From positions 18,113-82,112 of the forward strand of contig JANYJG010000061.1 of assembly GCA_025358515.1 (NCBI GenBank): 64,000 nt of DNA, read 5' to 3'. The position numbers were made by a program, and so were the translations under genes. The notes beneath the pieces are model-generated. The model was not told the origin of the DNA, made no database searches, and saw only the letters and a list, made by a program, of their open reading frames with translations. Within the stretch, counting starts at the first letter, position 1, and the number at the start of each line of letters is the position of its first letter. Of this stretch, positions 1 through 64,000 are shown piece after piece. This DNA comes from Chloroflexota bacterium (GTDB lineage Bacteria; Chloroflexota; Limnocylindria; Limnocylindrales; CSP1-4).

Positions 1-1
1 C

Positions 2-637
2 GACCAGGGCGCCGGCTTCCGCAGCGTCACAGAGAACCGCTTCACCGGCGCCAACCACGACTACGTCCGTGACGACAGCCACGCCTTCATCCTGCGCGAG
101 CCGTCGCGCTGCATCGACTGCGGGCGTTGCGCCTCCGTTTGCGCCGATGTGGTTGGCGCGGCCTGCTACGACTTCATGCGAATCGGCTTCGACACGCTGG
201 TCACGACGCCGCTTGACATGAGCCTGAACGATACCCCGTGCGTTTCCTGCGGACGGTGTGCCGAGACGTGCCCGACGGGCGCACTCATGCCCAAGCCACG
301 CGTCCTGGAGAAGTACGACGTGGACGAGAGCCGCTGCATCCTGTGCGGTATCTGCGTCGACGCGTGCCCCTACGACGCTCTGCGAGGCGGCCAGGACGAC
401 GAGTTGGCCCACACCGACCGATCGCAGCCGATGATCGACCTCATCAGCATCGCCGCCCTGGACCGCGAGACCGAGGTCACCTACATCCAGCACGAACGCG
501 ACTGGCTTGCCCGAGCCCTGGCCGAGGGCCGCTTGGAGGATCCGGCGGAGAAGCTGCCGGGCCTGCCACGATCACTCGCGACCGCGTACGGCGACCGTGG
601 CGACCGTGGCGAGCGCAACGAGTCGGACGGACAATGA
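2..637 (+). CDS. nuoI: Complex I Fe-S subunit, NuoI-like with an extra N-terminal cluster motif; 5' end cut by the window
   Basis: Frame 2 is open from base 2. Cys motifs are CIDCGRCASVC and CVSCGRCAETCP, then KYDVDESRCILCGICVDACPYDAL (NuoI-type spacing). It lies directly upstream of nuoJKLMN. The C-terminal tail is charged (DRGDRGERNESDGQ). Confidence 0.6.
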   Translation, partial: DQGAGFRSVTENRFTGANHDYVRDDSHAFILREPSRCIDCGRCASVCADVVGAACYDFMRIGFDTLVTTPLDMSLNDTPCVSCGRCAETCPTGALMPKPRVLEKYDVDESRCILCGICVDACPYDALRGGQDDELAHTDRSQPMIDLISIAALDRETEVTYIQHERDWLARALAEGRLEDPAEKLPGLPRSLATAYGDRGDRGERNESDGQ

Positions 638-689
638 CCCAAGCGCTCGAGGCCGGAGTAGCGGCCCATCCTGAGGAGGGCGGCGAGAA

Positions 690-1238
690 ATGCCCATAGG
701 CAACACCGTCCCGCTGACCGCGGTCCGCTGGGATGACGTGCTGTTCCTTGTCCTGGCCGGGATGCTGCTCGGGTCGGCGCTGCTCGTCGTGACCATGCGC
801 GACATAATCCGCTGCGGCTTGGCGCTCATCACCTCGTTCGCTTCGCTGGCGGGCATTTACGTCCTGCTCGGCAATCCCCTCGTGGCGGCGGCGCAGGTGC
901 TGGTCTACATCGGGGCGATCAGCGTCCTGGTCCTGTTTGCAATCATGCTCACCCAGACCAAGAACGCACCGACCCGCCTTGCGTTCCAGACACAGGCCTG
1001 GGCCGCTGCCATCGTCGCCGTTGCCATCGCGGTACTCATTGCGGTGGCGGTCACGTCCACGGCTTGGCCAGACGCCGGTCAGCGCATCTGGACGACCACC
1101 GCAGATGTGGCCCGCATGCTATTCCGCGATTACGTGCTTCCGTTCGAGGCCGTCAGCGTCCTGCTCACCGCGGCCGTCATCGGAGCGGTGTACCTGGCCC
1201 GTAACGATTCCGGCCGCGCCGAGGAGGATGAGCAGTGA
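690..1238 (+). CDS. nuoJ: NADH-quinone oxidoreductase subunit J
   Basis: ATG at 690 is preceded by GAGGAGGG. The product is a 182-aa polytopic protein with VLVYIGAISVLVLFAIML, typical of NuoJ. Operon position fits. Confidence 0.9.
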   Translation: MPIGNTVPLTAVRWDDVLFLVLAGMLLGSALLVVTMRDIIRCGLALITSFASLAGIYVLLGNPLVAAAQVLVYIGAISVLVLFAIMLTQTKNAPTRLAFQTQAWAAAIVAVAIAVLIAVAVTSTAWPDAGQRIWTTTADVARMLFRDYVLPFEAVSVLLTAAVIGAVYLARNDSGRAEEDEQ

Positions 1239-1546
1239 GCGGTTCGCTGGACTCATATCTGGTCCTGTCGGGCCTGCTGTTCGCCATCGGAACCTTCGGG
1301 TTCCTGGCTCGCCGAAACGCCATCAGCATGCTGATGTCGATCGAGCTGATGCTCAACGCGGTCAATCTGACCGTGCTCGCTTTCGGCGCATTCGTGGCTC
1401 CGCTCAACAAGAACGCGTCGGTCATCGCCCTGCTGGTGATTGCCGTCGCCGCGGCCGAAGCCACGGTCGGTCTGGGAATCATCATGGCCATCTACCGCAA
1501 CCGCAAAACGCCGCTGGTCGATGAGTACGACTCGATGAGCGAATAG
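1235..1546 (+). CDS. nuoK: NADH-quinone oxidoreductase subunit K
   Basis: GTG start overlaps the nuoJ stop (GTGA). The product is 103 aa with 3 TM segments and the motif SIELMLNAVNLT. Confidence 0.93.
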   Translation: MSGSLDSYLVLSGLLFAIGTFGFLARRNAISMLMSIELMLNAVNLTVLAFGAFVAPLNKNASVIALLVIAVAAAEATVGLGIIMAIYRNRKTPLVDEYDSMSE

Positions 1547-1550
1547 CCCG

Positions 1551-3509
1551 ATGACCTCCCTCGTTCTGCTCATCCCTCTGCTGCCGCTCCTCGGCTTCGT
1601 CGCGACCGGCCTGTACGGCCGCCGCAACCCGGACGCGGCCCACCGGATCGCCATGGCGGCCGTCGTCGGATCCTGGCTGATCGCCTCGGTTGTGGCAGTC
1701 GTGGCGCTGGCTCATGCCTCTCCCTTCGGCGCCTCCAACGCCAGCATCACTGTCTGGCACTGGATTTCGGCCGTCGGGTTCCGCGCTGACGTCGGTTTCT
1801 ACGTCGATGCTTTGACGGCCTGCCTGCTGCTGGTGGTCACGACCATCGGCATGCTCGTCCACATCTACTCGCTCGGATACATGGCCCACGACCCGGGCCG
1901 CTGGCGCTTCTTCGCGTACCTGAACCTGTTCATGTTCTCGATGCTGGTTCTGGTCCTGGCGGACAACTTCCTGCTTGTGTTCGCCGGCTGGGAGCTGGTC
2001 GGCCTGTGCAGCTACCTGCTGATCGGATTCTGGTACCCACGCCGTTCCGCGGCCACCGCGGCCAAGAAGGCCTTCCTGGTCAACCGCGTCGGTGACATGG
2101 GCTTTGCCTTGGGCATCATGGCCATCTGGAGCCAGCTCGGGACGTTGAACATGCAGGAGGTCTTCGCCCGCTTCGGCTCTGTCTCGCACGAGTGGCAGAT
2201 CGCCATCGCCCTCCTCCTCCTGTGCGGCGCCATCGGCAAGAGCGCCCAATTCCCCCTCCACGTCTGGCTGCCGGACGCGATGGAAGGCCCTACGCCCGTC
2301 TCCGCCCTCATCCACGCAGCGACCATGGTCAATGCCGGCGTGTATCTCATAGCCCGCGCCAACCCGATCTTCGGGGCCGCGCCGGAGGTCATGGTCGTGG
2401 TCGCCGCGATCGGCATCTTCACTGCCATCCTGGCCGCCTCCATCGCATTCACCCAGACGGACATCAAGCGCGTCCTGGCCTATTCGACCCTGTCCCAGCT
2501 CGGCTACATGTTCGCCGCCCTGGGTGTTGGGGCGTGGACCGCGGCAATCTTCCACCTCATGAGCCATGGCTTCTTCAAGGGACTGCTCTTCCTGGGCAGC
2601 GGCTCCGTCATCCACGCCGTCGACGGCGAGCAGGACATGCGCAAGATGGGCGGCCTGTCGCGGAAGATACCGATCACCTACGCCACGATGCTCATCGGCT
2701 CGGTGGCGATCTCCGGCATCCCTCCGCTGGCGGGCTTCTTCTCCAAGGACGAAATCCTGGCAGGAGCGTTCAAGAATGGCTTCCTGTGGGTCTGGGCAGT
2801 GGGCTTCCTGGTAGCCGGCATGACCGCGTTCTACATGTTCCGCCTCATGGGCATGACCTTCTGGGGCCAGAGCCGCATCGATCCGTCAAAGGAACACCGC
2901 GTTCACGAGTCGCCGCATTCCATGACACGACCGCTCATTCTCCTGGCCATCCCGGCTGTGTTGCTGGGCATGGTCATTGGCCTCCCACCCGAATCGGGGC
3001 TGCTCCACACCTGGCTGACGCCGGTATTCCAAGGAACGATCGCCGCGAGCGGGCACGCCGAGGCGGCGTACTCCTTCTTCGGTATCGACGGCGCCCTGGC
3101 TATAGGCACGACGGTGTTCGTGGCCGTGGCGATCATGCTGGCCTGGCGGCTCTTCGGCGTAGAGATTCCAGAGCTGCGTCTGCGAGCCCAGCCTCGGCCT
3201 GAGTTGGTCGCTGCCGCCAGCGGCTCCACGGGCCTGGCGTTCCTGTACCGCGCCTCGTTGGCCAAGTGGTGGTTCGACGACATCAACCACGTGCTGTTCG
3301 TGGTCATCGGCAGCCGCCTCGCCTACGGCGCCTGGTGGTTCGACCGGACCGTCATCGATGGCACGGTCAACGGCGTCGGCACGCTCACCACCGGAGCCGG
3401 CGCCAGGCTACGGCGAGTCCAGACCGGCCGCGTCCAGAATTACGCTCTGGGCATCGCCCTGGGACTGATCGTCATGGTCGTCGCGTATCTCCTGATCGCG
3501 GCCCGGTAG
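1551..3509 (+). CDS. nuoL: NADH-quinone oxidoreductase subunit L
   Basis: 652-aa antiporter-like subunit. Motifs include FAGWELVGLCSYLLIGFWY and KSAQFPLHVWLPDAMEGPTPVSALIHAATMV. Confidence 0.95.
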   Translation: MTSLVLLIPLLPLLGFVATGLYGRRNPDAAHRIAMAAVVGSWLIASVVAVVALAHASPFGASNASITVWHWISAVGFRADVGFYVDALTACLLLVVTTIGMLVHIYSLGYMAHDPGRWRFFAYLNLFMFSMLVLVLADNFLLVFAGWELVGLCSYLLIGFWYPRRSAATAAKKAFLVNRVGDMGFALGIMAIWSQLGTLNMQEVFARFGSVSHEWQIAIALLLLCGAIGKSAQFPLHVWLPDAMEGPTPVSALIHAATMVNAGVYLIARANPIFGAAPEVMVVVAAIGIFTAILAASIAFTQTDIKRVLAYSTLSQLGYMFAALGVGAWTAAIFHLMSHGFFKGLLFLGSGSVIHAVDGEQDMRKMGGLSRKIPITYATMLIGSVAISGIPPLAGFFSKDEILAGAFKNGFLWVWAVGFLVAGMTAFYMFRLMGMTFWGQSRIDPSKEHRVHESPHSMTRPLILLAIPAVLLGMVIGLPPESGLLHTWLTPVFQGTIAASGHAEAAYSFFGIDGALAIGTTVFVAVAIMLAWRLFGVEIPELRLRAQPRPELVAAASGSTGLAFLYRASLAKWWFDDINHVLFVVIGSRLAYGAWWFDRTVIDGTVNGVGTLTTGAGARLRRVQTGRVQNYALGIALGLIVMVVAYLLIAAR

Positions 3510-3521
3510 GAGAGCCAGACG

Positions 3522-5054
3522 ATGAGCCTGTCCGACCTGCCGATCCTGAGCCTCATAACCTTCACCCCGGCCGTCGGGGCGCTGGTGGTTGCGTGCCTGC
3601 CGGGCAGCCGGCCAAACCTGGCCCGCTTCGTCGCCTTAGGGACCGCGCTGGTGGCCTGGGTCTTCTCGCTGCTCCTGCTGGCGTCATTCGCGTCCGCCCA
3701 GCCGGGCTTCCAGTTCAAGGAAGCTCTCGACTGGATTCCAAGTTTCGGCATCCAATACAAGGTCGGCGTTGACGGCATGAGCGTCCTGCTCGTGGTCCTT
3801 AGCACGACCTTGACGTGGATCAGCATTCTGGCCAGCTTCGGGCCGATAAAGGATCGGGTGAAGGGCTACATGATCTCCTTCCTCATCCTTGAGGTCGGCA
3901 TGATCGGCGTCTTCGTGGCCCTAGACCTCTTCCTGTTCTACATCTTCTGGGAGATCGTCCTGGTCCCGATGTACCTGATCATTGGCATCTGGGGCGGCGC
4001 CAACCGCATCTACGCGACGATGAAGTTCGTGCTGTACACGCTCGTCGGGTCGCTCCTGATGCTGGTCGCGATCCTGGCCACGGCCTTCGCCTACCAGGCC
4101 GCTCACGCCGGATCGTGGGCCGGCGCGTTCGACTACGAGCGGCTGCTGAGCTGGGCCGGAACCGCGCATTTCGCCTCGGACCTGCAGCTTCTGGCCTTCC
4201 TGGCGCTGTTCCTCGCCTTCGCCATAAAGGTCCCGATGTTCCCGTTCCATACCTGGCTGCCCGACGCTCACACGGAGGCTCCGACGGCTGGTTCGGTGAT
4301 CCTGGCCGGGGTTCTCCTCAAGCTCGGGGCTTACGGGCTCATCCGTTTCGCGGTGCCGCTCTTCCCCGACGCAGCCCATACATTCGCCTGGCCGATCATC
4401 GTCCTGTCCGTGATCGCGATCGTCTACGGCGCCGTGGTCTCGATCGTCCAGCCGGACCTCAAGCGACTGGTCGCCTACAGCTCCGTCAGCCACATGGGCT
4501 TCGTGACATTGGGCATCTTCGTATTCAGCGCCGCCGCCCTCCAAGGCGCCATTCTGCAGATGATCAACCACGGCTTGATCACGGGCGGGCTCTTCCTCCT
4601 GGTCGGTGTGATCTACGAGCGAACCCACGACCGAACGATCTCCAAGATGGGCGGTCTTGCGGCCGAGATGCCAATCTGGGCGACCGCCTTCGGCTTCTTC
4701 ATCCTGGCTTCCGCCGGTCTGCCGGGGCTCTCGGGCTTCGTCGGCGAATTCCTGGTCTTCGTCGGCTCCTTCACGTACGCACCCGGCATCGCGGTGGCCT
4801 CCATCATCGTTATGGTCCTTGGGGCCACGTACCTGCTGTGGATGTTCCAGCGCGTAGCCTTTGGACCGGTGTCCGACTTCTTGAACCGGATGCGCGGCCA
4901 CCTGACTGATATGTCGCGCGTCGAGCTAATCACCATCGCGCCGCTCGGCTTCCTGATCGTTGTTCTCGGGGTATTCCCGAGCCTCGTGCTCGATCTCCTG
5001 CGCGTCCCCGTCCAGGTCTTCATGGGCGCCGTCGGAGTGGGGATCAAACCATGA
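3522..5054 (+). CDS. nuoM: NADH-quinone oxidoreductase subunit M
   Basis: 510 aa. Motifs include FYIFWEIVLVPMYLIIGIWG and KVPMFPFHTWLPDAHTEAPTAGSVILAGVLLK. Confidence 0.95.
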   Translation: MSLSDLPILSLITFTPAVGALVVACLPGSRPNLARFVALGTALVAWVFSLLLLASFASAQPGFQFKEALDWIPSFGIQYKVGVDGMSVLLVVLSTTLTWISILASFGPIKDRVKGYMISFLILEVGMIGVFVALDLFLFYIFWEIVLVPMYLIIGIWGGANRIYATMKFVLYTLVGSLLMLVAILATAFAYQAAHAGSWAGAFDYERLLSWAGTAHFASDLQLLAFLALFLAFAIKVPMFPFHTWLPDAHTEAPTAGSVILAGVLLKLGAYGLIRFAVPLFPDAAHTFAWPIIVLSVIAIVYGAVVSIVQPDLKRLVAYSSVSHMGFVTLGIFVFSAAALQGAILQMINHGLITGGLFLLVGVIYERTHDRTISKMGGLAAEMPIWATAFGFFILASAGLPGLSGFVGEFLVFVGSFTYAPGIAVASIIVMVLGATYLLWMFQRVAFGPVSDFLNRMRGHLTDMSRVELITIAPLGFLIVVLGVFPSLVLDLLRVPVQVFMGAVGVGIKP

Positions 5055-5079
5055 CACGGGCTCTGAGTGGAGACGCGAG

Positions 5080-6543
5080 ATGAGTTGGAACGACCTCGGC
5101 ACCATCGCCCCGCTGGTCGCGGCCGTTCTGACCGCGGCGGCTGTGTTGATCGTGGATTTCATCGTTCCGGGTAACCGGCGCGCGGCGATCGGCACCGCCC
5201 TGGCCGGATTGGCGGTCGTGGCCGCGACGATCCTGGCCCTCGCCGGACGCACCCAGATGGCTTTCGGCGGCGCCTACTCGCTGGACAATCTGTCCACTTT
5301 CCTGGACTTGCTGTTCGTGGCCATAGCGGTCTTGACGATCCTGTTTGCCGGGGACTATCTTGCGCCGCGCGGCATGCCCATGGCCGAGTTCTGCGCGATC
5401 CTGATTTTCGCCATCACCGGCGCGATGCTGGTCGCCGGTTCCGCCGACCTGCTGCTGCTCTTCATCGCCCTCGAGTTGATGGTCCTGCCCGGGTACTTGC
5501 TGGCCGGTTTCGCCCGGCACGACCCCTACTCGACCGAGGGCGCGATCAAATACTTCCTGCTGGGCTCGTTCTCGAGCGCGATCTTGCTGTTCGGCCTGGC
5601 CTACGTTTGGGGCTACACCGGCAGCACCCGCGTTGACGTCGTCGCCGCCGCCCTGACCAGGGCAATCGCGACGGGCTCGATCCAGCCCGGCCTGGCGATG
5701 GGGCTGGCGTTCCTGTCCACCGGCGTCGCCTTCAAAATGGCCGCGGTCCCGTTCCACTACTGGACTCCGGACGCGTACCAGGGCTCGCCGACGCCCGTCA
5801 CCGCGTACCTCTCGGTTGGGCCCAAGATTGGGGCTTTCGCCATCGTCCTGCGCCTTTTCGTGGGCGCTCTGGAACCGCTCAAGGGCGATTGGCTGCCGGT
5901 GATGATCGTGCTGGCGGCCGCGACCATGACCATGGGCAACCTGGTGGCAATTACCCAGGACAACGTCAAACGGATGCTCGCCTACTCCTCGATCGCCCAC
6001 ACCGGCTACATCCTGGTCGGCCTGGCGGCATTCGCCGGCGGCGAGCACAGCGGCGTCTCCGCGATCCTCTTCTACGGTGCGGCCTACACGTTCATGAACA
6101 TGGGGGCCTTCGCCGTGATCACCGCCCTGCAGCGGCGACCCGGCGTGAGCAGCCACATCACGTCTTTCGCCGGGTTGGGTCGCCGAGATCCGTGGTTAGG
6201 GGCGCTGATGGCGCTCTTCCTGCTTTCTCTGACGGGCATCCCGCCCCTGGCCGGCTTCTGGGCGAAGGCCTATGTCATCGTCGCCGCCATCCAAGCCGGG
6301 AACCCGTGGCTCAACGCCCTGGCGGTCCTGGCGATGCTCAACGCCGCCGCCGCCGCGTTCTACTACCTGCGCGTGGTCGTCTACATGTACATGCGCGAGC
6401 CGGCCCAGGAGATCGCCCCTGTGACGACGGGACTGCTATTCCGCATCGGCCTGGCCGTGACGGGCGTCGTGACGCTGGTCTTCGGGCTCTTCCCGGTCGT
6501 CGTCACGGCCGTCTCCAATGCGGCTAACGTCTTCCACTCGTAA
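5080..6543 (+). CDS. nuoN: NADH-quinone oxidoreductase subunit N
   Basis: The ORF opens at 4960, but I chose ATG 5080 (MSWNDLGTIAPL), which lies just after the nuoM stop. Motifs include FKMAAVPFHYWTPDAYQGSPTPVTAYL. Confidence 0.92.
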   Translation: MSWNDLGTIAPLVAAVLTAAAVLIVDFIVPGNRRAAIGTALAGLAVVAATILALAGRTQMAFGGAYSLDNLSTFLDLLFVAIAVLTILFAGDYLAPRGMPMAEFCAILIFAITGAMLVAGSADLLLLFIALELMVLPGYLLAGFARHDPYSTEGAIKYFLLGSFSSAILLFGLAYVWGYTGSTRVDVVAAALTRAIATGSIQPGLAMGLAFLSTGVAFKMAAVPFHYWTPDAYQGSPTPVTAYLSVGPKIGAFAIVLRLFVGALEPLKGDWLPVMIVLAAATMTMGNLVAITQDNVKRMLAYSSIAHTGYILVGLAAFAGGEHSGVSAILFYGAAYTFMNMGAFAVITALQRRPGVSSHITSFAGLGRRDPWLGALMALFLLSLTGIPPLAGFWAKAYVIVAAIQAGNPWLNALAVLAMLNAAAAAFYYLRVVVYMYMREPAQEIAPVTTGLLFRIGLAVTGVVTLVFGLFPVVVTAVSNAANVFHS

Positions 6544-6571
6544 GTTCCACCGCCGCCCCGCACTACCAGCA

Positions 6572-6605
6572 GAAACGCCGCCGACCCGAAGGCCAGCGGC
6601 GTTTC
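6572..6605. terminator. Stem-loop after the nuo operon (GAAACGCCG ... CGGCGTTTC)
   Basis: 9-bp perfect stem seen directly, 29 nt after the nuoN stop. The T tract is weak (CTTAT). It also lies downstream of the convergent small ORF 6640..6879. Confidence 0.4.
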
Positions 6606-6639
6606 CTTATCGCGGTGTCGATTCCGAAGGAGCTTCGGT

Positions 6640-6879
6640 TCAGCCGTCTCCGATTGCGGGGATGGACGCGCCGGGTTGATCGCCGGCAGGCCCAGGAGTG
6701 GGCGTCGGCGTCACGACCGGAAGCGGAGTGGATGTGGCGGTCGGGACTGCCGCCGCGGTGGGCCTCGGCGGAAGGATTGGTTGCTGGGCGGGCCAGAGAG
6801 CCACAACGCCCGCGAAAACGAGGCCGGCCGTTAGGACTCCGGCAACGGCGCCGATAACAGGATTCATTCGACCTGACAT
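6640..6879 (-). CDS. Hypothetical small membrane-anchored Pro/Thr-rich protein
   Basis: 79 aa with one N-terminal TM (VIGAVAGVLTAGLVFAGVVAL) followed by a PT-rich tail. No clear SD. It could be spurious. Confidence 0.3.
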   Translation of the reverse strand: MSGRMNPVIGAVAGVLTAGLVFAGVVALWPAQQPILPPRPTAAAVPTATSTPLPVVTPTPTPGPAGDQPGASIPAIGDG

Positions 6880-6905
6880 AGATAGAGGTTACCAAGGATC
6901 GGGCC

Positions 6906-6921
6906 GGGCTGCCCAGCGCAG
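6906..6921. repeat. Left copy of the 16-bp direct repeat GGGCTGCCCAGCGCAG flanking the IS
   Basis: An identical 16-mer recurs at 8325..8340, immediately outside the inverted repeats. Confidence 0.85.
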
Positions 6922-8324
6922 TCTCGTTGGTCTGTGAATCTGTCAGTGCTAACTGTTCAGTGACTTTGTCAGTCTCCAGCTATGGAGACCATCACGATGT
7001 CCGTCACCGAACAGCGGAGAGCATTGGTTATGACCCGAGTCGTTGGGGGCGATCTCTCGCCTGGCGATGCCGCAGCGTCGCTCGGTTGCTCAGAACGCCA
7101 GATCTGGCGCCTGCTGAGCAAGTTTCGAGCGGCCGGACCGGCCGGTCTCGTCCACGGCAATCGGGGCAGAGCCAGCGAGCGCCGGGTCGATGACGACGTC
7201 GCACGTCGCGTGGTCGCGTTGGCGACTGGTCGCTACGCCGGAGCGAATGACACGCACCTCGCTGAGTTACTCGCTGAGCGCGAGGGGATCGGACTCAGCC
7301 GCTCGAGTGTTCGCCGGATCCTTCGAGCCGAGGGTATAGCCTCGCCCCGAAGGCGAAGGGCGCCGCGCCACCGCAGCCGTCGTGAGCGCATGGCCGCCGA
7401 AGGCCTGCTGCTCCAGCTCGACGGCAGCCGTCACCACTGGCTGGGTCCGGATCTGCCCAAACTCACGCTTGTGGGAGCCATCGACGATGCCACGAGCAAG
7501 GTGCCTGCGGCCACGTTTCGCGATCAGGAGGATGCGGCGGGCTATCTAGAGATCATGCGAGCCGTGGCCCTTGGTCCAGGGCTGCCCGGTGCCGTCTATC
7601 GAGACCGCCACTCAAGCTTCGAGCCGACCGCTTCGCGTCGCCGGGGGACGAACGCAGAAGAGCGAGCCCTGAGCCAGGTTGGACGAGCCCTGACCGAGAT
7701 CGGAGTTGTCTCGATCGCTGCGGGAAGCCCCCAGGCCAAGGGACGGATCGAACGGCTGTGGGGCACGCTGCAGGATCGGCTAATAATCGAACTGCGTCTG
7801 GCTGGTGCGACTAATCGAGATTCCGCCAACGCGGTCCTGGCCACTTTCCTGCCCGACTTCAACCGCCGCTTCGGCGTGCCCGCCGCCGACCCGGTCCCGG
7901 CGTGGCGCTCGTGGCCCGATGGGTTGGACCCCGATCGCGTCTTCGCCTTCAAGTACCGTCTCAAGGTCGCGAATGACGACACCGTCAACGTGGCTGGCCA
8001 ATCGATCCAGCTGCCTGCGGCACCTCGGCGGTTCGCCTACTCCGGCAAGATGGTTGAGGTTCACCTTCGGCTCGATGGCTCGATTGCCGTATTCGATGGC
8101 GAGCGAGAGCTTGTCACGGCGCCTGCGCCGCCTGACGCACGCAATCTTCGAACCTTGCAGAGCGACCGAGTCGAGCCGTCGCTAGTGCCGGCTCCTGCCT
8201 ATGTCCCCTACGTCCCACCGGTTGAGCATCCATGGAAGAGAATGACGGCTGCCCGCCGCGACAAGGCTCGGGCCCTGACAGATTCACTGAGCAGTTGAAC
8301 TGACAGGGTCACTGAACGTCGACA
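6922..8324 (+). mobile_element. Insertion sequence, about 1.4 kb, single DDE transposase (ISNCY/IS1202-like or IS481-like)
   Basis: The termini TCTCGTTGGTCTGTGAATCTGTCAG... and ...reverse complement TGTCGACGTTCAGTGACCCTGTCAG... align over about 50 bp with one indel (roughly 36/50 matches by hand). A 16-bp direct repeat flanks both ends. The transposase ORF fills the element. Confidence 0.8.
6982..8298 (+). CDS. Transposase, N-terminal HTH plus rve/integrase-core DDE domain
   Basis: 438 aa. HTH region: AAASLGCSERQIWRLLSKFRAAGPAGLVHGNRGR. Candidate catalytic residues lie in LQLDGSRHHW, VYRDRHSSF and KGRIERLWGTLQDRL. Confidence 0.9.
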   Translation: METITMSVTEQRRALVMTRVVGGDLSPGDAAASLGCSERQIWRLLSKFRAAGPAGLVHGNRGRASERRVDDDVARRVVALATGRYAGANDTHLAELLAEREGIGLSRSSVRRILRAEGIASPRRRRAPRHRSRRERMAAEGLLLQLDGSRHHWLGPDLPKLTLVGAIDDATSKVPAATFRDQEDAAGYLEIMRAVALGPGLPGAVYRDRHSSFEPTASRRRGTNAEERALSQVGRALTEIGVVSIAAGSPQAKGRIERLWGTLQDRLIIELRLAGATNRDSANAVLATFLPDFNRRFGVPAADPVPAWRSWPDGLDPDRVFAFKYRLKVANDDTVNVAGQSIQLPAAPRRFAYSGKMVEVHLRLDGSIAVFDGERELVTAPAPPDARNLRTLQSDRVEPSLVPAPAYVPYVPPVEHPWKRMTAARRDKARALTDSLSS

Positions 8325-8340
8325 GGGCTGCCCAGCGCAG
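8325..8340. repeat. Right copy of the 16-bp direct repeat GGGCTGCCCAGCGCAG
   Basis: Identical to 6906..6921. Confidence 0.85.
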
Positions 8341-8385
8341 CCGTCATGAGGCGCGCACGGCACGCGCCTGATAGCATGCCGGTCA

Positions 8386-9243
8386 ATGCGATCTGTTCGC
8401 TCCCTATTTACCGCCGCGGGCCGGCCGACACGTCGGCTTCGCCCTGTGGGCCGACGGATTGCCGCGGGCGGGCGGCGGCTTCAGCGACCCTTCCGTAGAA
8501 TCGCAGCCGACCTCCTGGGCCTCGCGCCGGCGCTCATTGTGGCCGCAGGCGTCTTCCTGATCGCAGCGGGCCTCTTCAACTACCTCCAGCCGGCCGAGGT
8601 GCAGCCAACGCCATCGGCCTTAATCGCGGCGCCTTCAGCGTCGGGGCCCGTCTTAACGATTGTGCCATCGGGTTCGGTCTCGCCTTCGGGCAGCGCACAC
8701 ACCGCCGCTGCGCTCGCAACCCGGATCGTCATCCCGGCCCTCAACATCGACCTTCCGATCGTGAACTCCCCGCAGAACGAGCGGTTCCCGCTCTGCAATG
8801 CAGCCGAGTACTTCACCCTGGGCAAGGTCTTCGGCTATCCGGGTCTGCCGCAGGCAACCTACTTGTATGCCCACGCTCGGACCGGGATGTTCCTGCCGCT
8901 GCTTACGGCATCGCAGCGCAACGATGGCCCGTCGATGGTTGGGCTGACCGTCGAGGTGTATACCGCCGACGACCAGCGCCACTTCTACGAGATCACTCAG
9001 GTGATCCGCCGCGTTCCACCGGTATCCAAATCACTTGACCGGCCGCTGGGCGCCAAGACCGACGAGCTGTGGCTGCAGACCTCCGAGGGTCCCCACGAGA
9101 GCTCCACGAAACTACAAGTTCTGGCTATGCCATTTGGCGTCCTGGCCGCCGACCATGCCGCCGCCCATCCAACGGCGCAAGGCAACGTGTGCCCTGACGC
9201 GCCGCGCTGCACCGCAGCCAATCAGGGCGGCTGCCGGCGCTGA
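8386..9243 (+). CDS. Membrane-anchored sortase-fold protein with Ser at the catalytic Cys position
   Basis: Basic N-terminus plus one TM, then sortase-like blocks: RIVIPALNIDLPIV, YLYAHARTGMFLPLL (His block), VEVYTADDQRHFYEITQV and ELWLQTSEGP (where sortases have TLxTC). Confidence 0.5.
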   Translation: MRSVRSLFTAAGRPTRRLRPVGRRIAAGGRRLQRPFRRIAADLLGLAPALIVAAGVFLIAAGLFNYLQPAEVQPTPSALIAAPSASGPVLTIVPSGSVSPSGSAHTAAALATRIVIPALNIDLPIVNSPQNERFPLCNAAEYFTLGKVFGYPGLPQATYLYAHARTGMFLPLLTASQRNDGPSMVGLTVEVYTADDQRHFYEITQVIRRVPPVSKSLDRPLGAKTDELWLQTSEGPHESSTKLQVLAMPFGVLAADHAAAHPTAQGNVCPDAPRCTAANQGGCRR

Positions 9244-9252
9244 GCGGCCCCG

Positions 9253-10281
9253 CTAGATCCAGTTGATCCGCCTCAGAGTGGCTACGGCAACACCCGCCAG
9301 CAGCATCGATCCAGCGGTAACGATCCAGAAACCCGGGCCTTCGTCCAACCGGAACGCGGCTTGCGCCTCGCTCATGCCGAAGATGCCGGCCACGGCACCG
9401 ACCCCGGCAACCACGACCGTCACACCGGTCAGCCGCTTCATGATCAGGGACAGGTTGTTGTTGACCGTGGACAGGTACGTCTCAAGAGTGGCCGAAGCGA
9501 GTTCCCGGTACGTGTCCAGTTCGTCGGTCAGCCTGATCAGGTGGTCGTAGGCGTCGCGGAAATAGAGCCGCTCGTCGCCGGAGATCGTCGTTTCCTCGCG
9601 GCTCGAAAGGATGTTGAACATCTCGCGCTCGGGCGCGGTCACCCGCCGAATCCAGATGAGCGAGCGCTTGAGCTCGAAGAGCCGCTCCAGAAGGGCTCGA
9701 TCGGCTTTGTAGACGACCTGATCTTCGAGGTCGTCGATGTCGTCGCCGAGCCGGTCCAGGATCGGGAAGTAGTTGTCGATGACGTCGTCGGCCAGGGCCC
9801 ACAACAGATGGTCCGTTCCGCGGCGCATCGTCTCCGCCAGGCCCATTCGCAGGTGGCGAGTGGTCCGCGGATCCCACCAGCGGCTGTGGCTGGTCATCAG
9901 GAAGGTGCGGCCAAGGACGAAATCGATCTCGCGGTCGTAAATGTGTCCGTCATCGAAGCCGAGGGAGAAAATCACGAGGTGGAGCACCTCGCCAACCTGT
10001 TCCAGTTTGGCTCGCTGATCGCGTTCGGCCAGGTCCTCCGCAAGCAATGGGTGGAGGCTCAGGATCTGCGAAACCTGGTTGAGGAGCGCCGGCGAAGCGC
10101 CGCACAGGTCGACCCAAAGCTGAGCCCGCGCCCTGGCCACGGCGCCGGGGAGTTCGGCCATCGCGGCCGCACCTTCGAACTCGACGATGGCGCCCTGTTC
10201 AAAGACAACGAGCCGCACGACGCCTTCGGCATCCACCCGAGCGGCCACCGGAACCGCGTCAGAAGGCGATTGGTTCGCCAT
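9253..10281 (-). CDS. corA: CorA-family divalent cation channel
   Basis: 342 aa. Cytoplasmic domain followed by two C-terminal TMs: VVVAGVGAVAGIFGMSEAQ ... FWIVTAGSMLLAGVAVATLRRINWI. The signature reads GMS rather than GMN. Confidence 0.8.
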   Translation of the reverse strand: MANQSPSDAVPVAARVDAEGVVRLVVFEQGAIVEFEGAAAMAELPGAVARARAQLWVDLCGASPALLNQVSQILSLHPLLAEDLAERDQRAKLEQVGEVLHLVIFSLGFDDGHIYDREIDFVLGRTFLMTSHSRWWDPRTTRHLRMGLAETMRRGTDHLLWALADDVIDNYFPILDRLGDDIDDLEDQVVYKADRALLERLFELKRSLIWIRRVTAPEREMFNILSSREETTISGDERLYFRDAYDHLIRLTDELDTYRELASATLETYLSTVNNNLSLIMKRLTGVTVVVAGVGAVAGIFGMSEAQAAFRLDEGPGFWIVTAGSMLLAGVAVATLRRINWI

Positions 10282-11884
10282 TCCCCGTCTCCAATTCTAT
10301 GTCCGAGCCTTCGGAGTTCGTCCGCCGCACCGGTAGCCGCATCATCAACGCCGGCACGAATGCCAGCGCCGTAACTATCGCGGCGACGAGAAAGACGCCC
10401 ACCATGATCGATGCCGCCTTGTTCGCGGCCCACGCCTCCAGGGCCTGGGCTACCAGTCCGTCGTTCATGGGCCGGTCACGCAAGTAGGCTGGGATGTACT
10501 GCTTGTAGCCGTCGCCGGTGCCGTAGACCTGCGCCGACAGCCGCGAAATCGTCGTCGACCCGTAGGCCGTAAGGGCGGCCATGCCGATAGCCATGCCGAT
10601 CATTCGCGCGACGGTGACCGTGGCCGATGCGGCACCGAAGGCCCGCCTGCCCGCGGACTCCACGGCGGCCGTCGAGCGAGGGGTGACCGTTAGACCGAAG
10701 CCCAGGCCGAAGACGGCGGCAGACAGGGCGAAGGCGCGCGGATCGGCCTCCGGAGTCCAAGTCGACATCCACAGCAGACCGCCGCTGCTCAAGGCCAGAC
10801 CGACGACGGTCAAGAGGCGCAGCGAGAGCCTGCGCGCCAGAAACCCCGAAACCAGGGCCCCAAGGGCCATCATGGCGGCCAGCGCGCCCAGAACCACGCG
10901 CTGCTCCTGCGGCCCGCCATACAGGACGCGATCCACGAACACCGCCCCACCGACAATCGCGGTCGCCAGGCCATAGCCTGTGAGCAGTGAGATCAGGGCC
11001 GCCGAGCTGAAGACGCGGTCCGCGAATAGCCGCGGATCAAGGAACGGGTCGGTGCGGCGCAGGCCGTGGACGATCGCCAGCACACTGCTCACCCCACCGA
11101 TAACCAGCAGGGCGGCCACCGCTACTTCGGTTGGCAGGCCGAAGACCTGGTCGGCGTTCCCGATCAGGGTCGTGCCGCTCAGGATGCCGCCCAGGCCCAC
11201 CGTAAATAGCAGCGCGCCACGCAGGTCGAGCCGAGACGGCACGCGGGGCGTGTCCCAGCCGTAGCTCGCGGCCCAGGCAATCGCCAGGGCGCAGATGCCG
11301 ATCGGGACGTTGATGTAAAAGACCCAACGCCACGACGGCGCGATTGTGCCGACGAGCGGTCCTGCGGCGATCCCCATCTGGGCGAGGGCTGTTTCGGGAT
11401 GGGCCGTCTCCAGGACCGCGGCCCCGACGAACGGGCCTGCCGCCATGCCCAGGAACGTCAGCGCGCCGATGATGCCCAGGGCCCGCGGCCGAGCCGCTCC
11501 TTCGAACATGTGCGAGGCGGCGGCAGTGGCCACTGGGATGAGGGCGCCGCCGCCCACTGCCTGGACGAGGCGGGCGGCGATCAGCTGATCCAGGTTCTGG
11601 GACAATCCGGCCAGAAGCGATCCGATCGTGAACACAGCCAGAGCCGCGAGGAACAGGCGGCGAGCGCCCCAGATATCCGTCAGTCGGCCCGCCAGAGGCA
11701 TCGTCACGACATACACGAGCAGGTAGCCGTTGATGATCCATGACGCTTGGCGCAGGTCGGCCCAGGTCGCCATCGTCGCCAAGATCTGGGGCAGTGCCAC
11801 GGCGGTGACCATCAACTCGAGCCCGGCCAGGAAGACGCCCACTCCCAGGACGGTCAGCAGCACGTACGATTCGCGGCGATGCAT
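10259..11884 (-). CDS. MFS transporter, DHA2 (14-TMS, EmrB/QacA-like)
   Basis: I chose ATG 11884 (MHRRESYVLLTVLGVGVFLAGLELMVTAVALPQI); the ORF extends to 11935. Motif PLAGRLTDIWGARR is present. The 3' end overlaps the corA start by 23 nt. Confidence 0.85.
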   Translation of the reverse strand: MHRRESYVLLTVLGVGVFLAGLELMVTAVALPQILATMATWADLRQASWIINGYLLVYVVTMPLAGRLTDIWGARRLFLAALAVFTIGSLLAGLSQNLDQLIAARLVQAVGGGALIPVATAAASHMFEGAARPRALGIIGALTFLGMAAGPFVGAAVLETAHPETALAQMGIAAGPLVGTIAPSWRWVFYINVPIGICALAIAWAASYGWDTPRVPSRLDLRGALLFTVGLGGILSGTTLIGNADQVFGLPTEVAVAALLVIGGVSSVLAIVHGLRRTDPFLDPRLFADRVFSSAALISLLTGYGLATAIVGGAVFVDRVLYGGPQEQRVVLGALAAMMALGALVSGFLARRLSLRLLTVVGLALSSGGLLWMSTWTPEADPRAFALSAAVFGLGFGLTVTPRSTAAVESAGRRAFGAASATVTVARMIGMAIGMAALTAYGSTTISRLSAQVYGTGDGYKQYIPAYLRDRPMNDGLVAQALEAWAANKAASIMVGVFLVAAIVTALAFVPALMMRLPVRRTNSEGSDIELETGNGEPIAF

Positions 11885-12258
11885 GCTCGGAGTGTAGGCG
11901 AGGCGGGCCGGCACCACGCCACTCCCCGCGCGCAACGTCCCGCATTAGTAGCACGGGCGGCACGAGTGGCCCGTATGCGGCCGAGTTCGGACGTGTACGA
12001 ATCCACTCACCGACTGTGGTGTTGTTTCATTCCGGCCAATGCCGGCGGACCATGCGACGGCCATCCCTAGCAAATCGCAATCTGCGTTTGGGCGGAGAAA
12101 TCTAGTCCCGCGATCCGACTTCGCCTGGATTCGGCACCGGGCGGATACGCCTCACCTTGGCGACGCCGGTCCCACGTCCTAAATTCGGCGGTCTTCCAAC
12201 TGATAGTGTTGGTTCCGACGGGGACGAGGTGCTACCCGATGAACACGGAAGGACTCGT

Positions 12259-12690
12259 ATGCGATATCGCTTTGGATTCTTGCTGCTAGCTGCCGCCTTT
12301 GTCTTAGGAACAGCCGCGCCGGCCTTAGCCGTTCTGTCGCCAAGCATTCACACGAATGCAACTGTGCCCAGCAACGGGGCCTGGCTCGTCTACAACCACA
12401 ACTACCACCATAACCCTTCGCCGTACTATTCGAGCGGGATCGATTTCCAACTCGATGACAATATTCGCAACGGGATCCTGGTGGGAATAAGCCAGACGGG
12501 TAACGGCGGATACGTCAATTCGTACAACCTCTGGAGACCCGATGTGTGGGCCGACTATCGCTTCGGTGATAGCTGGACGGACATGTACTTCCACACTGCC
12601 GCCGCCATGTACGGAAGCTGTGGATGGGTCGCGCCGTGGGATAGCTGCGACACGTACTGGGGTGGCTGGATCGGTGGAGCGACCGGCTAG
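12259..12690 (+). CDS. Small secreted aromatic/Asn/Gly-rich protein (unknown; bacteriocin-like candidate)
   Basis: ATG 12259 is preceded by GGAAGGA. Sec signal MRYRFGFLLLAAAFVLGTAAPALA. The mature part is about 118 aa, rich in W/Y/N/G with 2 Cys, and includes YNHNYHHNPSPYY. The region looks more AT-rich than its surroundings. Confidence 0.6.
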   Translation: MRYRFGFLLLAAAFVLGTAAPALAVLSPSIHTNATVPSNGAWLVYNHNYHHNPSPYYSSGIDFQLDDNIRNGILVGISQTGNGGYVNSYNLWRPDVWADYRFGDSWTDMYFHTAAAMYGSCGWVAPWDSCDTYWGGWIGGATG

Positions 12691-12730
12691 ACCCTAACCT
12701 TATCAATCGCACGTCGTCCGGGTCATTCGT

Positions 12731-12761
12731 AGACTGTGGAAGGCGTTCCCTTCCACAGTCT
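12731..12761 (+). other. Perfect 13-bp stem-loop between the secreted-protein and lipoprotein genes
   Basis: AGACTGTGGAAGG-cgttc-CCTTCCACAGTCT seen directly. No U-tract follows, so it may be an attenuator, an RNA-stability element or a partial terminator. Confidence 0.5.
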
Positions 12762-12781
12762 CGACTATTGAGGCTTGCGAG

Positions 12782-13252
12782 ATGAGCACCCGACGAATTG
12801 CATGCCTGATAACTGTCGTGCTTCTGCTGGTAGTTGCTACCGGGGCTTGCGGTTCAAGCTCTAGTCAGCCCCAGTTCAATTCTGAGTCCGGACGGGAAGC
12901 AGAGCAGTCAGCCGAGATCGCAAAGCTTGCTTGGCCCCCTGAGGCTCCAATGCCCTCCTTTGCACGTCCGCCCATCAGTCAGAGAGAGACCAACTATGAA
13001 CTCGGGTTTGGGACAACGGAGGCGGATTTCGCTTGGTTCTGTTCGTGGTCTCAGGAATGGCTGGATACACGCACGACCAATTCAAAGCGAGCAACGGACG
13101 CATTGAGCAAGCTGGACGGTATAGTTCACCTCGAGGCGTGGACCACCCTGGATCCTGACGGCCAGCAACCGATGCTGGACGCGATCTCGCGAGCAAGACT
13201 CGGAGACGCAGGAGCGATGCAATCAATAAGACGGTCGCTGAGTTGCCAGTAG
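12782..13252 (+). CDS. Lipoprotein of unknown function
   Basis: Signal plus lipobox: LLLVVATGAC followed by GSSSS. 156 aa with no recognisable catalytic motif. Confidence 0.6.
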   Translation: MSTRRIACLITVVLLLVVATGACGSSSSQPQFNSESGREAEQSAEIAKLAWPPEAPMPSFARPPISQRETNYELGFGTTEADFAWFCSWSQEWLDTRTTNSKRATDALSKLDGIVHLEAWTTLDPDGQQPMLDAISRARLGDAGAMQSIRRSLSCQ

Positions 13253-14163
13253 TGATCCGGTATTGCCGGACGCTGTTCCCGCTGCTCCTTTCGGCACTAT
13301 TGGCTGGCGGATGTGGCGCTAGTGCCCTGCCGGTCCCTGCCGCAACCCCCGCGGGCCCTAAGACTGCCGTCGTAAGCATTGGGGACATAGTCAGCGTCTT
13401 GACCGTCGACGGCGTGGTTGTCGCCAGACCCACGTTCGTCCTGGAAGCTCCCGCGACCGGAACCATTCAGATTCTGTCAGCATCGACGTCGCCCGGCTCG
13501 ACTACAACGCGAATCGCGACGATCGAGTCGGGATCTGGCGAGATACCGCTCATTCTTCCGGCTAACTCCGGAGTGACCGGGTGGATGGTCCGAGATGGCG
13601 ATCCAGTGACTGCGGGACTGCCGGTCGTTGCCGGCTACTATTCAGGCTTCGCGATTCAGGCGACGGTTGCAGATGTGAGTCTCTACCGTCTGTACGGGGC
13701 AGTCACCAACAGCCGGGCGGAAATACCCCACGGGCCCGGTCCCTTCCAATGTGATTTGCTGGGCGGAATATCTTCGAGTGTGTCAGGGGGCGAGATCGTC
13801 GGTGGCCCAGCACCTTCGGCCGCCGACGGCACGCCGGCCACAACAGCTCCATTGGTTGATGCCACGGGACCAGTTCGACTGCTGTGTTCTCCTCCCCGCG
13901 ACATCAGACTGTTTGCCGGAATGCACGCGATCGTTGCGGTGACAACAGCGGAGGCTCGCGGCGCCATGCTCCTGCCAGTGGAGGCGGTCGCTGGAAGTAG
14001 CCAGCACGGGAAAGTCACCCTCGTGCTGAGTGATGGCAGTCGGCGGGATCAGTCTGTAGATATCGGCATCACCGATGGAGTGATGATCCAGATCACCGGC
14101 GGACTCAAGGCGGGCGACGAAGTAGCTGTACCTGGGCCATTTCTGCAAGGGCCGACCCAGTAG
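13252..14163 (+). CDS. Efflux periplasmic/extracytoplasmic adaptor (HlyD/MacA/YknX-like), lipoprotein
   Basis: GTG 13252 overlaps the upstream stop (TAGTG); TTG 13243 is an alternative start. Lipobox LLAGGC. The C-terminal block VDIGITDGVMIQITGGLKAGDEVAV is typical of membrane-fusion proteins. No long coiled-coil hairpin is evident. Confidence 0.6.
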   Translation: MIRYCRTLFPLLLSALLAGGCGASALPVPAATPAGPKTAVVSIGDIVSVLTVDGVVVARPTFVLEAPATGTIQILSASTSPGSTTTRIATIESGSGEIPLILPANSGVTGWMVRDGDPVTAGLPVVAGYYSGFAIQATVADVSLYRLYGAVTNSRAEIPHGPGPFQCDLLGGISSSVSGGEIVGGPAPSAADGTPATTAPLVDATGPVRLLCSPPRDIRLFAGMHAIVAVTTAEARGAMLLPVEAVAGSSQHGKVTLVLSDGSRRDQSVDIGITDGVMIQITGGLKAGDEVAVPGPFLQGPTQ

Positions 14164-14843
14164 TGCTGGTGCTCAAAGACGTCTCGAAGTCCTTCCGCCG
14201 CCCAGATGCCGAACCGATTGACGTTCTGTCGGGAGTCAGTCTCGTCGTACCTCCTTCGACCGCCATTGGGATTCTTGGTCGATCTGGATCGGGCAAGAGC
14301 ACGCTTCTGAGCATCATGGGCCTCCTCGAAGCACCCGACGGAGGGTCCCTCGAGCTCGATGGAGTTGACGTGCGTCCGATCTCCGACAATGCAGCGGCCA
14401 GGTTGCGGGGGGAGCGATTGGGCTTCGTATTTCAGCGGGCGCTGTTGCTACCAAGTCTGTCTGCCGCTGAAAATGTGGAGATTCCGCTTCTCCATGCGCA
14501 ACACGTTCCTATCGGGCGCACGCGCCGACAACTCGTGGGCGAGGCGCTCGAGCGTGTTGGGATCAGTCATCGGGCCAAGCACCGTCCCAACCAGCTAAGT
14601 GGGGGGGAGCAGCAATTGGTTGCGCTTGCGAGAGCGCTCGTTAGACAGCCGACATATCTGCTGGCCGACGAACCCACAGGGAACCTAGACCCAGCTACGG
14701 GTGAGCGTATCGTGCGGACCCTTGTCTCCCTGACAAGCGACCCACCGACCTCCGTGGTCATGGTGACCCACGATCATCAGTTGGCGGCGCTTCTCCACAA
14801 ACGCTACGAGCTTGTCGATGGACGTCTTCGGGAAATGACGTGA
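14163..14843 (+). CDS. ABC transporter ATP-binding protein (MacB/LolD/FtsE-like)
   Basis: Walker A GRSGSGKST, signature LSGGEQQ, Walker B LLADEPTGNLD. The GTG start overlaps the upstream stop. Confidence 0.92.
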   Translation: MLVLKDVSKSFRRPDAEPIDVLSGVSLVVPPSTAIGILGRSGSGKSTLLSIMGLLEAPDGGSLELDGVDVRPISDNAAARLRGERLGFVFQRALLLPSLSAAENVEIPLLHAQHVPIGRTRRQLVGEALERVGISHRAKHRPNQLSGGEQQLVALARALVRQPTYLLADEPTGNLDPATGERIVRTLVSLTSDPPTSVVMVTHDHQLAALLHKRYELVDGRLREMT

Positions 14844-16009
14844 TCTCATTGCTCTACGGGGCCTGCATCGTCTCGTGGCAAACGCTTCGGGCACACAAGG
14901 TCCGGACGTTGCTCACGTGCCTGAGTCTGGCAATTGCGGTGCTGGCGCTAGTAATTGTCGATGCAGCCTCTCAGATTGCATCGACCGCCGTAGTCGCCGA
15001 AGCAAGGCTTAGCCAAGGCCTCCCCGAAACCTGGCTCCTGACCTTTCCGGCTGGGTCCGGAGTAGAGGCAAAGGCACAGCGGGCCAAGTCCCTCGCTCAG
15101 GCGATCTTGGGCCCCAGCAACGGATCCGCAGTTCTCATTGCCGAGGCAAGCGCCCGACTAAACGGGACAGGCGTGACCGTCATCGCGGTGAAGGGGGACC
15201 TCCGATCCATTCGACCTTATCGCCTGGTATCGGGAGGCTGGCTCGTCGCGTCTGCTACGCCCAATTACAGTCCCGAGCTGGTACTCAACAAGCCGGCCGC
15301 ATCTCTGCTGGGGGGCGGCGCTCCCCATCTGACCCTGCCCGGTAGCGCCTTGGTGATCTCCGCAAGGAACATTGGCGTGGTCGATGACCTTGGCTCGACG
15401 CCGACGATATACCTCAACCTCGATGACGTGCTTCTCTGGAGCGGCTTGCTCCCGGACCGCTGGTCTTTGAATATCCTTGGTCATGCCTCTTCGGAACGTC
15501 CAGGCGAAGCTGCGGTGGCCCTCAAAGAGGCTTCCAGCGTATCCGAACTCGAGGCGGACCCGCCCGTTCGCATCGACGGCCTTGGGCCCACGGCAGACGC
15601 ATTAGCGACCGTCCGGCTTACGTTCTTGTTGGTCGCTGCGGTGGCGCTGCTCGTCGGAACTCTTGGGATTCTGAACATAGGGCTGGTCTCCCTACACGAG
15701 CGCGTTGAGGAGATAGCCCTGCGGAGAGCGACTGGGGCGTTGGCGCTCCAGATAGGGTTGAGCGTTGTAATGGAGTCCGTGCTGACGGCGCTGGTGGCTG
15801 CACTTGGCGCATGCGTTCTTGCGTGGGTGGCAGTACCCCTTGTGGCGCCAGCCTTGTTCTCAAATCTGTCCCTTGCTGCTTCCCTCGATTTTCCATATCA
15901 GACGGCCATAGTGGGGATCGCGGTAGCCGGAGCAGCAGGGTTCGCCGGCGGCATCATTCCGGCAGCGAGGGCGACTCGAATCCAGATAGCAAATGTCATG
16001 AGGGCCTAA
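14840..16009 (+). CDS. ABC transporter permease, FtsX/MacB-type with a large extracytoplasmic domain
   Basis: 389 aa. TM1, then an extracellular domain of about 230 aa, then 3 C-terminal TMs. GTGA overlap with the ATPase gene. Confidence 0.85.
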   Translation: MISLLYGACIVSWQTLRAHKVRTLLTCLSLAIAVLALVIVDAASQIASTAVVAEARLSQGLPETWLLTFPAGSGVEAKAQRAKSLAQAILGPSNGSAVLIAEASARLNGTGVTVIAVKGDLRSIRPYRLVSGGWLVASATPNYSPELVLNKPAASLLGGGAPHLTLPGSALVISARNIGVVDDLGSTPTIYLNLDDVLLWSGLLPDRWSLNILGHASSERPGEAAVALKEASSVSELEADPPVRIDGLGPTADALATVRLTFLLVAAVALLVGTLGILNIGLVSLHERVEEIALRRATGALALQIGLSVVMESVLTALVAALGACVLAWVAVPLVAPALFSNLSLAASLDFPYQTAIVGIAVAGAAGFAGGIIPAARATRIQIANVMRA

Positions 16010-16212
16010 CGGTCGTCAGCCGGAAGCGCCAGCGCACTCTACTCGCCGCCATGACCGCGCCGTCCTGATCCACGCTCACCGAGAATCTGGAGGCGTGAGG
16101 ATGAATTGCCCGTCCGAATATCCCCTCAGGAGATAGGTCCGGCTCGATGCAAGGCGCGGCCATGGAGTTAACTTCAGCGCGGCCATGGACCTCTGCTCGC
16201 AACTCTGCCGGC

Positions 16213-16241
16213 TTGACACCGCCGCGCCCAAGGCATAGCAT
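16213..16241 (+). promoter_or_regulatory. Sigma-70-like promoter TTGACA-17 nt-TAGCAT upstream of the arsR-type gene
   Basis: -35 hexamer at 16213..16218, 17-nt spacer, -10-like hexamer at 16236..16241. It sits about 100 bp upstream of the GTG at 16343. Confidence 0.5.
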
Positions 16242-16242
16242 C

Positions 16243-16268
16243 AACGAGCGTTTATATAAAGGCTCGTT
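16243..16268. promoter_or_regulatory. 26-bp near-perfect palindrome (candidate ArsR-type operator)
   Basis: AACGAGCGTTTATATAAAGGCTCGTT. Only the symmetric positions 8 and 19 break dyad symmetry. The core is AT-rich in a GC-rich genome, and the palindrome starts 2 bp after the -10-like hexamer. Confidence 0.55.
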
Positions 16269-16342
16269 TGTACACCGGCAGGGATGCCCGAAGTGGGCGC
16301 CCACGCCGAACCAGCGACCGACCTTAAGAGGCAAACCGAATC

Positions 16343-16702
16343 GTGCCTTCTCCCGCGCACATCCGCTCCACAGTCTCCGCCATAGTCGATCAGCCTGACG
16401 ACCTGCGCGAGTTGCGCCTCTTCCACAAGGCCCTGGCCGACGTGAACCGCCTGCGGATCGTCCGCCGGTTGGCGGAGGGACCGGCCACCGTGGGCGATCT
16501 CATCGACCATGTCGGGCTCAGCCAGCCGCTCGTGAGCTGGCACGTCGCGCGACTCAAGGCCGCGGGCGTCGTGGAGACCAAACGGACCGGCCGCGAGGTC
16601 TTCTGCCAGCTTCGGCCCAATGTCTTCGCCGAAGTCGCCGAGCGCGAGCGCTTGCTGCTGGGCATGCCGCAACTCCCGCACCAGCCGATCGCGGCACACT
16701 GA
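16343..16702 (+). CDS. ArsR/SmtB-family HTH transcriptional regulator
   Basis: LADVNRLRIVRRLAEGPATVGDLIDHVGLSQPLVSWHVARLKAAGVVETKRTGREVFCQL. Confidence 0.85.
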   Translation: MPSPAHIRSTVSAIVDQPDDLRELRLFHKALADVNRLRIVRRLAEGPATVGDLIDHVGLSQPLVSWHVARLKAAGVVETKRTGREVFCQLRPNVFAEVAERERLLLGMPQLPHQPIAAH

Positions 16703-16706
16703 ACCG

Positions 16707-17360
16707 ATGGGCGACCAGTCCTTCGTTTCGCCCGAAATGCGGGCGCGCATCCGCGGCGCAGTTACTCCCATCGCCCTCGGCGCGGGCAAACTCGGGCTCA
16801 CGCCCAACGGCCTGACCGTCATCGGCTTTCTAATTTCGGGCATAGCTGCCGGTGCGGCCGCCGCTCAACTCTGGCTCGCGGCCGCGGCGCTCGTCCTGTT
16901 CGGCGGCTCCTTCGACATGCTCGATGGTGGCCTCGCCCGCGCCCAGAACCGGGTGACGCGCTTTGGGGCATTCCTCGACTCGACCCTGGACCGCTGGGGC
17001 GAAGGAGTCATTTACATCGGGATCGTCGCCGGTACTTCGTCTGCCGGCTTTGTCGTGGGGGCTGTCCTGGCAGCCGCCGCGGCCGTGTCCAGCTTCCAGG
17101 TCAGTTACACCCGGGCCAAGGCCGAGAGCCTCAAGCTGCACGGCGAGGTGGGCATCGCCCCTCGCGCCGAGCGGCTCGTCGTCTTGACCATCGGCCTTGT
17201 CCTGGCGGGCCTCGACGGAGGCCTCGTCAACGGCGCTCGCGGCCAGACATGGCTGTCGATCGCCCTGGGCATCATCGTCGTCACGGCCAGCATCACCGCC
17301 ATCCAGCGCACATGGCACGTACGCACGCAGCTTCGCATTGAGGAGCAAGGAGCAAAGTGA
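16707..17360 (+). CDS. CDP-alcohol phosphatidyltransferase, phosphatidylinositol-phosphate synthase type (PgsA1-like)
   Basis: ATG 16707. Motif [30 protein letters not shown] matches D-x2-DG-x2-AR...G-x3-D-x3-D. It is immediately followed by inositol-1-P synthase. Confidence 0.8.
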
Positions 17361-18625
17361 CCGAGAACATCAGCAGCGACGCCGCCAACGCGGGCCACGC
17401 CGGCGTGGCTTCGGCGCCGGTCAGCGGCACCGTCCGCACCCCCGCCCGGGGCAAGAAGATCCGCGTCGCCATCGTCGGCGTGGGCAACTGCGCCAGCAGC
17501 CTGGTTCAGGGCCGCTACTACTACGAGAACGCGGCCGAGGATGACTTCATTCCGGGCCTGATGCACGTCAATCTGGGCGGCTACCACGTTCGGGACATCG
17601 AGTTCGTGGCCGCCTTCGACATCGACAAGAACAAGGTCGGCAAGGACCTTTCCGAAGCGATCTACACCAAGCCGAACAACACGATTGTCTTCCACAAGGT
17701 ACAGAACCTCGGCGTCAAGGTCGAGCGCGGCATGACCCACGACGGTCTTGGCAAGTACCTCTCTCAGATCATCGAGAAGGCCCCCGGACCCACGGCCGAT
17801 GTCGTCGGTATCCTCAAGGAGCGCAAGGTCGACGTCGTCGTGTCGTACCTCCCGGTCGGCTCCGAGGAAGCGACCAAGTGGTACGTGGAGCAGGCTCTGC
17901 AGGCCGGCGTCGCCTTCGTCAACTGCATCCCGGTCTTCATCGGTCGCGAGCCGTACTGGCAGCGCCGCTTCGCCGAGAAGGGCCTGCCGATCATCGGTGA
18001 CGACATCAAGAGCCAGGTCGGCGCGACCATCACCCATCGCGTCATGACCCGCCTGTTCATGGATCGCGGCGTCCGTCTGGACCGAACCTACCAGCTCAAC
18101 TTCGGCGGCAACACCGACTTCCTCAACATGCTCGAGCGCGAGCGCCTGGAGTCCAAGAAGATCTCCAAGACGAACGCGGTCACTTCGATGCTCGACTACG
18201 ACATCGACCCGGACAATATCCACGTCGGCCCGAGCGACCACGTGCCGTGGCTGCTCGACCGCAAGTACTGCTACATCGTCATGGAGGGCACGACGTTCGG
18301 CGACGTGCCGCTCAAGTGCGAGCTCAAGCTCGAAGTCTGGGACAGCCCGAACAGTGCCGGCGTCGTCATCGACGCGATCCGCTGCCTGCGGCTGGGCCTC
18401 GATCGGGGCCTCAAGGGAACCCTCGTGGCCCCGTCCAGCTACTTCATGAAGAGTCCGCCGATGCAGATCCACGACGATATCGCCTTCAACCGCCTCGAGG
18501 CCTTCATCCGCGGCGAGGACAACGAGACCCTCGTCGGCACGGAGACTATCGCCAAGAAGGTCAAGAAGGCGGCCCCGCGTAGCGGCGGGAAAGTGGTGGC
18601 TCCTGCATCGGCCGAGGGCCGGTGA
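17357..18625 (+). CDS. ino1: myo-Inositol-1-phosphate synthase
   Basis: 422 aa. [18 protein letters not shown] Rossmann start and the overall actinobacterial/archaeal-type MIPS pattern. GTGA overlap with the upstream gene. Confidence 0.93.
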
Positions 18626-19776
18626 CAGGGGGAGACCCCACCGCGGCAAAGACGGTAGTCGAGTCCGAGACGGACGAGGCGGCGCCCACCCGGCGCCGCC
18701 CGTCCGCCCAACACGAAACCGGCGCTGCCACGGGTGAGGGCAAATCGGGCTCCAAGGCGCTGGAGGCTCCCCATCGCCGTCAGCAGGAGACGCTTTCGAC
18801 ACGCATCGCGGGTGAGGTACTCGCGAGGGTTTGGCGAACCGGTTCCTGGGTCATGGGCCACGTCCCGCCTGGGCCGGCCTATCGAATAGGTAGCGCGCTG
18901 GTGATGATCGGCTATGCCGCCAGTCCGACGCAACGTCGCTGGCTTCGGACTAACTTCGGCCACGTTCTGGGCGTATCGCCCAACGACGCCGCCGCGGGAA
19001 GAATGGCCCGCGAGGCCTACCGCAATTACGCCCGCTACATAATGGAATTGATGCGCCTGCCGTGGCTGAGCCGCGAGCAGACCGACAAGCTCTTGGAGGT
19101 CCAGAGCCTCGACCGGTTCCTCGAAACAGCACGCACGAGCGACGGCATGATCATGGCCGCCGCGCATCTTGGCAACAACGAGGCCGGCGGCGCGGGATTC
19201 GTCAAGCAAGGGCTCCAAATCAGCGTGGTCGGCGACGACACGGCATACCAGGCTTTGTACGACCTCTTCGCCCGCCAGCGTGGCAGCTGGGGCCTGAAGA
19301 TGATCTCCTGGCGGAACCTGAGAGGCGTTTACAGCGCGCTCCGAAAGAAAGACGCGTTGGTTCTTCTTGTCGACTGGGGCTACCGCCCGGACGGAATCCC
19401 GGTGAAGATGTTCGGCGCGTGGACGACGCTCCCTGCCGGACCCGCGATTCTGGCCGCCAGGTTCGGCTGCCCGATCGTGCCATTCATGATCAACCGGCTC
19501 GCCGACGGGACCTTCCAGGCCAAGACCCACGACCCGATCTTGGTGCCCTCCAATGCTCCGGCCGAACTGGCGAAAGCCACTCAGGCGATGGCCACGGCGC
19601 TGGAGGAGTACATCGCGCAGGCGCCGGGGCAGTGGTACATCTTCAAGCCGATCTGGCCCGCTACCGAGCAGGAGCAGCAGCAGCTCGCCGCCCGCCATGA
19701 GGCGATGCTGGCCGAGACGTTGAGCAAGACCGGCGATGGCGCAACTGGCGCCCGAGCGGATCGCCGGAGTCGATGA
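18622..19776 (+). CDS. Lysophospholipid/lipid A-type (HtrB/LpxL family) acyltransferase, PatA-like, copy 1
   Basis: After a low-complexity N-terminus of about 60 aa comes an HtrB-like domain ([12 protein letters not shown] ... [39 protein letters not shown]). The start is coupled to the ino1 stop. Confidence 0.75.
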
Positions 19777-20795
19777 CCTCGACGATTGGGGTCGAGCACT
19801 CCGGGCTGCGTCGGCGTCTGTCCGACTGGTTGGTCGCCACGATTGTGATCGCCGTCCTCAAGCTCATCTGCCACCTACCGGAAGCGCCCTTATGGCGCAT
19901 CGCCGACCTCGCCGGAGGGGTTGCCTATCGGATTTCTCGGACTCGGCGCAACCGCGCCCGCCGCAACCTCCGCCGCGTTGTGGAGTGGATGGCGGCCAAT
20001 GCCGTCGGCGAGGAACGCTATCGCCACGCCGCCACGGATCCGCGCGCGCTGGAGAACCTGGTCTGCTCGGCGTTCCGCAACCACGCCCGCTACTACGTCG
20101 AAATGGCCCGGGCACCGCTCTTCACGTCCGCGTGGGTGGCGGACCGACTCGTCATCGAAACGCCGGAAGCGGTGGACCTGTGGCTGACGGATCGCCGAGC
20201 GCTGATCCTTCTGGGGATGCATTTCGGGCCGATCGAGATGCCGGGGTTCTACGCCGTGCACCGCCTCGGCCAGATCGTGGCTCCGATGGAGACCGTCGCC
20301 AACGCTCGGATCCAGCGCTACGTCGAATCCACCCGCGGCACCATCGGCGTGCGCATCGTCACTGTGGAGGAGGCAGGCAAGGAGCTCCTGGCGACGCTTC
20401 GCAAAGACTGCCCGGTCGGATTGATCGCAGATAGGGACCTGACCGGCGGCGGGCTGGAGGTGCAATTGTTCGGCGCCAGCACGAGGATCCCCGCCGGGCC
20501 GGTGCTGCTGGCTGTGGAGACCGGCGCCCCGATCTACGTTTCCGGCGTGCGCCGTACCGGCCCGGGCCGTTATCTTGGCAATGTCCGTCAGGTGACGGTG
20601 CCGGAGGGCATGAGCCGGCGAGAACGTAGTCGGGCGATGGTTCGCGACGAGGCCCGAATTTTTGAGTTGATAATCGCGGACGCGCCCGAACAATGGCTGG
20701 CCGTTTTCCATCCAATCTGGTCGGACCTCGAGACGACCGCCCGGACGGGAAAGCTCGGCGTTGCCGCTGGTGGCCGAACCGGAGAAGCTGCGTGA
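19773..20795 (+). CDS. HtrB/LpxL-family acyltransferase, PatA-like, copy 2
   Basis: ILLGMHFGPIEMPG ... LIADRDLTGGGLEVQLFGASTRIPAGPVLLAVETGAPIYV. ATGA overlap with copy 1. Confidence 0.8.
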   Translation: MTSTIGVEHSGLRRRLSDWLVATIVIAVLKLICHLPEAPLWRIADLAGGVAYRISRTRRNRARRNLRRVVEWMAANAVGEERYRHAATDPRALENLVCSAFRNHARYYVEMARAPLFTSAWVADRLVIETPEAVDLWLTDRRALILLGMHFGPIEMPGFYAVHRLGQIVAPMETVANARIQRYVESTRGTIGVRIVTVEEAGKELLATLRKDCPVGLIADRDLTGGGLEVQLFGASTRIPAGPVLLAVETGAPIYVSGVRRTGPGRYLGNVRQVTVPEGMSRRERSRAMVRDEARIFELIIADAPEQWLAVFHPIWSDLETTARTGKLGVAAGGRTGEAA

Positions 20796-20797
20796 CC

Positions 20798-21679
20798 ATG
20801 GGCGACGAGCCAGGGCTCGGCAAGGCAGACATGCATATACATTCGATGGCCTCGGATGGAACGGCATCTGCAGCCGAGATTCTCGACTACGTCGAGCGAA
20901 GCACGGATCTGGACGTGATCGCAATTGCGGATCACGAACGGATCGAAGCCGCGGTGGAGTGCCGACGCTTGGCACTGGAGCGCGGCAGCCGGATCCAGGT
21001 GGTGGTGGCAGAGGAAGTCACGACGCGCAGCGGCCACCTCCTCGGAGTGTTCCTACAGGCTCGCCTTCGGCGGAACCAGCGCCTCGAGATCACGGTCGCC
21101 GAAATCCACGAGCAAGGCGGCCTGGCGATCGTGCCGCACCCGTTCTCGGCCTTCACCCGGGGCATGCGCAAACACGCCATCCTGCGCATCCACGAGTCCT
21201 CTGATCCGCTCCTCTACTGGGACGCGCTGGAGGGATTCAACCCGTCAACTGCCGGCAGGTACGGCCGGGCCGCCACCGCCAGGCTGGCCGCGGTACTGGG
21301 CTTGCCGCTGGTGGGGAACAGCGACGGCCACACCCTGGATACGATCGGCGATGGCCGAACCTTCTTCCCGGGCTCCACGGCAGACGACTACCGACGAGCC
21401 ATCCGGGAGGGGACGACGACCGGCAGTTGCGTGGACTGGGGTTTCCCGCGCGAGGCTATGATCTACGGCCGCCAGGTCCGCAAGCAAGTCCGCGACGTGT
21501 CGCGCTGGGGCCGCCGGACGGTTTTGCGAGATGGCACGCCGCGGGACCTGGGTGTGCCGATGGACCAGCTGGAGCTTCAGCATCAGATCGAGGCCGAGTA
21601 CCTGGCGAGGGACCGAAGCCAGGCCCAGCCGATGATCGCCGCGGGCGATCGACGTGAAGCTGAGGAGCCGCCCGCGTGA
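20798..21679 (+). CDS. PHP-domain metal-dependent phosphoesterase
   Basis: ATG 20798. ADMHIHSMASDG, IAIADHERIE and AIVPHPFS are the His/Asp-rich motifs of the PHP (polymerase/histidinol phosphatase) fold. Confidence 0.85.
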   Translation: MGDEPGLGKADMHIHSMASDGTASAAEILDYVERSTDLDVIAIADHERIEAAVECRRLALERGSRIQVVVAEEVTTRSGHLLGVFLQARLRRNQRLEITVAEIHEQGGLAIVPHPFSAFTRGMRKHAILRIHESSDPLLYWDALEGFNPSTAGRYGRAATARLAAVLGLPLVGNSDGHTLDTIGDGRTFFPGSTADDYRRAIREGTTTGSCVDWGFPREAMIYGRQVRKQVRDVSRWGRRTVLRDGTPRDLGVPMDQLELQHQIEAEYLARDRSQAQPMIAAGDRREAEEPPA

Positions 21680-22851
21680 AGATCGGGCTCGTGACGCCGT
21701 ACGTCTACCCGGTCCCCGGCGGGGTCAACGAGCACGTCCGCTTCCTGTACGAAAACCTGCGCATGCACGGCCACGACGTGCGCATCATCACCAGCAGCCA
21801 CGGGCTGCAGCGGGCCTCCGAGGGCGACGTAATCCGGATCGGCAAGGGCTTCAGCGTGCCCAGCAACGGCTCGGTGGGCACGATCACGATTTCGCCACGC
21901 TATGTCTCGCAGGTCAATGCGGTGCTCGCACAGGAGCAGTTCGACCTGCTGCATTTCCACGAGCCCTTCGTTCCGTTTCTGTCCCTAATCACCCTCCGCC
22001 AGTCGACCAGCGTGAACATCGCCACTTTCCACGCCTACGCCGGCTTCTCACCGGCGATGGAACTCGGCAGCAAGACGCTCCAGGGCTACGCTCGCAAGCT
22101 GCACGGTCGCATCGCCGTCAGCGCCGCGGCACGCCATTTCGTGGACCGCTTCTTCCCGGGCGATTACAAGATCATCCCCAACGGCGTGAACCTTGGCCGC
22201 TTCCAGCGTGCTGTGCCGTTGGCCCGGTGGCAGGACGGGACGCCCAACCTGCTCTTCGTCGGCCGGCTCGAGGACCGCAAGGGCCTGATCCATCTCCTCA
22301 AGGCTTTTCGGCTGATCCGAAAGGCCGACACCGACTGCCGCCTTCTCGTCGTGGGCTCCGGTCCGCAGGAACGCGAGATGCGTCGCTACGTGCTGACTCG
22401 CGGCCTCGGGAATGTTGAGTTCCTTGGCCGCGTCAGCGATGCGGAAAAAGCCCAGCTATTCCGAACCGCGGACGTTTTCGTCTCGCCTGCGACACGAGGA
22501 GAGTCGTTCGGAATCGTGCTGCTGGAGGCAATGGCGGCCGGCACCCCGATAGTCTGCAGCGACATTCACGGCTACAAGGGCGTTGTCCAGCGGGGCAGCC
22601 AAGCTTTGCTCGTCCCCCCGCGCGACCCCAAGGCTTTGGCGGCGGCGATTTCCGAACTCCTGGCCGATCCGGCGTTGCGCACCACAATGGGCGCCAGCGG
22701 CCAGGCGCGGGCCGAGCAGTTCAGCTGGGAGCACGTCACGGCCAGGGTCGAGGCGTACTACTCGTTCGTGATCCGCCGGCTGGCGGCACAGGGCCAGTTG
22801 CCGCCGGGTTTCCACGCCGATCCGAATCCGGCGACGCGCCCAGTCGATTAG
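21676..22851 (+). CDS. pimA: GT4 glycosyltransferase, phosphatidylinositol alpha-mannosyltransferase (PimA)-like
   Basis: MKIGLVTPYVYPVPGGVNEHVRFLYENLRMHGHDVRIITSS resembles my recollection of the PimA N-terminus. E-x7-E region: ESFGIVLLEAMAAGTPIV. GTGA overlap with the PHP gene. Confidence 0.8.
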   Translation: MKIGLVTPYVYPVPGGVNEHVRFLYENLRMHGHDVRIITSSHGLQRASEGDVIRIGKGFSVPSNGSVGTITISPRYVSQVNAVLAQEQFDLLHFHEPFVPFLSLITLRQSTSVNIATFHAYAGFSPAMELGSKTLQGYARKLHGRIAVSAAARHFVDRFFPGDYKIIPNGVNLGRFQRAVPLARWQDGTPNLLFVGRLEDRKGLIHLLKAFRLIRKADTDCRLLVVGSGPQEREMRRYVLTRGLGNVEFLGRVSDAEKAQLFRTADVFVSPATRGESFGIVLLEAMAAGTPIVCSDIHGYKGVVQRGSQALLVPPRDPKALAAAISELLADPALRTTMGASGQARAEQFSWEHVTARVEAYYSFVIRRLAAQGQLPPGFHADPNPATRPVD

Positions 22852-22894
22852 AGAACGGCAGACGTTCGGCCGGCGGCAACGGATTGTCGGCCTT

Positions 22895-22938
22895 CGGCTC
22901 ACGTTCGGCCGGCGTTCGGCTCACGTTCGGCCGGCGTT
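22895..22938. repeat. 22-bp tandem duplication CGGCTCACGTTCGGCCGGCGTT x2 in a convergent intergenic spacer
   Basis: Seen directly. A related ACGTTCGGCCGGCGGCAACGG lies at 22862. Confidence 0.8.
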
Positions 22939-22948
22939 GGCGGGGCGT

Positions 22949-25900
22949 CTAGGAGATGGGCGCGGAACCGGAATCGCTCGGCCCCGCCGAATCGTTCGGC
23001 TCCGTTGGATCGGCCGGCGGCAACGGATCGGCGGGCGGCAACGGATCGGCGGGCGGCAACGGACCGGCCGGCGGCAACGGACCGGCGTGCGGCTCGTCGA
23101 TGGCCCCGGGCGGCTCGTCGATGAGCCCGGGCGGCTCGTCCTCAAGTGCTCCGTCGGCCAGGCCGTGGCGGCGGAGGCCCATAAGGACCCGCCGCTCCCA
23201 GGCCGCCCAGCCCACGATCGCGGCAAGAATCAGGGCCACGGTCGCGAGAGCCACACTGTTCGCATCGATCAGCTTTACGGACGCCGATGGCTGCAGGTTC
23301 ACCGAGAACTGGAAGCCGTAGAACCAGGTCGGCAGGAAGCCCTGGTAGATGCCCATGATCTTGTTAGGCATCGGCAGAGCGGACAGGTCCGGATAGAGAG
23401 CCAGGAAGACCACGACGGCCATAACGCACAGACCCCACACGAACCGACGCGGGTTGCGCGAGGCGAGGACGATCGGCGCCGCCACCAGCCCGACCGCGAG
23501 CATCAGGAGTGCGATCAGGTCTGGCGGAAGTGCTGCGTGGAAGACCTCGAAGCTCGGGCCATACTGGCCAATCAACCATAGCAACGCACCGGCGATCAGG
23601 ACCGGCACTATAAGTTGCAGGATCCAGCCGTTGCCTTCTTCGCCCTCCTCCTGGCGCCGCTCGGCCCTGAACAGCACGATAGCCAGCACGGCCAGGGCCA
23701 CGAGCAGGACGACCACAATCAAGATGTGCCGCGCCTCCAGGTGAACGTCGCCCGTGCCGGCGCCGCACGCGCTGGCGCCATAGGTGTCGAGCGCGTTGAC
23801 GCGGGCCAAGCTGCACAGCGGCGCCTTGAACAGCCACAGCGCGGCCGGGAACAGGAACGCCGCAGCTGCACTGAATCTGGCCAGCAGCCATGTCTTCCTC
23901 GATGGTCCGTGCCAGATTTCCGCCATGAAGTACGCCAGGGCCAATAAGAAGAAGGGCAAGGCTGTGTAGAAGTGGTATTGGAATGCGGCCCGGTCAATGC
24001 GCGACCACGACAGCCATTGCCAGAAGAAGGCCATGGCTACGAGTGTTAAGCCCAGGCTGCGACGCTTGAAGGCCTGCCAACAGATGAACGCGATGGCGAA
24101 TATGGCCATCCACCACAGGGCCGGGTTGCCGCCGTCGTGGATCCATGAACCGTTGTCCGGTCCGTATCCGATGCTCTCGAACCAGACGGGCTTGAGGTCC
24201 AGCGGCCAGGCCCACCACGGCGACGACGCCGCGTGCGCCGCCCGCAGGTCGTTGTGGTACGTGTACATCTGTTGGGTCAGGTCCCACAGCGTATTGCCGG
24301 TGTGGCCTGCCGGAAACGCCTGATCGCAATAATTCTTGGAGGAGTCGGTCGGGTTTTCGTAGTCGTGGTGGTAGTGGAGGCACCAGATCACCGGCAGCGG
24401 GCCGGTTCCAACGGTCTGGCCGCTCGCCGTCTGCGTTAGCGGGATCTCCTTTTGCCAGGGCATTGCCCACGGCAGGTACATGACGATGTAGACGATGAAC
24501 GGCAGGACGAGCAAGCTGCCGACCATCCACACTGCCGGCAGTCCGAAACCCGAACCCAGCCGCAGCCAGCCCTTTGGCGGCGGCGCGGGCGGCTCGGCGA
24601 ACGAGGCCGGGTCGTCGGGCGCCGGCGGCTGGGCCAGCGGCCCAAAGCCCATCCTGCCCGCAACGGTGAACCCGACCGCTGCCAGAATTCCCACACCAAC
24701 GCCGCCGAGGCCGAGCTGGAGAAGAGAGCTGCTGCCGCGCGCGGCCCCGAGGATCAGGGCGCCACCACCCAGCAGCAGGGGCGCGAAGATCGCGAAGAAG
24801 AACTCCTCGCGCGTCCAGGCGATGGGGTGGTAGGCGTTGGCCGCGGCGGCGATGGCGGTGATGGTCAGCATGATCAGGAAGAACGTGTAGTTGGGCGCCC
24901 CGTTCTGGATCGTTCCGGCCGTGAACAGCAGCGATGCTCCGCCCAAGCCAGCCGCCATCGCGAGGGCGACTCCCACGACCAGGACCTTGTCCGGCGTGGC
25001 ACGGAAGCGTCCCGACAGCCAAACGCCGCCAACCGCAACGACGGCAGCCGCCGCCAGCAGCAACATCACCGTATTGGTGTTGCCCGTATTTGGGACGGTG
25101 TTCATCTCACCGATCGCCATCCAACCCAGCAATCCCGTGCCGGCGGCCATTCCCAGGATGGTGATGAGACGGCCCAGGGCCGATCGGATAAGGATCAGGA
25201 TGCCGATGCTGGCCATTGCGTAGGCGGCAACCCACTTGGAAGCAAGGGCCACACCCAGGATCAGCCCGATCGTGGGCATGGCCAGCCAGAACGCGAATCG
25301 ATGCTTCCAGACGCCGAGCCACAGCAGCGCAAACAGCAGGTATGCCAGTAACAAGAAGCCGCCGACGTACGTGTCGTTCATGGCAATTCGCGATTGAACG
25401 AAGAACATGCCATCGACCAGCGAGAAGAAGGCCACCAGGAGCGCGACCGAGCGGCGCCGAAACAGCACCCGGGCCAGCAGGAACAGGCAAGCCGCCATCA
25501 GCGCGCCGAACAAGACTCCGACGATGCGCCAGGAGAAGGCAAAGTGGCCGACGTCCACGGAAGCCATCGAGCCATCGGCCGCGAACGCCAGCATCTGCTC
25601 GCGATCGGTGTCCGGCATGGGTGCGGTCGAGTCGAGGCCAATCGCCACCGGCGCAAACGGCAGCCGGGCGTCCTGGAAAACGGCGTTGCCGTTCATCTCG
25701 ATTGAGTACAGCGTCCAGCCCTTGCCGTCCGGAGTCCGGCCCAGCGCCTGGGCGATGCGAGTCGCGTCGTCGATAACGACCTTGGTTACCGCACCCGGCA
25801 TCTTGCGCAGCGGCTGGAAAGAGTCAGGGCTGACGGTTCCGAGGGTGCTGTCGGCCTTTATCAGGACCATCGAGTCGCCGGCGGCAACGTAGGACTGCTG

Positions 25901-28900
25901 ACTGGTGTCGGTGTTGATCGCAATCGAAGTCGCCGGCTGGGACGTCTTCATGGTGGAGCCGAGGACGATGTTACGGGCATCCAGTACGCCGACGCCGTCG
26001 GCGTACGCCACCAGGACCCTTGGGCTGCCGGCCTCTACCGCGAAACCTTTCAGCTGACCGCTCGCGATCGCGGCTGTGACCTTGGAAATCTGGTCCGCAG
26101 TAATGGAGCCCAGCGGTACTGCCTCCTGGGAGGAAGAGACCGCCATCGAATCGAGGGCGGCCTGCACCACCGTCGGATCCATCCCGAGAGCAGTCGCCAG
26201 AGCCTTCGCTTCGGCCGAGATTCCGGAGGCGGTTGGCGTCGGGCTCGGGGTCGTGGAGGGGCCGGGGGTCGATGGCAAACGCGCGATCGACGCCGACCCC
26301 GCTCCGAAATCGACGAAGTCGGCCGCGCCGGGGACAACGCCGCTGCCGACCACCGCGCCGCCGTTTTGGTTCAGGTCTACCGAGACGATCTTCCCGGCGG
26401 AATCGGTCGCCAGGAGCAAGGGCGGCGTTCCGGCATACAGGTGCGCGATCGTAATCCCGGTCTTGGCGGGCAGTTCAGCCGGAGCAGTTGGCGTAGCCGT
26501 GGCGCCAAGGCGCACGCTATCGAGGTCGCCGGTAGCGATCCGGAAGATCCGGCCGCTCGACGTCCCGACATAAATTGCGCCGGTGCTCGGGACCAGACTG
26601 AGGGCTGACGCGCCCGCAACCTTGTAGGTATAGACGGGCGCTCGGGTCTGCAAGTCGTAGGCGATTACCTCGCCGCCGCCAGCGTCCGTGGCGACGTACA
26701 CACGGTCACCCAGTCGAGCATCCGGGTTTGAGCGTGGGTCGTTCGTATCGGGTGGAACCGTAAGGTCTGTGGCGGCGTAGCGTGGCTGGACCAGGGCGTC
26801 CTTCACGCTGACGCCAAGAGTGTTGGTGGACGTGACCTTGTCGTTGGAGAAGAGAGCGATGCCGCCCGCAATCGCGTACTTCGCGACGTGCGGGTGCGTC
26901 CACTCGAAGAAGTCATGGGGGATGCCGTACTGCCATTCCTGCAGGAATTCGGTGGCCGTGCGGGCGTGGTAGACCTCGTCGAAGTGCATCTTGACCGGCT
27001 CGTCGAGGCGGTAGACACGCAGCGACAGGGTGGCGATCACGACAACGACGAGGATCCAAACGTCCAGCCGGTCGAAACGGCCCCGACCCTCGTGATCGAG
27101 GGCGTGCGACCTGTCCGCCTGATTCGGTCGCCGATACAGCCACCGCCAGAGCCGCATCACGAAGTGAGGGACCAGTTCCGGGCGGGGTCCGTGGAACCCG
27201 TCCCGCGGCTCTTCCTCGTCGGACTCAAAGGCGTAGTCGCCGCCCGGCCCGTAGCCTGGGCCCTCGTCGTTAGCGGCGGAGGCCACAACGGCGTCGGCCG
27301 GGACGGCGGCGCCGGCGCGCGAGGCGCCGACGGAAGTCTCATACGCGAGGTGCCGTTCGACATTCGATACGGCACGCGGTTCGGGCTCGCGTCCGGCGGC
27401 GAGCACTTCACGGGCCAGGCCGTCCGTCGCGCGGCTCCGCATCTGTAGAAGCGCCCAGATCATGACCAGCCCGGTCGTTATGCCGCACACCGCCACGACT
27501 AGGATGGTCCCGGTTGGCCACTCGGTCTGGTTCAGCCAATGGCCCCAGTCGATGAGGATCTGGGCGATCGGGCCGTCCTGAGCTGGAATCCCCGTGTTCT
27601 TAAGCGGGTCGCTGTATTGGACAATGACGGCCAGCAGGTTCGCGGCGTTGGCGATCGCCAGAACCACGTACACCACCGACCAGCGCCACGAAACGGCGAG
27701 CAGCACCGCCCCGATGCCAAAGAAGGGGAAGAGGTAGCGCTCGTGGACGCGGGTCGGGACTACGAAGAACGCGATCGCCAGAATCGCCAGAGCCACCAGC
27801 AGCGAACGGGAGTCGTCGCGCCAGGCCGCCCAGAGGCCGACCCCAAGAATGGTTGCCACCAGCAGTCCGTCGCCGAAGACGGCCGCCGGAATCCCGCCCC
27901 CGATCTGGCTGACGAGCACGAGCCCGATTAGGCCGGCCAGGACGATGCAGATGGCCGTCAGGCTGCCGAACTCTTGTCGCACTACGACCTGGAACCAGCC
28001 CGACCGACCGCGCGCGGTGGCGCCGTCGTCGGAGCCGGCGGCACCCTCGTCGGCACCGGTGGAAGGTCGGCTCCTCATCCGCACCCGGATGGCGATGACT
28101 ATTAGCACAACAACCAGCAGGGCCAGTGCGGCCAGGGTCTGCGCAGAAAACGGGCCGACATGGAATCCAGGCATGCTCTGGCCGGCTTGGTTCACCCAGG
28201 GAGAGTCCTGGATCCAGCTGTGGCCGCGATCCATCGCCTCGCCGGTATCGTTGACAACGAGGGCCCACGGGTTGTAGGCGTTGAGCGTTAGGTACGGGTA
28301 GCCGCCGAACGACGAGACCACGTGGCCGACGATCGAGTCGAAGACCATCGCCGAGAAGCCCACAACCGTCGTCGCGGCCAGACCGATCGAAATCGCGAGC
28401 TCGTTCCGAACCCCCAGGGCCGTCAGCTTCAGGCGAGCCAGAACGAAGACGCCGACCGCTGCCACGACGCCCACCGCAAAGGTCAGGGCACCCGGAACCG
28501 TGGCGAGTCGGTTTGCGATACCGGGCAGGTCGAGGCCCGTGAATGGCAGGCAGACGAGGGCTGCGGTCGCCAGGCCCGCGCCGATCGAGCTGATGACCCG
28601 GACCGGCTCCGCTCCCCCGGTGCGCGGGAACAAAGATCGCCGCAGGATCACGAACCCGACGATGAAACCGATGATGCCGAGCTGCAGCTTGGTCAACGTC
28701 GCCAGGACCGCCAGGGCTGACGCGGCCTCTCGCTTATCTCGCTGCAGTTCCAAGAGGCTCAGCAATAAGAAGATCGACCCGACCGAATCGGCCTGGCCCC
28801 AGATCGCACTGTTGAACCACGTGACGGGGTTGACCAGGACCACAACCAGGGCGATGAGGGCACGGCGCCGGGACGCACCCAGCTGGAGGACCATCTGCCA

Positions 28901-29317
28901 CACGACGTAGGCGAGCACCAGATCCGCGAAGATCGGAATGATCTTGACGCCCTCGCCTATGGATCCGCCGGTGAATACTGCGACCACGCCGAGCAGGAGC
29001 AGATAGACCGGGGGATAGTCGATAAACGACTGGCGACCATAGAAGCCGATGGGCCCGTGAACGGCTATGTCGTTGCCCCACGCCTGGAATGAGGACAGGT
29101 CGTTGGGGAATCCGGACCCCGGTAGGAGCACGTATGCGATGATGAAGCGGAGGGCAAGCCCCAGGGCGAGGAAGATGACGATGGCGGGAACAGTGACGGC
29201 ACCGTTCGTTTCCGCTGACGCGCGTCCCCGCGAGCTGCCCTCTCGCGTGCTCGGGCCTACCAACCGATCCGGCCTCCTGGACGAGCGCTGAGGTGGACCG
29301 GAGTATAACCCAGGCAC
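22949..29317 (-). CDS. Giant (2122 aa) polytopic protein: N-terminal GT-C module, then a PMT/GT39-type module with an inserted beta-propeller-like domain, then a Pro-rich tail
   Basis: Residues about 40-640 are many-TM with SFIDYPPVYLLLLG (a GT-C DYPP-type loop). From about residue 760: LDVWILVVVVIATLSLRVYRLDEPVKMHFDEVYHARTATEF ... THPHVAKYAIAG (PMT loop-1 DE motif). About 430 aa of repeated beta-strand units follow (IYVGTSSGRIFRIA, LLLATDSAGKIVSVD, VLVAYADGVGVLD, SYVAAGDSMVLIKAD). PMT core TMs (SLVDGMFFVQSRIAMNDTY) and a PMT-C-like end (FQYHFYTALPFFLLALAYF) come next. The tail reads GPLPPAGPLPPADPLPPADPLPPADP. The GTG start is uncertain (TTG 29263 is an alternative). Confidence 0.85.
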   Translation of the reverse strand: MPGLYSGPPQRSSRRPDRLVGPSTREGSSRGRASAETNGAVTVPAIVIFLALGLALRFIIAYVLLPGSGFPNDLSSFQAWGNDIAVHGPIGFYGRQSFIDYPPVYLLLLGVVAVFTGGSIGEGVKIIPIFADLVLAYVVWQMVLQLGASRRRALIALVVVLVNPVTWFNSAIWGQADSVGSIFLLLSLLELQRDKREAASALAVLATLTKLQLGIIGFIVGFVILRRSLFPRTGGAEPVRVISSIGAGLATAALVCLPFTGLDLPGIANRLATVPGALTFAVGVVAAVGVFVLARLKLTALGVRNELAISIGLAATTVVGFSAMVFDSIVGHVVSSFGGYPYLTLNAYNPWALVVNDTGEAMDRGHSWIQDSPWVNQAGQSMPGFHVGPFSAQTLAALALLVVVLIVIAIRVRMRSRPSTGADEGAAGSDDGATARGRSGWFQVVVRQEFGSLTAICIVLAGLIGLVLVSQIGGGIPAAVFGDGLLVATILGVGLWAAWRDDSRSLLVALAILAIAFFVVPTRVHERYLFPFFGIGAVLLAVSWRWSVVYVVLAIANAANLLAVIVQYSDPLKNTGIPAQDGPIAQILIDWGHWLNQTEWPTGTILVVAVCGITTGLVMIWALLQMRSRATDGLAREVLAAGREPEPRAVSNVERHLAYETSVGASRAGAAVPADAVVASAANDEGPGYGPGGDYAFESDEEEPRDGFHGPRPELVPHFVMRLWRWLYRRPNQADRSHALDHEGRGRFDRLDVWILVVVVIATLSLRVYRLDEPVKMHFDEVYHARTATEFLQEWQYGIPHDFFEWTHPHVAKYAIAGGIALFSNDKVTSTNTLGVSVKDALVQPRYAATDLTVPPDTNDPRSNPDARLGDRVYVATDAGGGEVIAYDLQTRAPVYTYKVAGASALSLVPSTGAIYVGTSSGRIFRIATGDLDSVRLGATATPTAPAELPAKTGITIAHLYAGTPPLLLATDSAGKIVSVDLNQNGGAVVGSGVVPGAADFVDFGAGSASIARLPSTPGPSTTPSPTPTASGISAEAKALATALGMDPTVVQAALDSMAVSSSQEAVPLGSITADQISKVTAAIASGQLKGFAVEAGSPRVLVAYADGVGVLDARNIVLGSTMKTSQPATSIAINTDTSQQSYVAAGDSMVLIKADSTLGTVSPDSFQPLRKMPGAVTKVVIDDATRIAQALGRTPDGKGWTLYSIEMNGNAVFQDARLPFAPVAIGLDSTAPMPDTDREQMLAFAADGSMASVDVGHFAFSWRIVGVLFGALMAACLFLLARVLFRRRSVALLVAFFSLVDGMFFVQSRIAMNDTYVGGFLLLAYLLFALLWLGVWKHRFAFWLAMPTIGLILGVALASKWVAAYAMASIGILILIRSALGRLITILGMAAGTGLLGWMAIGEMNTVPNTGNTNTVMLLLAAAAVVAVGGVWLSGRFRATPDKVLVVGVALAMAAGLGGASLLFTAGTIQNGAPNYTFFLIMLTITAIAAAANAYHPIAWTREEFFFAIFAPLLLGGGALILGAARGSSSLLQLGLGGVGVGILAAVGFTVAGRMGFGPLAQPPAPDDPASFAEPPAPPPKGWLRLGSGFGLPAVWMVGSLLVLPFIVYIVMYLPWAMPWQKEIPLTQTASGQTVGTGPLPVIWCLHYHHDYENPTDSSKNYCDQAFPAGHTGNTLWDLTQQMYTYHNDLRAAHAASSPWWAWPLDLKPVWFESIGYGPDNGSWIHDGGNPALWWMAIFAIAFICWQAFKRRSLGLTLVAMAFFWQWLSWSRIDRAAFQYHFYTALPFFLLALAYFMAEIWHGPSRKTWLLARFSAAAAFLFPAALWLFKAPLCSLARVNALDTYGASACGAGTGDVHLEARHILIVVVLLVALAVLAIVLFRAERRQEEGEEGNGWILQLIVPVLIAGALLWLIGQYGPSFEVFHAALPPDLIALLMLAVGLVAAPIVLASRNPRRFVWGLCVMAVVVFLALYPDLSALPMPNKIMGIYQGFLPTWFYGFQFSVNLQPSASVKLIDANSVALATVALILAAIVGWAAWERRVLMGLRRHGLADGALEDEPPGLIDEPPGAIDEPHAGPLPPAGPLPPADPLPPADPLPPADPTEPNDSAGPSDSGSAPIS
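23011..23082. repeat. 18-bp tandem repeat x4 (CGGCSGGCGGCAACGGAY) encoding the PLPPA(G/D) hexapeptide repeats
   Basis: Seen directly inside the 3' end of the giant gene. It is followed by two GGGCGGCTCGTCGAT-type units. Confidence 0.85.
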
Positions 29318-31125
29318 AGGTCGGGGACGGCATCCCGGACCGCACAGCGACAGATGGGAAGAACGGGCTAGCTCCTACGGTCAAGGGTCGGCCGTTCCTT
29401 TGGGGCCTCCTCCTGGTTGCGTTGTGCCTTAGCGTTTTCGTGGGCAGCCAGCCGAATCGCTCGAACCCCTACGTCCACTTCGTGTTCCAGGCGCAGGCTT
29501 GGATGGACGGCCAGACGTCGATCCCGACTCACGTCAAGTGGAGCAGCACCTCTCCGGGGGACGACTACCAGGACATCATGCCGATCCTGGATTCGAACGG
29601 CACCGACACCAACCGCGGCATCATCCCCTTTCCGCCGCTGCCGACCTGGGTCTTGTTGCCCTTCGTGGCGATCTGGCGCCTATCGACCAACCAACAACTC
29701 CTCGCCACCATCTTTGGCGCTATCGATGTTGGCATCGCCTTCTGGATGCTCGGCTTCCTGCCCGTGCGGCCGGCCATCAGGTGGTTCGCGGCGCTGTTCC
29801 TAGGGCTGGGCTCCGTCCTGTGGTACGCCTCCGCAATTGGATCGACGTGGTTCTGGGCCCACATCGTGGCCGTGGGGTGCCTGCTTTTGGCCGTGGGTTT
29901 AGCCCTGTCCGTTGACCGCGAGGCAGCGCAACCGCGTCCCGTTTCGGAGGCCGTGCCGACTCTCAAGAGACTCGAATGGCCGGGTGGCTGGCGATCGTTC
30001 CTCCTGCTTGCGGCGCTTGGCGCTCTGGCGGGGGCCCTTATCCAGCTCGCGGGCGCCGGTGTCTCGGCCGCCAGCCTGACCGGACTGGGCATCGCGATGG
30101 GCCTGGTAGCCGCGGCTCTGGCGGGGGCCGTTGCCGGCCGGGCGTCGGCCGTGGCCCCGATCGTGGTGACGGTCGCGGTGGCAGCCGGTTTGCCGATGCT
30201 CCTGATTTTGGGGGCTCACTCGACCATGTTTGTGACCATCGCAGACATCGTTTTGCTATTGATGATCCTGAGCATGATCCTCCTTGGCGGTCGCAAGAAC
30301 GGGGCGGTGGATCGCGGCTTCAACGCCCTGGCCGTCGCCCTGACCCGGCCGGAGGCGATACAGGTCGCTGCCGGGCTCATGTTCGGCTTGGCGGTCACCG
30401 CTCGACTGACCATCCTGTTCGGGTTTCCGTTCTTCCTGCTTGTTGGCGGCGGCGGGACGTGGCTGCGGCGCGGGCTCCTGGCAGGCGCCGGCGCAGCCGT
30501 TCCCCTGATCGCCCTGCTCGTCTTCACGTATGCGAGCACGGGCCACGTCTTCAATCCCGCCTACGAATATCTCTATCGCCTCGAGGTCAACTATCCGCTG
30601 GGTTACAACCCGGATTGGTCGATCGCGGACATCCGCTACGTCCCGCAGAACCTGGTGATCATGTTCGGTGAACTGCCGAGGTTCATGCCCAACTTCCCCG
30701 CGATATTCCCGGTCGACAGTGGAACCGGGCTTTGCAGCGCAATCGGCAGCTCTCGAGGCCTGTTCGACGCCACCTGCCCCATCGCCTTGCCCGACGCACG
30801 AGGCCTGAGCATTCTCCTGACGAGCCCGGCATTCGTATTTGCCGCGCTGGCATGGCTGCCGGCCCGCCTCAAGCAGCTCGACCGGGCCACCGTCGGGGCG
30901 ACACTGGCCGTTTGCGCAATCGCCTTCGTGAACCTCATGCATTTCAGCCAGGGCTGGGTCCAATTTGGGTATCGCTTCAGCAACGACTTCGTGCCCTTCG
31001 CCCTGATCCTGGTTGCCCTCGGCGCCAGCCGAATCCGGCAGTTGTGGCCATTCGTGGCCCTGGTACTGCTGTCTGTGCTTGTCAACTTATGGGGCGTCAT
31101 CTGGGGAGTAACGCTTGGCTGGTAG
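29293..31125 (+). CDS. Polytopic GT-C-type membrane glycosyltransferase (family unassigned)
   Basis: 610 aa, at least 12 predicted TMs. First extracytoplasmic loop: DDYQDIMPILDSNGTDTNRGIIPFPPLPTWVLLPF. It is divergent from the giant gene, and the two annotated GTG starts overlap by 25 bp, so at least one start is uncertain. Confidence 0.6.
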   Translation: MDRSITQAQVGDGIPDRTATDGKNGLAPTVKGRPFLWGLLLVALCLSVFVGSQPNRSNPYVHFVFQAQAWMDGQTSIPTHVKWSSTSPGDDYQDIMPILDSNGTDTNRGIIPFPPLPTWVLLPFVAIWRLSTNQQLLATIFGAIDVGIAFWMLGFLPVRPAIRWFAALFLGLGSVLWYASAIGSTWFWAHIVAVGCLLLAVGLALSVDREAAQPRPVSEAVPTLKRLEWPGGWRSFLLLAALGALAGALIQLAGAGVSAASLTGLGIAMGLVAAALAGAVAGRASAVAPIVVTVAVAAGLPMLLILGAHSTMFVTIADIVLLLMILSMILLGGRKNGAVDRGFNALAVALTRPEAIQVAAGLMFGLAVTARLTILFGFPFFLLVGGGGTWLRRGLLAGAGAAVPLIALLVFTYASTGHVFNPAYEYLYRLEVNYPLGYNPDWSIADIRYVPQNLVIMFGELPRFMPNFPAIFPVDSGTGLCSAIGSSRGLFDATCPIALPDARGLSILLTSPAFVFAALAWLPARLKQLDRATVGATLAVCAIAFVNLMHFSQGWVQFGYRFSNDFVPFALILVALGASRIRQLWPFVALVLLSVLVNLWGVIWGVTLGW

Positions 31126-33058
31126 TCCGATCGAGAACCCCACGACCGCGGCGCCCGAAATCGGGACCGCGCCCGGGCCGGCCGGCCACCTCAGGGCTCC
31201 TCTGGAGCGGGGCCGAGCGGTCCTCGGCCGCCTGGCCGGGTCGGGCCTGTTCATGGCCGCTCTCGCCCCGCTGATCGCCGCCGGCGTGACCCTCTGGCTC
31301 GTTATCCCAACGCTGGCGCCGGGCGTGGCTAACTGGGATACGGCCGAATTCCAGACCGTGGCCCCCGTGCTCGGGACGGCCCACCCAACCGGCTACCCGG
31401 CCTACGTCATCATCGGCTGGCTCGCATCCCTGCTTCTGACTCCGTTCGGGGAGGCGGCCTATCGCATGAACATCCTGCAGGCCCTTTTCGCCGCAGGTGC
31501 GATCGCGGCCACAGTTGCGATCGTCCAGCTGCTCACCAAGATGCGGTGGGTGGCCCTGGCCACGGGTCTGCTGCTGGCTTGGACCCAGTTGTTCTGGCGA
31601 CTCTCAACTCACGCCGACCCACACATGTTGCACGCGGCGCTGGTCGGGGTGGTGTTCGTGCTGCTGCTGGCCTGGGAACGGCGGCGCGTCGGAGACGTGG
31701 AGACGCCCCTCGATACCACGAAGCCTCTTCGCTGGCTGCTGGCCGGGGCATTCCTATACGCGGTAGCGGTCGCGGACCACCGTCTGCCGCTCATCGTCCC
31801 GGAGGCGACCGGGCTGCTCTTGATGGCCATGCTGTTCATCCTGCTGCTCGTTCGGGAGGCCGCGCTGCGGCGTAACACGGCGCCGTCCGGCCGGGCCGAT
31901 CGTTGGCTCGTGGCAGCCGCGTTTGTCTACGCCGTGGCCGTGGCCAATCACTCCTTGGCGCTTCTGCTGCCGCCGGCCATCGGGCTGTTCGTGCTGGCGG
32001 TGGACCCGCGGATTCTGCTGCGCCGAAGGACCATAGTCGCCTGCGTCACCGTGCTGGCTGTCACCATCATTGCCTTGTTCCTGGAGCTGCCGATTCGAGC
32101 GGCGATGCACGCCCCGTTGGTTTACGGCCACCCAGACACGTGGTCTGGTTTTGCTTACGTCGTCCTGGGCCAGCAGTTCCTGGGGAACCTGTCCGACCCT
32201 CTCGGGAACCTACCGGGCAAGGCGGCCGGCGTGGTTAACCTGATGTCCGGGTGGCTGGGTCCGTTCGGCTATTTGTCGATGCTCGGCGTCGCCACGAGCC
32301 TGGTCCGCCGACCGCGCTTCGTCCTGTTGAGCGGGCTGGCGGCGCTGGTAGTCCTCTTCTTCGCGGCCTCTTACGCGGATGGCGCAATCGACCGCTACTA
32401 CATGGTGCCATTGCTAATTGCCTTCGTCTGGATGGGCCTCGGCGCGGCCGATCTCGTAGTCGGCTACGGTTGGCTCGCCGACCAGGTCCGCCGCCGCTCC
32501 GGCGAATTTGCATTGAGGCGCGCAGGCGCACTGGACTCCTCGCCCTCCGAAGGCCCGGACGACGGCTGGGACCGTCACGCCCGCCTGGCGGCGGAGTTGA
32601 TCTTCACCTTGGCGCTGGTCGCGCCGTCCATCGGTATCGTTTCGGAGCGGCAGCAGGCGTCGCGCGGATCTCATTCCGAGGGCGTCAGCGAATCGACACG
32701 GACCGGCGACGAGCGTTGGATGCGGGCCGTACTGGCCATGCCGGAGGCCGGCGGCCTGCCCCAGGATGCGGTCGTGGTCAGTTGGTGGAGTACCTCCACA
32801 ACCCTGTGGTACGGCCAGAAGGCCGACGGCCTCCGCCCGGACATCTACATAGTGGATGACCGGACTCGCCTCGATGACAACCTCGGAACGGTTCAGAACA
32901 CAATCGACAAGTTCCTCGGCAACAGACCGGTCTTCACCATTAGACTCGACGGCGGCGGCGATGGCATGACTGCACTGAGGTCCCGGTACGTTGTCCAGCC
33001 GTTCAAACTGCCGAACGGATCCACCATCGCCCAGGTCATGGCACGGAAAGGATCTTAG
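31115..33058 (+). CDS. DUF2723 (TMEM260-like) GT-C membrane protein, putative O-mannosyltransferase
   Basis: PGVANWDTAEFQTVAPVLGTAHPTGYPAYVIIGW matches the DUF2723 signature (D/E-x-x-E-F ... G-x-x-HPxGYP) as I remember it. Many TMs, plus a C-terminal soluble domain of about 150 aa. The TTG start is uncertain. Confidence 0.7.
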   Translation: MAGSPIENPTTAAPEIGTAPGPAGHLRAPLERGRAVLGRLAGSGLFMAALAPLIAAGVTLWLVIPTLAPGVANWDTAEFQTVAPVLGTAHPTGYPAYVIIGWLASLLLTPFGEAAYRMNILQALFAAGAIAATVAIVQLLTKMRWVALATGLLLAWTQLFWRLSTHADPHMLHAALVGVVFVLLLAWERRRVGDVETPLDTTKPLRWLLAGAFLYAVAVADHRLPLIVPEATGLLLMAMLFILLLVREAALRRNTAPSGRADRWLVAAAFVYAVAVANHSLALLLPPAIGLFVLAVDPRILLRRRTIVACVTVLAVTIIALFLELPIRAAMHAPLVYGHPDTWSGFAYVVLGQQFLGNLSDPLGNLPGKAAGVVNLMSGWLGPFGYLSMLGVATSLVRRPRFVLLSGLAALVVLFFAASYADGAIDRYYMVPLLIAFVWMGLGAADLVVGYGWLADQVRRRSGEFALRRAGALDSSPSEGPDDGWDRHARLAAELIFTLALVAPSIGIVSERQQASRGSHSEGVSESTRTGDERWMRAVLAMPEAGGLPQDAVVVSWWSTSTTLWYGQKADGLRPDIYIVDDRTRLDDNLGTVQNTIDKFLGNRPVFTIRLDGGGDGMTALRSRYVVQPFKLPNGSTIAQVMARKGS

Positions 33059-33885
33059 TGAGCGCTGTCAAAGGTTCGAGCATGGCGGGTTCCACAACGT
33101 CCGGCGGGGGATCAGGGGGCATGGCCGCGGGATCGCAGCGCGTCGCCGAACTGTCGTTTTTCTTCCCGGCGCACAACGAGGAGGCCAATCTCGAGGCCCT
33201 CGTCGAGGAGGCCCTGACGGCGCTGCCGGCGCTGGCCGAGAAGTTCGAAATAATCGCCGTCAACGATGGCTCTCGTGACCACACCGCGGCCATCGCGGAC
33301 GAACTCGCCGGCAAGCATCCGGGCGTGTTCCGTGTTGTCCACCACCCGACCAATCTGGGCTACGGCGCTGCGCTCCGTTCCGGCTTCCGAGCCTCGCGCT
33401 ACGGCCTGATCGCCTTCATCGACGGAGACCGCCAATTCAAGGTTGCCGACGTGGGTCGTCTGACCGAGCGGTTGGCCGGCTCGGACAAGCCAGACGTCGT
33501 GGTCGGTTTCCGGCTCAAGCGAGCCGATCCGCTAATCCGGCGCTGGTACGCGCGCATTTATCGGTTCGCGAATCGGGTCTTCTTCGGCGTTCTCGTCCGC
33601 GACATCGACTGCGCCTGCAAACTCTTCCGCCGCGACGCCCTGACGCCGATCCGCGTCGCCTCGGGCGGTGCTTTCTTCACGGCCGAATTGCTGATCAAGC
33701 TGCGTCACAACAACCGCATGATCGCGGAGGTGGGAGTCCCCCACTACCCACGCACCGCCGGTTCCCCCACCGGGGCCAAGCCGAGCGTGGTCTTCCGAGC
33801 GGTCCGCGACTTCTGGTCTCTGCGACTGCGGCTGTGGTTCCGTCGCAAGGGCGGAATGCAGCGCGGCGAGGCGATGCTGGGCTAG
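33058..33885 (+). CDS. GT2 polyprenyl-phosphate glycosyltransferase (Ppm1/DPM1/ArnC-like)
   Basis: FFFPAHNEEANLEALVEEAL ... IIAVNDGSRDHT ... HHPTNLGYGAALRSGF ... FIDGDRQF. The TAGTG start is coupled to the upstream GT-C gene. Confidence 0.85.
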   Translation: MSAVKGSSMAGSTTSGGGSGGMAAGSQRVAELSFFFPAHNEEANLEALVEEALTALPALAEKFEIIAVNDGSRDHTAAIADELAGKHPGVFRVVHHPTNLGYGAALRSGFRASRYGLIAFIDGDRQFKVADVGRLTERLAGSDKPDVVVGFRLKRADPLIRRWYARIYRFANRVFFGVLVRDIDCACKLFRRDALTPIRVASGGAFFTAELLIKLRHNNRMIAEVGVPHYPRTAGSPTGAKPSVVFRAVRDFWSLRLRLWFRRKGGMQRGEAMLG

Positions 33886-34409
33886 AAGCCGGGCGGCATA
33901 TCCAGAGAACTCGGGCCCTCGCGGCGGTCCTCTCCGAGATCCACGTCCAGCGAGTTGATGAACTCGCGGAAGACTGCCAGCTTTTCGTCGACATGGGAAT
34001 CCGGCTCTACCCCGGCCCGATCGAGGACCTCAAGCGAGGCGAAGATCCGAACGCCGGTCCGGACGGCCAGGGCCAGCGCATCGGACGGCCTGGCGTCGAT
34101 CTCATACGTTTTGCCACCCATTTCCAGCTCCAGAGTGGCGTGGAACGTTTCCTCGGCCAGGCTCGAGACGATCACCCGCCGGATGCTCACTCCAAGCTCC
34201 GTCAGCGCGGCAATGAACAAATCATGGGTGAGGGGCCTTTCGGGCGTCACGCCCTGGAGCCGAGTGGCGATGGCGTTCGCCTCATACGGGCCGATCCAGA
34301 TAGGCAGGTAGCGCTCGCGTTCGGTTTGCTTGAGCAACACCACATGCTGACTCGAAAGCATGTGGACCCGAACGCTCTCGACGACTACTTCGACGAGTGG
34401 CTCTGCCAT
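33882..34409 (-). CDS. Bifunctional nuclease family protein (BFN/DUF151)
   Basis: LKQTERERYLPIWIGPYEANAIATRLQGVTPERPLTHDL ... IDARPSDALALAVRTGVRIF. Confidence 0.85.
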   Translation of the reverse strand: MAEPLVEVVVESVRVHMLSSQHVVLLKQTERERYLPIWIGPYEANAIATRLQGVTPERPLTHDLFIAALTELGVSIRRVIVSSLAEETFHATLELEMGGKTYEIDARPSDALALAVRTGVRIFASLEVLDRAGVEPDSHVDEKLAVFREFINSLDVDLGEDRREGPSSLDMPPGF

Positions 34410-34464
34410 AAGTCGATTATCCCACTCCGCGTCTCATCGTCGCGCGCCGCGCCCATCTCCCGAG

Positions 34465-36750
34465 TCATTTCTTGGTGGGCCTGGATGATGGCTGCGCTGT
34501 TGGGACAAACGGGTTCGCGGCTGTAGGCGTTGGCGCGGGTGCCGAGCTCGCGGATCCAGGCGACCCCAGCGAAGCCTTCATGAGGTCCCCGCTCTCGATC
34601 CAGTACATCGTCGGGCTGGTCCCGTTGGGTCCGGGCTTCACGAACAAGCCCTGGACAGCAGAGAGCCGCGGCGAGTTGGGTAGAGCCATGTACTGCGCCT
34701 GGAACGCGCCGTCGACTTTCGTAAACGCGACGACCCGGCGGTTCAATCCGTCGTAAGCGTAAAAGGTGCCCTTATCCTGGTCCGGGTTGTCGCCAGCCAT
34801 CTTGGTGTACACAGGTGCATTCGGCCGAAGCATCTTGTCCCCGTTCACGTCGTGCCCGCCGGGAGCATCGGGCGACCAAGTGTGGACGGCGTTGCCCAAG
34901 TCGAAGCGATTGATCGTCCCTCCGTTAACAAGGTAGACGCTGCCGTCGACGTACAGGTCGTCCACCCGCGAAACCTCCTGCGGAACCTTGAGGTAGTTGG
35001 CGCGATCGAGGGCCGGCCACATGCTGCCGTCGGGCGCCTCCGGGTAGCGGAGTACTTGTTGGGCGCCTGGGACGACGACGTAGATGCTGTATTGGCCGAG
35101 GTCCGGGTTGGTGATGTAAGTGCCCATGGCCCGCACGCCCGACCCCCACGTCACGGAGTCGGAGAGTTTGAGTCTGAAGAGAGTGCCCTTCACGCTCGTC
35201 GACCCATTTGCAGAGCGCCACCGCCAGATGTTGTTGAAGTCGTCGAGAATCAGGAGATCGGCCGCTCCGACCGTCAGGACACGGGGTCGGCCGACGGTGT
35301 AGCCGTTGACGACCTCGCCGGCGTGGGCCACAACAACCTTGCTGCCGGTTGCCAGATTGACGCGGTTTACGGTCTGATCGGTTGAGTCGATGATGTACGC
35401 AAAGCCGTCCGGGCCAAGCGTGACCGCAGTCAGGTTGTCCGATCCGAACGACAGGACGATCTCCGTCGTCACGTAGTTGACGCCGAAGTAGGTGTTCAAT
35501 CCGGCCACGACCTTCGACCGCGAATCAACCAGCTGGGAGACGCTATAGCCGTTGTCCTGCGCTACCTGGAGTTTTTGGTATGCCTCCTTAAGGTAGACCG
35601 CCGCCCTACTCGGATCGCTCGCAACCAGATCGCGGCCGCTGCCGTAAACCGCGTCCAGGTCCTGCTGCGCAACCGCGTATGCCTCCTGCGCTCGTTGCTG
35701 TTGATCCTGGCCCTCCTTTTGATTGAAACCCCCGAATTGCCACGTGGCGGTGCCAATGAGAGTGACCATGAGCAGTAGACCCATGACTGCCACGGCGGCA
35801 CGCTTCTGGCGTTCCCGCTGGATGGCCATTGACGTCACCCTGCCGCGCGGCAGGTTTCGCCGCGGCATCAGATCGAAGACGCTGTAGAAACCTCGCCGAA
35901 TGAGGCCGTCGGCGGAATGCGAAACGCGTTTGGCCGAACTCTGGACGGCCGCCAGACCGTCGCCAACGGCGTCGGCCAGCGGAATCGGTGAGCGGTCCGG
36001 CTTGCCGGCGTTGGGGTCGCTCGGCCAGACCGACTTGAGGGGCGCCATCTTGTGGGTCGACCCGACCTCGCCTGCCTCGATGGCGATCATCCCGTCGCCG
36101 CCGCTGCTGCCCAGGCCTCCGGACCCGAACTGGCGGTGGATCTGCTCGACGGCGGCCTGCGGGTGGAGCTGGACGACGGCATCCTGAATCGGCACCAGAC
36201 CGAGGCGGCGGGTTACGTTGGGCGACATCAGGAGAAGGCAGTCGCCAACCGCCATCTCACCGTGCCACACCTGCGGATCGGCCGCATCCTCCGACGGAAG
36301 TCCACTTTCGGGACTCGGATCGGGCAGCGTTAGCAGTCTTGCCTGGCGCAGCAGGTATGCCTCGGCCGGGCCGACTGTGGCAACGTAGAGTTCCGAGCCA
36401 CGCACGACGGCCAGGGCCAGCCCTATCGGCCCGGGTTCGCCGCGGCGGGAGACCAGCCGCTCATTCGAGTGCAAAAGCTGCTTATTCGCCGCCCGGATTG
36501 CCTTCTTGAGGCAGACGACGATGCCGGCCGACTCGTCGTAGTAGTAATCGTCTCGGACCTTCTCCGCCGCCATCTTGGTGGCGTCTCGGAGCTTGCGACC
36601 GCCGGCCCCCGTGGCGAGCAGATACAGGTTGCCCTTGGTGCGAGCCGTGGACCCAACTGTCGGCTCGACGATCATGGTTGTGTCCGGCGAGTCTGATAGT
36701 CGTTCTGTCTCGGCGACGACACCGAGTTTCATCTGTAACCGGATTGTCAT
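34465..36750 (-). CDS. Membrane protein: cytoplasmic PP2C-like (probably degenerate) domain, 1 TM, extracellular beta-propeller-like domain
   Basis: The N-terminal 230 aa resemble the PPM fold (GNLYLLATGAGG ... LALAVVRGSELYVATVGPAEAYLL ... GDCLLLMSPNV), but I do not see the usual metal-binding Asp motifs. TM: AAVAVMGLLLMVTLIGTATW. About 430 aa of repetitive beta-strand sequence follow. Confidence 0.55.
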   Translation of the reverse strand: MTIRLQMKLGVVAETERLSDSPDTTMIVEPTVGSTARTKGNLYLLATGAGGRKLRDATKMAAEKVRDDYYYDESAGIVVCLKKAIRAANKQLLHSNERLVSRRGEPGPIGLALAVVRGSELYVATVGPAEAYLLRQARLLTLPDPSPESGLPSEDAADPQVWHGEMAVGDCLLLMSPNVTRRLGLVPIQDAVVQLHPQAAVEQIHRQFGSGGLGSSGGDGMIAIEAGEVGSTHKMAPLKSVWPSDPNAGKPDRSPIPLADAVGDGLAAVQSSAKRVSHSADGLIRRGFYSVFDLMPRRNLPRGRVTSMAIQRERQKRAAVAVMGLLLMVTLIGTATWQFGGFNQKEGQDQQQRAQEAYAVAQQDLDAVYGSGRDLVASDPSRAAVYLKEAYQKLQVAQDNGYSVSQLVDSRSKVVAGLNTYFGVNYVTTEIVLSFGSDNLTAVTLGPDGFAYIIDSTDQTVNRVNLATGSKVVVAHAGEVVNGYTVGRPRVLTVGAADLLILDDFNNIWRWRSANGSTSVKGTLFRLKLSDSVTWGSGVRAMGTYITNPDLGQYSIYVVVPGAQQVLRYPEAPDGSMWPALDRANYLKVPQEVSRVDDLYVDGSVYLVNGGTINRFDLGNAVHTWSPDAPGGHDVNGDKMLRPNAPVYTKMAGDNPDQDKGTFYAYDGLNRRVVAFTKVDGAFQAQYMALPNSPRLSAVQGLFVKPGPNGTSPTMYWIESGDLMKASLGSPGSASSAPAPTPTAANPFVPTAQPSSRPTKK

Positions 36751-36840
36751 GAGTACCGCTAGCGGCGGGGGAACGTCAGGGCGGCGCCGGTTCGCTCCGA
36801 ACGCTCCTCAGCGCGTCAGGACCGGCGTCACAGGTCGCGA

Positions 36841-37173
36841 TTATACGTGCCGCAAGGTGACGCGGATCTGGCGGATAGAGCCCCCCACAAGAGGACGGAG
36901 GGCTACGAGCAGCTCTTGTGACCGAAGGCGGATCTCTTGGGCAACGATGGCCTCGTCGGCTTGGACGGTGACGACCCCCTGTGACAGGGCCTTCAGGCGG
37001 CATTCGCCGACGGCCGCCGGGACGCGTTCGGCGATCAGGCGGAGCCACGCTGCCGCTGCGTTGGCCAGCTCCAGCTCATCTTCGAGGCCGTACTCGCGGG
37101 CAGTCTGGGGCAGTAGATCGCCGATCTTCTCCATGCGTCGACGATGTTCGCGGTCGTCGCCCCCGCCGGTCAT
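36841..37173 (-). CDS. DUF721 (DciA-type) protein
   Basis: 110 aa. ATGA overlap with the recF stop. C-terminal GVVTVQADEAIVAQEIRLRSQELLVAL is typical of DUF721. The recF-DUF721 position is conserved. The longer ORF to 37536 is a shadow inside recF. Confidence 0.8.
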   Translation of the reverse strand: MTGGGDDREHRRRMEKIGDLLPQTAREYGLEDELELANAAAAWLRLIAERVPAAVGECRLKALSQGVVTVQADEAIVAQEIRLRSQELLVALRPLVGGSIRQIRVTLRHV

Positions 37174-38354
37174 GCCTCGCCCTCCTGGACAGTGGCCCCG
37201 TCGGCGGCCGGAAGCACCCGCCAGCCATGGGCACGCCGCCGTAGGTCGGGGTCTATGTCGTCCGGGTCGGTGGCAGTCACGAGCGCCTGAGGCAACTCGG
37301 CAATGCGCCGGACAAGGTGACCGCGCCGGGCCGGGTCCAGCTCGCTGAAGACATCGTCCAGCAGCAGCAGGGGGGGCCGTCCGTCCAGACTCGTGAGCAC
37401 GTCCAGCTCCGCAAGCTTGAGGGCCAGGATCGCCGTTCGCTGCTGTCCACGCGAGGCGAAGGTCGCCAGATCGCGCCCGCCGAGATGGAAGGCAATGTCG
37501 TCCCGATGCGGACCGACCAGCGTGGAACCGTTCCAAACCTCCTTCTCCGCCGTTTCACCTAGACGCCGAGCGAGGGAGTCGCGGGGGGTTTCGCCCGGCC
37601 TCATGGGGGCGTTGGTTTCGTAGCTAATGGTCAGGGCGTCCTCCGACGGGGCGATCTCCCGGTGGGCGGCGGCCAACGGCTCTGCCAGCAGCTCCAAGAC
37701 CCGCAGCCGGGTCGCCACGATGGCCGCGCCGGCAGCCAGGAACGGCTCGTCCCAGTAGCGGAGTTGGGCTCGATCGGCCTCGCCCTCCCTGATCGAGCGG
37801 AGCAGGCTGTTGCGCTGCTGGAGTGCGCGACTGTACGTAGTCAGGTTCGAGGCGTAACTGCGGTCGTGGGGGCCTGTGAGGCCGTCCAGGGCCGTCCGGC
37901 GGAGCGTTGGCGGCCCCACCACCAGGAGCATCTCTTCCGGGGCAAACAGCACGGTCCGCAGATGGTCCGACAGAGCGGCCGGTCGGCGGGGTACACCGTT
38001 GACCTGGATCCTCTTCCGGCCGCCGCCCGCCTGCAGGCTGACGTCCAGAGCCGCGCCCATTGGCCTGGCCGCATCGTCATCGGCATCGGCATCGTCGGCA
38101 TCGGGGTCCGGGCCGTGGCCGGTCGGGGCGCCCTCCGCCGCCAGACCCATGATCCCCTCGATGCGCAGGTAATCGGCTCCCCAACGGATCAGTTCCGCGT
38201 CCGTGCTGGTGCGATGCGATCGCCCCAGACCGAGCAGAACGACCGCCTCCAGAAGGGTCGTCTTGCCCGCGGCGTTGGGACCCCAGATCAGCTGCGGCCC
38301 TGACCCGAGGCGGATGTCCAACGTGGCGTAGCCGCGCAAATTCCGGACGGACAA
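37170..38354 (-). CDS. recF: DNA replication and repair protein RecF
   Basis: Walker A GPNAAGKTTLLEA, signature SRGQQRT, Walker B LLLLDDVFSELD. TTG start. Contains an acidic insertion, GPDPDADDADADDD. Confidence 0.93.
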   Translation of the reverse strand: MSVRNLRGYATLDIRLGSGPQLIWGPNAAGKTTLLEAVVLLGLGRSHRTSTDAELIRWGADYLRIEGIMGLAAEGAPTGHGPDPDADDADADDDAARPMGAALDVSLQAGGGRKRIQVNGVPRRPAALSDHLRTVLFAPEEMLLVVGPPTLRRTALDGLTGPHDRSYASNLTTYSRALQQRNSLLRSIREGEADRAQLRYWDEPFLAAGAAIVATRLRVLELLAEPLAAAHREIAPSEDALTISYETNAPMRPGETPRDSLARRLGETAEKEVWNGSTLVGPHRDDIAFHLGGRDLATFASRGQQRTAILALKLAELDVLTSLDGRPPLLLLDDVFSELDPARRGHLVRRIAELPQALVTATDPDDIDPDLRRRAHGWRVLPAADGATVQEGEA

Positions 38355-38437
38355 CGAGCGAAGTAGGGTCGCCGGCCTGGCGCCAGGCGCGACTGGGCGA
38401 TCGTCCGGGATCTGCGGCTCCTAATGGTCGTCCCGAC

Positions 38438-39556
38438 CTACGAGGTCGTCTTGACCGGCATTACGACGTGAACGTACTGGCTGTCGCCCACCGGCCTGAA
38501 CACGCCGGGCGAGAGCGGCCCGTTGAGCTCGAGCTGGAACTCCGCGACGTTGACGTTTGCCAGGACGTCCAGTAGGTATCGGGCGTTGAACGCAATGGTC
38601 GTGCCGTCGCCCTCGACCGTGGCTTCGACCTCGCTGCGATTGTCTCCGGTATCGGCAGCTGCGCTGACGGTGATGCCGGCGCCCTCGTCCTTGCCGACAT
38701 GGAGCTTGACGATGTTCGCCGATGAACTGGCGATAAAGCTGGCTAGGCGAACGGCCTTGAGGAGGTGGTCGCGATCGACCGTAGCCGTCGTGGTGTGGGT
38801 TTTAGGCAGGACCTGCTGATAGTTGGGGAACTGGCCGTCGATAAGCCGGCTGACCAGGTCCAAACCTTCGAGATGGAACAGGATCTGGTTACGGCTCGGG
38901 GAGAGAACCACCTTGACTTCGTCGTCCGTGTCGGTAAGAACGCGACCGAGCTCGCGCAGCGATCGGGCCGGAATAACGATACTCGTGTCCTCGACCGCGT
39001 CCAGCGTCTGGATCGTCTTGACCGCGATGCGGTAGTTGTCCGCGGCCGCCAGGGTGAGTTGGTTGCCCTCGAACTTCGCCAGGACGCCGGTCAGGATTGG
39101 GCGGGCCTCGTCGGAAGCGGCAGCAAATTCGACCTCACTGAGAGCCTGGCGCAGGATCCGCTGCAAAATACGTGTGGTCGGTCGCTCGCCGGCCGAGGGG
39201 ATTGCCGGAAATTCTTCGGCATCGATGCCTTTGACTCGGGTCTCAAACCGGCCTGCTTTGATGTGGAGTGTGTCCTGAGGCAGTAGCTCAAGGTCGACAC
39301 GCTCGCTGGGCGGAAGACCGGTGACGATGTCCGTCAAGAGCCTGGCCGGAACGGTCAGGGCCCCGCCGACATCGATCTTGCATGCCACCCAGTACGTCAT
39401 TCCGATCTCGAGGTTGGTGGCCGTCAGTTTCAGCCCACCCTCCTCGGTCCGGAGTAGGACGTTGTTCAGCACAGGCAGCGTGCTCTTGGCCGAGACGGCG
39501 TGACTTACGACCTGGAGACCGCGAGCCAGGTTCTCCTGCATAACCGAGAGTTTCAC
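38438..39556 (-). CDS. dnaN: DNA polymerase III beta sliding clamp
   Basis: 372 aa. LPVLNNVLLRTEEGGLKLTATNLEIG ... three-domain clamp pattern. Confidence 0.95.
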   Translation of the reverse strand: MKLSVMQENLARGLQVVSHAVSAKSTLPVLNNVLLRTEEGGLKLTATNLEIGMTYWVACKIDVGGALTVPARLLTDIVTGLPPSERVDLELLPQDTLHIKAGRFETRVKGIDAEEFPAIPSAGERPTTRILQRILRQALSEVEFAAASDEARPILTGVLAKFEGNQLTLAAADNYRIAVKTIQTLDAVEDTSIVIPARSLRELGRVLTDTDDEVKVVLSPSRNQILFHLEGLDLVSRLIDGQFPNYQQVLPKTHTTTATVDRDHLLKAVRLASFIASSSANIVKLHVGKDEGAGITVSAAADTGDNRSEVEATVEGDGTTIAFNARYLLDVLANVNVAEFQLELNGPLSPGVFRPVGDSQYVHVVMPVKTTS

Positions 39557-39636
39557 TTCGGCTTTACTCCCCTGAGGTCGTAGAGGCGGGCATGCAATCC
39601 TGGGCTTTCTAGAGGTGGTGGGGCCAATCGTAGCGC

Positions 39637-39926
39637 TTATAGATTGTCTATCTATCTTCTCATCTAGTCATCATCGTCATCATGGTGTGGACACGGTGGG
39701 TTCGCCGCACGACCATGAGGAATTCGACGGTGCATTAACTGCCATGGACAGGGTACCGGTAGCCACGAAATGGGGACGGTGACACCCGCGACTTGTGGAC
39801 AATTCTACAGAAGCACATTTCGCGGCCGCCGACACGGCGATTTGGTCCACCTGTTCATACCCAACCGGCCAGGCACTTGTCCACATCGGGCGCCCGTTAT
39901 CCACCGATTAGGGCCGGTTATCCACG
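39637..39926. other. Chromosomal replication origin (oriC) candidate: AT-rich stretch plus DnaA-box cluster
   Basis: AT-rich stretch at 39637..39683 (TTATAGATTGTCTATCTATCTTCTCATCTAGTCATCATCGTCATCAT). DnaA-box-like 9-mers: TGTGGACAC 39686, TGTGGACAA 39794, TTGTCCACA 39877, TTATCCACC 39897, TTATCCACG 39918. It lies upstream of dnaN in a 508-bp non-coding gap. Confidence 0.7.
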
Positions 39927-40064
39927 ACTGGCTGTCCGATTCACACCAGACAGTCACTACCTGAAGGCCCGGTTAGCAATTCGTAGGCCGAGTTTCACCA
40001 GCCCCCGATCCAGCTGGCCATCGGCAGATTATGGGGATGCGGGGCCGCTGCTACTCTGCTTCTG

Positions 40065-41093
40065 ATGGGCATCTCCGAGTTCTCAGGGCGGTTGGGTGCG
40101 ATTGGAATCGCAGCCGCCACCCGAGGCGGCCCGCTGCAGCAGGAGTTGGTCGCAGCTGCCTTCGACGGCGCCGAGGAAATGGCCGTTGCCGGCCGACTCG
40201 TCGCCCGGGGTAATGATCAGAGTTCCGTCCGAGTCTTGCTCGGCCTAGGCTCCCCGCCGGCTTTCGCCAAAGTATTCGATGACCCAAGGATGTGCCCCAG
40301 GGCAGTCTGGATTGGCGAGCCGCTGCCTGCACTCGGCGCTTTCCGAGGCGGCGTCGCGGCCTCCAACCGAGCTCGCGCGTTCGCTGGCGGCCGGCGAGTC
40401 TTGCAGGTCCTGCCGCGTGGCCGACTGCGTGACGCCATTGCCCATTTGGGTGGATCGACGGCCGATCTGGAGTCTTGGTACCACCTGGACCAAGCTCTCA
40501 AGCTGGCAGGCCACGCGGACCGGTTCGTCGTCACCAGCCGTGATGGAGCGGCAATCCTAGCTTCAGTCGGGGTCCAAGCAGATGTAGTCCCGTTCGGATA
40601 CGCCGCCAAGGTCCACGGCGTCTTGGCAGTCGGGGGCGATCGCGATATCGAAACCTTGATGCTGGGCGGCTACTCAGGCCCGAGAAGTCACCGGCGCAGG
40701 AATTGGATCGAAGCGGCCCGGCAGCAGGGTCTGCCGATCGCGATCGCCCAAGGGGAGTGGGGTGAGTCGCGAAACGCGTTGCTGCGCCGGTCGAGGGTCG
40801 TCCTGCACATCCACCGGATCCCCGGCACTTTCATCGGCCTCAGGCTCGTGTTGGCGCTCGCCGCGGGCTCGGTGGTGGTCAGCGAGCCGATGCGCGATCC
40901 TCACCCCTTCGTACCGGGCATCCACTTCATCGAGGCGCCACTGGACCAGCTGGCATCGGAGGCCACCGCCCTATTGGCCGACGAGGCTCGCCGCCGCCGG
41001 ATCGTGGAGGCGGGTCAGACGCTCCTGGCAGAGGAGCTAACCATGGGCCGGTGCCTCTCCCGCGTCCTTGACCTGGCCGGGGCGAACGGCTAG
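40065..41093 (+). CDS. Hypothetical protein with a glycosyltransferase-like (CgeB/Glyco_trans_1_2-type) C-terminal domain
   Basis: C-terminal RSRVVLHIHRIPGTFIGLRLVLALAAGSVVVSEPM ... FIEAPLDQLASEATALLADEARRRRI resembles the GT-B C-lobe of that family. The assignment is tentative. Confidence 0.4.
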   Translation: MGISEFSGRLGAIGIAAATRGGPLQQELVAAAFDGAEEMAVAGRLVARGNDQSSVRVLLGLGSPPAFAKVFDDPRMCPRAVWIGEPLPALGAFRGGVAASNRARAFAGGRRVLQVLPRGRLRDAIAHLGGSTADLESWYHLDQALKLAGHADRFVVTSRDGAAILASVGVQADVVPFGYAAKVHGVLAVGGDRDIETLMLGGYSGPRSHRRRNWIEAARQQGLPIAIAQGEWGESRNALLRRSRVVLHIHRIPGTFIGLRLVLALAAGSVVVSEPMRDPHPFVPGIHFIEAPLDQLASEATALLADEARRRRIVEAGQTLLAEELTMGRCLSRVLDLAGANG

Positions 41094-42223
41094 CAGCGGC
41101 TTGTCACGGCGAACGAACGGACGGCGGAGATGACCTGGTCGATCTCGGAGTCGGTCAGGCCCGGGAAGAGCGGCAGCGTGACAAGCCTTGGCCAGGCTTC
41201 CTCCGTGACCGGCAGCGGTCGCGCGTAGGGCACGTACGGGCGGTAGAGGTGGGTGGGCTTGTAGTGGACGCTCGTGGCCACGCCGCGACCGGCCATGTGT
41301 TCAATGAATCGGTTGCGCTCGTCGACCCGAATGGCGTAGAGATGCCAGGCGGATCGGACGTGGTCCAGTTCTGCCGGCAGCGTCAGCCAGTCCAGTCCGG
41401 CGAATGCCGCCGAGTAAAGCCCCGCGATTGCTCGGCGCCGGCCGTTGGTCTCGCCGAGGCGGCGCAGCTGGACCAGACCGATGGCGGCCGGAAGGTCGCT
41501 CAAGTGGGCCTTGAGGCCGATCTCCTCGATGTCGTAGTCCCAGCTGTAGCTGTCGACGCCGGTTCTCTCCCAGGTGCTACGGCTCAAGCCGAGCCGGCTC
41601 ATCTTTCGCAACCGTTCCGCAAGCTCCGCACCGGCGAGAGTTATGGCGCCGCCCTCTCCCATCGCCAGGTTCTTGACCGCGTGGAAGCTGAAGCAGGTGA
41701 GATCGGCGATGGAGCCGACCGACCGCCCGCGATAGCTTGCCCCGCACGAGTGGGCCGCATCCTCGACCAGCGTCGCTCCAAACTTGTGCGCCAGCGCGGC
41801 AATGCGATCCAATTCGGCAGGGTGCCCGCCGTAGTCGACCGCCATGACCGCAGCCGTGCGGGGCGTGATGAGCCGCTCGACCTCGGCCGGATCGATCGTA
41901 AGCGTGTCGGGGTCAACATCGGCGAAGACTGGTATCCCGCCGGCCTGCAGAATAGCGTGGTTGGTCGAGACGAACGTCAGGGCGGGCGTGATGACCTCCC
42001 GCTCGGCCGGGTGTCGGCCCGCCAGGTTCAAAGTCGCCAGCGAGAGAAGAAGAGCGGAACTCGCCGAGTTGGTGCCGACGCAATGCCCAGCCCCGACCGC
42101 CTCAGCGAAGCGGCTCTCGAACTCGGCCGTCTTGGGCCCGAGCCCCCACCAGCCGGATCGCAGCACGTCCACCACCGCGGCCTCTTCCTCGGGGCCGGAG
42201 GTTGGGCGAAAGACCGGGATCAC
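41090..42223 (-). CDS. DegT/DnrJ/EryC1/StrS-family PLP-dependent sugar aminotransferase
   Basis: MIPVFRPTSGPEEEAAVVDVLRSGWWGLGPKTAEFE ... CFSFHAVKNLAMGEGGAI (PLP lysine context). Confidence 0.92.
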   Translation of the reverse strand: MIPVFRPTSGPEEEAAVVDVLRSGWWGLGPKTAEFESRFAEAVGAGHCVGTNSASSALLLSLATLNLAGRHPAEREVITPALTFVSTNHAILQAGGIPVFADVDPDTLTIDPAEVERLITPRTAAVMAVDYGGHPAELDRIAALAHKFGATLVEDAAHSCGASYRGRSVGSIADLTCFSFHAVKNLAMGEGGAITLAGAELAERLRKMSRLGLSRSTWERTGVDSYSWDYDIEEIGLKAHLSDLPAAIGLVQLRRLGETNGRRRAIAGLYSAAFAGLDWLTLPAELDHVRSAWHLYAIRVDERNRFIEHMAGRGVATSVHYKPTHLYRPYVPYARPLPVTEEAWPRLVTLPLFPGLTDSEIDQVISAVRSFAVTSRC

Positions 42224-42292
42224 GCGCCAATGCTATGTCCGACACTCGCGCAGCGCACAGTCCACCAGAGTGCCTCTGTTAGCATCCGCCAC

Positions 42293-42934
42293 ATGCCTAC
42301 CCGTCGGGTGATTCTCGTAGGAGCCGGCTCATTTGCCGAGGAGATCTCAGACCTGGCCGTCAGCGCCGGACTTGAGGTGGCCGCGTGGGTCGAGGGCCTT
42401 GATCCGGACGCCGTCGACGCCTCGCACGTCCCGCCGATAGTCTGGGTGGACGATCAAGCCGGCTGGCAGCCGTATCTGGCGATATTGCCCGCCATCGGAT
42501 CGGTGAAGCGCATGGGTATCGTTCGCCGCCTCGTAGGAGAAGGGCGCCGCCTCGCCACGCTCATCCACCCCTCTGCCGTGGTGTCCCCTTCGGCAATAGT
42601 GGAGCCCGGCTGCGTGGTGTTTCCGCTTGTGGTCATAGGGGCAAGATCGAGGATCGGCGAGGGCACCGTTCTCAATAGGGGCTCCCTTGTCGGGCACCAC
42701 ACGGACATCGGTCGCTACTCGTTCCTCGGCCCTGGGGCGAATGTGGCCGGCAAGGTGGTCCTGGGGGAGCAGGTATTCGTCGGAGCTGGAGCGGTCGTGA
42801 GAGATCGGATCCGAGTTGGCGACAGGGCGACGTTAGGGATGGGTGCGGTCGTGGTCGCGGACGTTCCGGCCGGGGTAACGGTAGTGGGGGTTCCCGCGCG
42901 CCCGGTCGTCGCTCGACGAGGACCAACCGAGTGA
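42293..42934 (+). CDS. NeuD/PglD-type sugar N-acetyltransferase (left-handed beta-helix)
   Basis: ATG 42293. N-terminal Rossmann-like RRVILVGAGSFAEEI, then hexapeptide repeats (IGEGTVLNRGSLVGHHTDIGRYSFLGPGANVAGKVVLGEQVFVGAGAVV). The upstream part of ORF 41249.. is an antisense shadow of the aminotransferase gene. Confidence 0.85.
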   Translation: MPTRRVILVGAGSFAEEISDLAVSAGLEVAAWVEGLDPDAVDASHVPPIVWVDDQAGWQPYLAILPAIGSVKRMGIVRRLVGEGRRLATLIHPSAVVSPSAIVEPGCVVFPLVVIGARSRIGEGTVLNRGSLVGHHTDIGRYSFLGPGANVAGKVVLGEQVFVGAGAVVRDRIRVGDRATLGMGAVVVADVPAGVTVVGVPARPVVARRGPTE

Positions 42935-43785
42935 CCGACGAACTTATCGTCAATCTGTGTCCCACCGGGATGGTGCCAACTAAAGCGGACAACCCGCACC
43001 TTCCCGTGACGCCTCACGAAGTCGCTTCGGACGTCCGACGCTGCGCCGACGCCGGCGCCTCAATCGTTCACATTCACCCTCGTGACGAAGCCGGCCGGCC
43101 GACGCAGGATCCCGCGCGGGCGGCTGAGTACATCCGGGCGGCCCGGAATCAGACTCCGGAGATCGTCATCTGCATCACTACGAGCGGCAGGGCACAACCG
43201 GAACTGGCCGGCCGGGTCAAAGTCGTCGAACTCGAGGGCGACGCAAGGCCGGAGATGGCCAGCCTGACGTTGGGCTCACTCAACTTTCCCAATCAGCCTT
43301 CGATAAACGCGCCTCAGACCATCGACGGGCTGGCTCGTGCGATGCAGGAGCGGGGCGTTGTGCCCGAATGGGAGATCTTCGACTTTGGCATGCTCGACTA
43401 CGCCCTATACCTGCGCGATCGCGGGCTGCTGACCGGGCCGGTCTACGCCAACTTGCTGCTCGGATCGTTGGGGTCACTCGCGGCCACGCCCCTCAACCTG
43501 GCCCTGCTGGTTGAACGTCTGCCCAAAGGATCAACCTGGGCCGCGGCCGGGATAGGGCGCTACCAGTTCGCGATGAATCGCCTGGCCATCGCCATGGGCG
43601 GCGGCGTGCGCGTCGGCCTGGAAGACAACCTTTGGTTCGACCACTCGCGGACCGATGCGGCGTCGAACCCACGCCTGGTGGAACGTCTCGTGACTATCGG
43701 ACGGGCGATGGGCCGCGAGCCGGCCACGCCGGCTCAGGTACGTGAGCGCCTGGGCATCCCACAGCGCAACCCCGCCGCCGCGTGA
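42931..43785 (+). CDS. BKACE family (DUF849, 3-keto-5-aminohexanoate cleavage-like) enzyme
   Basis: VNLCPTGMVPTKADNPHLPVTPHEVASDVRRCADAGASIVHIHPRDEAGRP ... GGGVRVGLEDN. Confidence 0.85.
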   Translation: MTDELIVNLCPTGMVPTKADNPHLPVTPHEVASDVRRCADAGASIVHIHPRDEAGRPTQDPARAAEYIRAARNQTPEIVICITTSGRAQPELAGRVKVVELEGDARPEMASLTLGSLNFPNQPSINAPQTIDGLARAMQERGVVPEWEIFDFGMLDYALYLRDRGLLTGPVYANLLLGSLGSLAATPLNLALLVERLPKGSTWAAAGIGRYQFAMNRLAIAMGGGVRVGLEDNLWFDHSRTDAASNPRLVERLVTIGRAMGREPATPAQVRERLGIPQRNPAAA

Positions 43786-43809
43786 TCCAATGCCCGCGTG
43801 GCGGACCTC

Positions 43810-45192
43810 CTAATCGGCGTAGATCAGCTCTCGCACGGCCGCAAGTTCGCGGCGCAGTTCGTCATTGATGCCGATCTCGCGATTGATCTTGTCGTACGCG
43901 TGAAGGACCGTGGAATGGTCCCGGCCGCCGAGCTCGGCGCCTATGCGCAGCAGCGAGACGTCCGTCTCCTCTCGCATCAGGAACATCGCGATCTGGCGCG
44001 GTACCACGATCGCCCGGTCGCGCTTCTGGCCCTTGAGAGCGTCGATCTGGACGCCGTAATAGTCGGCCACCGCGCGCGTGATCCGCTCCGGCGTGACCTG
44101 GCGCTTTTTGGGGTTGTATAGAACGTTCGAGAGCACGGCCTGGGCCAGCTCGATCGTGATGGGAACCGCACCCATGCTGCTGTAGGCCACAATCCGATTG
44201 AGGGCTCCTTCAAGCTCCCGGATGTTGCTGACGACCTTGCGGGCGATGAACTCGAGGACGTCGGAACTGACTGGGACGGCCTGCTCCTCCGCCTTGGCCC
44301 GAAGGATCGCAATCCGAGTCTCCAGGTCCGGCGCGGTCAGGTCCGCGATAAGGCCCCACTCGAACCGGCTGCGGAGTCGCTCTTCCAGGGTCAGGATCGC
44401 CTTGGGCGGCCGATCCGACGAAAGCACGATTTGTTTGCCGTCCTCGTGGATGGCATTGAATGTGTGGAAGAACTCCTCTTGGGTCCGCTCTTTATCGGCG
44501 ATAAACTGAATGTCGTCGATGAGAAGCAGGTCGATACGGCGGTACCGCCCTCGGAACTCGTCGATCTTGCCTTGCTGGATGCTGGTGATGAATTCGTTGG
44601 TGAACTTCTCGCTGGTGGCATAGACGACGCGCTTTCGGGGGAATCGGGCGATGACCGCGTTGCCTATGGCGTGCATCAGATGCGTCTTGCCCAGGCCAAC
44701 CCCGCCATAGAGGAATAGGGGGTTGTACGCGTGGCCGGGACGCTCCGCGACCGAAAGGCTGGCGGCGTGGGCCAAGCGGTTGGCGGAGCCGACGATAAAG
44801 TTGGCAAAGGTGTAGCGCTGGTTAATGTTCGTGGATGCGCCCTCGGGCGCCCCTATACGCGTCGCCTCCAGGCGGACCGGCTGGCTCATCGCCGGGGAAG
44901 CATTGGCGGCGCCGGCGTTAGGGCCGCCGCTCGAGGAACCCTCGGCGGCCGGCTTGACGACGAACTCAATCTGGACGCTATAGCCGACGATGCGAGCCAG
45001 TGTCTGGGAGATCAGGGAGCGGTAGCGGGTCTCGAGCCAATCCTTGGCGAACCCATTGGGTACCGCGATTTTGAACCGGCTGTCGTAAACGTCGACCAGA
45101 ACGGTGTCACGTAGCCAGGTCTCGAAATTGGCGGGAGACAGGGAAACCTGAAGCTCTCCGAGTGCAGCGCGCCAGACTTGTTTAGCATCCAT
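43810..45192 (-). CDS. dnaA: Chromosomal replication initiator DnaA
   Basis: I chose ATG 45192 ([15 protein letters not shown]). AAA+ motifs: [23 protein letters not shown] and [10 protein letters not shown]-terminal HTH: [11 protein letters not shown]. Confidence 0.95.
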
Positions 45193-45498
45193 CGGGGCAG
45201 TCTTAGTCCTGAGCAACCAGAGGAAATAGCCAGAAACGCGACGGACACCCGGTCCCAACCTGCCGCCCGGCGCCGTGAGTTGACGATCACCGAGGCCCCT
45301 TCTCAGGAGCAGTCGGCGACCCCCACGGACCCTCCGAACTGTAGCCCGGGGTTGTCTGGCGCCGTGAGCCGCCGAAGAATACACCGCCCCCCGGGTCGTC
45401 GCAAGGCGCGGAACCTATACGAATCGCATACTCCGGGGGAGTATCGATCGGGAATCGGCCCGGGCCGGCGAACGAGCGAGGAAGATGCTGCGTCGCGT

Positions 45499-45528
45499 TT
45501 GACATAGGGCGGGATCGGTCCGTATAAT
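45499..45528 (+). promoter_or_regulatory. Consensus sigma-70-type promoter TTGACA-18 nt-TATAAT upstream of rpmH
   Basis: Both hexamers are perfect matches seen directly. The promoter lies about 105 nt upstream of the rpmH ATG. Confidence 0.6.
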
Positions 45529-45633
45529 CCGCCGGCACACGCGCTGCAGCGCTTTATTGGGCGCCCAGCGCGTTCGCGTGCCTTTCGGGGTATTCTGAAC
45601 CCCGAGGCTGTATGGAGAAATACCCACCGTCCG

Positions 45634-45768
45634 ATGAAACAGACCTATCAGCCCAAGAAGCGGCATCGCTCCAAGGAGCACGGCTTCCGCGCCCGGATGA
45701 AGACCACCGGAGGGCGCCGAGTACTGGCGGCCCGCCGAGCTCGCGGCCGCAAGAAGCTAACGGTCTGA
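45634..45768 (+). CDS. rpmH: 50S ribosomal protein L34
   Basis: My own translation gives [44 protein letters not shown] (44 aa, below the ORF-track cutoff). Confidence 0.95.
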
Positions 45769-45803
45769 CCACGGACCGCGGCCACAATTCGCCGCGGCTG
45801 GTG

Positions 45804-46139
45804 ATGCTCTCTAGGCCGGTGGACTTCGCCGCACTCCAGGGTAACGGAACCGTGAGGTCCCATTCCCTGCTCGTGGTGAGAATCCGCCGGACGGACCTCG
45901 AGGTAACGCGCTTCGGGTTATCAACCGGACGCAAGCTCGGCGGAGCGGTAGTTCGGAACCGGGTGCGCAGGCGGCTTCGTGAGGCACTAAGGGTGATGGC
46001 GCCCTCGTTCCAGTCAGGCTGGGACGTTCTGATCATCGCCCGACAGCCTGTAATCGCGTCGGACTTCAAATCGATGGCCGACGCACTGTCTTACCTCCTC
46101 CGTCGGGGAGGCGTTCTGGGAGGGCGGACCCTCTTGTGA
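45804..46139 (+). CDS. rnpA: Ribonuclease P protein component
   Basis: [27 protein letters not shown]. It follows rpmH. The start could be ATG 45804 or GTG 45801. Confidence 0.85.
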
Positions 46140-46342
46140 AAACGATCGGTATCGGGCTCATCAGGCTCTACCGCCGTCTCTTCGCATGGCGTCCGTCGGT
46201 CTGTCGCTACGAACCGACCTGTTCGGAATACACCGAACAGGCAATCCAAAAGTACGGCCTGCTTCGAGGGAGTTGGATGGGAATGCGTCGCATCGCTCGC
46301 TGTCACCCGTGGAGTCGCGGTGGCTACGACCCCGTTCGTTAG
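46136..46342 (+). CDS. yidD: Membrane protein insertion efficiency factor YidD
   Basis: [52 protein letters not shown]. Confidence 0.9.
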
Positions 46343-46343
46343 C

Positions 46344-47624
46344 ATGAGCTCACCCAAGCTGTCCACGCCTCGTGTAACCCTCAAGCGTCTGGCCGCGCTC
46401 GGGCTGTTCGTCGCGCTCATCGCCATTGCGGTCGTTGCCTGCGGCACCAGCGGTCCCACCGACTCGACCTCCAGTCAGGCGGCAAGCGCCTCAATCTCGA
46501 CCTCCGGCGCCTCTCCGGCGGCGAGCGGCTCCTCGGCGGCGAGCGTTACCACATCGCCCACGCCAAAACCCACACCCGAACCCTTGCCGCTCGAGCCGGC
46601 CAAACCCGGAGCGGATCCGGTCGCCCTTTTGGCGACCATCTTTACGCCGCTCTTCCAGGGCCTGTTCCTGCTTCTGGTGGGGCTATACGCAATCACCGGT
46701 AACGTGGTTATCGCGATCGTGCTGATGACCCTGCTGATTCGGCTGGTTACGGTGAAGCTCTCGGGCCGTCAGATCGCCTCGCAGCAGCGCATGTATCGGA
46801 TCCAGCCGGAACTCAAAGAACTTCAGAAAGAGCTCCAGCGCCGGTACAAAGGCGATCGGATGGCCATCCAACAAGCCAGTACGGCCTTCTACAAGGAACG
46901 AGGCGTCAGCCCCACCGCCGGCTGCCTGCCGTCCCTGCTCCAAATGGGCTTGCTCTTCCCGATGTATTGGGTCATCCGCGACGGTCTGACCAACTACGAC
47001 CCAAGCGCGATGATGCGGGTCTTCGGGCTGAACCTCGTGCCGTCCATCACCTGCCCCAATACCGCCCATATCATCAACGGTGTTCTGGACAAATCGGCGC
47101 CGTGCTTCAACACGGTGGTCGCCGGCATCAACGTCGGCCAGCCGCAGATCCTCTTCAACTTGCCGATCCTCTCGTTCTTCACGCTGGGCGTTAGCGCGCT
47201 CGCGCTCGCGTCCGCGGCGCTTCAGTTTGTCCAGAGCCGGATGCTGATGCCGCCGGCAGCGGAGAACGATGCTTCGGCGAGCACTCAACGCAACATGATG
47301 GTGCTCTTCCCGTTCATCTCGATCTTGTACGGCGGTTTCCTGCCGGCCGGTCTGTTCGTGTACTGGATCACGACATCGGTCTTCTCGATCGTGCAACAGT
47401 TCCTGATCGTGGGCTGGGGCTCGATGTTCCCGCTCTTCGGCTGGAACCCGGGCTTTGCCCGCAATCACACCCCACGGTTCCCGGTCACCATGCCCGAGCC
47501 AGTGAAGTCAGGTACTTCAGTGGCTGCTACCCGGATCCAGCCGGAGGAGCGCTGGGCATCGGCGGCCCATACGGTCCGACCCAATACTCACCGGCGACAG
47601 GGCCGACGAGGGAGACGACGCTGA
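46344..47624 (+). CDS. yidC: YidC/Oxa1-family membrane insertase (lipoprotein type)
   Basis: ATG 46344 lies just after the yidD stop. Lipobox AVVACG. Conserved core: LLIRLVTVKLSGRQIASQQRMYRIQPELKELQ ... GCLPSLLQMGLLFPMYW. Confidence 0.9.
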   Translation: MSSPKLSTPRVTLKRLAALGLFVALIAIAVVACGTSGPTDSTSSQAASASISTSGASPAASGSSAASVTTSPTPKPTPEPLPLEPAKPGADPVALLATIFTPLFQGLFLLLVGLYAITGNVVIAIVLMTLLIRLVTVKLSGRQIASQQRMYRIQPELKELQKELQRRYKGDRMAIQQASTAFYKERGVSPTAGCLPSLLQMGLLFPMYWVIRDGLTNYDPSAMMRVFGLNLVPSITCPNTAHIINGVLDKSAPCFNTVVAGINVGQPQILFNLPILSFFTLGVSALALASAALQFVQSRMLMPPAAENDASASTQRNMMVLFPFISILYGGFLPAGLFVYWITTSVFSIVQQFLIVGWGSMFPLFGWNPGFARNHTPRFPVTMPEPVKSGTSVAATRIQPEERWASAAHTVRPNTHRRQGRRGRRR

Positions 47625-47625
47625 C

Positions 47626-48756
47626 ATGACTGCATACCGCGACGCATACCGCGAGTTCACCGGCAAGACGGTGGAAGAGGCGCTGCGCGGCGCCCGTGAT
47701 GAGTTTGGAGTGGGGCTCGATGCGCTCGACTTCGAAATCCTCACCCCGGGTAGCCGGGGAGTGCTCGGCATGGGAGCCGAGCCCGCCAGGGTTCTGGCCG
47801 CTCCGCGATCGCTGCTCGGCGGCACCGCCCCCAAGCGCGAGGCGGCGGCGCAAGTTCCGCTGCCGGCCCCGGCTCAAGACCGCGAAGAGCGACCTCGCCC
47901 GGACCGCGACCTGGGACAAGAACGGGGCCCTCGCCCCGCATGGCTGGACGATCGGGGTCCCGATCGTGGCCCGAGCGCCGACCGTAGCGGACGCCCGGAC
48001 GACCGTGGCTCGAGCGCCGACCGCGGCCCACGCCCGGAAGCTCCGCGCATGGGCCGTTCGCCCCGCCCTGAGCGTGGCCCACGACCCGACCGTGGCCCCG
48101 CCCGGCCGGACGGACGACCACCCTTCGGCGATCGAGACCGCGGCCCGCGCCGTGACGATCGAGACCGCGGGCCGCGCCGCGATGCAGTGCGTCCCGCACC
48201 TCAGGTTGGCCTGACCGCCAAGGATATTGCAGAGATCGCCGCGGCTCGCGGCGCGCCTCACTCCGAGCGAGCCGAGTCTGCCGAGGTCACCCCCGAGGCT
48301 ATGGCCGCGGCTAAGGAAATACTCGAGCAGATCATGTCCCAGCTCGAGTTCCACGTCCGCGTCGAGATCAACGCAGGCGAAACCAACCGCCTGAACGTGG
48401 TTGGCGAAGGCGACGAGAAGGAAGCTCTGGGCGCGCTGATCGGCCGCAAGGGCGAGCGCCTGTCTGCCCTCCAGCATCTCGTTAACCTGCTCCTGTCCAA
48501 GCGTGTCGGGGAGTGGACCCGCATACTCGTCGATGTCGAGGACTACCGCGGCCGCCGCGAACGCCAGCTTCGGGATCTGGCCAACAGAGCCGCGGAGCGA
48601 GTCATGGACACGGGCAAAATGCTCCAATTGGAGCCGATGCCGGCCCTGGAGCGCCGTTGGATTCACCTTGCCCTGCGCGATCACGAGCGGGTGGCCACGC
48701 AGTCGATCGGCGAGGAGCCCAACCGTCGAGTAGTGGTTTTGCCGCGCGACGTGTAG
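47626..48756 (+). CDS. jag: Jag/KhpB-type RNA-binding protein (Jag_N, KH, R3H) with a long Arg/Gly/Pro/Asp-rich insert
   Basis: N-terminal FTGKTVEEALRGARDEFGV. C-terminal LEPMPALERRWIHLALRDHERVATQSIGEEPNRRVVVLPR (R3H). The insert of about 130 aa consists of DRGPRP-like repeats. Confidence 0.85.
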   Translation: MTAYRDAYREFTGKTVEEALRGARDEFGVGLDALDFEILTPGSRGVLGMGAEPARVLAAPRSLLGGTAPKREAAAQVPLPAPAQDREERPRPDRDLGQERGPRPAWLDDRGPDRGPSADRSGRPDDRGSSADRGPRPEAPRMGRSPRPERGPRPDRGPARPDGRPPFGDRDRGPRRDDRDRGPRRDAVRPAPQVGLTAKDIAEIAAARGAPHSERAESAEVTPEAMAAAKEILEQIMSQLEFHVRVEINAGETNRLNVVGEGDEKEALGALIGRKGERLSALQHLVNLLLSKRVGEWTRILVDVEDYRGRRERQLRDLANRAAERVMDTGKMLQLEPMPALERRWIHLALRDHERVATQSIGEEPNRRVVVLPRDV

Positions 48757-48946
48757 GTGACCCGCCCCCTCGTAAAGGGGCGGCGGCGCCCGCATTCGAG
48801 GTCGCCCAGGCCTTCCTTTTGTGGCGTGCAGTAATGTGTGGCATTCTGCTCAACAATTGAACCTCGGGGCGACGTAACGAAGTGAGTTGGCCGTGCGTCT
48901 ATAGCGCCACCGGAACCATCACTCCGGCGTTCAGCCAAATTACCCG

Positions 48947-51067
48947 GTGCCGACCGATGTGCCGACCCCGGCTGCAGAAGGAACGATGATGCCAACGGAT
49001 ACGCTCGAGCCGTCCAAGCCGCTCGAGCCAAAGGGTAAGTTCGAGTCTGAGGCCCCGGCTTGGGGCCAGGATCCTGTGCTCGGCACAGGTCCCGCCGAGC
49101 CGCTCGCCGCCGAAACCGTTCAGGCGACAACCTCGAACGACTCCGTGGAGATGCATGCGCGGACCCCCAAGGCCAGCCGCAAATCTTCTGTTTCCAAGGA
49201 GACGGGTTCCCGCGGTAGTCTTCACGTTATCCCCTTTGCCGTGGCCTTCGTCGGGGGCATCTTCGGGGTGCTGCTGCTGGCGGCCGCGACCGTCTTCGGG
49301 GTCTCGCGTGCCTATGACAATCGCATTCTCCCGGGCGTCCACGTTGGGACGGTGGACCTGTCCGGCCTGAATCGCGACCAGGCTGTGGTCAAGCTCAGCG
49401 ATTCCTACTCATACCTAGGACGAGGCGACATCGTCGTCGTCACCCCCGGGGGCAGCGAGACGATCTCGTACGGCCAGGTCAGCCGCGGCGCCGACGTCAC
49501 TGTAATGGCAGACGCAGCCCTCGCGGCCGGGCGGTCGAGCGATCCCATCTCTACCGCTGTCGGACTCCTTCACACCCTGGTCGCCGGAGATCAGATTCCC
49601 GTCGTCGTAAAGGTCGACACGCAGGCTCTGGCCAGACAGCTCCATGCGATCACCTCATCCAGTGCGGTTCCGCCAACCGACGCCAGAGTCACTTCAGACG
49701 GCAAGACTTTCACCCTGATGCCTTCCGCATCCGGGCGCGGCGTCGATGAAAAGGCGATCGGCGTCTGGCTTGTCGATCAGCTGTCCTCTGACAACGCCCC
49801 CAGTTCACTGCAGACCGATCCCACGTACGCCGCCATCCAACCCACGGTGACCGACCAAGAGGCGCAGGGCGCCATAGCGTCCGCCCAGAACATGATCGTG
49901 GACCTGACTGTCACACAGGGTAGCCAGAGTTGGACGATCGACAAGGCCAAGGTCAAGACCTGGATCGTCTTCGGTGTCGCTTTGGACGGCAAGTTCCGCC
50001 CGGCAGTCGATCCGGCCCTCATCAAGGCCGATGTTGCCACGCTGGCGAGCAAGGTGAACGTTGCTGCCGTAGAGCCCATCATTATCATCGATAGGACCGG
50101 CAAGCCAATCGGCGTGGCCAACGGCAAGAACGGCATAACCCTCGACAGCGACGGAACGGCACAGGCCGTCGCCCTCTATCTGGACAATTTGGCCAATACG
50201 CCCAGCAGCGGCCCCTACAGCGTTGCGTTGGCGACGTCGGTCACTCAGCCTCGGCTGACCTCCACCATACCCGTCAACATGGTAATCATCGGGTCGTGGC
50301 ATACGGACTTCTTCCCCGGTGAGTCCAACGGCAACGGCGCGAACATCCGAGTGCCGGCGAAGGTCCTCAACGGCCAGGTAGTCGCCCCCGGCCAGATGTT
50401 CAGCTTCTTCCAGAGCGTCGGCCCCATCGACGCGGCTCACGGATTCAAGATGGGCGGCGTCATCAAGAACGGTCAGAGCAATCACACCGGGGCCATGGGC
50501 GGCGGCATTTGCTCAGCCTCCACGACGATGTTCAACGCGGCGGCCAGGGCCGGTCTGAAGATCGACGAGCGCCACCAGCATTTCTACTACATCGATCGCT
50601 ACCCGAAGGGCCTGGACGCGACCGTGTACTCCAATGGCAACACCGTTTGGGACATGCGCTGGACCAACGACACTCCATACCCAATCGTGATCCGCGCCTA
50701 CGCCACGTACGGTTCCCAGAGCAGGGTTACGTTCGAACTCTGGAGCGTCGCGACCGGCCGCAAGGTGGTGTTCTCAAAGGCAACCCAGACGGACAACGTG
50801 ACGGCTACGAGCACCACTCGCTACGTGAGCACGCTCAAGCCGGGCCAGACGTACCGCCAGGAATACAAGACCAACGGCTTCAATAGCTTCGTCACCCGCA
50901 CTGTCACGGACTCCAGCGGCACCCTCCTGTACTTCGACAAGTTCTACTCCCACTATGGGAAGGTCGACGGTGTCCTCCAGATCGGCGGTCCTGCTCCCAC
51001 GCCTAAAACTTCTCCGCCTCCACCAGCGTCCAAATCGCCGACGCCTACAGCGTCCAAATCGCCGTAG
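48947..51067 (+). CDS. VanW-domain protein (YoaR-like), membrane-anchored
   Basis: TM: IPFAVAFVGGIFGVLLLAAATVFG. VanW core: GGGICSASTTMFNAAARAGLKIDERHQHFYYIDRYPKGLDATV. The exact start is uncertain. Confidence 0.8.
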   Translation: MPTDVPTPAAEGTMMPTDTLEPSKPLEPKGKFESEAPAWGQDPVLGTGPAEPLAAETVQATTSNDSVEMHARTPKASRKSSVSKETGSRGSLHVIPFAVAFVGGIFGVLLLAAATVFGVSRAYDNRILPGVHVGTVDLSGLNRDQAVVKLSDSYSYLGRGDIVVVTPGGSETISYGQVSRGADVTVMADAALAAGRSSDPISTAVGLLHTLVAGDQIPVVVKVDTQALARQLHAITSSSAVPPTDARVTSDGKTFTLMPSASGRGVDEKAIGVWLVDQLSSDNAPSSLQTDPTYAAIQPTVTDQEAQGAIASAQNMIVDLTVTQGSQSWTIDKAKVKTWIVFGVALDGKFRPAVDPALIKADVATLASKVNVAAVEPIIIIDRTGKPIGVANGKNGITLDSDGTAQAVALYLDNLANTPSSGPYSVALATSVTQPRLTSTIPVNMVIIGSWHTDFFPGESNGNGANIRVPAKVLNGQVVAPGQMFSFFQSVGPIDAAHGFKMGGVIKNGQSNHTGAMGGGICSASTTMFNAAARAGLKIDERHQHFYYIDRYPKGLDATVYSNGNTVWDMRWTNDTPYPIVIRAYATYGSQSRVTFELWSVATGRKVVFSKATQTDNVTATSTTRYVSTLKPGQTYRQEYKTNGFNSFVTRTVTDSSGTLLYFDKFYSHYGKVDGVLQIGGPAPTPKTSPPPPASKSPTPTASKSP

Positions 51068-51138
51068 CGTCACCGAGCTGAGTGGCGGTGGCTAAGAGGC
51101 CCACTCACGGGTCCTTTAGCCGTGTCGTAGAACGTAGC

Positions 51139-51172
51139 AGAGCCGGCGCCTAGAGCGCCGGCTCTTCATTTT
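51139..51172 (+). terminator. Intrinsic terminator after the VanW gene (11-bp GC stem plus T-rich tail), overlapping the stop of the convergent MFS gene
   Basis: AGAGCCGGCGC-ctaga-GCGCCGGCTCT followed by TCATTTT. Confidence 0.65.
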
Positions 51173-52454
51173 CCGATGAGGCCCGGTATGAGAGCAGCTG
51201 CGGGAATTGGCGCACGACGCCAAGCAGACCCACAAGGCACAGGATCCCGCCTGAGACCACCGAGAACTGCGGTCCCGCCAACGCGGCCATCGCCGCGGCC
51301 TCCGCGTCGCCTAAGCGCGGCCCGCTGGTCACGACGAGGATGTGGATCGACGACAGGCGGCCGCGCAGCCGATCCGGCGTGGTCAGCTGTAGGATCGAAC
51401 TACGAAGCACGGCGCTGATGACGTCCGCGCCGCTGGCGATCGCCAGGCACAGGAGCGCCAAAGGGAAGCTGGCGGCAAACAGCCCGAACCCGATGATGCC
51501 AGCGCCCCAGGCCGCAACGGCGATGACGACACCGCGCCCAGGCCGCACCACGCGCCCGACCCAGCCGGAGAGCGTGGCGGCAATAAGGGCCCCGACCGCC
51601 GGCGCCGCGTTGAGCAGGCCATAGCCCGCGGGTCCAGTGTTGAAGACCGTCAAGGCGAGCTGCGGGAATAGCGATGTCGGGCTGCCGAAGACCATCGCGT
51701 TGATATCGATTGCAAACGTGGAGAGAATGATGCGGTGAGCGCGGGCGAACCCGATTCCCTCGGCGATGCCCCTCAGGCTCGGTCTTGCCGCCTCCGGATG
51801 TGGCGGAATCGGAGCGATCAGCAGTAGGGCACCCAGACTGGCGAGGAAGGTGACGACGTCGAACGTGAAGGCCATCGCGACGCCGCTCGTGGCGATGAGG
51901 ATCCCGCCAAACACGGCCCCCAAGACCCCAACGGTCTGGGAGCTGAGCCAATTGAGGGCGATGGCCGCCGGCAGGCGCTCTCGTGGGACGAGTCGAGGGA
52001 TGGCCGAGGATCGGGCAGGCTGATCTACCGCGCCGACTCCGGCGGCGACGAGGGCAATTGCGTAGAGCGCCCACACCGGCGGACTGGGCATGAATGCGAC
52101 CACGGCCAGGCCAAGACTGCTGGCCGCAAGAGCGAGCTGCGTGATCAGCAGCAGGCGACGCCGGTCCACCGCGTCCGCGACGGCGCCACCGCCGAGGGAG
52201 AAGACGAGGATCGGACCCAGCTGGACCAGGGCCAGCAGTCCGATCGAGAGAGAGTTGTGGGTCAGCTGCCAGAGCTCGAATGGCAGGGCGACAACAGTGA
52301 CCTGGCGACCCAGACCGCTGATGAGCTGGCCCAACCACAGGATGCGGAAGTCATGGTCGCGCTTGATCGGCTCCAGGTCGACCAGCAGTCCACGCAGACG
52401 CGCCCCGAAACGCTGCAAGTGTTCGGTTCGTCCTGTCGTGTTGGGGTCAGGCAT
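51150..52454 (-). CDS. MFS transporter (MFS_3/EntS-like)
   Basis: DFRILWLGQLISGLGRQVTVVALPFELWQLT ... GGAVADAVDRRRLLL. 12 TMs. Confidence 0.85.
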   Translation of the reverse strand: MPDPNTTGRTEHLQRFGARLRGLLVDLEPIKRDHDFRILWLGQLISGLGRQVTVVALPFELWQLTHNSLSIGLLALVQLGPILVFSLGGGAVADAVDRRRLLLITQLALAASSLGLAVVAFMPSPPVWALYAIALVAAGVGAVDQPARSSAIPRLVPRERLPAAIALNWLSSQTVGVLGAVFGGILIATSGVAMAFTFDVVTFLASLGALLLIAPIPPHPEAARPSLRGIAEGIGFARAHRIILSTFAIDINAMVFGSPTSLFPQLALTVFNTGPAGYGLLNAAPAVGALIAATLSGWVGRVVRPGRGVVIAVAAWGAGIIGFGLFAASFPLALLCLAIASGADVISAVLRSSILQLTTPDRLRGRLSSIHILVVTSGPRLGDAEAAAMAALAGPQFSVVSGGILCLVGLLGVVRQFPQLLSYRASSENEEPAL

Positions 52455-52470
52455 TTCGGAACAAGTAGGG

Positions 52471-53130
52471 TCAGTCGGGCCGCGAGGTCAGCAGGGCGGT
52501 TGCCACGCACCCGAACCACAGAAGCAGGCTCAGGAGCGCCGCCCACTCGAGCAGCGGCACCGACCAGATCGCTTCTCGCACCCCGATATGTGCGTTCGCG
52601 TCTACCGGGCGATAGGTCGAGTGGACGGCCAGGAACAGGGCGAACACCCCAACCGCCAGGCCGCCCGGCACGATAAGAAAGAGCGAGAAGGAAGGTCGCG
52701 GTGCGGCCAGCAGCCACAGGCTGAAGATCGCAGCGACCATCCAGCCCGTCATGAAGAAGACTCCGGACGCGGCGCGGTGGAGGGTAGGGAGGTCCATGGG
52801 AAAGACGCCCACGAGCGATCCAGAGATACCGGCGAGCACTCCCGCCACCACAAATGCAGAGCGGTAGTGGCCGGTCAACCGCCGCGAAAGCAACATCAAG
52901 AAGACTCCGAGGCCGATCCGGCCCAGGAGAATCCCGAAATTGAAAACAAGTGCCAGACGGGATGTCCCGGCCTCGCCCAGTTCGGAAACGAAGTGGTTCA
53001 GGGGCGAGTAGGACTCGCGGGTCCAGCCCGAATAGGCGAGGGACGTGACGGCGGTGCCGCTGAGGATGACCGCGATGGAACCGAGCCCCAGGAAACCGAT
53101 CGTTCGGGCCGATGCCGGCGAGGCTCTCAC
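52471..53130 (-). CDS. Polytopic membrane protein (DUF998-like)
   Basis: 219 aa with about 6-7 TMs. SPLNHFVSELGE after TM1 resembles DUF998. The family call is from memory only. Confidence 0.5.
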   Translation of the reverse strand: MRASPASARTIGFLGLGSIAVILSGTAVTSLAYSGWTRESYSPLNHFVSELGEAGTSRLALVFNFGILLGRIGLGVFLMLLSRRLTGHYRSAFVVAGVLAGISGSLVGVFPMDLPTLHRAASGVFFMTGWMVAAIFSLWLLAAPRPSFSLFLIVPGGLAVGVFALFLAVHSTYRPVDANAHIGVREAIWSVPLLEWAALLSLLLWFGCVATALLTSRPD

Positions 53131-53331
53131 GCCCGGATATCGACCAGCCGACCTGACGGGTGGACGTCCACGCTTATCGTCATCGAGGAATCAAGCCCCA
53201 AGGCGCGGTCGGGATCGAATCTGGCGTCGTAAGCGCGATGTCCATGGTCACGAAGATAACAGAGGTCCAAGCGCTGGGTTGCTCGGGCGCACCACCTGCT
53301 TGGAACAGCCCGGGCAATCAGGACCCGGGCG

Positions 53332-54477
53332 TCAATGGCAGCTGGCGGATCCGGAGTCGGTGAATGCGTAGCCGGGCGCCGGTACGAACTTCCAGCTGTA
53401 GCCGGTTGGACCGAGCCGCATGTCGATGACACCAAATGACGTGTCGTCACGAACGACCTCGCCAGCAAGGGGGCTCGCTGTGAAGGCGTAGTGGTTCTTG
53501 CCGCCTGTGCCAACGACGAATTCGGTAGTGCCGCTGGGATCGGGCTGGCCAGTCGCGTCGAGCGGAACGAATCGCTCGTAGTCGTGATTGTGCCCGGATA
53601 GGACCACATCCACGTTGGCGTTGACAAGATCCGCCCAGATCGTCTTCATCTGTGCGGCGTCTCCGTGCTCGCCCGACGACCAGCGCGGCTCGTGCCAGGT
53701 GACCAGGGTGCACAACGATGGGTGAGCTGCGAGGTCCGCCAGAAGCCACCGTTCCTGAGGTGATCCTGCTCCGCAGCCACCGACGTGACTGCACTCGGAG
53801 TTGAGGCTGATCATGTGCCAGTCACCCAGGTTGTAGCTGTAATACGCGGGCACCCCAAAGTAGGCGAAATAGTCGGCGGCACCGTGAGTCAGATATTCGT
53901 GATTGCCTATGGTCGGGTACATGATCGATCGGTACTGGCCCCACGTGGGCCCGAAGACGCTGTTGAATGCCGCCAGGGTGTTCTTCTCGTATTGGTTGTC
54001 GCCCAGTGTCAGAACGGCAGTGGGCCGAAGTTGGCCGATCAGGTTCGCCGTCGCAGCCTGGTCGCAATTGGTCGGTTGGTTGACATTGTGGGCCGGGTCG
54101 CAGGCGATATCGCCGGCGGCGACAATGCTGACCGTCACGGGCCGCGGCGTTGGCCCCTCGGTTGGCGGCGGTTGGGTCTCGGGCACCGGCGACTGGCCGG
54201 GACCGGGGATGAAGCCAGGGCTTGGCGAGGTCGGCGGTGCCCCGGGCGTGCCGGTGTCGCTCGCAGCCGGGGTGTCGCTCGCAGCCGGGGTGTCGGGTGC
54301 GCCGAGAACGCTGGACCCCGGTGCGCCAGACGGAATGGGCGAATAAGTCAGGAGTGCGCCTAGTTGAGCGGGCTGGCCGCCCACACCGCACGCCCACAGG
54401 GTTGCGAGGATTAGCCCGAAGCCGGCCAGCCGTGCTGCGACGAGAACTGGACGGGAATGCGATCGGTTGATGGTCAC
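53332..54477 (-). CDS. Secreted (lipoprotein) calcineurin-like metallophosphoesterase
   Basis: I chose GTG 54477 with AGGAGG 5-6 nt upstream. Lipobox LWACG. Motifs: AAGDIACD, LGDNQYE, GNHEY, SGHNHDYERF. Linker has the tandem repeat DTPAAS x2. Confidence 0.85.
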   Translation of the reverse strand: MTINRSHSRPVLVAARLAGFGLILATLWACGVGGQPAQLGALLTYSPIPSGAPGSSVLGAPDTPAASDTPAASDTGTPGAPPTSPSPGFIPGPGQSPVPETQPPPTEGPTPRPVTVSIVAAGDIACDPAHNVNQPTNCDQAATANLIGQLRPTAVLTLGDNQYEKNTLAAFNSVFGPTWGQYRSIMYPTIGNHEYLTHGAADYFAYFGVPAYYSYNLGDWHMISLNSECSHVGGCGAGSPQERWLLADLAAHPSLCTLVTWHEPRWSSGEHGDAAQMKTIWADLVNANVDVVLSGHNHDYERFVPLDATGQPDPSGTTEFVVGTGGKNHYAFTASPLAGEVVRDDTSFGVIDMRLGPTGYSWKFVPAPGYAFTDSGSASCH

Positions 54478-54844
54478 GAGTCCTCCTCTGATCCTGCCCA
54501 GTGGGACGGATCGCGGTAAGAGGATGTCCAGGGGCTGGAGCACCGCGGATAACCGCGCAGCCAAACCCGGCCCACTGACAGACGCGGATTATGGCCCGGA
54601 AAACCTGAAAGGTCGCTAAACGCCGCGACTTGTCCCGCCTGTGGGATCAGGATGTCCGGGCGAGTCTTCCGTCCCCTTGGTCGATGGGTAGGTGGTTGTG
54701 GATGCTTGGAATGGGCCACGGCCTACCCATTCGCCCCTCGGCCTCGCTCCTTGGGACGCCCTTCCGCCTACCGCGACACCTCCCCCGTCCACCCCCGCCG
54801 TGGGCCATCATTGTTGGACCGAGTCAGCTGTTCGGCCTGTCCGT

Positions 54845-56221
54845 ATGCTGGAGTCCTACATGCTTCTTGTGGGGCGGTCGCGGCCGTCGCGTCTGATCAC
54901 CAGAGTCAAGGCCGCAGTTGGCCTTGCGTTGACTCTGGTTCTCACGGCCGTCTACTCGCCGCCAATCGTGGGAGCGGCATCGACCTGCTCCTCGACCACC
55001 GGCCCAGGTGGCTACACGGTCGATGCTTGTCTGTCGCCGTCAGCTGGTGCCATCAGCGGGACGATCACGGCGTCCCTGACAGTTTCGACCTCGACATCCA
55101 AGGCCAGGCCGTCGGTGGTGGTCTTCTGCCTGGACGGGAGCCTCAACAGTGTCCCCCGTTGCGTGGACGGCGGCCCCGGCTACCTGCTGCGGGTCTTCAG
55201 CGCACGATCCAGGCCCAGCCAGACGACGAGTGTTTGGGCGTTTGACGTGCCCACGGCGCACTGGGTGGACGGCTCACATACATTGCTGGCTGAGGTGACG
55301 ATGGGGGATGGAACCGTTACGACTCCCGTCGTTGCGTCGCTGTCGTTTGCCAACGGCAACTCGAGCCAGCCGATCAACTCCACACCGCCGTCGATCAATG
55401 TTGGTACCGTTCCCACGGTCGGCGCACCCTTGGTCGTGGCCGCCGTCGGCGATGGAGCCGCGGGCGACCCATCGGCCAGCGCGGTGGTCAGCCGCATTCG
55501 GAGCTGGTCCCCCAACCTCTTCCTCTACCTTGGCGATGTCTATCAGGATGGCTCGTATCTAGAGTTCACGAACTCGTACGACCCCAGTTACGGCACGCTT
55601 CGATCGATCACGGATCCGGTTCCGGGCAACCACGAATACGTTTCCAGGACCGATCCGGTGACTTCGTCGAGTGTTCTTCCGGCCGGTGTGGCGTACTTCG
55701 ATTACTGGAACAACCTGCCGCACTACTACAGCTTCACCACAGCGGGCTGGCACTTCATTGCTCTCGACGCGAACAGTTCCGCTATGGGCACCGCCGCGTG
55801 GACTGCACAGCTCAGTTGGCTCAGCGCCGACCTGGCCGCTCACCCGACCGGCTGCACTCTGGCCTTCTGGCATCAGCCCGCTTTCAATATCGGTATGGAG
55901 CCCGTGCCCAACGTGGCCAAGACGCTCTGGCAGATGGTCGCCGGGCGCGCCACGCTGGTACTCGATGGTCACGACCACACGTATCAGCGCTGGACGGCGA
56001 TGGATCGACAGGGCGTTCCGAGCGACTCAGGGACGGTCGAGATCGTTGCCGGAACGGGCGGCCACGCCGCCGGCTCCTTCCGCTCGACAGACGTGCGCGT
56101 GCTGGCCAGCTCTACCGGGGCCGGGGCCGTGCGTCTCTCCCTGGCGGATGCGTCGGCCTCCATCCAATTCGTCACGTCAGCGGGATCCGTCATGGATTCG
56201 CAGACGGTCGCGTGCCATTGA
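54845..56221 (+). CDS. Secreted calcineurin-like metallophosphoesterase (paralogue) with an extra N-terminal beta-rich domain
   Basis: ATG 54845 or 54860, followed by a signal-like segment (AAVGLALTLVLTAVYSPPIVGAAS). Motifs: AAVGDGAAGD, LGDVYQDGS, PGNHEY, DGHDHTYQRW. Confidence 0.85.
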   Translation: MLESYMLLVGRSRPSRLITRVKAAVGLALTLVLTAVYSPPIVGAASTCSSTTGPGGYTVDACLSPSAGAISGTITASLTVSTSTSKARPSVVVFCLDGSLNSVPRCVDGGPGYLLRVFSARSRPSQTTSVWAFDVPTAHWVDGSHTLLAEVTMGDGTVTTPVVASLSFANGNSSQPINSTPPSINVGTVPTVGAPLVVAAVGDGAAGDPSASAVVSRIRSWSPNLFLYLGDVYQDGSYLEFTNSYDPSYGTLRSITDPVPGNHEYVSRTDPVTSSSVLPAGVAYFDYWNNLPHYYSFTTAGWHFIALDANSSAMGTAAWTAQLSWLSADLAAHPTGCTLAFWHQPAFNIGMEPVPNVAKTLWQMVAGRATLVLDGHDHTYQRWTAMDRQGVPSDSGTVEIVAGTGGHAAGSFRSTDVRVLASSTGAGAVRLSLADASASIQFVTSAGSVMDSQTVACH

Positions 56222-56240
56222 GGCGCCTGCTCGCCGCCGG

Positions 56241-56684
56241 CTACGCCTGCCCCTCAGGTCCCGTCGTCCGTATCACCGCCAGGGGTATTGATCGGGCGGT
56301 GTGTGCCTGATACTCGTGGTACCGACCGTGGTTGCTACCGTTGACGAGCTTCCACAGGCGCTCGTAGTCCGCGTCGCCTTGAGCGACGACGCGTCCGACG
56401 GAGGGCATGCGCAATCGCCCAACCTGGATCTCGACGCTTGGGTTCGCCTGCAGGTTGAATAGCCACGCGGGCGAATGCTGGCCGCCCCAGTTCGAGCCCA
56501 CCAGGACGAAGTCACGACCGTCGCGGGCGTAGATGAGGGCGTTCGTTCGCGCCGCGCCGGTGCGCCGGCCTGTGGTTCGCAGCAGCAACGTGGGAACCAT
56601 GATCATTCGGTGACCCACCCGGCCGTCGGTGTGGATGTAGAGGAATTGGTGCAGCCGCATGAACATTCGCTCGAACGCCGCCAT
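56241..56684 (-). CDS. Deazaflavin (F420)-dependent nitroreductase family protein (Ddn/DUF385)
   Basis: LLLRTTGRRTGAARTNALIYARDGRDFVLVGSNWGGQHSPAWLFNLQANP. Confidence 0.85.
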   Translation of the reverse strand: MAAFERMFMRLHQFLYIHTDGRVGHRMIMVPTLLLRTTGRRTGAARTNALIYARDGRDFVLVGSNWGGQHSPAWLFNLQANPSVEIQVGRLRMPSVGRVVAQGDADYERLWKLVNGSNHGRYHEYQAHTARSIPLAVIRTTGPEGQA

Positions 56685-57102
56685 GCCAATCCTCGTTCCG
56701 TGCTGCCCCGAAGTCGAAGGCCCTTCAGCCTAGCAGCGCCACTGGTGCGGACCGGCGGCGACAAATCTTCGTTCCGGATCTCATCCCCTCTCGCCCGGAG
56801 GCTCTGCTCCACAGCCCGGGGCGAATTCGCTCAGCTGTCGCCCAAGGCGGAAACGCCACTGGGTGCGTACCCGTGGCCATTCGCGTATGCGCTCACATCC
56901 GAGCGAAACGCCCCCTACATGACCTGGCAAGTCGGCTGCTCTGCACAATGGACCAGTGGCAGCCCGCCGGTTGGGGCGATTGTCCGCGCAACCAAGGTCA
57001 GAGCGGGCTGGCGCCTACTGCTGCGCCTTGCGGCCGCCGCCTCCTGGCGGATAGCCGGCCGCTGAGTCCAGTCACATAGGGGAGTCGGCGCAGGGCAAAA
57101 AA

Positions 57103-57474
57103 TGGTGGAGATGGGGGAGAGTCGAACTCCCCGTCCAGAAACCTTCTCCGGAGACCACTACGAGCGTGTCCGATGATTTGTCGTCGATCGTCTGGGCGGC
57201 CATCGGCAGCCTACCAAACGCTCCAGTCACGTCCCCTTGCGGGCTTTGACTCCGGCTACGCGACGCTACTCGGAATCGCACCTCCGCTGAATGACGCTTC
57301 CACAGCCCACGGAGGCGAGGCTGCTTCCACGCTCACCTTACTGCCTAAGCAGCGAGGGCGAGAGTTGACTGGTTGTTGCCAGTTACTTCGTTTGGGCTCC
57401 TTTTTACGAGGCCTGGAGGCCAACCTCGGCTCGCGTTCTCCGATCACCGGCCCCTGTCGAAACCACGCATCCCC
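57103..57474 (-). ncRNA. ssrA: tmRNA (SsrA)
   Basis: The minus-strand 5' end is GGGGATGCGTGGTTTCGACAGGGG. The 3' end is GGACGGGGAGTTCGACTCTCCCCCATCTCCACCA (T-arm, acceptor, CCA). An internal reading frame ends ...CAG TCA ACT CTC GCC CTC GCT GCT TAG (..QSTLALAA stop). It lies adjacent to smpB. Confidence 0.9.
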
Positions 57475-57501
57475 ACAGAAGGCGCTGCGACCAGCCCGCG
57501 G

Positions 57502-57529
57502 ATTGTACCGCGGCTTGCCCAACGGTCAA
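57502..57529 (-). promoter_or_regulatory. Candidate ssrA promoter TTGACC-16 nt-TACAAT (minus strand)
   Basis: The hexamers read on the minus strand at 57529..57524 and 57507..57502, about 28 nt upstream of the mature tmRNA 5' end. Confidence 0.45.
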
Positions 57530-57562
57530 TTCTGGCGGCGGTTGGTAGCGGCCGGCGCGGCT

Positions 57563-57619
57563 GCCGCCGCTCAACGGACTCGCCGCCGCTCAACGGACTC
57601 GCCGCCGCTCAACGGACTC
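57563..57619. repeat. 19-bp perfect tandem repeat x3 (GCCGCCGCTCAACGGACTC)
   Basis: Seen directly. It straddles the smpB stop codon (57609..57611). Confidence 0.9.
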
Positions 57620-58088
57620 GGCTGCGGCCCCGGTCGGCATCGGCGATGGCGCGGTCCAGTTCGCGGCGCGAGTCCCGGTCGGCGATGTCGCGGCGGCGGT
57701 CGTGGAGCTGCTTGCCGCGACCCAGCCCGATCTCCAGCTTGGCCCGGCCGCGCAGGTTGATGTACATCTTGAGCGGCACGAGGGTAAGCCCTTTGGACCG
57801 GGTCTTGGCCAGCAGAGCCAGGATTTCATCGCGATGGAGAAGCAGTTTGCGCGGCCGCTTGGGTTCGTGGTTGTAGCGGTTGCCGGTTTCCCACTGGGCG
57901 ATGTTGGCGCCGACGAGCCAGGCCTCGCCACGGTCGATGCGCGCGTAGGCGTCCGCCAGCGTCACCTTTCCGGCTCGGATCGATTTGATCTCGGTCCCGG
58001 TTAGGGCGATGCCGGCTTCGAATGAGTCCTCGATCGAGTACTCGTGGCGCGCTTTTCGATTAAGGGCGACGGTCTTCTCTTCGCCCAT
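57609..58088 (-). CDS. smpB: SsrA-binding protein SmpB
   Basis: NRKARHEYSIEDSFEAGIALTGTEIKSIRAGKVTLADAY ... KRPRKLLLHRDEI. Confidence 0.95.
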   Translation of the reverse strand: MGEEKTVALNRKARHEYSIEDSFEAGIALTGTEIKSIRAGKVTLADAYARIDRGEAWLVGANIAQWETGNRYNHEPKRPRKLLLHRDEILALLAKTRSKGLTLVPLKMYINLRGRAKLEIGLGRGKQLHDRRRDIADRDSRRELDRAIADADRGRSRVR

Positions 58089-58381
58089 TCGGGCTCCTGG
58101 GCTGGTGGCCGAAGGCTACGAGGCCTCGGCCAGTAGTTGGAGGTTGGCGCCCGTATTCACCCTGGACGCACGAATGCCGGCCCAGAAGGACCGGCATTCG
58201 GTTTGCTGTTAATCACCACCCGCGGTGACCGGTCCTAGAGGCCGGCTCCTCGCGAGGTGGTGCAGCACATCGGCATCGACACTGCACATCACCTCCTTTC
58301 GTTCTCGGGCATCCTATCGGTAGTCTGCCAAAGGCGCAACCGCTGGTTTGGCAGGTGGCCTAGGTCGGGACAGAGCAGCGC

Positions 58382-59824
58382 TTAGCTAGGGCTGGCGCTG
58401 GGAGCCGGCGAGCCGTTCCGCAAGGACGATGGCAGAGGGGAAGCGGACGGGGCCGGCCCCGAATCCGCCGCGTAGCCCAATGCAACGAGGGCAGCGTCCA
58501 AAACCGGGTCCGAGCCGGCTCGGGCGCCGTCGGAACTGACCGCCAGATCGGGCTGCAGGCCTTTGCCCTGGATCCAGACCCTGTTCGGGGTGAGCCACCG
58601 GGCCACGGTCAGGTGAATGCCGCCGAAGTCGTTGGTGAGTGGCAACCACTCCTGGACGACACCCTTGCCGTATGTCGCCTGGCCGATTAGTTTGGCCCGG
58701 CCACGCGCCTGGAGTGCCCCGGCCAGTATCTCCGCTGCCGACGCGGTGCCCTTGTCGACGAGCACCACGACCCCAATCGAAGGGCTTATCGCTCGGCCGT
58801 TGGGTTCAGCGGCGATCTCCGTCTGCGCGCTGGAGGCGTCCTGCTGGTAGACGATTGCGCCCGAGCCGATGAACTCGCTGGCGATCTTGACCGCATCGTT
58901 GACGTAGCCGCCGGGGTTGCCGCGCAGGTCGATGATCACGCTGCGCTCGCCCGCTGCCAGGGCATCCTTTAGAGCCGCGTCGAACTGTGCACTTGCGCCA
59001 CCATTGACGCCGGTCACTTCGATGTAGGCGACCTTGCCACCGGCCAGCGTTCGGGTGTTCACCTGGGGCAGGGTGTAGGACTGGCGGACGATCGAAAGCT
59101 CGATCTTGCTGCCCGCTCGGTCGAGGCTAAGGGTGACGGTCGTGCCCTTGGCGCCCTTGATCTTGGCACTCGCCGCGTCGATCGACAATCCGGCCAGGCC
59201 GACTCCGTCCACCGCGACGATTACGTCGCCCGGCCTGATTCCTGCAGCCGCGGCGGGGGAGCCCGCGATCGGCTTGTCCACCGCCAACTCGCAACCATTG
59301 CCTATCGTCTGGCATTTGAGGGAGCTGGTCGGGTCGATCGGCTGGAGTGCTATCTGAACGCCTATGCCCAATGCCTGCCCGCCAACATTTAGCAGCGAAT
59401 TCTCGAAATCGGCCGGGCCCTGATAGTAGGACCACTGGTCGTTGAGGCTGTCCATCATGCCCTTGATCGCGGCCTTCACGAGCTCGTCCTGGCTGGGTCG
59501 CGGCGATCCGGCGTATTCGTTCCCAATGGCCGTATAAACATCCCAGAACGGGGCGAACCGAGCCTCTTCGCCGGCGGGCGTCCCGGGCGAAGTCGCGACA
59601 TGGGCCCCCAGTGAATAGCCACCCAGGAATAGGGCGCTACCGGCGACGAGAGCAACGAGGATCAGGCTGAAGCGCGATGGACCGGACGCTCGACGCCGGC
59701 GCGCCCCGGACGGGACGGCCGCCTCTGCTACCGCCGAGGTTTCGCTTGCCGGTTCGACAGGCTGGGTTGGTTCGGCCGGTTCGGCCGGTTCCGGCACGAG
59801 AATTGTTGAATCGAATAGGGGCAT
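58382..59824 (-). CDS. S41-family C-terminal processing peptidase with PDZ domain
   Basis: I chose ATG 59824 (MPLFDSTIL). PDZ: GIRPGDVIVAVDG. Catalytic blocks: IIDLRGNPGGYV and VVLVDKGTASAAEILAGAL. Confidence 0.9.
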   Translation of the reverse strand: MPLFDSTILVPEPAEPAEPTQPVEPASETSAVAEAAVPSGARRRRASGPSRFSLILVALVAGSALFLGGYSLGAHVATSPGTPAGEEARFAPFWDVYTAIGNEYAGSPRPSQDELVKAAIKGMMDSLNDQWSYYQGPADFENSLLNVGGQALGIGVQIALQPIDPTSSLKCQTIGNGCELAVDKPIAGSPAAAAGIRPGDVIVAVDGVGLAGLSIDAASAKIKGAKGTTVTLSLDRAGSKIELSIVRQSYTLPQVNTRTLAGGKVAYIEVTGVNGGASAQFDAALKDALAAGERSVIIDLRGNPGGYVNDAVKIASEFIGSGAIVYQQDASSAQTEIAAEPNGRAISPSIGVVVLVDKGTASAAEILAGALQARGRAKLIGQATYGKGVVQEWLPLTNDFGGIHLTVARWLTPNRVWIQGKGLQPDLAVSSDGARAGSDPVLDAALVALGYAADSGPAPSASPLPSSLRNGSPAPSASPS

Positions 59825-59843
59825 CGAGCGAACCTCAGAAGGA

Positions 59844-60725
59844 TCAGCGACGCAGGTAGCTTCGGACCGAGAGATACGAGCCGAGGACGCCGATGCCGGC
59901 CCCGGTGCCAAGCACGATTAACGCCAGATTTGGACCAATCAGTGCACTCGCATCGCCTGGAAATACGCTGAAGAAGCCGGACATGAATCCCACCAGACGG
60001 TCTCGAACGAGCAGCAGTAGACCGATGGTGATGCCGGCGCCGAAAAGGCCGACGAGCGCCCCCTCGAATATGAACGGCCAGCGAATGAAAGCGTCCGAAG
60101 CGCCGACCAATCGCATGATCTCGATTTCGTCCGCCCGCGCCACAACGGCCATTCGAATCGAGTTGACGATGATGAACAGGACGATGAGGCCGACGATGGT
60201 GAGGATGGCGATGCCGCCCGTCCGCAGGACGTTGATGACGGTCACCATCTGATCGACGGTCGCCTTGATGTCCTGAACGGTTTCCACCGGTTCCTGGCTC
60301 CGCAAATAGGAGGCCACGCTCGAATAGTCGCCGGGGTCCCGCAGGTTGATCTCCAGCGACGCGTGCAGCGGGTTCGAATCCAGGGAGCCGATCAAACCGG
60401 CCGCTTGCGGTTGCCGAGCCTGGAAGTCCTTGAGGGCCTGGTCCTTGGAGACATACCTGACGGCGGTTACCTGTGGCATTTCACCCAGGGTCGTTTGGAG
60501 CCGGGCCACGTCCGCCGTGGTGGTCGAGTCTCTGAGGTTGGCCACGACCTGAACTTCCTGGGAGACGTACTTGAGGGTAACGTCCAGACCCGTGAGAAGG
60601 ATTATCAAGCCCGACATCAGGATCAGCATCAGGACCATCGTGGCCGTTGCCGCGACGCTCATGAGGCCGTTCCGCCAGAAGCCCTGCCAGGCGCGTCGCA
60701 GGCTGAAGGCGATGAATGTGATCAC
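59844..60725 (-). CDS. ftsX: Cell division ABC permease-like protein FtsX
   Basis: 293 aa. TM1, extracellular domain, then 3 TMs. It follows ftsE. Confidence 0.92.
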   Translation of the reverse strand: MITFIAFSLRRAWQGFWRNGLMSVAATATMVLMLILMSGLIILLTGLDVTLKYVSQEVQVVANLRDSTTTADVARLQTTLGEMPQVTAVRYVSKDQALKDFQARQPQAAGLIGSLDSNPLHASLEINLRDPGDYSSVASYLRSQEPVETVQDIKATVDQMVTVINVLRTGGIAILTIVGLIVLFIIVNSIRMAVVARADEIEIMRLVGASDAFIRWPFIFEGALVGLFGAGITIGLLLLVRDRLVGFMSGFFSVFPGDASALIGPNLALIVLGTGAGIGVLGSYLSVRSYLRR

Positions 60726-60727
60726 CT

Positions 60728-61513
60728 CTAGCCCTCGCGGTGGTATGCGGCGCCGGTCTCGTCACGAACGATCCGGCCGTCTTCGAGCGCCACGACGCGT
60801 TTGCGCAGGGCGGTCACGACCTCGGCATTGTGGGTCGCCATCAGCACCGTGACGCCCATCTCGTTGATGCTGAGCAGGAGCTGGATGATCTCCCAACTGA
60901 TCGACGGGTCCAGGTTTCCGGTCGGCTCGTCGGCGATGAACAGCCGCGGGTCGTGGACCAGGGCGCGGGCGATGGCCGTGCGTTGCTGTTCGCCGCCCGA
61001 CAGCTCCGGGGGCAGCTGGTCCGCTTGACCCGCCAGGCCCACGACGCGCAGGACCCGATCGACCGCCGGCGCGATCTGGCGGCGAGGCGTGCCGGTGACT
61101 TCCAAGGCGAAGGCGACATTGTCGCGGACGGTCTTGGTTTGCAGCAGCTTGAAGTCCTGGAAGACAATGCCGATCTTGCGCCGGATGCGCGGCACCTCTC
61201 GGCGCTTGAGGCGGGCCAGGTCGCGGCCGTCCAGCAACACCTTGCCCTTAGTCGCGAGCTCCTCGCGGATCAGGAGCCGAATGACCGTGGACTTGCCGGC
61301 GCCGGAAGGACCGACCAGGAACACAAAGTCGCCCTCGGGAACGACCAAGTCCACGTCGCGGAGGGCGACCTTGCCGGTGGCGTAGGACTTGGTGACGGCC
61401 TGCAACTCCAAAAGGGCCCGGCCGTCGGCGGAAGACCCGGTCGGACCGCGGCGAGCCGCGGTGGGGCGGCCGGAAGATTCGGGCGTGGATGCTGGTGCCG
61501 CGCTCACGCCCAT
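60728..61513 (-). CDS. ftsE: Cell division ATP-binding protein FtsE
   Basis: Walker A GPSGAGKST, LSGGEQQRTAIARAL, Walker B LFIADEPTGNLD. N-terminal low-complexity extension of about 35 aa. Confidence 0.92.
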   Translation of the reverse strand: MGVSAAPASTPESSGRPTAARRGPTGSSADGRALLELQAVTKSYATGKVALRDVDLVVPEGDFVFLVGPSGAGKSTVIRLLIREELATKGKVLLDGRDLARLKRREVPRIRRKIGIVFQDFKLLQTKTVRDNVAFALEVTGTPRRQIAPAVDRVLRVVGLAGQADQLPPELSGGEQQRTAIARALVHDPRLFIADEPTGNLDPSISWEIIQLLLSINEMGVTVLMATHNAEVVTALRKRVVALEDGRIVRDETGAAYHREG

Positions 61514-61585
61514 GAGGCTAGCACCGCTGGTCGACTCCGGCCGCGGAACGACGCCCGGGGTCGCCGGGGCCGGTTGGAGCGCGGG

Positions 61586-62596
61586 CTAGAGGAGCGCAAG
61601 GCTGCCGGGGAGGTAGCGGTCGAATGCGGCGAATGGCCGGGTCCAGCACAGCTGGGCCGGGAAGCCCTCGATGCGGAGGCCGGCTCGCAGGAACGCGACC
61701 ATAGCCCTGTCGTTTGCGCCGGGGACCCAGACCGTGGTGGCGCCGCGGGCCTGGATGGTGGTGAGCAGATGGCCGATGACGGGCGCTATCAACGTCTCGT
61801 CGAGCAGCGCCACCGGCCCAAAGCGACCCGCCTCCGAGTGGTATCCGTAGCCGATGGGTCGGCCGTCGGAGGTGCGGTATAGGAAGCCGCTTCGGCCGTT
61901 GGCTCGGAGGTAGGCGTGGTCCTCGGGGTGGGCGTAGCCCAGAGCGTCGCGGTCGATGGCGGCGATCGTGTCGGCAAGCCAGGCCGGGCCGGATTCCGAG
62001 CCAGGTGCCCCGTGGCCTTGGCGTTCCACTTCGGCGAACGGCGTCACGTCGATGCCGTCCGGCAGGGTCGGCAGGATGGACGGTCTGGCGGTTCCGACGA
62101 GGTTGAAGACGGGCAGGCGAGGCACGATGCCGAAGCGCGCGTACATGCCGTTTGAGACGGGCTGGGCCGAGTCCGTGCACGTGGCCAGGACGCCGGGCCG
62201 GAGGTCCGCCGCAGTGTCCTGCGCGCCGAGGGGCGGGAGCGAGGGCAGAATCCGAGTCAGAAGGGCCCGCCCGATGCCTCGGCCCTGTTCCTGTGGCAAG
62301 ACGTACAGCTGGGAGAGGAACCAGACGTGGTCACGCTGGAGGGCGATGCCGAAACCCACGATCTGGTCGGGGCTGCCGCCCGGGTCGACGCCACGCACCC
62401 GGCTCAGGGCAACCACGAACCGCTCCGGGTCCGTCGAAAGGAGGTGCCGGAGCAAATCCAGCAGCGGATCCAGGTAAGGCGGCGGCAGCGGTCGACCCAG
62501 TCGCGCCATGTAGTCGTCCACGGCGGAATACCAGACCAGGCCGCATTGGGCGAGCTCTGTTGGCCGAGGCGGTCGGTAGGAGGCGGCCGCATTCAC
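61586..62596 (-). CDS. GNAT-family N-acetyltransferase (two-lobed, about 336 aa)
   Basis: Acetyl-CoA loop LYVLPQEQGRGIGRALLTRIL. The GTG start overlaps the prfB stop (GTGA). Confidence 0.75.
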   Translation of the reverse strand: MNAAASYRPPRPTELAQCGLVWYSAVDDYMARLGRPLPPPYLDPLLDLLRHLLSTDPERFVVALSRVRGVDPGGSPDQIVGFGIALQRDHVWFLSQLYVLPQEQGRGIGRALLTRILPSLPPLGAQDTAADLRPGVLATCTDSAQPVSNGMYARFGIVPRLPVFNLVGTARPSILPTLPDGIDVTPFAEVERQGHGAPGSESGPAWLADTIAAIDRDALGYAHPEDHAYLRANGRSGFLYRTSDGRPIGYGYHSEAGRFGPVALLDETLIAPVIGHLLTTIQARGATTVWVPGANDRAMVAFLRAGLRIEGFPAQLCWTRPFAAFDRYLPGSLALL

Positions 62597-63724
62597 CTGG
62601 CGGTCGACTCAGTCGCTTCGGCGTCGACCGACGCCCCGGTGGCCTCGCGCTCGAGTTCGGCCTGCATGAAGGCATCCAGATCGCCATCTAGAACGGCGGC
62701 GGTGTTGCCCGTCTCCATGTCCGTGCGGTGGTCCTTGACCATCTGGTAGGGGTGCAAGACGTAGCTGCGGATCTGATTACCCCAGCCGGCCTCGACGTGT
62801 TCGCCGCGCAGTTTGCGCAGGGCCGCTTCGTGTTCCTCAACGGCCCGCTCCAGCAGACGCGCCTGGAGGATCTTGGCGGCGGTCTCCTTGTTCTGGGTCT
62901 GGGACCGCTCGTTCTGGCTCTGCGACACGATGCCGGTCGGGATGTGGGTCAGGCGCACGGCTGAGTCGGTCTTGTTGACGTGTTGACCGCCGGCTCCGGT
63001 CGCCCGGAAGGTGTCCATCCTGATGTCGTCCCAGTTCAACTCGACTTCGATGTCGTTCTCGACTTCCGGCAGGACTTCGGCCAGAGCGAACGTGGTGTGG
63101 CGCCGCTTCTGGGAGTCAAAGGGGCTGATTCGAACGAGCCGGTGGACGCCCCGCTCGGCCTTCATGAAGCCGTAGGCAGCTCGGCCGTCTATGGCCACCG
63201 TGACGCTCTTGATGCCGGTCTCCTCGCCCTCGGTCTGATCGAGGATCTCGGTCGCGAACTTGTGCCGTTCGGCCCAGCGCAGGTACATGCGCAGGAGAAT
63301 CTCCGCCCAGTCGGTCGCCTCCGTGCCCCCGGCTCCGGCGCTGATCGTCAGCAGCGCGTTGCGCTGGTCGTACTGACCGCCGAATAGCAACTGCCGCCTG
63401 GCCGCTTCGTACCCGGTCAGAAGCTCGGCGGCTTCCTTGGCCACGTCATCGAGGAGGCTCTGGTCGTCCTCCTCCTGGGAAAGATCGAGCAGCTCGGCGG
63501 TGGACTGGGCGCGCGATTCTAGGTCGTGCCACAGCTGGAGTTCTTCGCGCAGGACCTCTGCCTCGCGCAGCACCTTCGCCGCGCTGCGCTGGTCATCCCA
63601 GAACCCGGCTTCGCCGGTGCGCGCGTCTAGTTCGTTGAGGCGGGTCTGCTTGGAAGGGAGGTCAAAGACGCCCCGATGTCGCCTGGATCCGCAGGACCAG
63701 GTCGCGGATTTCGGCCGGTTCCAT
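62593..63724 (-). CDS. prfB: Peptide chain release factor 2, requires programmed +1 frameshift
   Basis: Frame 0 reads MEPAEIRDLVLRIQATSGRL, then TGA within CTT TGA C (TGA at 63664..63662). The +1 frame continues DLPSKQTRLNELDARTGEAGFWDD ... SPF (RISPFDS) ... GGQ (GAGGQHVNKTDSAV). Confidence 0.93.
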
Positions 63725-63948
63725 TACCGGCCTCTCGCGTCCTGGAGCAGGATCGGTCGGAGCTCGATCAAGCGCAGGGCGCTCTTGCTCCGGGCGACGA
63801 CGGGGTTCACGCAGGGGCAGTAAACGTTGTGCGGGCAAACGCCGCAATTGCCATCGCAGTCGAGCGCAGCCGCGTAGCTGCAGTTCCGACAGTCACGCTC
63901 ACACGCGATGAGATCGATGAACGCAGCTTCTTCAGATACCTGCTTCAC
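63724..63948 (-). CDS. Small Cys-rich protein (8 Cys), unknown function, translationally coupled to prfB
   Basis: GTG start with GAGGAG 4 nt upstream. 74 aa. IACERDCRNCSYAAALDCDGNCGVCPHNVYCPC contains two C-x3-C-x2-C motifs plus CPC. The stop TAA overlaps the prfB ATG (TAATG). Confidence 0.5.
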   Translation of the reverse strand: MKQVSEEAAFIDLIACERDCRNCSYAAALDCDGNCGVCPHNVYCPCVNPVVARSKSALRLIELRPILLQDARGR

Positions 63949-64000
63949 TACTCTCCTCAGAATGTGACGGCAGTCGACCCCTCAGCAGCGCCACCGCCGG

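Follow-up and report, generated by a model that had tools for sequence, protein, structure and literature searches.

Two predicted GT-C glycosyltransferase modules and a seven-bladed propeller on one polypeptide retained throughout Limnocylindria

Introduction

The window, a 64,000-nucleotide stretch of DNA from a soil or freshwater Chloroflexota bacterium, contains one stop-free ORF whose product appears to join two membrane-embedded glycosyltransferases. This raises two questions, namely, whether such a fusion is a real gene and what two GT-C modules might do on a single chain. The ORF is a real gene, and the predicted folds and topology suggest that its product (hereafter the giant protein) combines two different lipid-sugar-dependent GT-C modules and an outward-facing seven-bladed propeller in one chain. 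This arrangement is previously undescribed and is retained throughout the bacterial class Limnocylindria.

Results

Architecture and conservation of the ORF

The original prediction had divided the single ORF into four parts: an N-terminal polytopic module, a PMT/GT39-type module, a propeller-like insert, and a Pro-rich repeat tail. All four were confirmed at the positions given there (Table 1). The ORF is listed with a GTG start, but a TTG codon with a perfect AGGAGG upstream may be the true start, and the protein is conserved only from approximately residue 41 onward, as judged by alignment occupancy.

In the databases, 494 proteins matched the giant protein at E ≤ 1e-3; approximately 78 of them were full-length with 51 to 65% identity, and a second tier, of approximately 1,700 to 1,800 aa, had approximately 40% identity. 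The entire architecture, for which a database search had been proposed, recurs in hundreds of homologs, and the alignment occupancy was approximately 1.0 over both GT-C modules and the insert. Both modules lie in one frame in 64 of 75 Chloroflexota/Limnocylindria loci, which are independent species-level MAGs from many studies, in short- and long-read assemblies; all genomes carrying this gene family are MAGs.

A long ORF could also be an assembly or frameshift artifact that fuses two separate genes, and the module junction (about 27200–27500, residues ~606–706) had been singled out for this reason. It proved to be a poorly conserved linker (occupancy 0.56–0.62 and identity 0.15–0.18 over residues 651–734), and at four related loci (L030, L057, L066, and L071) the N-terminal module lies just upstream in a different frame, both of which would suit an artifact. 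However, approximately 78 full-length proteins exist in the databases, and because a single stop-free frame spans the linker at the 64 of 75 independent loci, short- and long-read alike, an artifact is refuted at the family level with near certainty.

A topology model assembled by hand gave approximately 38 TM helices with the N terminus inside, and the K+R density in this model was 0.209 in the predicted inside flanks versus 0.061 outside. The active-site loops of both GT-C modules, together with the propeller, would accordingly be placed by the model on the outside of the cytoplasmic membrane.

Table 1 Positions of the giant gene, its parts, and its neighbors in the window
Feature	Position	Strand	Residues	Remarks
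Whole ORF	22949..29317	-		2,122 codons + stop; stop-free; GTG start as listed
Alternative start TTG	29254	-	19	Perfect AGGAGG at 29263-29268, spacing 9 nt
N-terminal GT-C module	27368..29197	-	41-650	~16 TM helices
First outer loop of N-terminal module	28958..29125	-	65-120	Invariant columns and hand-built topology
HERY motif	27734..27745	-	525-528	Invariant; predicted outer face
Inter-module linker	27116..27367	-	651-734	Charged, K+R-rich; predicted cytoplasmic
PMT-like module, first part	26837..27115	-	735-827	TM1 and two helices of outer loop 1
D780-E781, PMT loop-1 acidic motif	26975..26980	-	780-781	Invariant in 63 sequences
WD40-like propeller in PMT outer loop 1	25553..26836	-	828-1255	Seven-bladed, ~428 aa; predicted extracytoplasmic
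Sub-insert within propeller	26045..26278	-	1014-1091	Pro/Ser/Thr-rich stretch, then three helices
PMT-like module, remainder	23732..25552	-	1256-1862	TM2 onward
PMT_4TMC match	23852..24292	-	1676-1822	32.5 bits vs cut-off 32.4, i.e. at threshold
C-terminal extension	23198..23731	-	1863-2040	Conserved; five TM helices
Pro-rich tail	22952..23197	-	2041-2122	Acidic; predicted cytoplasmic (topology model)
18-bp tandem repeat, x 4.8	23007..23093	.		Encodes GPLPPA(G/D); 92% matches, score 132
21-bp tandem repeat, x 2.5	23089..23140	.		Encodes EPPG(L/A)ID
PimA homolog (GT4)	21676..22851	+		Convergent with giant gene; Pfam; matches M. smegmatis PimA over the full length (E = 5e-64)
Rest of PIM-type operon	16620..21679	+		
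Divergent operon	29293..33885	+		Includes 610-aa polytopic protein of unknown family
TMEM260-like GT-C	31115-33058	+		Divergent operon
GT2, polyprenyl-phosphate-sugar synthase type	33058-33885	+		Divergent operon

N-terminal GT-C module

An AF2 model of the N-terminal module (pLDDT 76, pTM 0.81) gave GPI mannosyltransferase I as the best Foldseek match (9wno_A, TMt 0.65, probability 1.0), and further top matches were AglB, ALG6 (6snh_X, probability 1.0), ALG3, Emb, and PimE (9dm7_A, probability 0.72). PIG-U (8imx_U and 7wld_U), a non-catalytic subunit with a GT-C fold, was also among the matches. In Pfam, the corresponding modules gave weak hits to ALG6_ALG8 in 8 of 15 homologs and to GT87 in 6 of 15; the window's own module had no Pfam match above threshold (GT87, 17.4 bits versus 25) and no sequence-level match to any PDB structure. 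Standalone relatives of the module exist and carry precomputed PIG-U Pfam hits. Of the original comparison with ALG6/8- or PIG-V/Gpi18-like enzymes, the GT-C fold and the DYPP loop (SFIDYPPVY, residues 97–105, within the polytopic N-terminal region) stood, but with Pfam scores below threshold, membership in either group was not recognizable. The module is best assigned to an uncharacterized GT-C family with weak resemblance to ALG6/8, GT87, and PIG-U.

In the first outer loop, D100 of the FIDY(P/T)P motif is invariant and D73 is near-invariant (at least 90% conserved). D177, at a predicted outer-loop position, and the HERY motif, which we liken to the HEK motif of ALG6/8, are also invariant. 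Such conservation of acidic and polar residues on predicted outer loops is the pattern that an active site would show. It might instead be a non-catalytic GT-C-fold binder of lipid or glycolipid that positions or regulates the PMT-propeller enzyme, a role like that of PIG-U in the GPI transamidase or of the second protomer in a PMT dimer. The PIG-U hits and fold matches, and scores of the window's sequence below every glycosyltransferase family threshold, are in keeping with such a role. However, the four sites are conserved among sequences just 42 to 47% identical and the top fold matches are active transferases, both of which make a non-catalytic module quite improbable.

Compared with GPI mannosyltransferase I (PIG-M/Gpi14, 9WNO), PimE (GT87, 9DM7), and ALG6 (6SNH), the module shares the overall fold and likewise has conserved acidic residues in outer loop 1. 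By contrast, it has approximately 16 TM helices, whereas the known enzymes have 10 to 14, and it is covalently fused to a PMT-like enzyme.

PMT-like module and its propeller insert

The C-terminal module can be classified as PMT-like from its PMT and PMT_4TMC domains and invariant Asp-Glu pair. Both Pfam matches exceeded their cut-offs, in line with the PMT/GT39-type module with a loop-1 acidic motif and a 4-TM region described originally: PMT matched residues 1260 to 1378 with 32.5 bits (cut-off 22.7), and PMT_4TMC rose to 34.7 bits once the insert was spliced out. The Asp-Glu pair belongs to HFDEVYHA (residues 778–785) in outer loop 1, and THPHVAKYAIAG (residues 807–818) lies in the same loop just before the insert. 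A family profile matched Pmt4 in the PDB (E = 8.6e-4); phmmer with the insert-free module gave no match in the PDB, and the module scored 19 bits for the NCBIfam Pmt equivalog, whose cut-off is 800. Because the module is so distant from characterized enzymes, its acceptor might be something other than a protein.

With protein O-mannosyltransferases of GT39 (Pmt1-Pmt2, PDB 6P25; Pmt4; M. tuberculosis PMT Rv1002c), the module shares PMT, PMT_4TMC, and the invariant Asp-Glu of the first outer loop, and its donor is likely a polyprenyl-phosphate sugar too. In the remainder of the module, one large outer loop contains a Cys pair and in this resembles EL4 of MtPMT (PMC12331936). Unlike these enzymes, the giant protein has no MIR domain and bears its propeller in loop 1 instead of the TM7-8 loop; it has six TM helices beyond the canonical PMT inside the module (counted on the hand-built topology) and five after it, in an extension with no family match, and a second GT-C is fused N-terminally. 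PMTs are described as acting as dimers (PMC7759382). The Pmt1-Pmt2 heterodimer, an obligate pair of GT-C protomers, also keeps two GT-C membrane domains together, but the pairing in the giant protein is covalent and joins two different GT-C families, whereas Pmt1 and Pmt2 are paralogs.

The predicted propeller was borne out as a seven-bladed WD40-like fold with 30 predicted strands (block pLDDT 80–92). Foldseek returned 904 matches at E ≤ 1e-3, with G-beta, TLE1, and beta'-COP at the top (TMt 0.6–0.72). The insert profile matched designed 'Cake' propellers and, weakly, 3ott (E = 0.076), in which the propeller of a hybrid two-component sensor is glycan-sensing; no carbohydrate-binding-module signature was found in the insert. 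Excision of residues 827 to 1255 in silico restored one contiguous PMT match (HMM positions 4–199) and raised its score from 32.5 to 39.4 bits; the propeller is a true insertion directly after the HPHVAKYAIAG helix. It is predicted to lie outside because no hydrophobic span was found between residues 766 and 1263, because one homolog has a LysM domain inside the insert, and because of the K+R bias. That LysM domain, placed without alignment mapping, is probably at the position of the sub-insert (residues 1014–1091).

A GT-C core with an outward soluble domain, the presumed acceptor binder, is likewise found in EmbA/B/C and AftD (carbohydrate-binding modules) and in TMTC1-4 and TMEM260 (TPR arrays). 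Emb proteins occur among the fold matches of the N-terminal module, and the TMEM260-like gene is a neighbor of the giant gene. The giant protein differs in that a WD40-like propeller takes the place of these domains and sits inside the catalytic loop, not at the C terminus as an appendage, and in that one chain carries two catalytic cores.

Gene neighborhood and paralogs

Beyond the PimA homolog, the convergent operon encodes a PIP-synthase-like CDP-alcohol phosphatidyltransferase, inositol-3-phosphate synthase (Ino1), two PatA-like acyltransferases (match to PatA at E = 1e-18), and a PHP-family phosphatase. By homology, the island would comprise genes for mycobacteria-like inositol glycolipids. 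Both flanking operons are syntenic in homologs of 40 to 52% identity. The conserved PIM-type operon, absent from the original prediction, is the most informative context of the gene. Because the island adjoins dnaN-recF and the synteny lies within one class, part of this conservation may come from shared ancestry, not function. In Corynebacterineae, a pgsA-acyltransferase-pimA operon is established, as is the change from GT-B enzymes in the cytoplasm to GT-C enzymes that act outside and depend on polyprenyl-P-mannose; PimE is functionally linked to PimA and PatA, to which the N-terminal module is linked genomically (PMC3229680).

PMT-propeller paralogs without the N-terminal module also occur. 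They are located away from any PIM genes; next to them are a gene for an ECF sigma factor and genes for presumably secreted or surface-exposed proteins with repeat domains (Kelch, RCC1, CarboxypepD_reg, and CAP domains).

Proposed function

We tentatively propose, with a probability of roughly 0.45, that the giant protein is a bifunctional outward-facing mannosyltransferase, whose PMT-propeller unit acts on proteins and whose N-terminal module acts on a PI-glycolipid, with one lipid-linked donor. Both modules appear, from their motifs, to be catalytically competent and dependent on polyprenyl-phosphate sugars. The neighboring GT2 would attach a hexose, most likely mannose, to polyprenyl phosphate, and the product would then be flipped outward. 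Through its Asp-Glu loop, the PMT-like module would transfer the sugar onto Ser/Thr of extracytoplasmic proteins, and the propeller could be a platform binding the acceptor or a partner, much as the MIR domain would in eukaryotic PMTs and TPR arrays would in TMTC and TMEM260, although propellers can have glycans, not just proteins, as ligands. The PimE/PIG-M/ALG6-like N-terminal module would extend a PI-based mannolipid begun in the cytoplasm by the PimA/PatA/PIP-synthase operon; PimE, PIG-M, and ALG6 all act on lipid-anchored glycans. The fusion may hold the two donor-consuming activities together at a fixed stoichiometry.

The modules might instead act in sequence, as first suggested, with the PMT-propeller unit putting the first sugar on protein Ser/Thr and the N-terminal module at once elongating the O-glycan, which would couple initiation and elongation on one polypeptide. 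Catalytic motifs kept in both modules on the same predicted side, retention of the fusion in 64 of the 75 loci, one polyprenyl-P-sugar synthase gene nearby, and the second protein-O-mannosyltransferase-type GT-C (TMEM260-like) of the island are consistent with this. However, the substrates of ALG6/8, GT87/PimE, and PIG-M are lipid-linked glycans, not glycoproteins, and sequential assembly, which also leaves the conserved PimA/PatA/PIP-synthase linkage unexplained, seems unlikely. Because the PMT-propeller unit also stands alone in paralogs and the relatives of the N-terminal module all have lipid-linked glycans as substrates, two parallel reactions with one donor are at least as likely.

Both modules could also make a PI-anchored lipoglycan resembling lipomannan. 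The N-terminal module would prime a flipped acyl-PIM like PimE and MptB, the PMT-like module would polymerize or branch the mannan, and the propeller would grip the chain as it grows, as the carbohydrate-binding domains do in Emb and AftD. The tight, conserved linkage to PimA, PatA, Ino1, and PIP-synthase homologs, the high divergence of the PMT-like module from proven protein mannosyltransferases, and the weak 3ott match point this way. A lipoglycan product is nevertheless doubtful given the PMT and PMT_4TMC pair and DE motif, hallmarks of protein O-mannosyltransferases that mark protein-directed enzymes, the paralogs beside secreted-protein genes and away from any PIM genes, and an insert without a carbohydrate-binding-module signature.

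C-terminal tail

The tail (residues 2041–2122) is probably cytoplasmic. With an alignment occupancy below 0.5, it is low-complexity sequence specific to the lineage and does not belong to the conserved machine. The 18-bp tandem repeat to which its Pro-rich sequence had been traced is present (Table 1).

Integrity and distribution of the giant ORF

The giant gene runs through 2,122 codons without interruption, and all the landmarks of the original prediction were located in it: SFIDYPPVY (residues 97–105, numbered from the listed GTG start), HFDEVYHA (778–785), THPHVAKYAIAG (807–818), and the GPLPPA(G/D) tail. Among 5.8 billion proteins searched, 494 matched the giant protein, with approximately 78 full-length homologs of 2,000 to 2,200 amino acids (51–65% identity) and a second tier of 1,700 to 1,800 amino acids (approximately 40% identity); the homologs that carry a name come from MAGs of Candidatus Limnocylindrales or Chloroflexota. 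An alignment of 121 sequences had an occupancy of 0.9 to 1.0 across the N-terminal module (N-module, residues ~41–650), the PMT-like module (735–1862), and the insert within the latter (828–1255), and approximately 0.5 to 0.6 only in the N-terminal leader, the linker (641–720), and the tail.

Scanning one genome per GTDB species yielded 79 loci, nearly all from Chloroflexota/Limnocylindria MAGs; two are labeled Methylomirabilota or Patescibacteria, probably through mis-binning. The DE motif (D780-E781 in HFDEVYHA) was present in 75 of the 79 loci, and in 64 of these 75 it shared one stop-free frame with the N-module, which was counted as present at an HMM score >300. The architecture that was to be sought in databases is thus found both in the full-length proteins and in single frames of most loci. 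At four loci (L030, L057, L066, and L071), the N-module lies directly upstream in another frame, overlapping the PMT frame; three of these are long-read MAGs and L066 is a short-read assembly. The frame change could reflect indel errors, genuine gene fission, or programmed frameshifting. The database protein P0150, considered as a standalone N-module, was rejected as evidence for a split gene because it is a fragment in a syntenic locus, on a contig full of broken and mis-joined genes, probably as a result of long-read indel noise.

The N-module has a GT-C fold

An AlphaFold2 model of the N-module built from a 15-sequence alignment (pLDDT 76, pTM 0.81) was superimposable on solved GT-C structures in a Foldseek search of the PDB. 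The best match was GPI mannosyltransferase I (9wno_A; TMt 0.65, probability 1.0), and the probabilities were 1.0 for AglB and ALG6, 0.99 for ALG3, and lower for the Emb proteins (0.54–0.85) and PimE (0.72). In Pfam, the window N-module stayed below threshold, with matches to DUF2079 and to GT87 (PF09594; PimE/MptC type; 17.4 bits versus a gathering score of 25), and it had no match to ALG6/ALG8 (GT57; PF03155; gathering 25 bits). Among 15 homolog N-modules, ALG6_ALG8 was matched by eight at E ≤ 1 (best E = 1.2e-7) and GT87 by six (best E = 6.4e-6); the homolog P0081 passed the GT87 threshold with 26.6 bits, and one standalone relative of the N-module scored 31 bits for ALG6/ALG8. No match to PDB sequences was obtained with the N-module profile at E ≤ 10, or for this region with the whole-protein profile. 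The predicted fold and the weak profile signals in homologs bear out the assignment of the N-module to GT-C. The narrower proposal of an ALG6/8-like enzyme holds in part: ALG6 is a fold match and eight of the 15 homologs carry the profile signal, but the window sequence is by threshold a member of neither ALG6/8 nor GT87.

An exhaustive search with the N-module profile collected 6,626 cluster representatives at E ≤ 1e-3. The module also has standalone relatives of 450 to 550 amino acids, from Chloroflexota and a small number of other phyla; these carry either no name or the JGI label "Gpi18-like mannosyltransferase" and show scattered ALG6_8, PIG-U, GT87, and PMT_2 matches. The invariant residues of the N-module include D100 (FIDY[P/T]P), D132, D177 (NPxTWFxSxxWGQxDS), the YPYLTxNAYNPW segment, and H525-E526-R527-Y528, and D73 is ≥90% conserved. 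In our hand-built topology, D100 and D73 would be the conserved acidic residues of the first outer loop. Judged from the model, the N-module is a GT-C fold module of an uncharacterized family that has kept active-site-like residues.

The PMT-like module carries a propeller in outer loop 1

The proposed PMT/GT39-type module with a loop-1 acidic motif was substantiated by Pfam matches to PMT (PF02366; residues 1260–1378; 32.5 bits versus gathering 22.7) and PMT_4TMC (PF16192, the C-terminal four-TM region; residues 1676–1822; 32.5 versus 32.4 bits) and by the invariance of D780 and E781, the first outer-loop Asp-Glu motif, in 63 aligned sequences. The PMT_4TMC match, marginal for the window protein, scored 34.3 to 34.7 bits on sub-sequences and is on record for nearly all homologs. 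The family profile matched Pmt4 in the PDB (E = 8.6e-4); the insert-spliced module gave no PDB match at E ≤ 1 with phmmer. Although related to the PMT family, the module falls short in the equivalog test for bacterial Pmt (NCBIfam NF058602; 19.3 bits versus a cut-off of 800), which places it, by sequence, far from the characterized bacterial enzymes. No MIR domain was matched in any Pfam scan of the giant protein. Eukaryotic PMTs have a MIR β-trefoil in the TM7–TM8 loop, whereas the domain found here is in a different loop and has a different fold; bacterial PMTs are not known to have MIR either, so its absence is compatible with the bacterial branch. By our count, the rest of the module exceeds the canonical PMT by six TM helices; one of its outer loops is large and contains a Cys pair, and a conserved five-TM C-terminal extension follows the module. 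The pair can be compared with the EL4 cysteines that are important in Mycobacterium tuberculosis PMT (PMC12331936).

When residues 827 to 1255 were excised in silico, PMT matched over one unbroken stretch (HMM positions 4–199) at 39.4 bits instead of 32.5, and PMT_2 likewise exceeded its threshold. Because excision restores a single, higher-scoring match, the 428 residues are, on sequence grounds, truly inserted in outer loop 1, where they separate TM2 from the second loop helix (KYAIAGGIALF). The original prediction had described this region as β-propeller-like and named disorder as the opposite outcome; instead, AlphaFold2 modeled it confidently (block pLDDT mostly 80–92, residues 735–1862 as input) with 30 predicted β-strands, close to the approximately 28 expected for seven four-stranded blades. 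Much of the C-terminal part of the same model (model residues 886–1128) had pLDDT <50. Foldseek returned 904 PDB matches at E ≤ 1e-3 for the PMT-plus-insert model, of which the best 50 were all propellers, headed by the seven-bladed WD40 type (G-beta, TLE1 with TMt 0.68, beta'-COP with TMt 0.72, and the designed Cake8; TMt range 0.6–0.72 for the first three). The family profile matched designed Cake propeller blades (E = 3e-5); in Pfam, the insert had no WD40 match, and the sole repeat match was PQQ_2 at E = 0.064.

In the 63 loci in which the DE and DGMFF motifs could both be placed, they are 449 to 686 residues apart (median 501), and the insert therefore appears to be universal in the family. 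Inside the propeller, a three-helix sub-insert (1030–1085) follows a Pro/Ser/Thr-rich stretch. The homolog P0025 has a LysM domain within its propeller insert (own residues 1049–1095), probably at the sub-insert position, and P0053 has, by eye, an apparent tandem duplication of the three-helix segment. The sub-insert is thus a hotspot of variation.

The topology model, hand-built from hydropathy and predicted helices, contains 38 TM helices. It fits the positive-inside rule, with a K+R density of 0.209 in the inside flanks of loops versus 0.061 in the outside flanks. The N-terminus, linker, and Pro-rich tail are predicted to be cytoplasmic, and both catalytic loops, the conserved polar motifs of the N-module, the propeller, and the Cys-containing loops would face outward. 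For the insert, two independent hints agree with this placement: residues 766 to 1263 contain no TM span, and LysM occurs within the P0025 insert.

Genomic context and paralogs

The giant gene is part of an island near dnaN and recF. One operon converges on its 3' end and three genes diverge from its 5' end.

Features of the island and of the giant gene
Feature	Position	Strand	Remark
CDP-alcohol phosphatidyltransferase	in 16620–22851	+	best match PIP or archaetidylinositol-phosphate synthase
Inositol-3-phosphate synthase	in 16620–22851	+	525 bits
Two acyltransferases	in 16620–22851	+	best NCBIfam match PIM acyltransferase; PatA the only PDB match of the first (E = 1e-18)
PHP-family phosphatase	in 16620–22851	+	candidate PIP phosphatase
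GT4, clear PimA homolog	in 16620–22851	+	full-length match to M. smegmatis PimA, E = 5e-64 (next-best family, 1e-25)
Near-copy of coding 18-bp unit	~22867–22884		CCGTTGCCGCCGGCCG
22-bp direct repeat × 2.3	22888–22938		intergenic
Giant gene	22949–29317	−	listed GTG start
18-bp unit × 4.8	23007–23093		92% matches (Tandem Repeats Finder)
21-bp repeat × 2.5	23089–23140		encodes EPPG(L/A)ID (Tandem Repeats Finder)
TTG codon	29254		giant-gene residue 19
Perfect AGGAGG	29263–29268		9 nt upstream of TTG
610-aa polytopic membrane protein	29293–31125	+	family unassigned
TMEM260-like GT-C, 647 aa	starts 31115	+	directly upstream of GT2
GT2, 275 aa	ends 33885	+	NCBIfam matches include PpgS, ArnC, PgfS, dolichyl-phosphate hexose transferase
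dnaN, recF, 760-aa protein gene	34465–39556	−	adjoin the island

By homology, the converging operon is a complete PIM-initiation-type operon in a Chloroflexota genome. In Corynebacterineae, an operon of pgsA, an acyltransferase gene, and pimA initiates PIM synthesis; polyprenyl-P-mannose-dependent GT-C enzymes, PimE among them, then carry out extension outside the membrane (PMC3229680). The arrangement of genes on both sides of the giant gene recurs around homologs with 52% and approximately 40 to 44% identity; no Ino1 gene was called at the 52% locus (L001).

Of the divergent genes, the first encodes a protein with no match in Pfam, NCBIfam, or the PDB, and a relationship to the N-module was rejected (hhalign probability 0.5%). 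Every homologous locus examined has a syntenic counterpart of 466 to 616 amino acids, placed between the giant gene and the TMEM260-like gene; a flippase or an additional GT-C are possible identities. The sole characterized member of the TMEM260 family is a human protein O-mannosyltransferase. The GT2 protein resembles polyprenyl-phosphate-sugar synthases in sequence; its single top NCBIfam match was a partial one to the processive synthase PgaC/IcaA (1.5e-16). The ORFs of TMEM260-like GT-C and GT2 abut or overlap by 1 nt, and translational coupling is possible.

The 760-aa protein beyond the island is conserved and had no family match apart from a weak PP2C-like N-terminus. Distant homologous loci keep the order of dnaN, recF, and this gene next to the island, and a position of the window near the replication origin is therefore probable.

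Some genomes contain a second copy with 54 to 60% identity over residues ~675 to 2050. At four loci (L011, L014, L016, and L021), the PMT module and propeller are present and a short region of about four TMs replaces the N-module. The L021 paralog adjoins an ECF sigma factor, and those of L014 and L021 adjoin large genes with Kelch, RCC1, CarboxypepD_reg, and CAP domains, whose products, from their domain types, are likely secreted or surface proteins; PIM genes are not beside the paralogs at these two loci. Since paralogs without an N-module exist, the PMT-propeller unit is self-sufficient, and the N-module is an addition whose presence correlates with the PIM-linked locus.

Possible function of the tandem enzyme

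GT-C enzymes make N-glycans, GPI anchors, O-mannosyl glycans, and the mycobacterial envelope, and some, such as Emb, AftD, TMTC, and TMEM260, have soluble acceptor-binding domains. To our knowledge, and in agreement with our literature search, they are always single catalytic modules, sometimes forming non-covalent dimers. That search, whose coverage was incomplete, yielded no account of a polypeptide with two GT-C catalytic modules, of a propeller placed within loop 1, or of PIM, PimA, or PIM-type genes tied to Chloroflexi/Chloroflexota, and nothing relevant on Limnocylindria glycosyltransferases. PMTs act as dimers (PMC7759382). The present architecture is clearly unusual and is conserved in Limnocylindria, an abundant uncultured class of Chloroflexota; all genomes behind the family are MAGs, and its function is inferred from sequence, models, and context.

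We propose, at a probability of roughly 0.45, that the giant protein is a bifunctional outward-facing enzyme for protein Ser/Thr glycosylation and PI-mannolipid extension. The neighboring GT2 would charge polyprenyl phosphate with a hexose, probably mannose, which the PMT-like module would pass to Ser/Thr residues of envelope proteins, with the loop-1 propeller as an acceptor or partner platform. The N-module would lengthen a PI-anchored mannolipid started by PimA and PatA, and the fusion would place two consumers of one donor together. We favor this reading because PMT, PMT_4TMC, and the DE motif are typical of protein O-mannosyltransferases, the paralog context points to proteins, the recognizable relatives of the N-module all act on lipid-anchored glycans, and the linkage to the PIM operon is conserved.

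Two other readings give the modules a common product, and we regard each as unlikely: initiation followed by extension on one protein acceptor, which leaves the PIM linkage unexplained, and construction of a lipomannan-like polymer by both modules, which takes up that linkage and leaves aside the PMT features. Less probable still is a non-catalytic, PIG-U-like N-module; PIG-U was also among its best Foldseek matches, and the active-site-like residues are kept. That the long ORF is an artefact, as the frame changes at four loci might suggest, is scarcely credible given the single frame in 64 loci.

A bolder reading is also conceivable, albeit doubtful: Limnocylindria may make PIM/lipomannan-type inositol glycolipids, usually taken as a hallmark of Actinobacteria, by a single-chain "assembly line" of two different GT-C catalysts and an acceptor-clamping propeller, in which one outer-leaflet site would couple either priming with extension or the mannosylation of glycolipids with that of glycoproteins. 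If so, it would be the first GT-C enzyme with a covalent tandem architecture. The flanking PimA/PatA/Ino1/PIP-synthase operon suggests that inositol mannolipid chemistry reaches Chloroflexota, which would change the view of the envelopes of very abundant soil and freshwater bacteria. A two-family GT-C tandem kept across a whole class is a natural experiment on enzyme cooperation, provides a case of a putative acceptor-binding domain that is new in both position (catalytic loop 1) and fold (propeller), and offers a single-chain target for structural work.

Start codon and C-terminal tail

With the GTG start as listed, the giant gene overlaps the divergent ORF. TTG at 29254, with its strong Shine-Dalgarno sequence, is a more plausible start, and because conservation among homologs begins only near residue 41, the protein may be approximately 18 residues shorter than listed.

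The Pro-rich tail is encoded by an 18-bp tandem DNA repeat, as predicted, and is not conserved among homologs; the L014 paralog tail has its own, different tandem repeat. The repeat tract continues past the stop codon (22860–22940), which suggests that tail length and stop position drift by slippage. The 22-bp direct repeat and the near-copy of the coding unit both lie beyond the stop.
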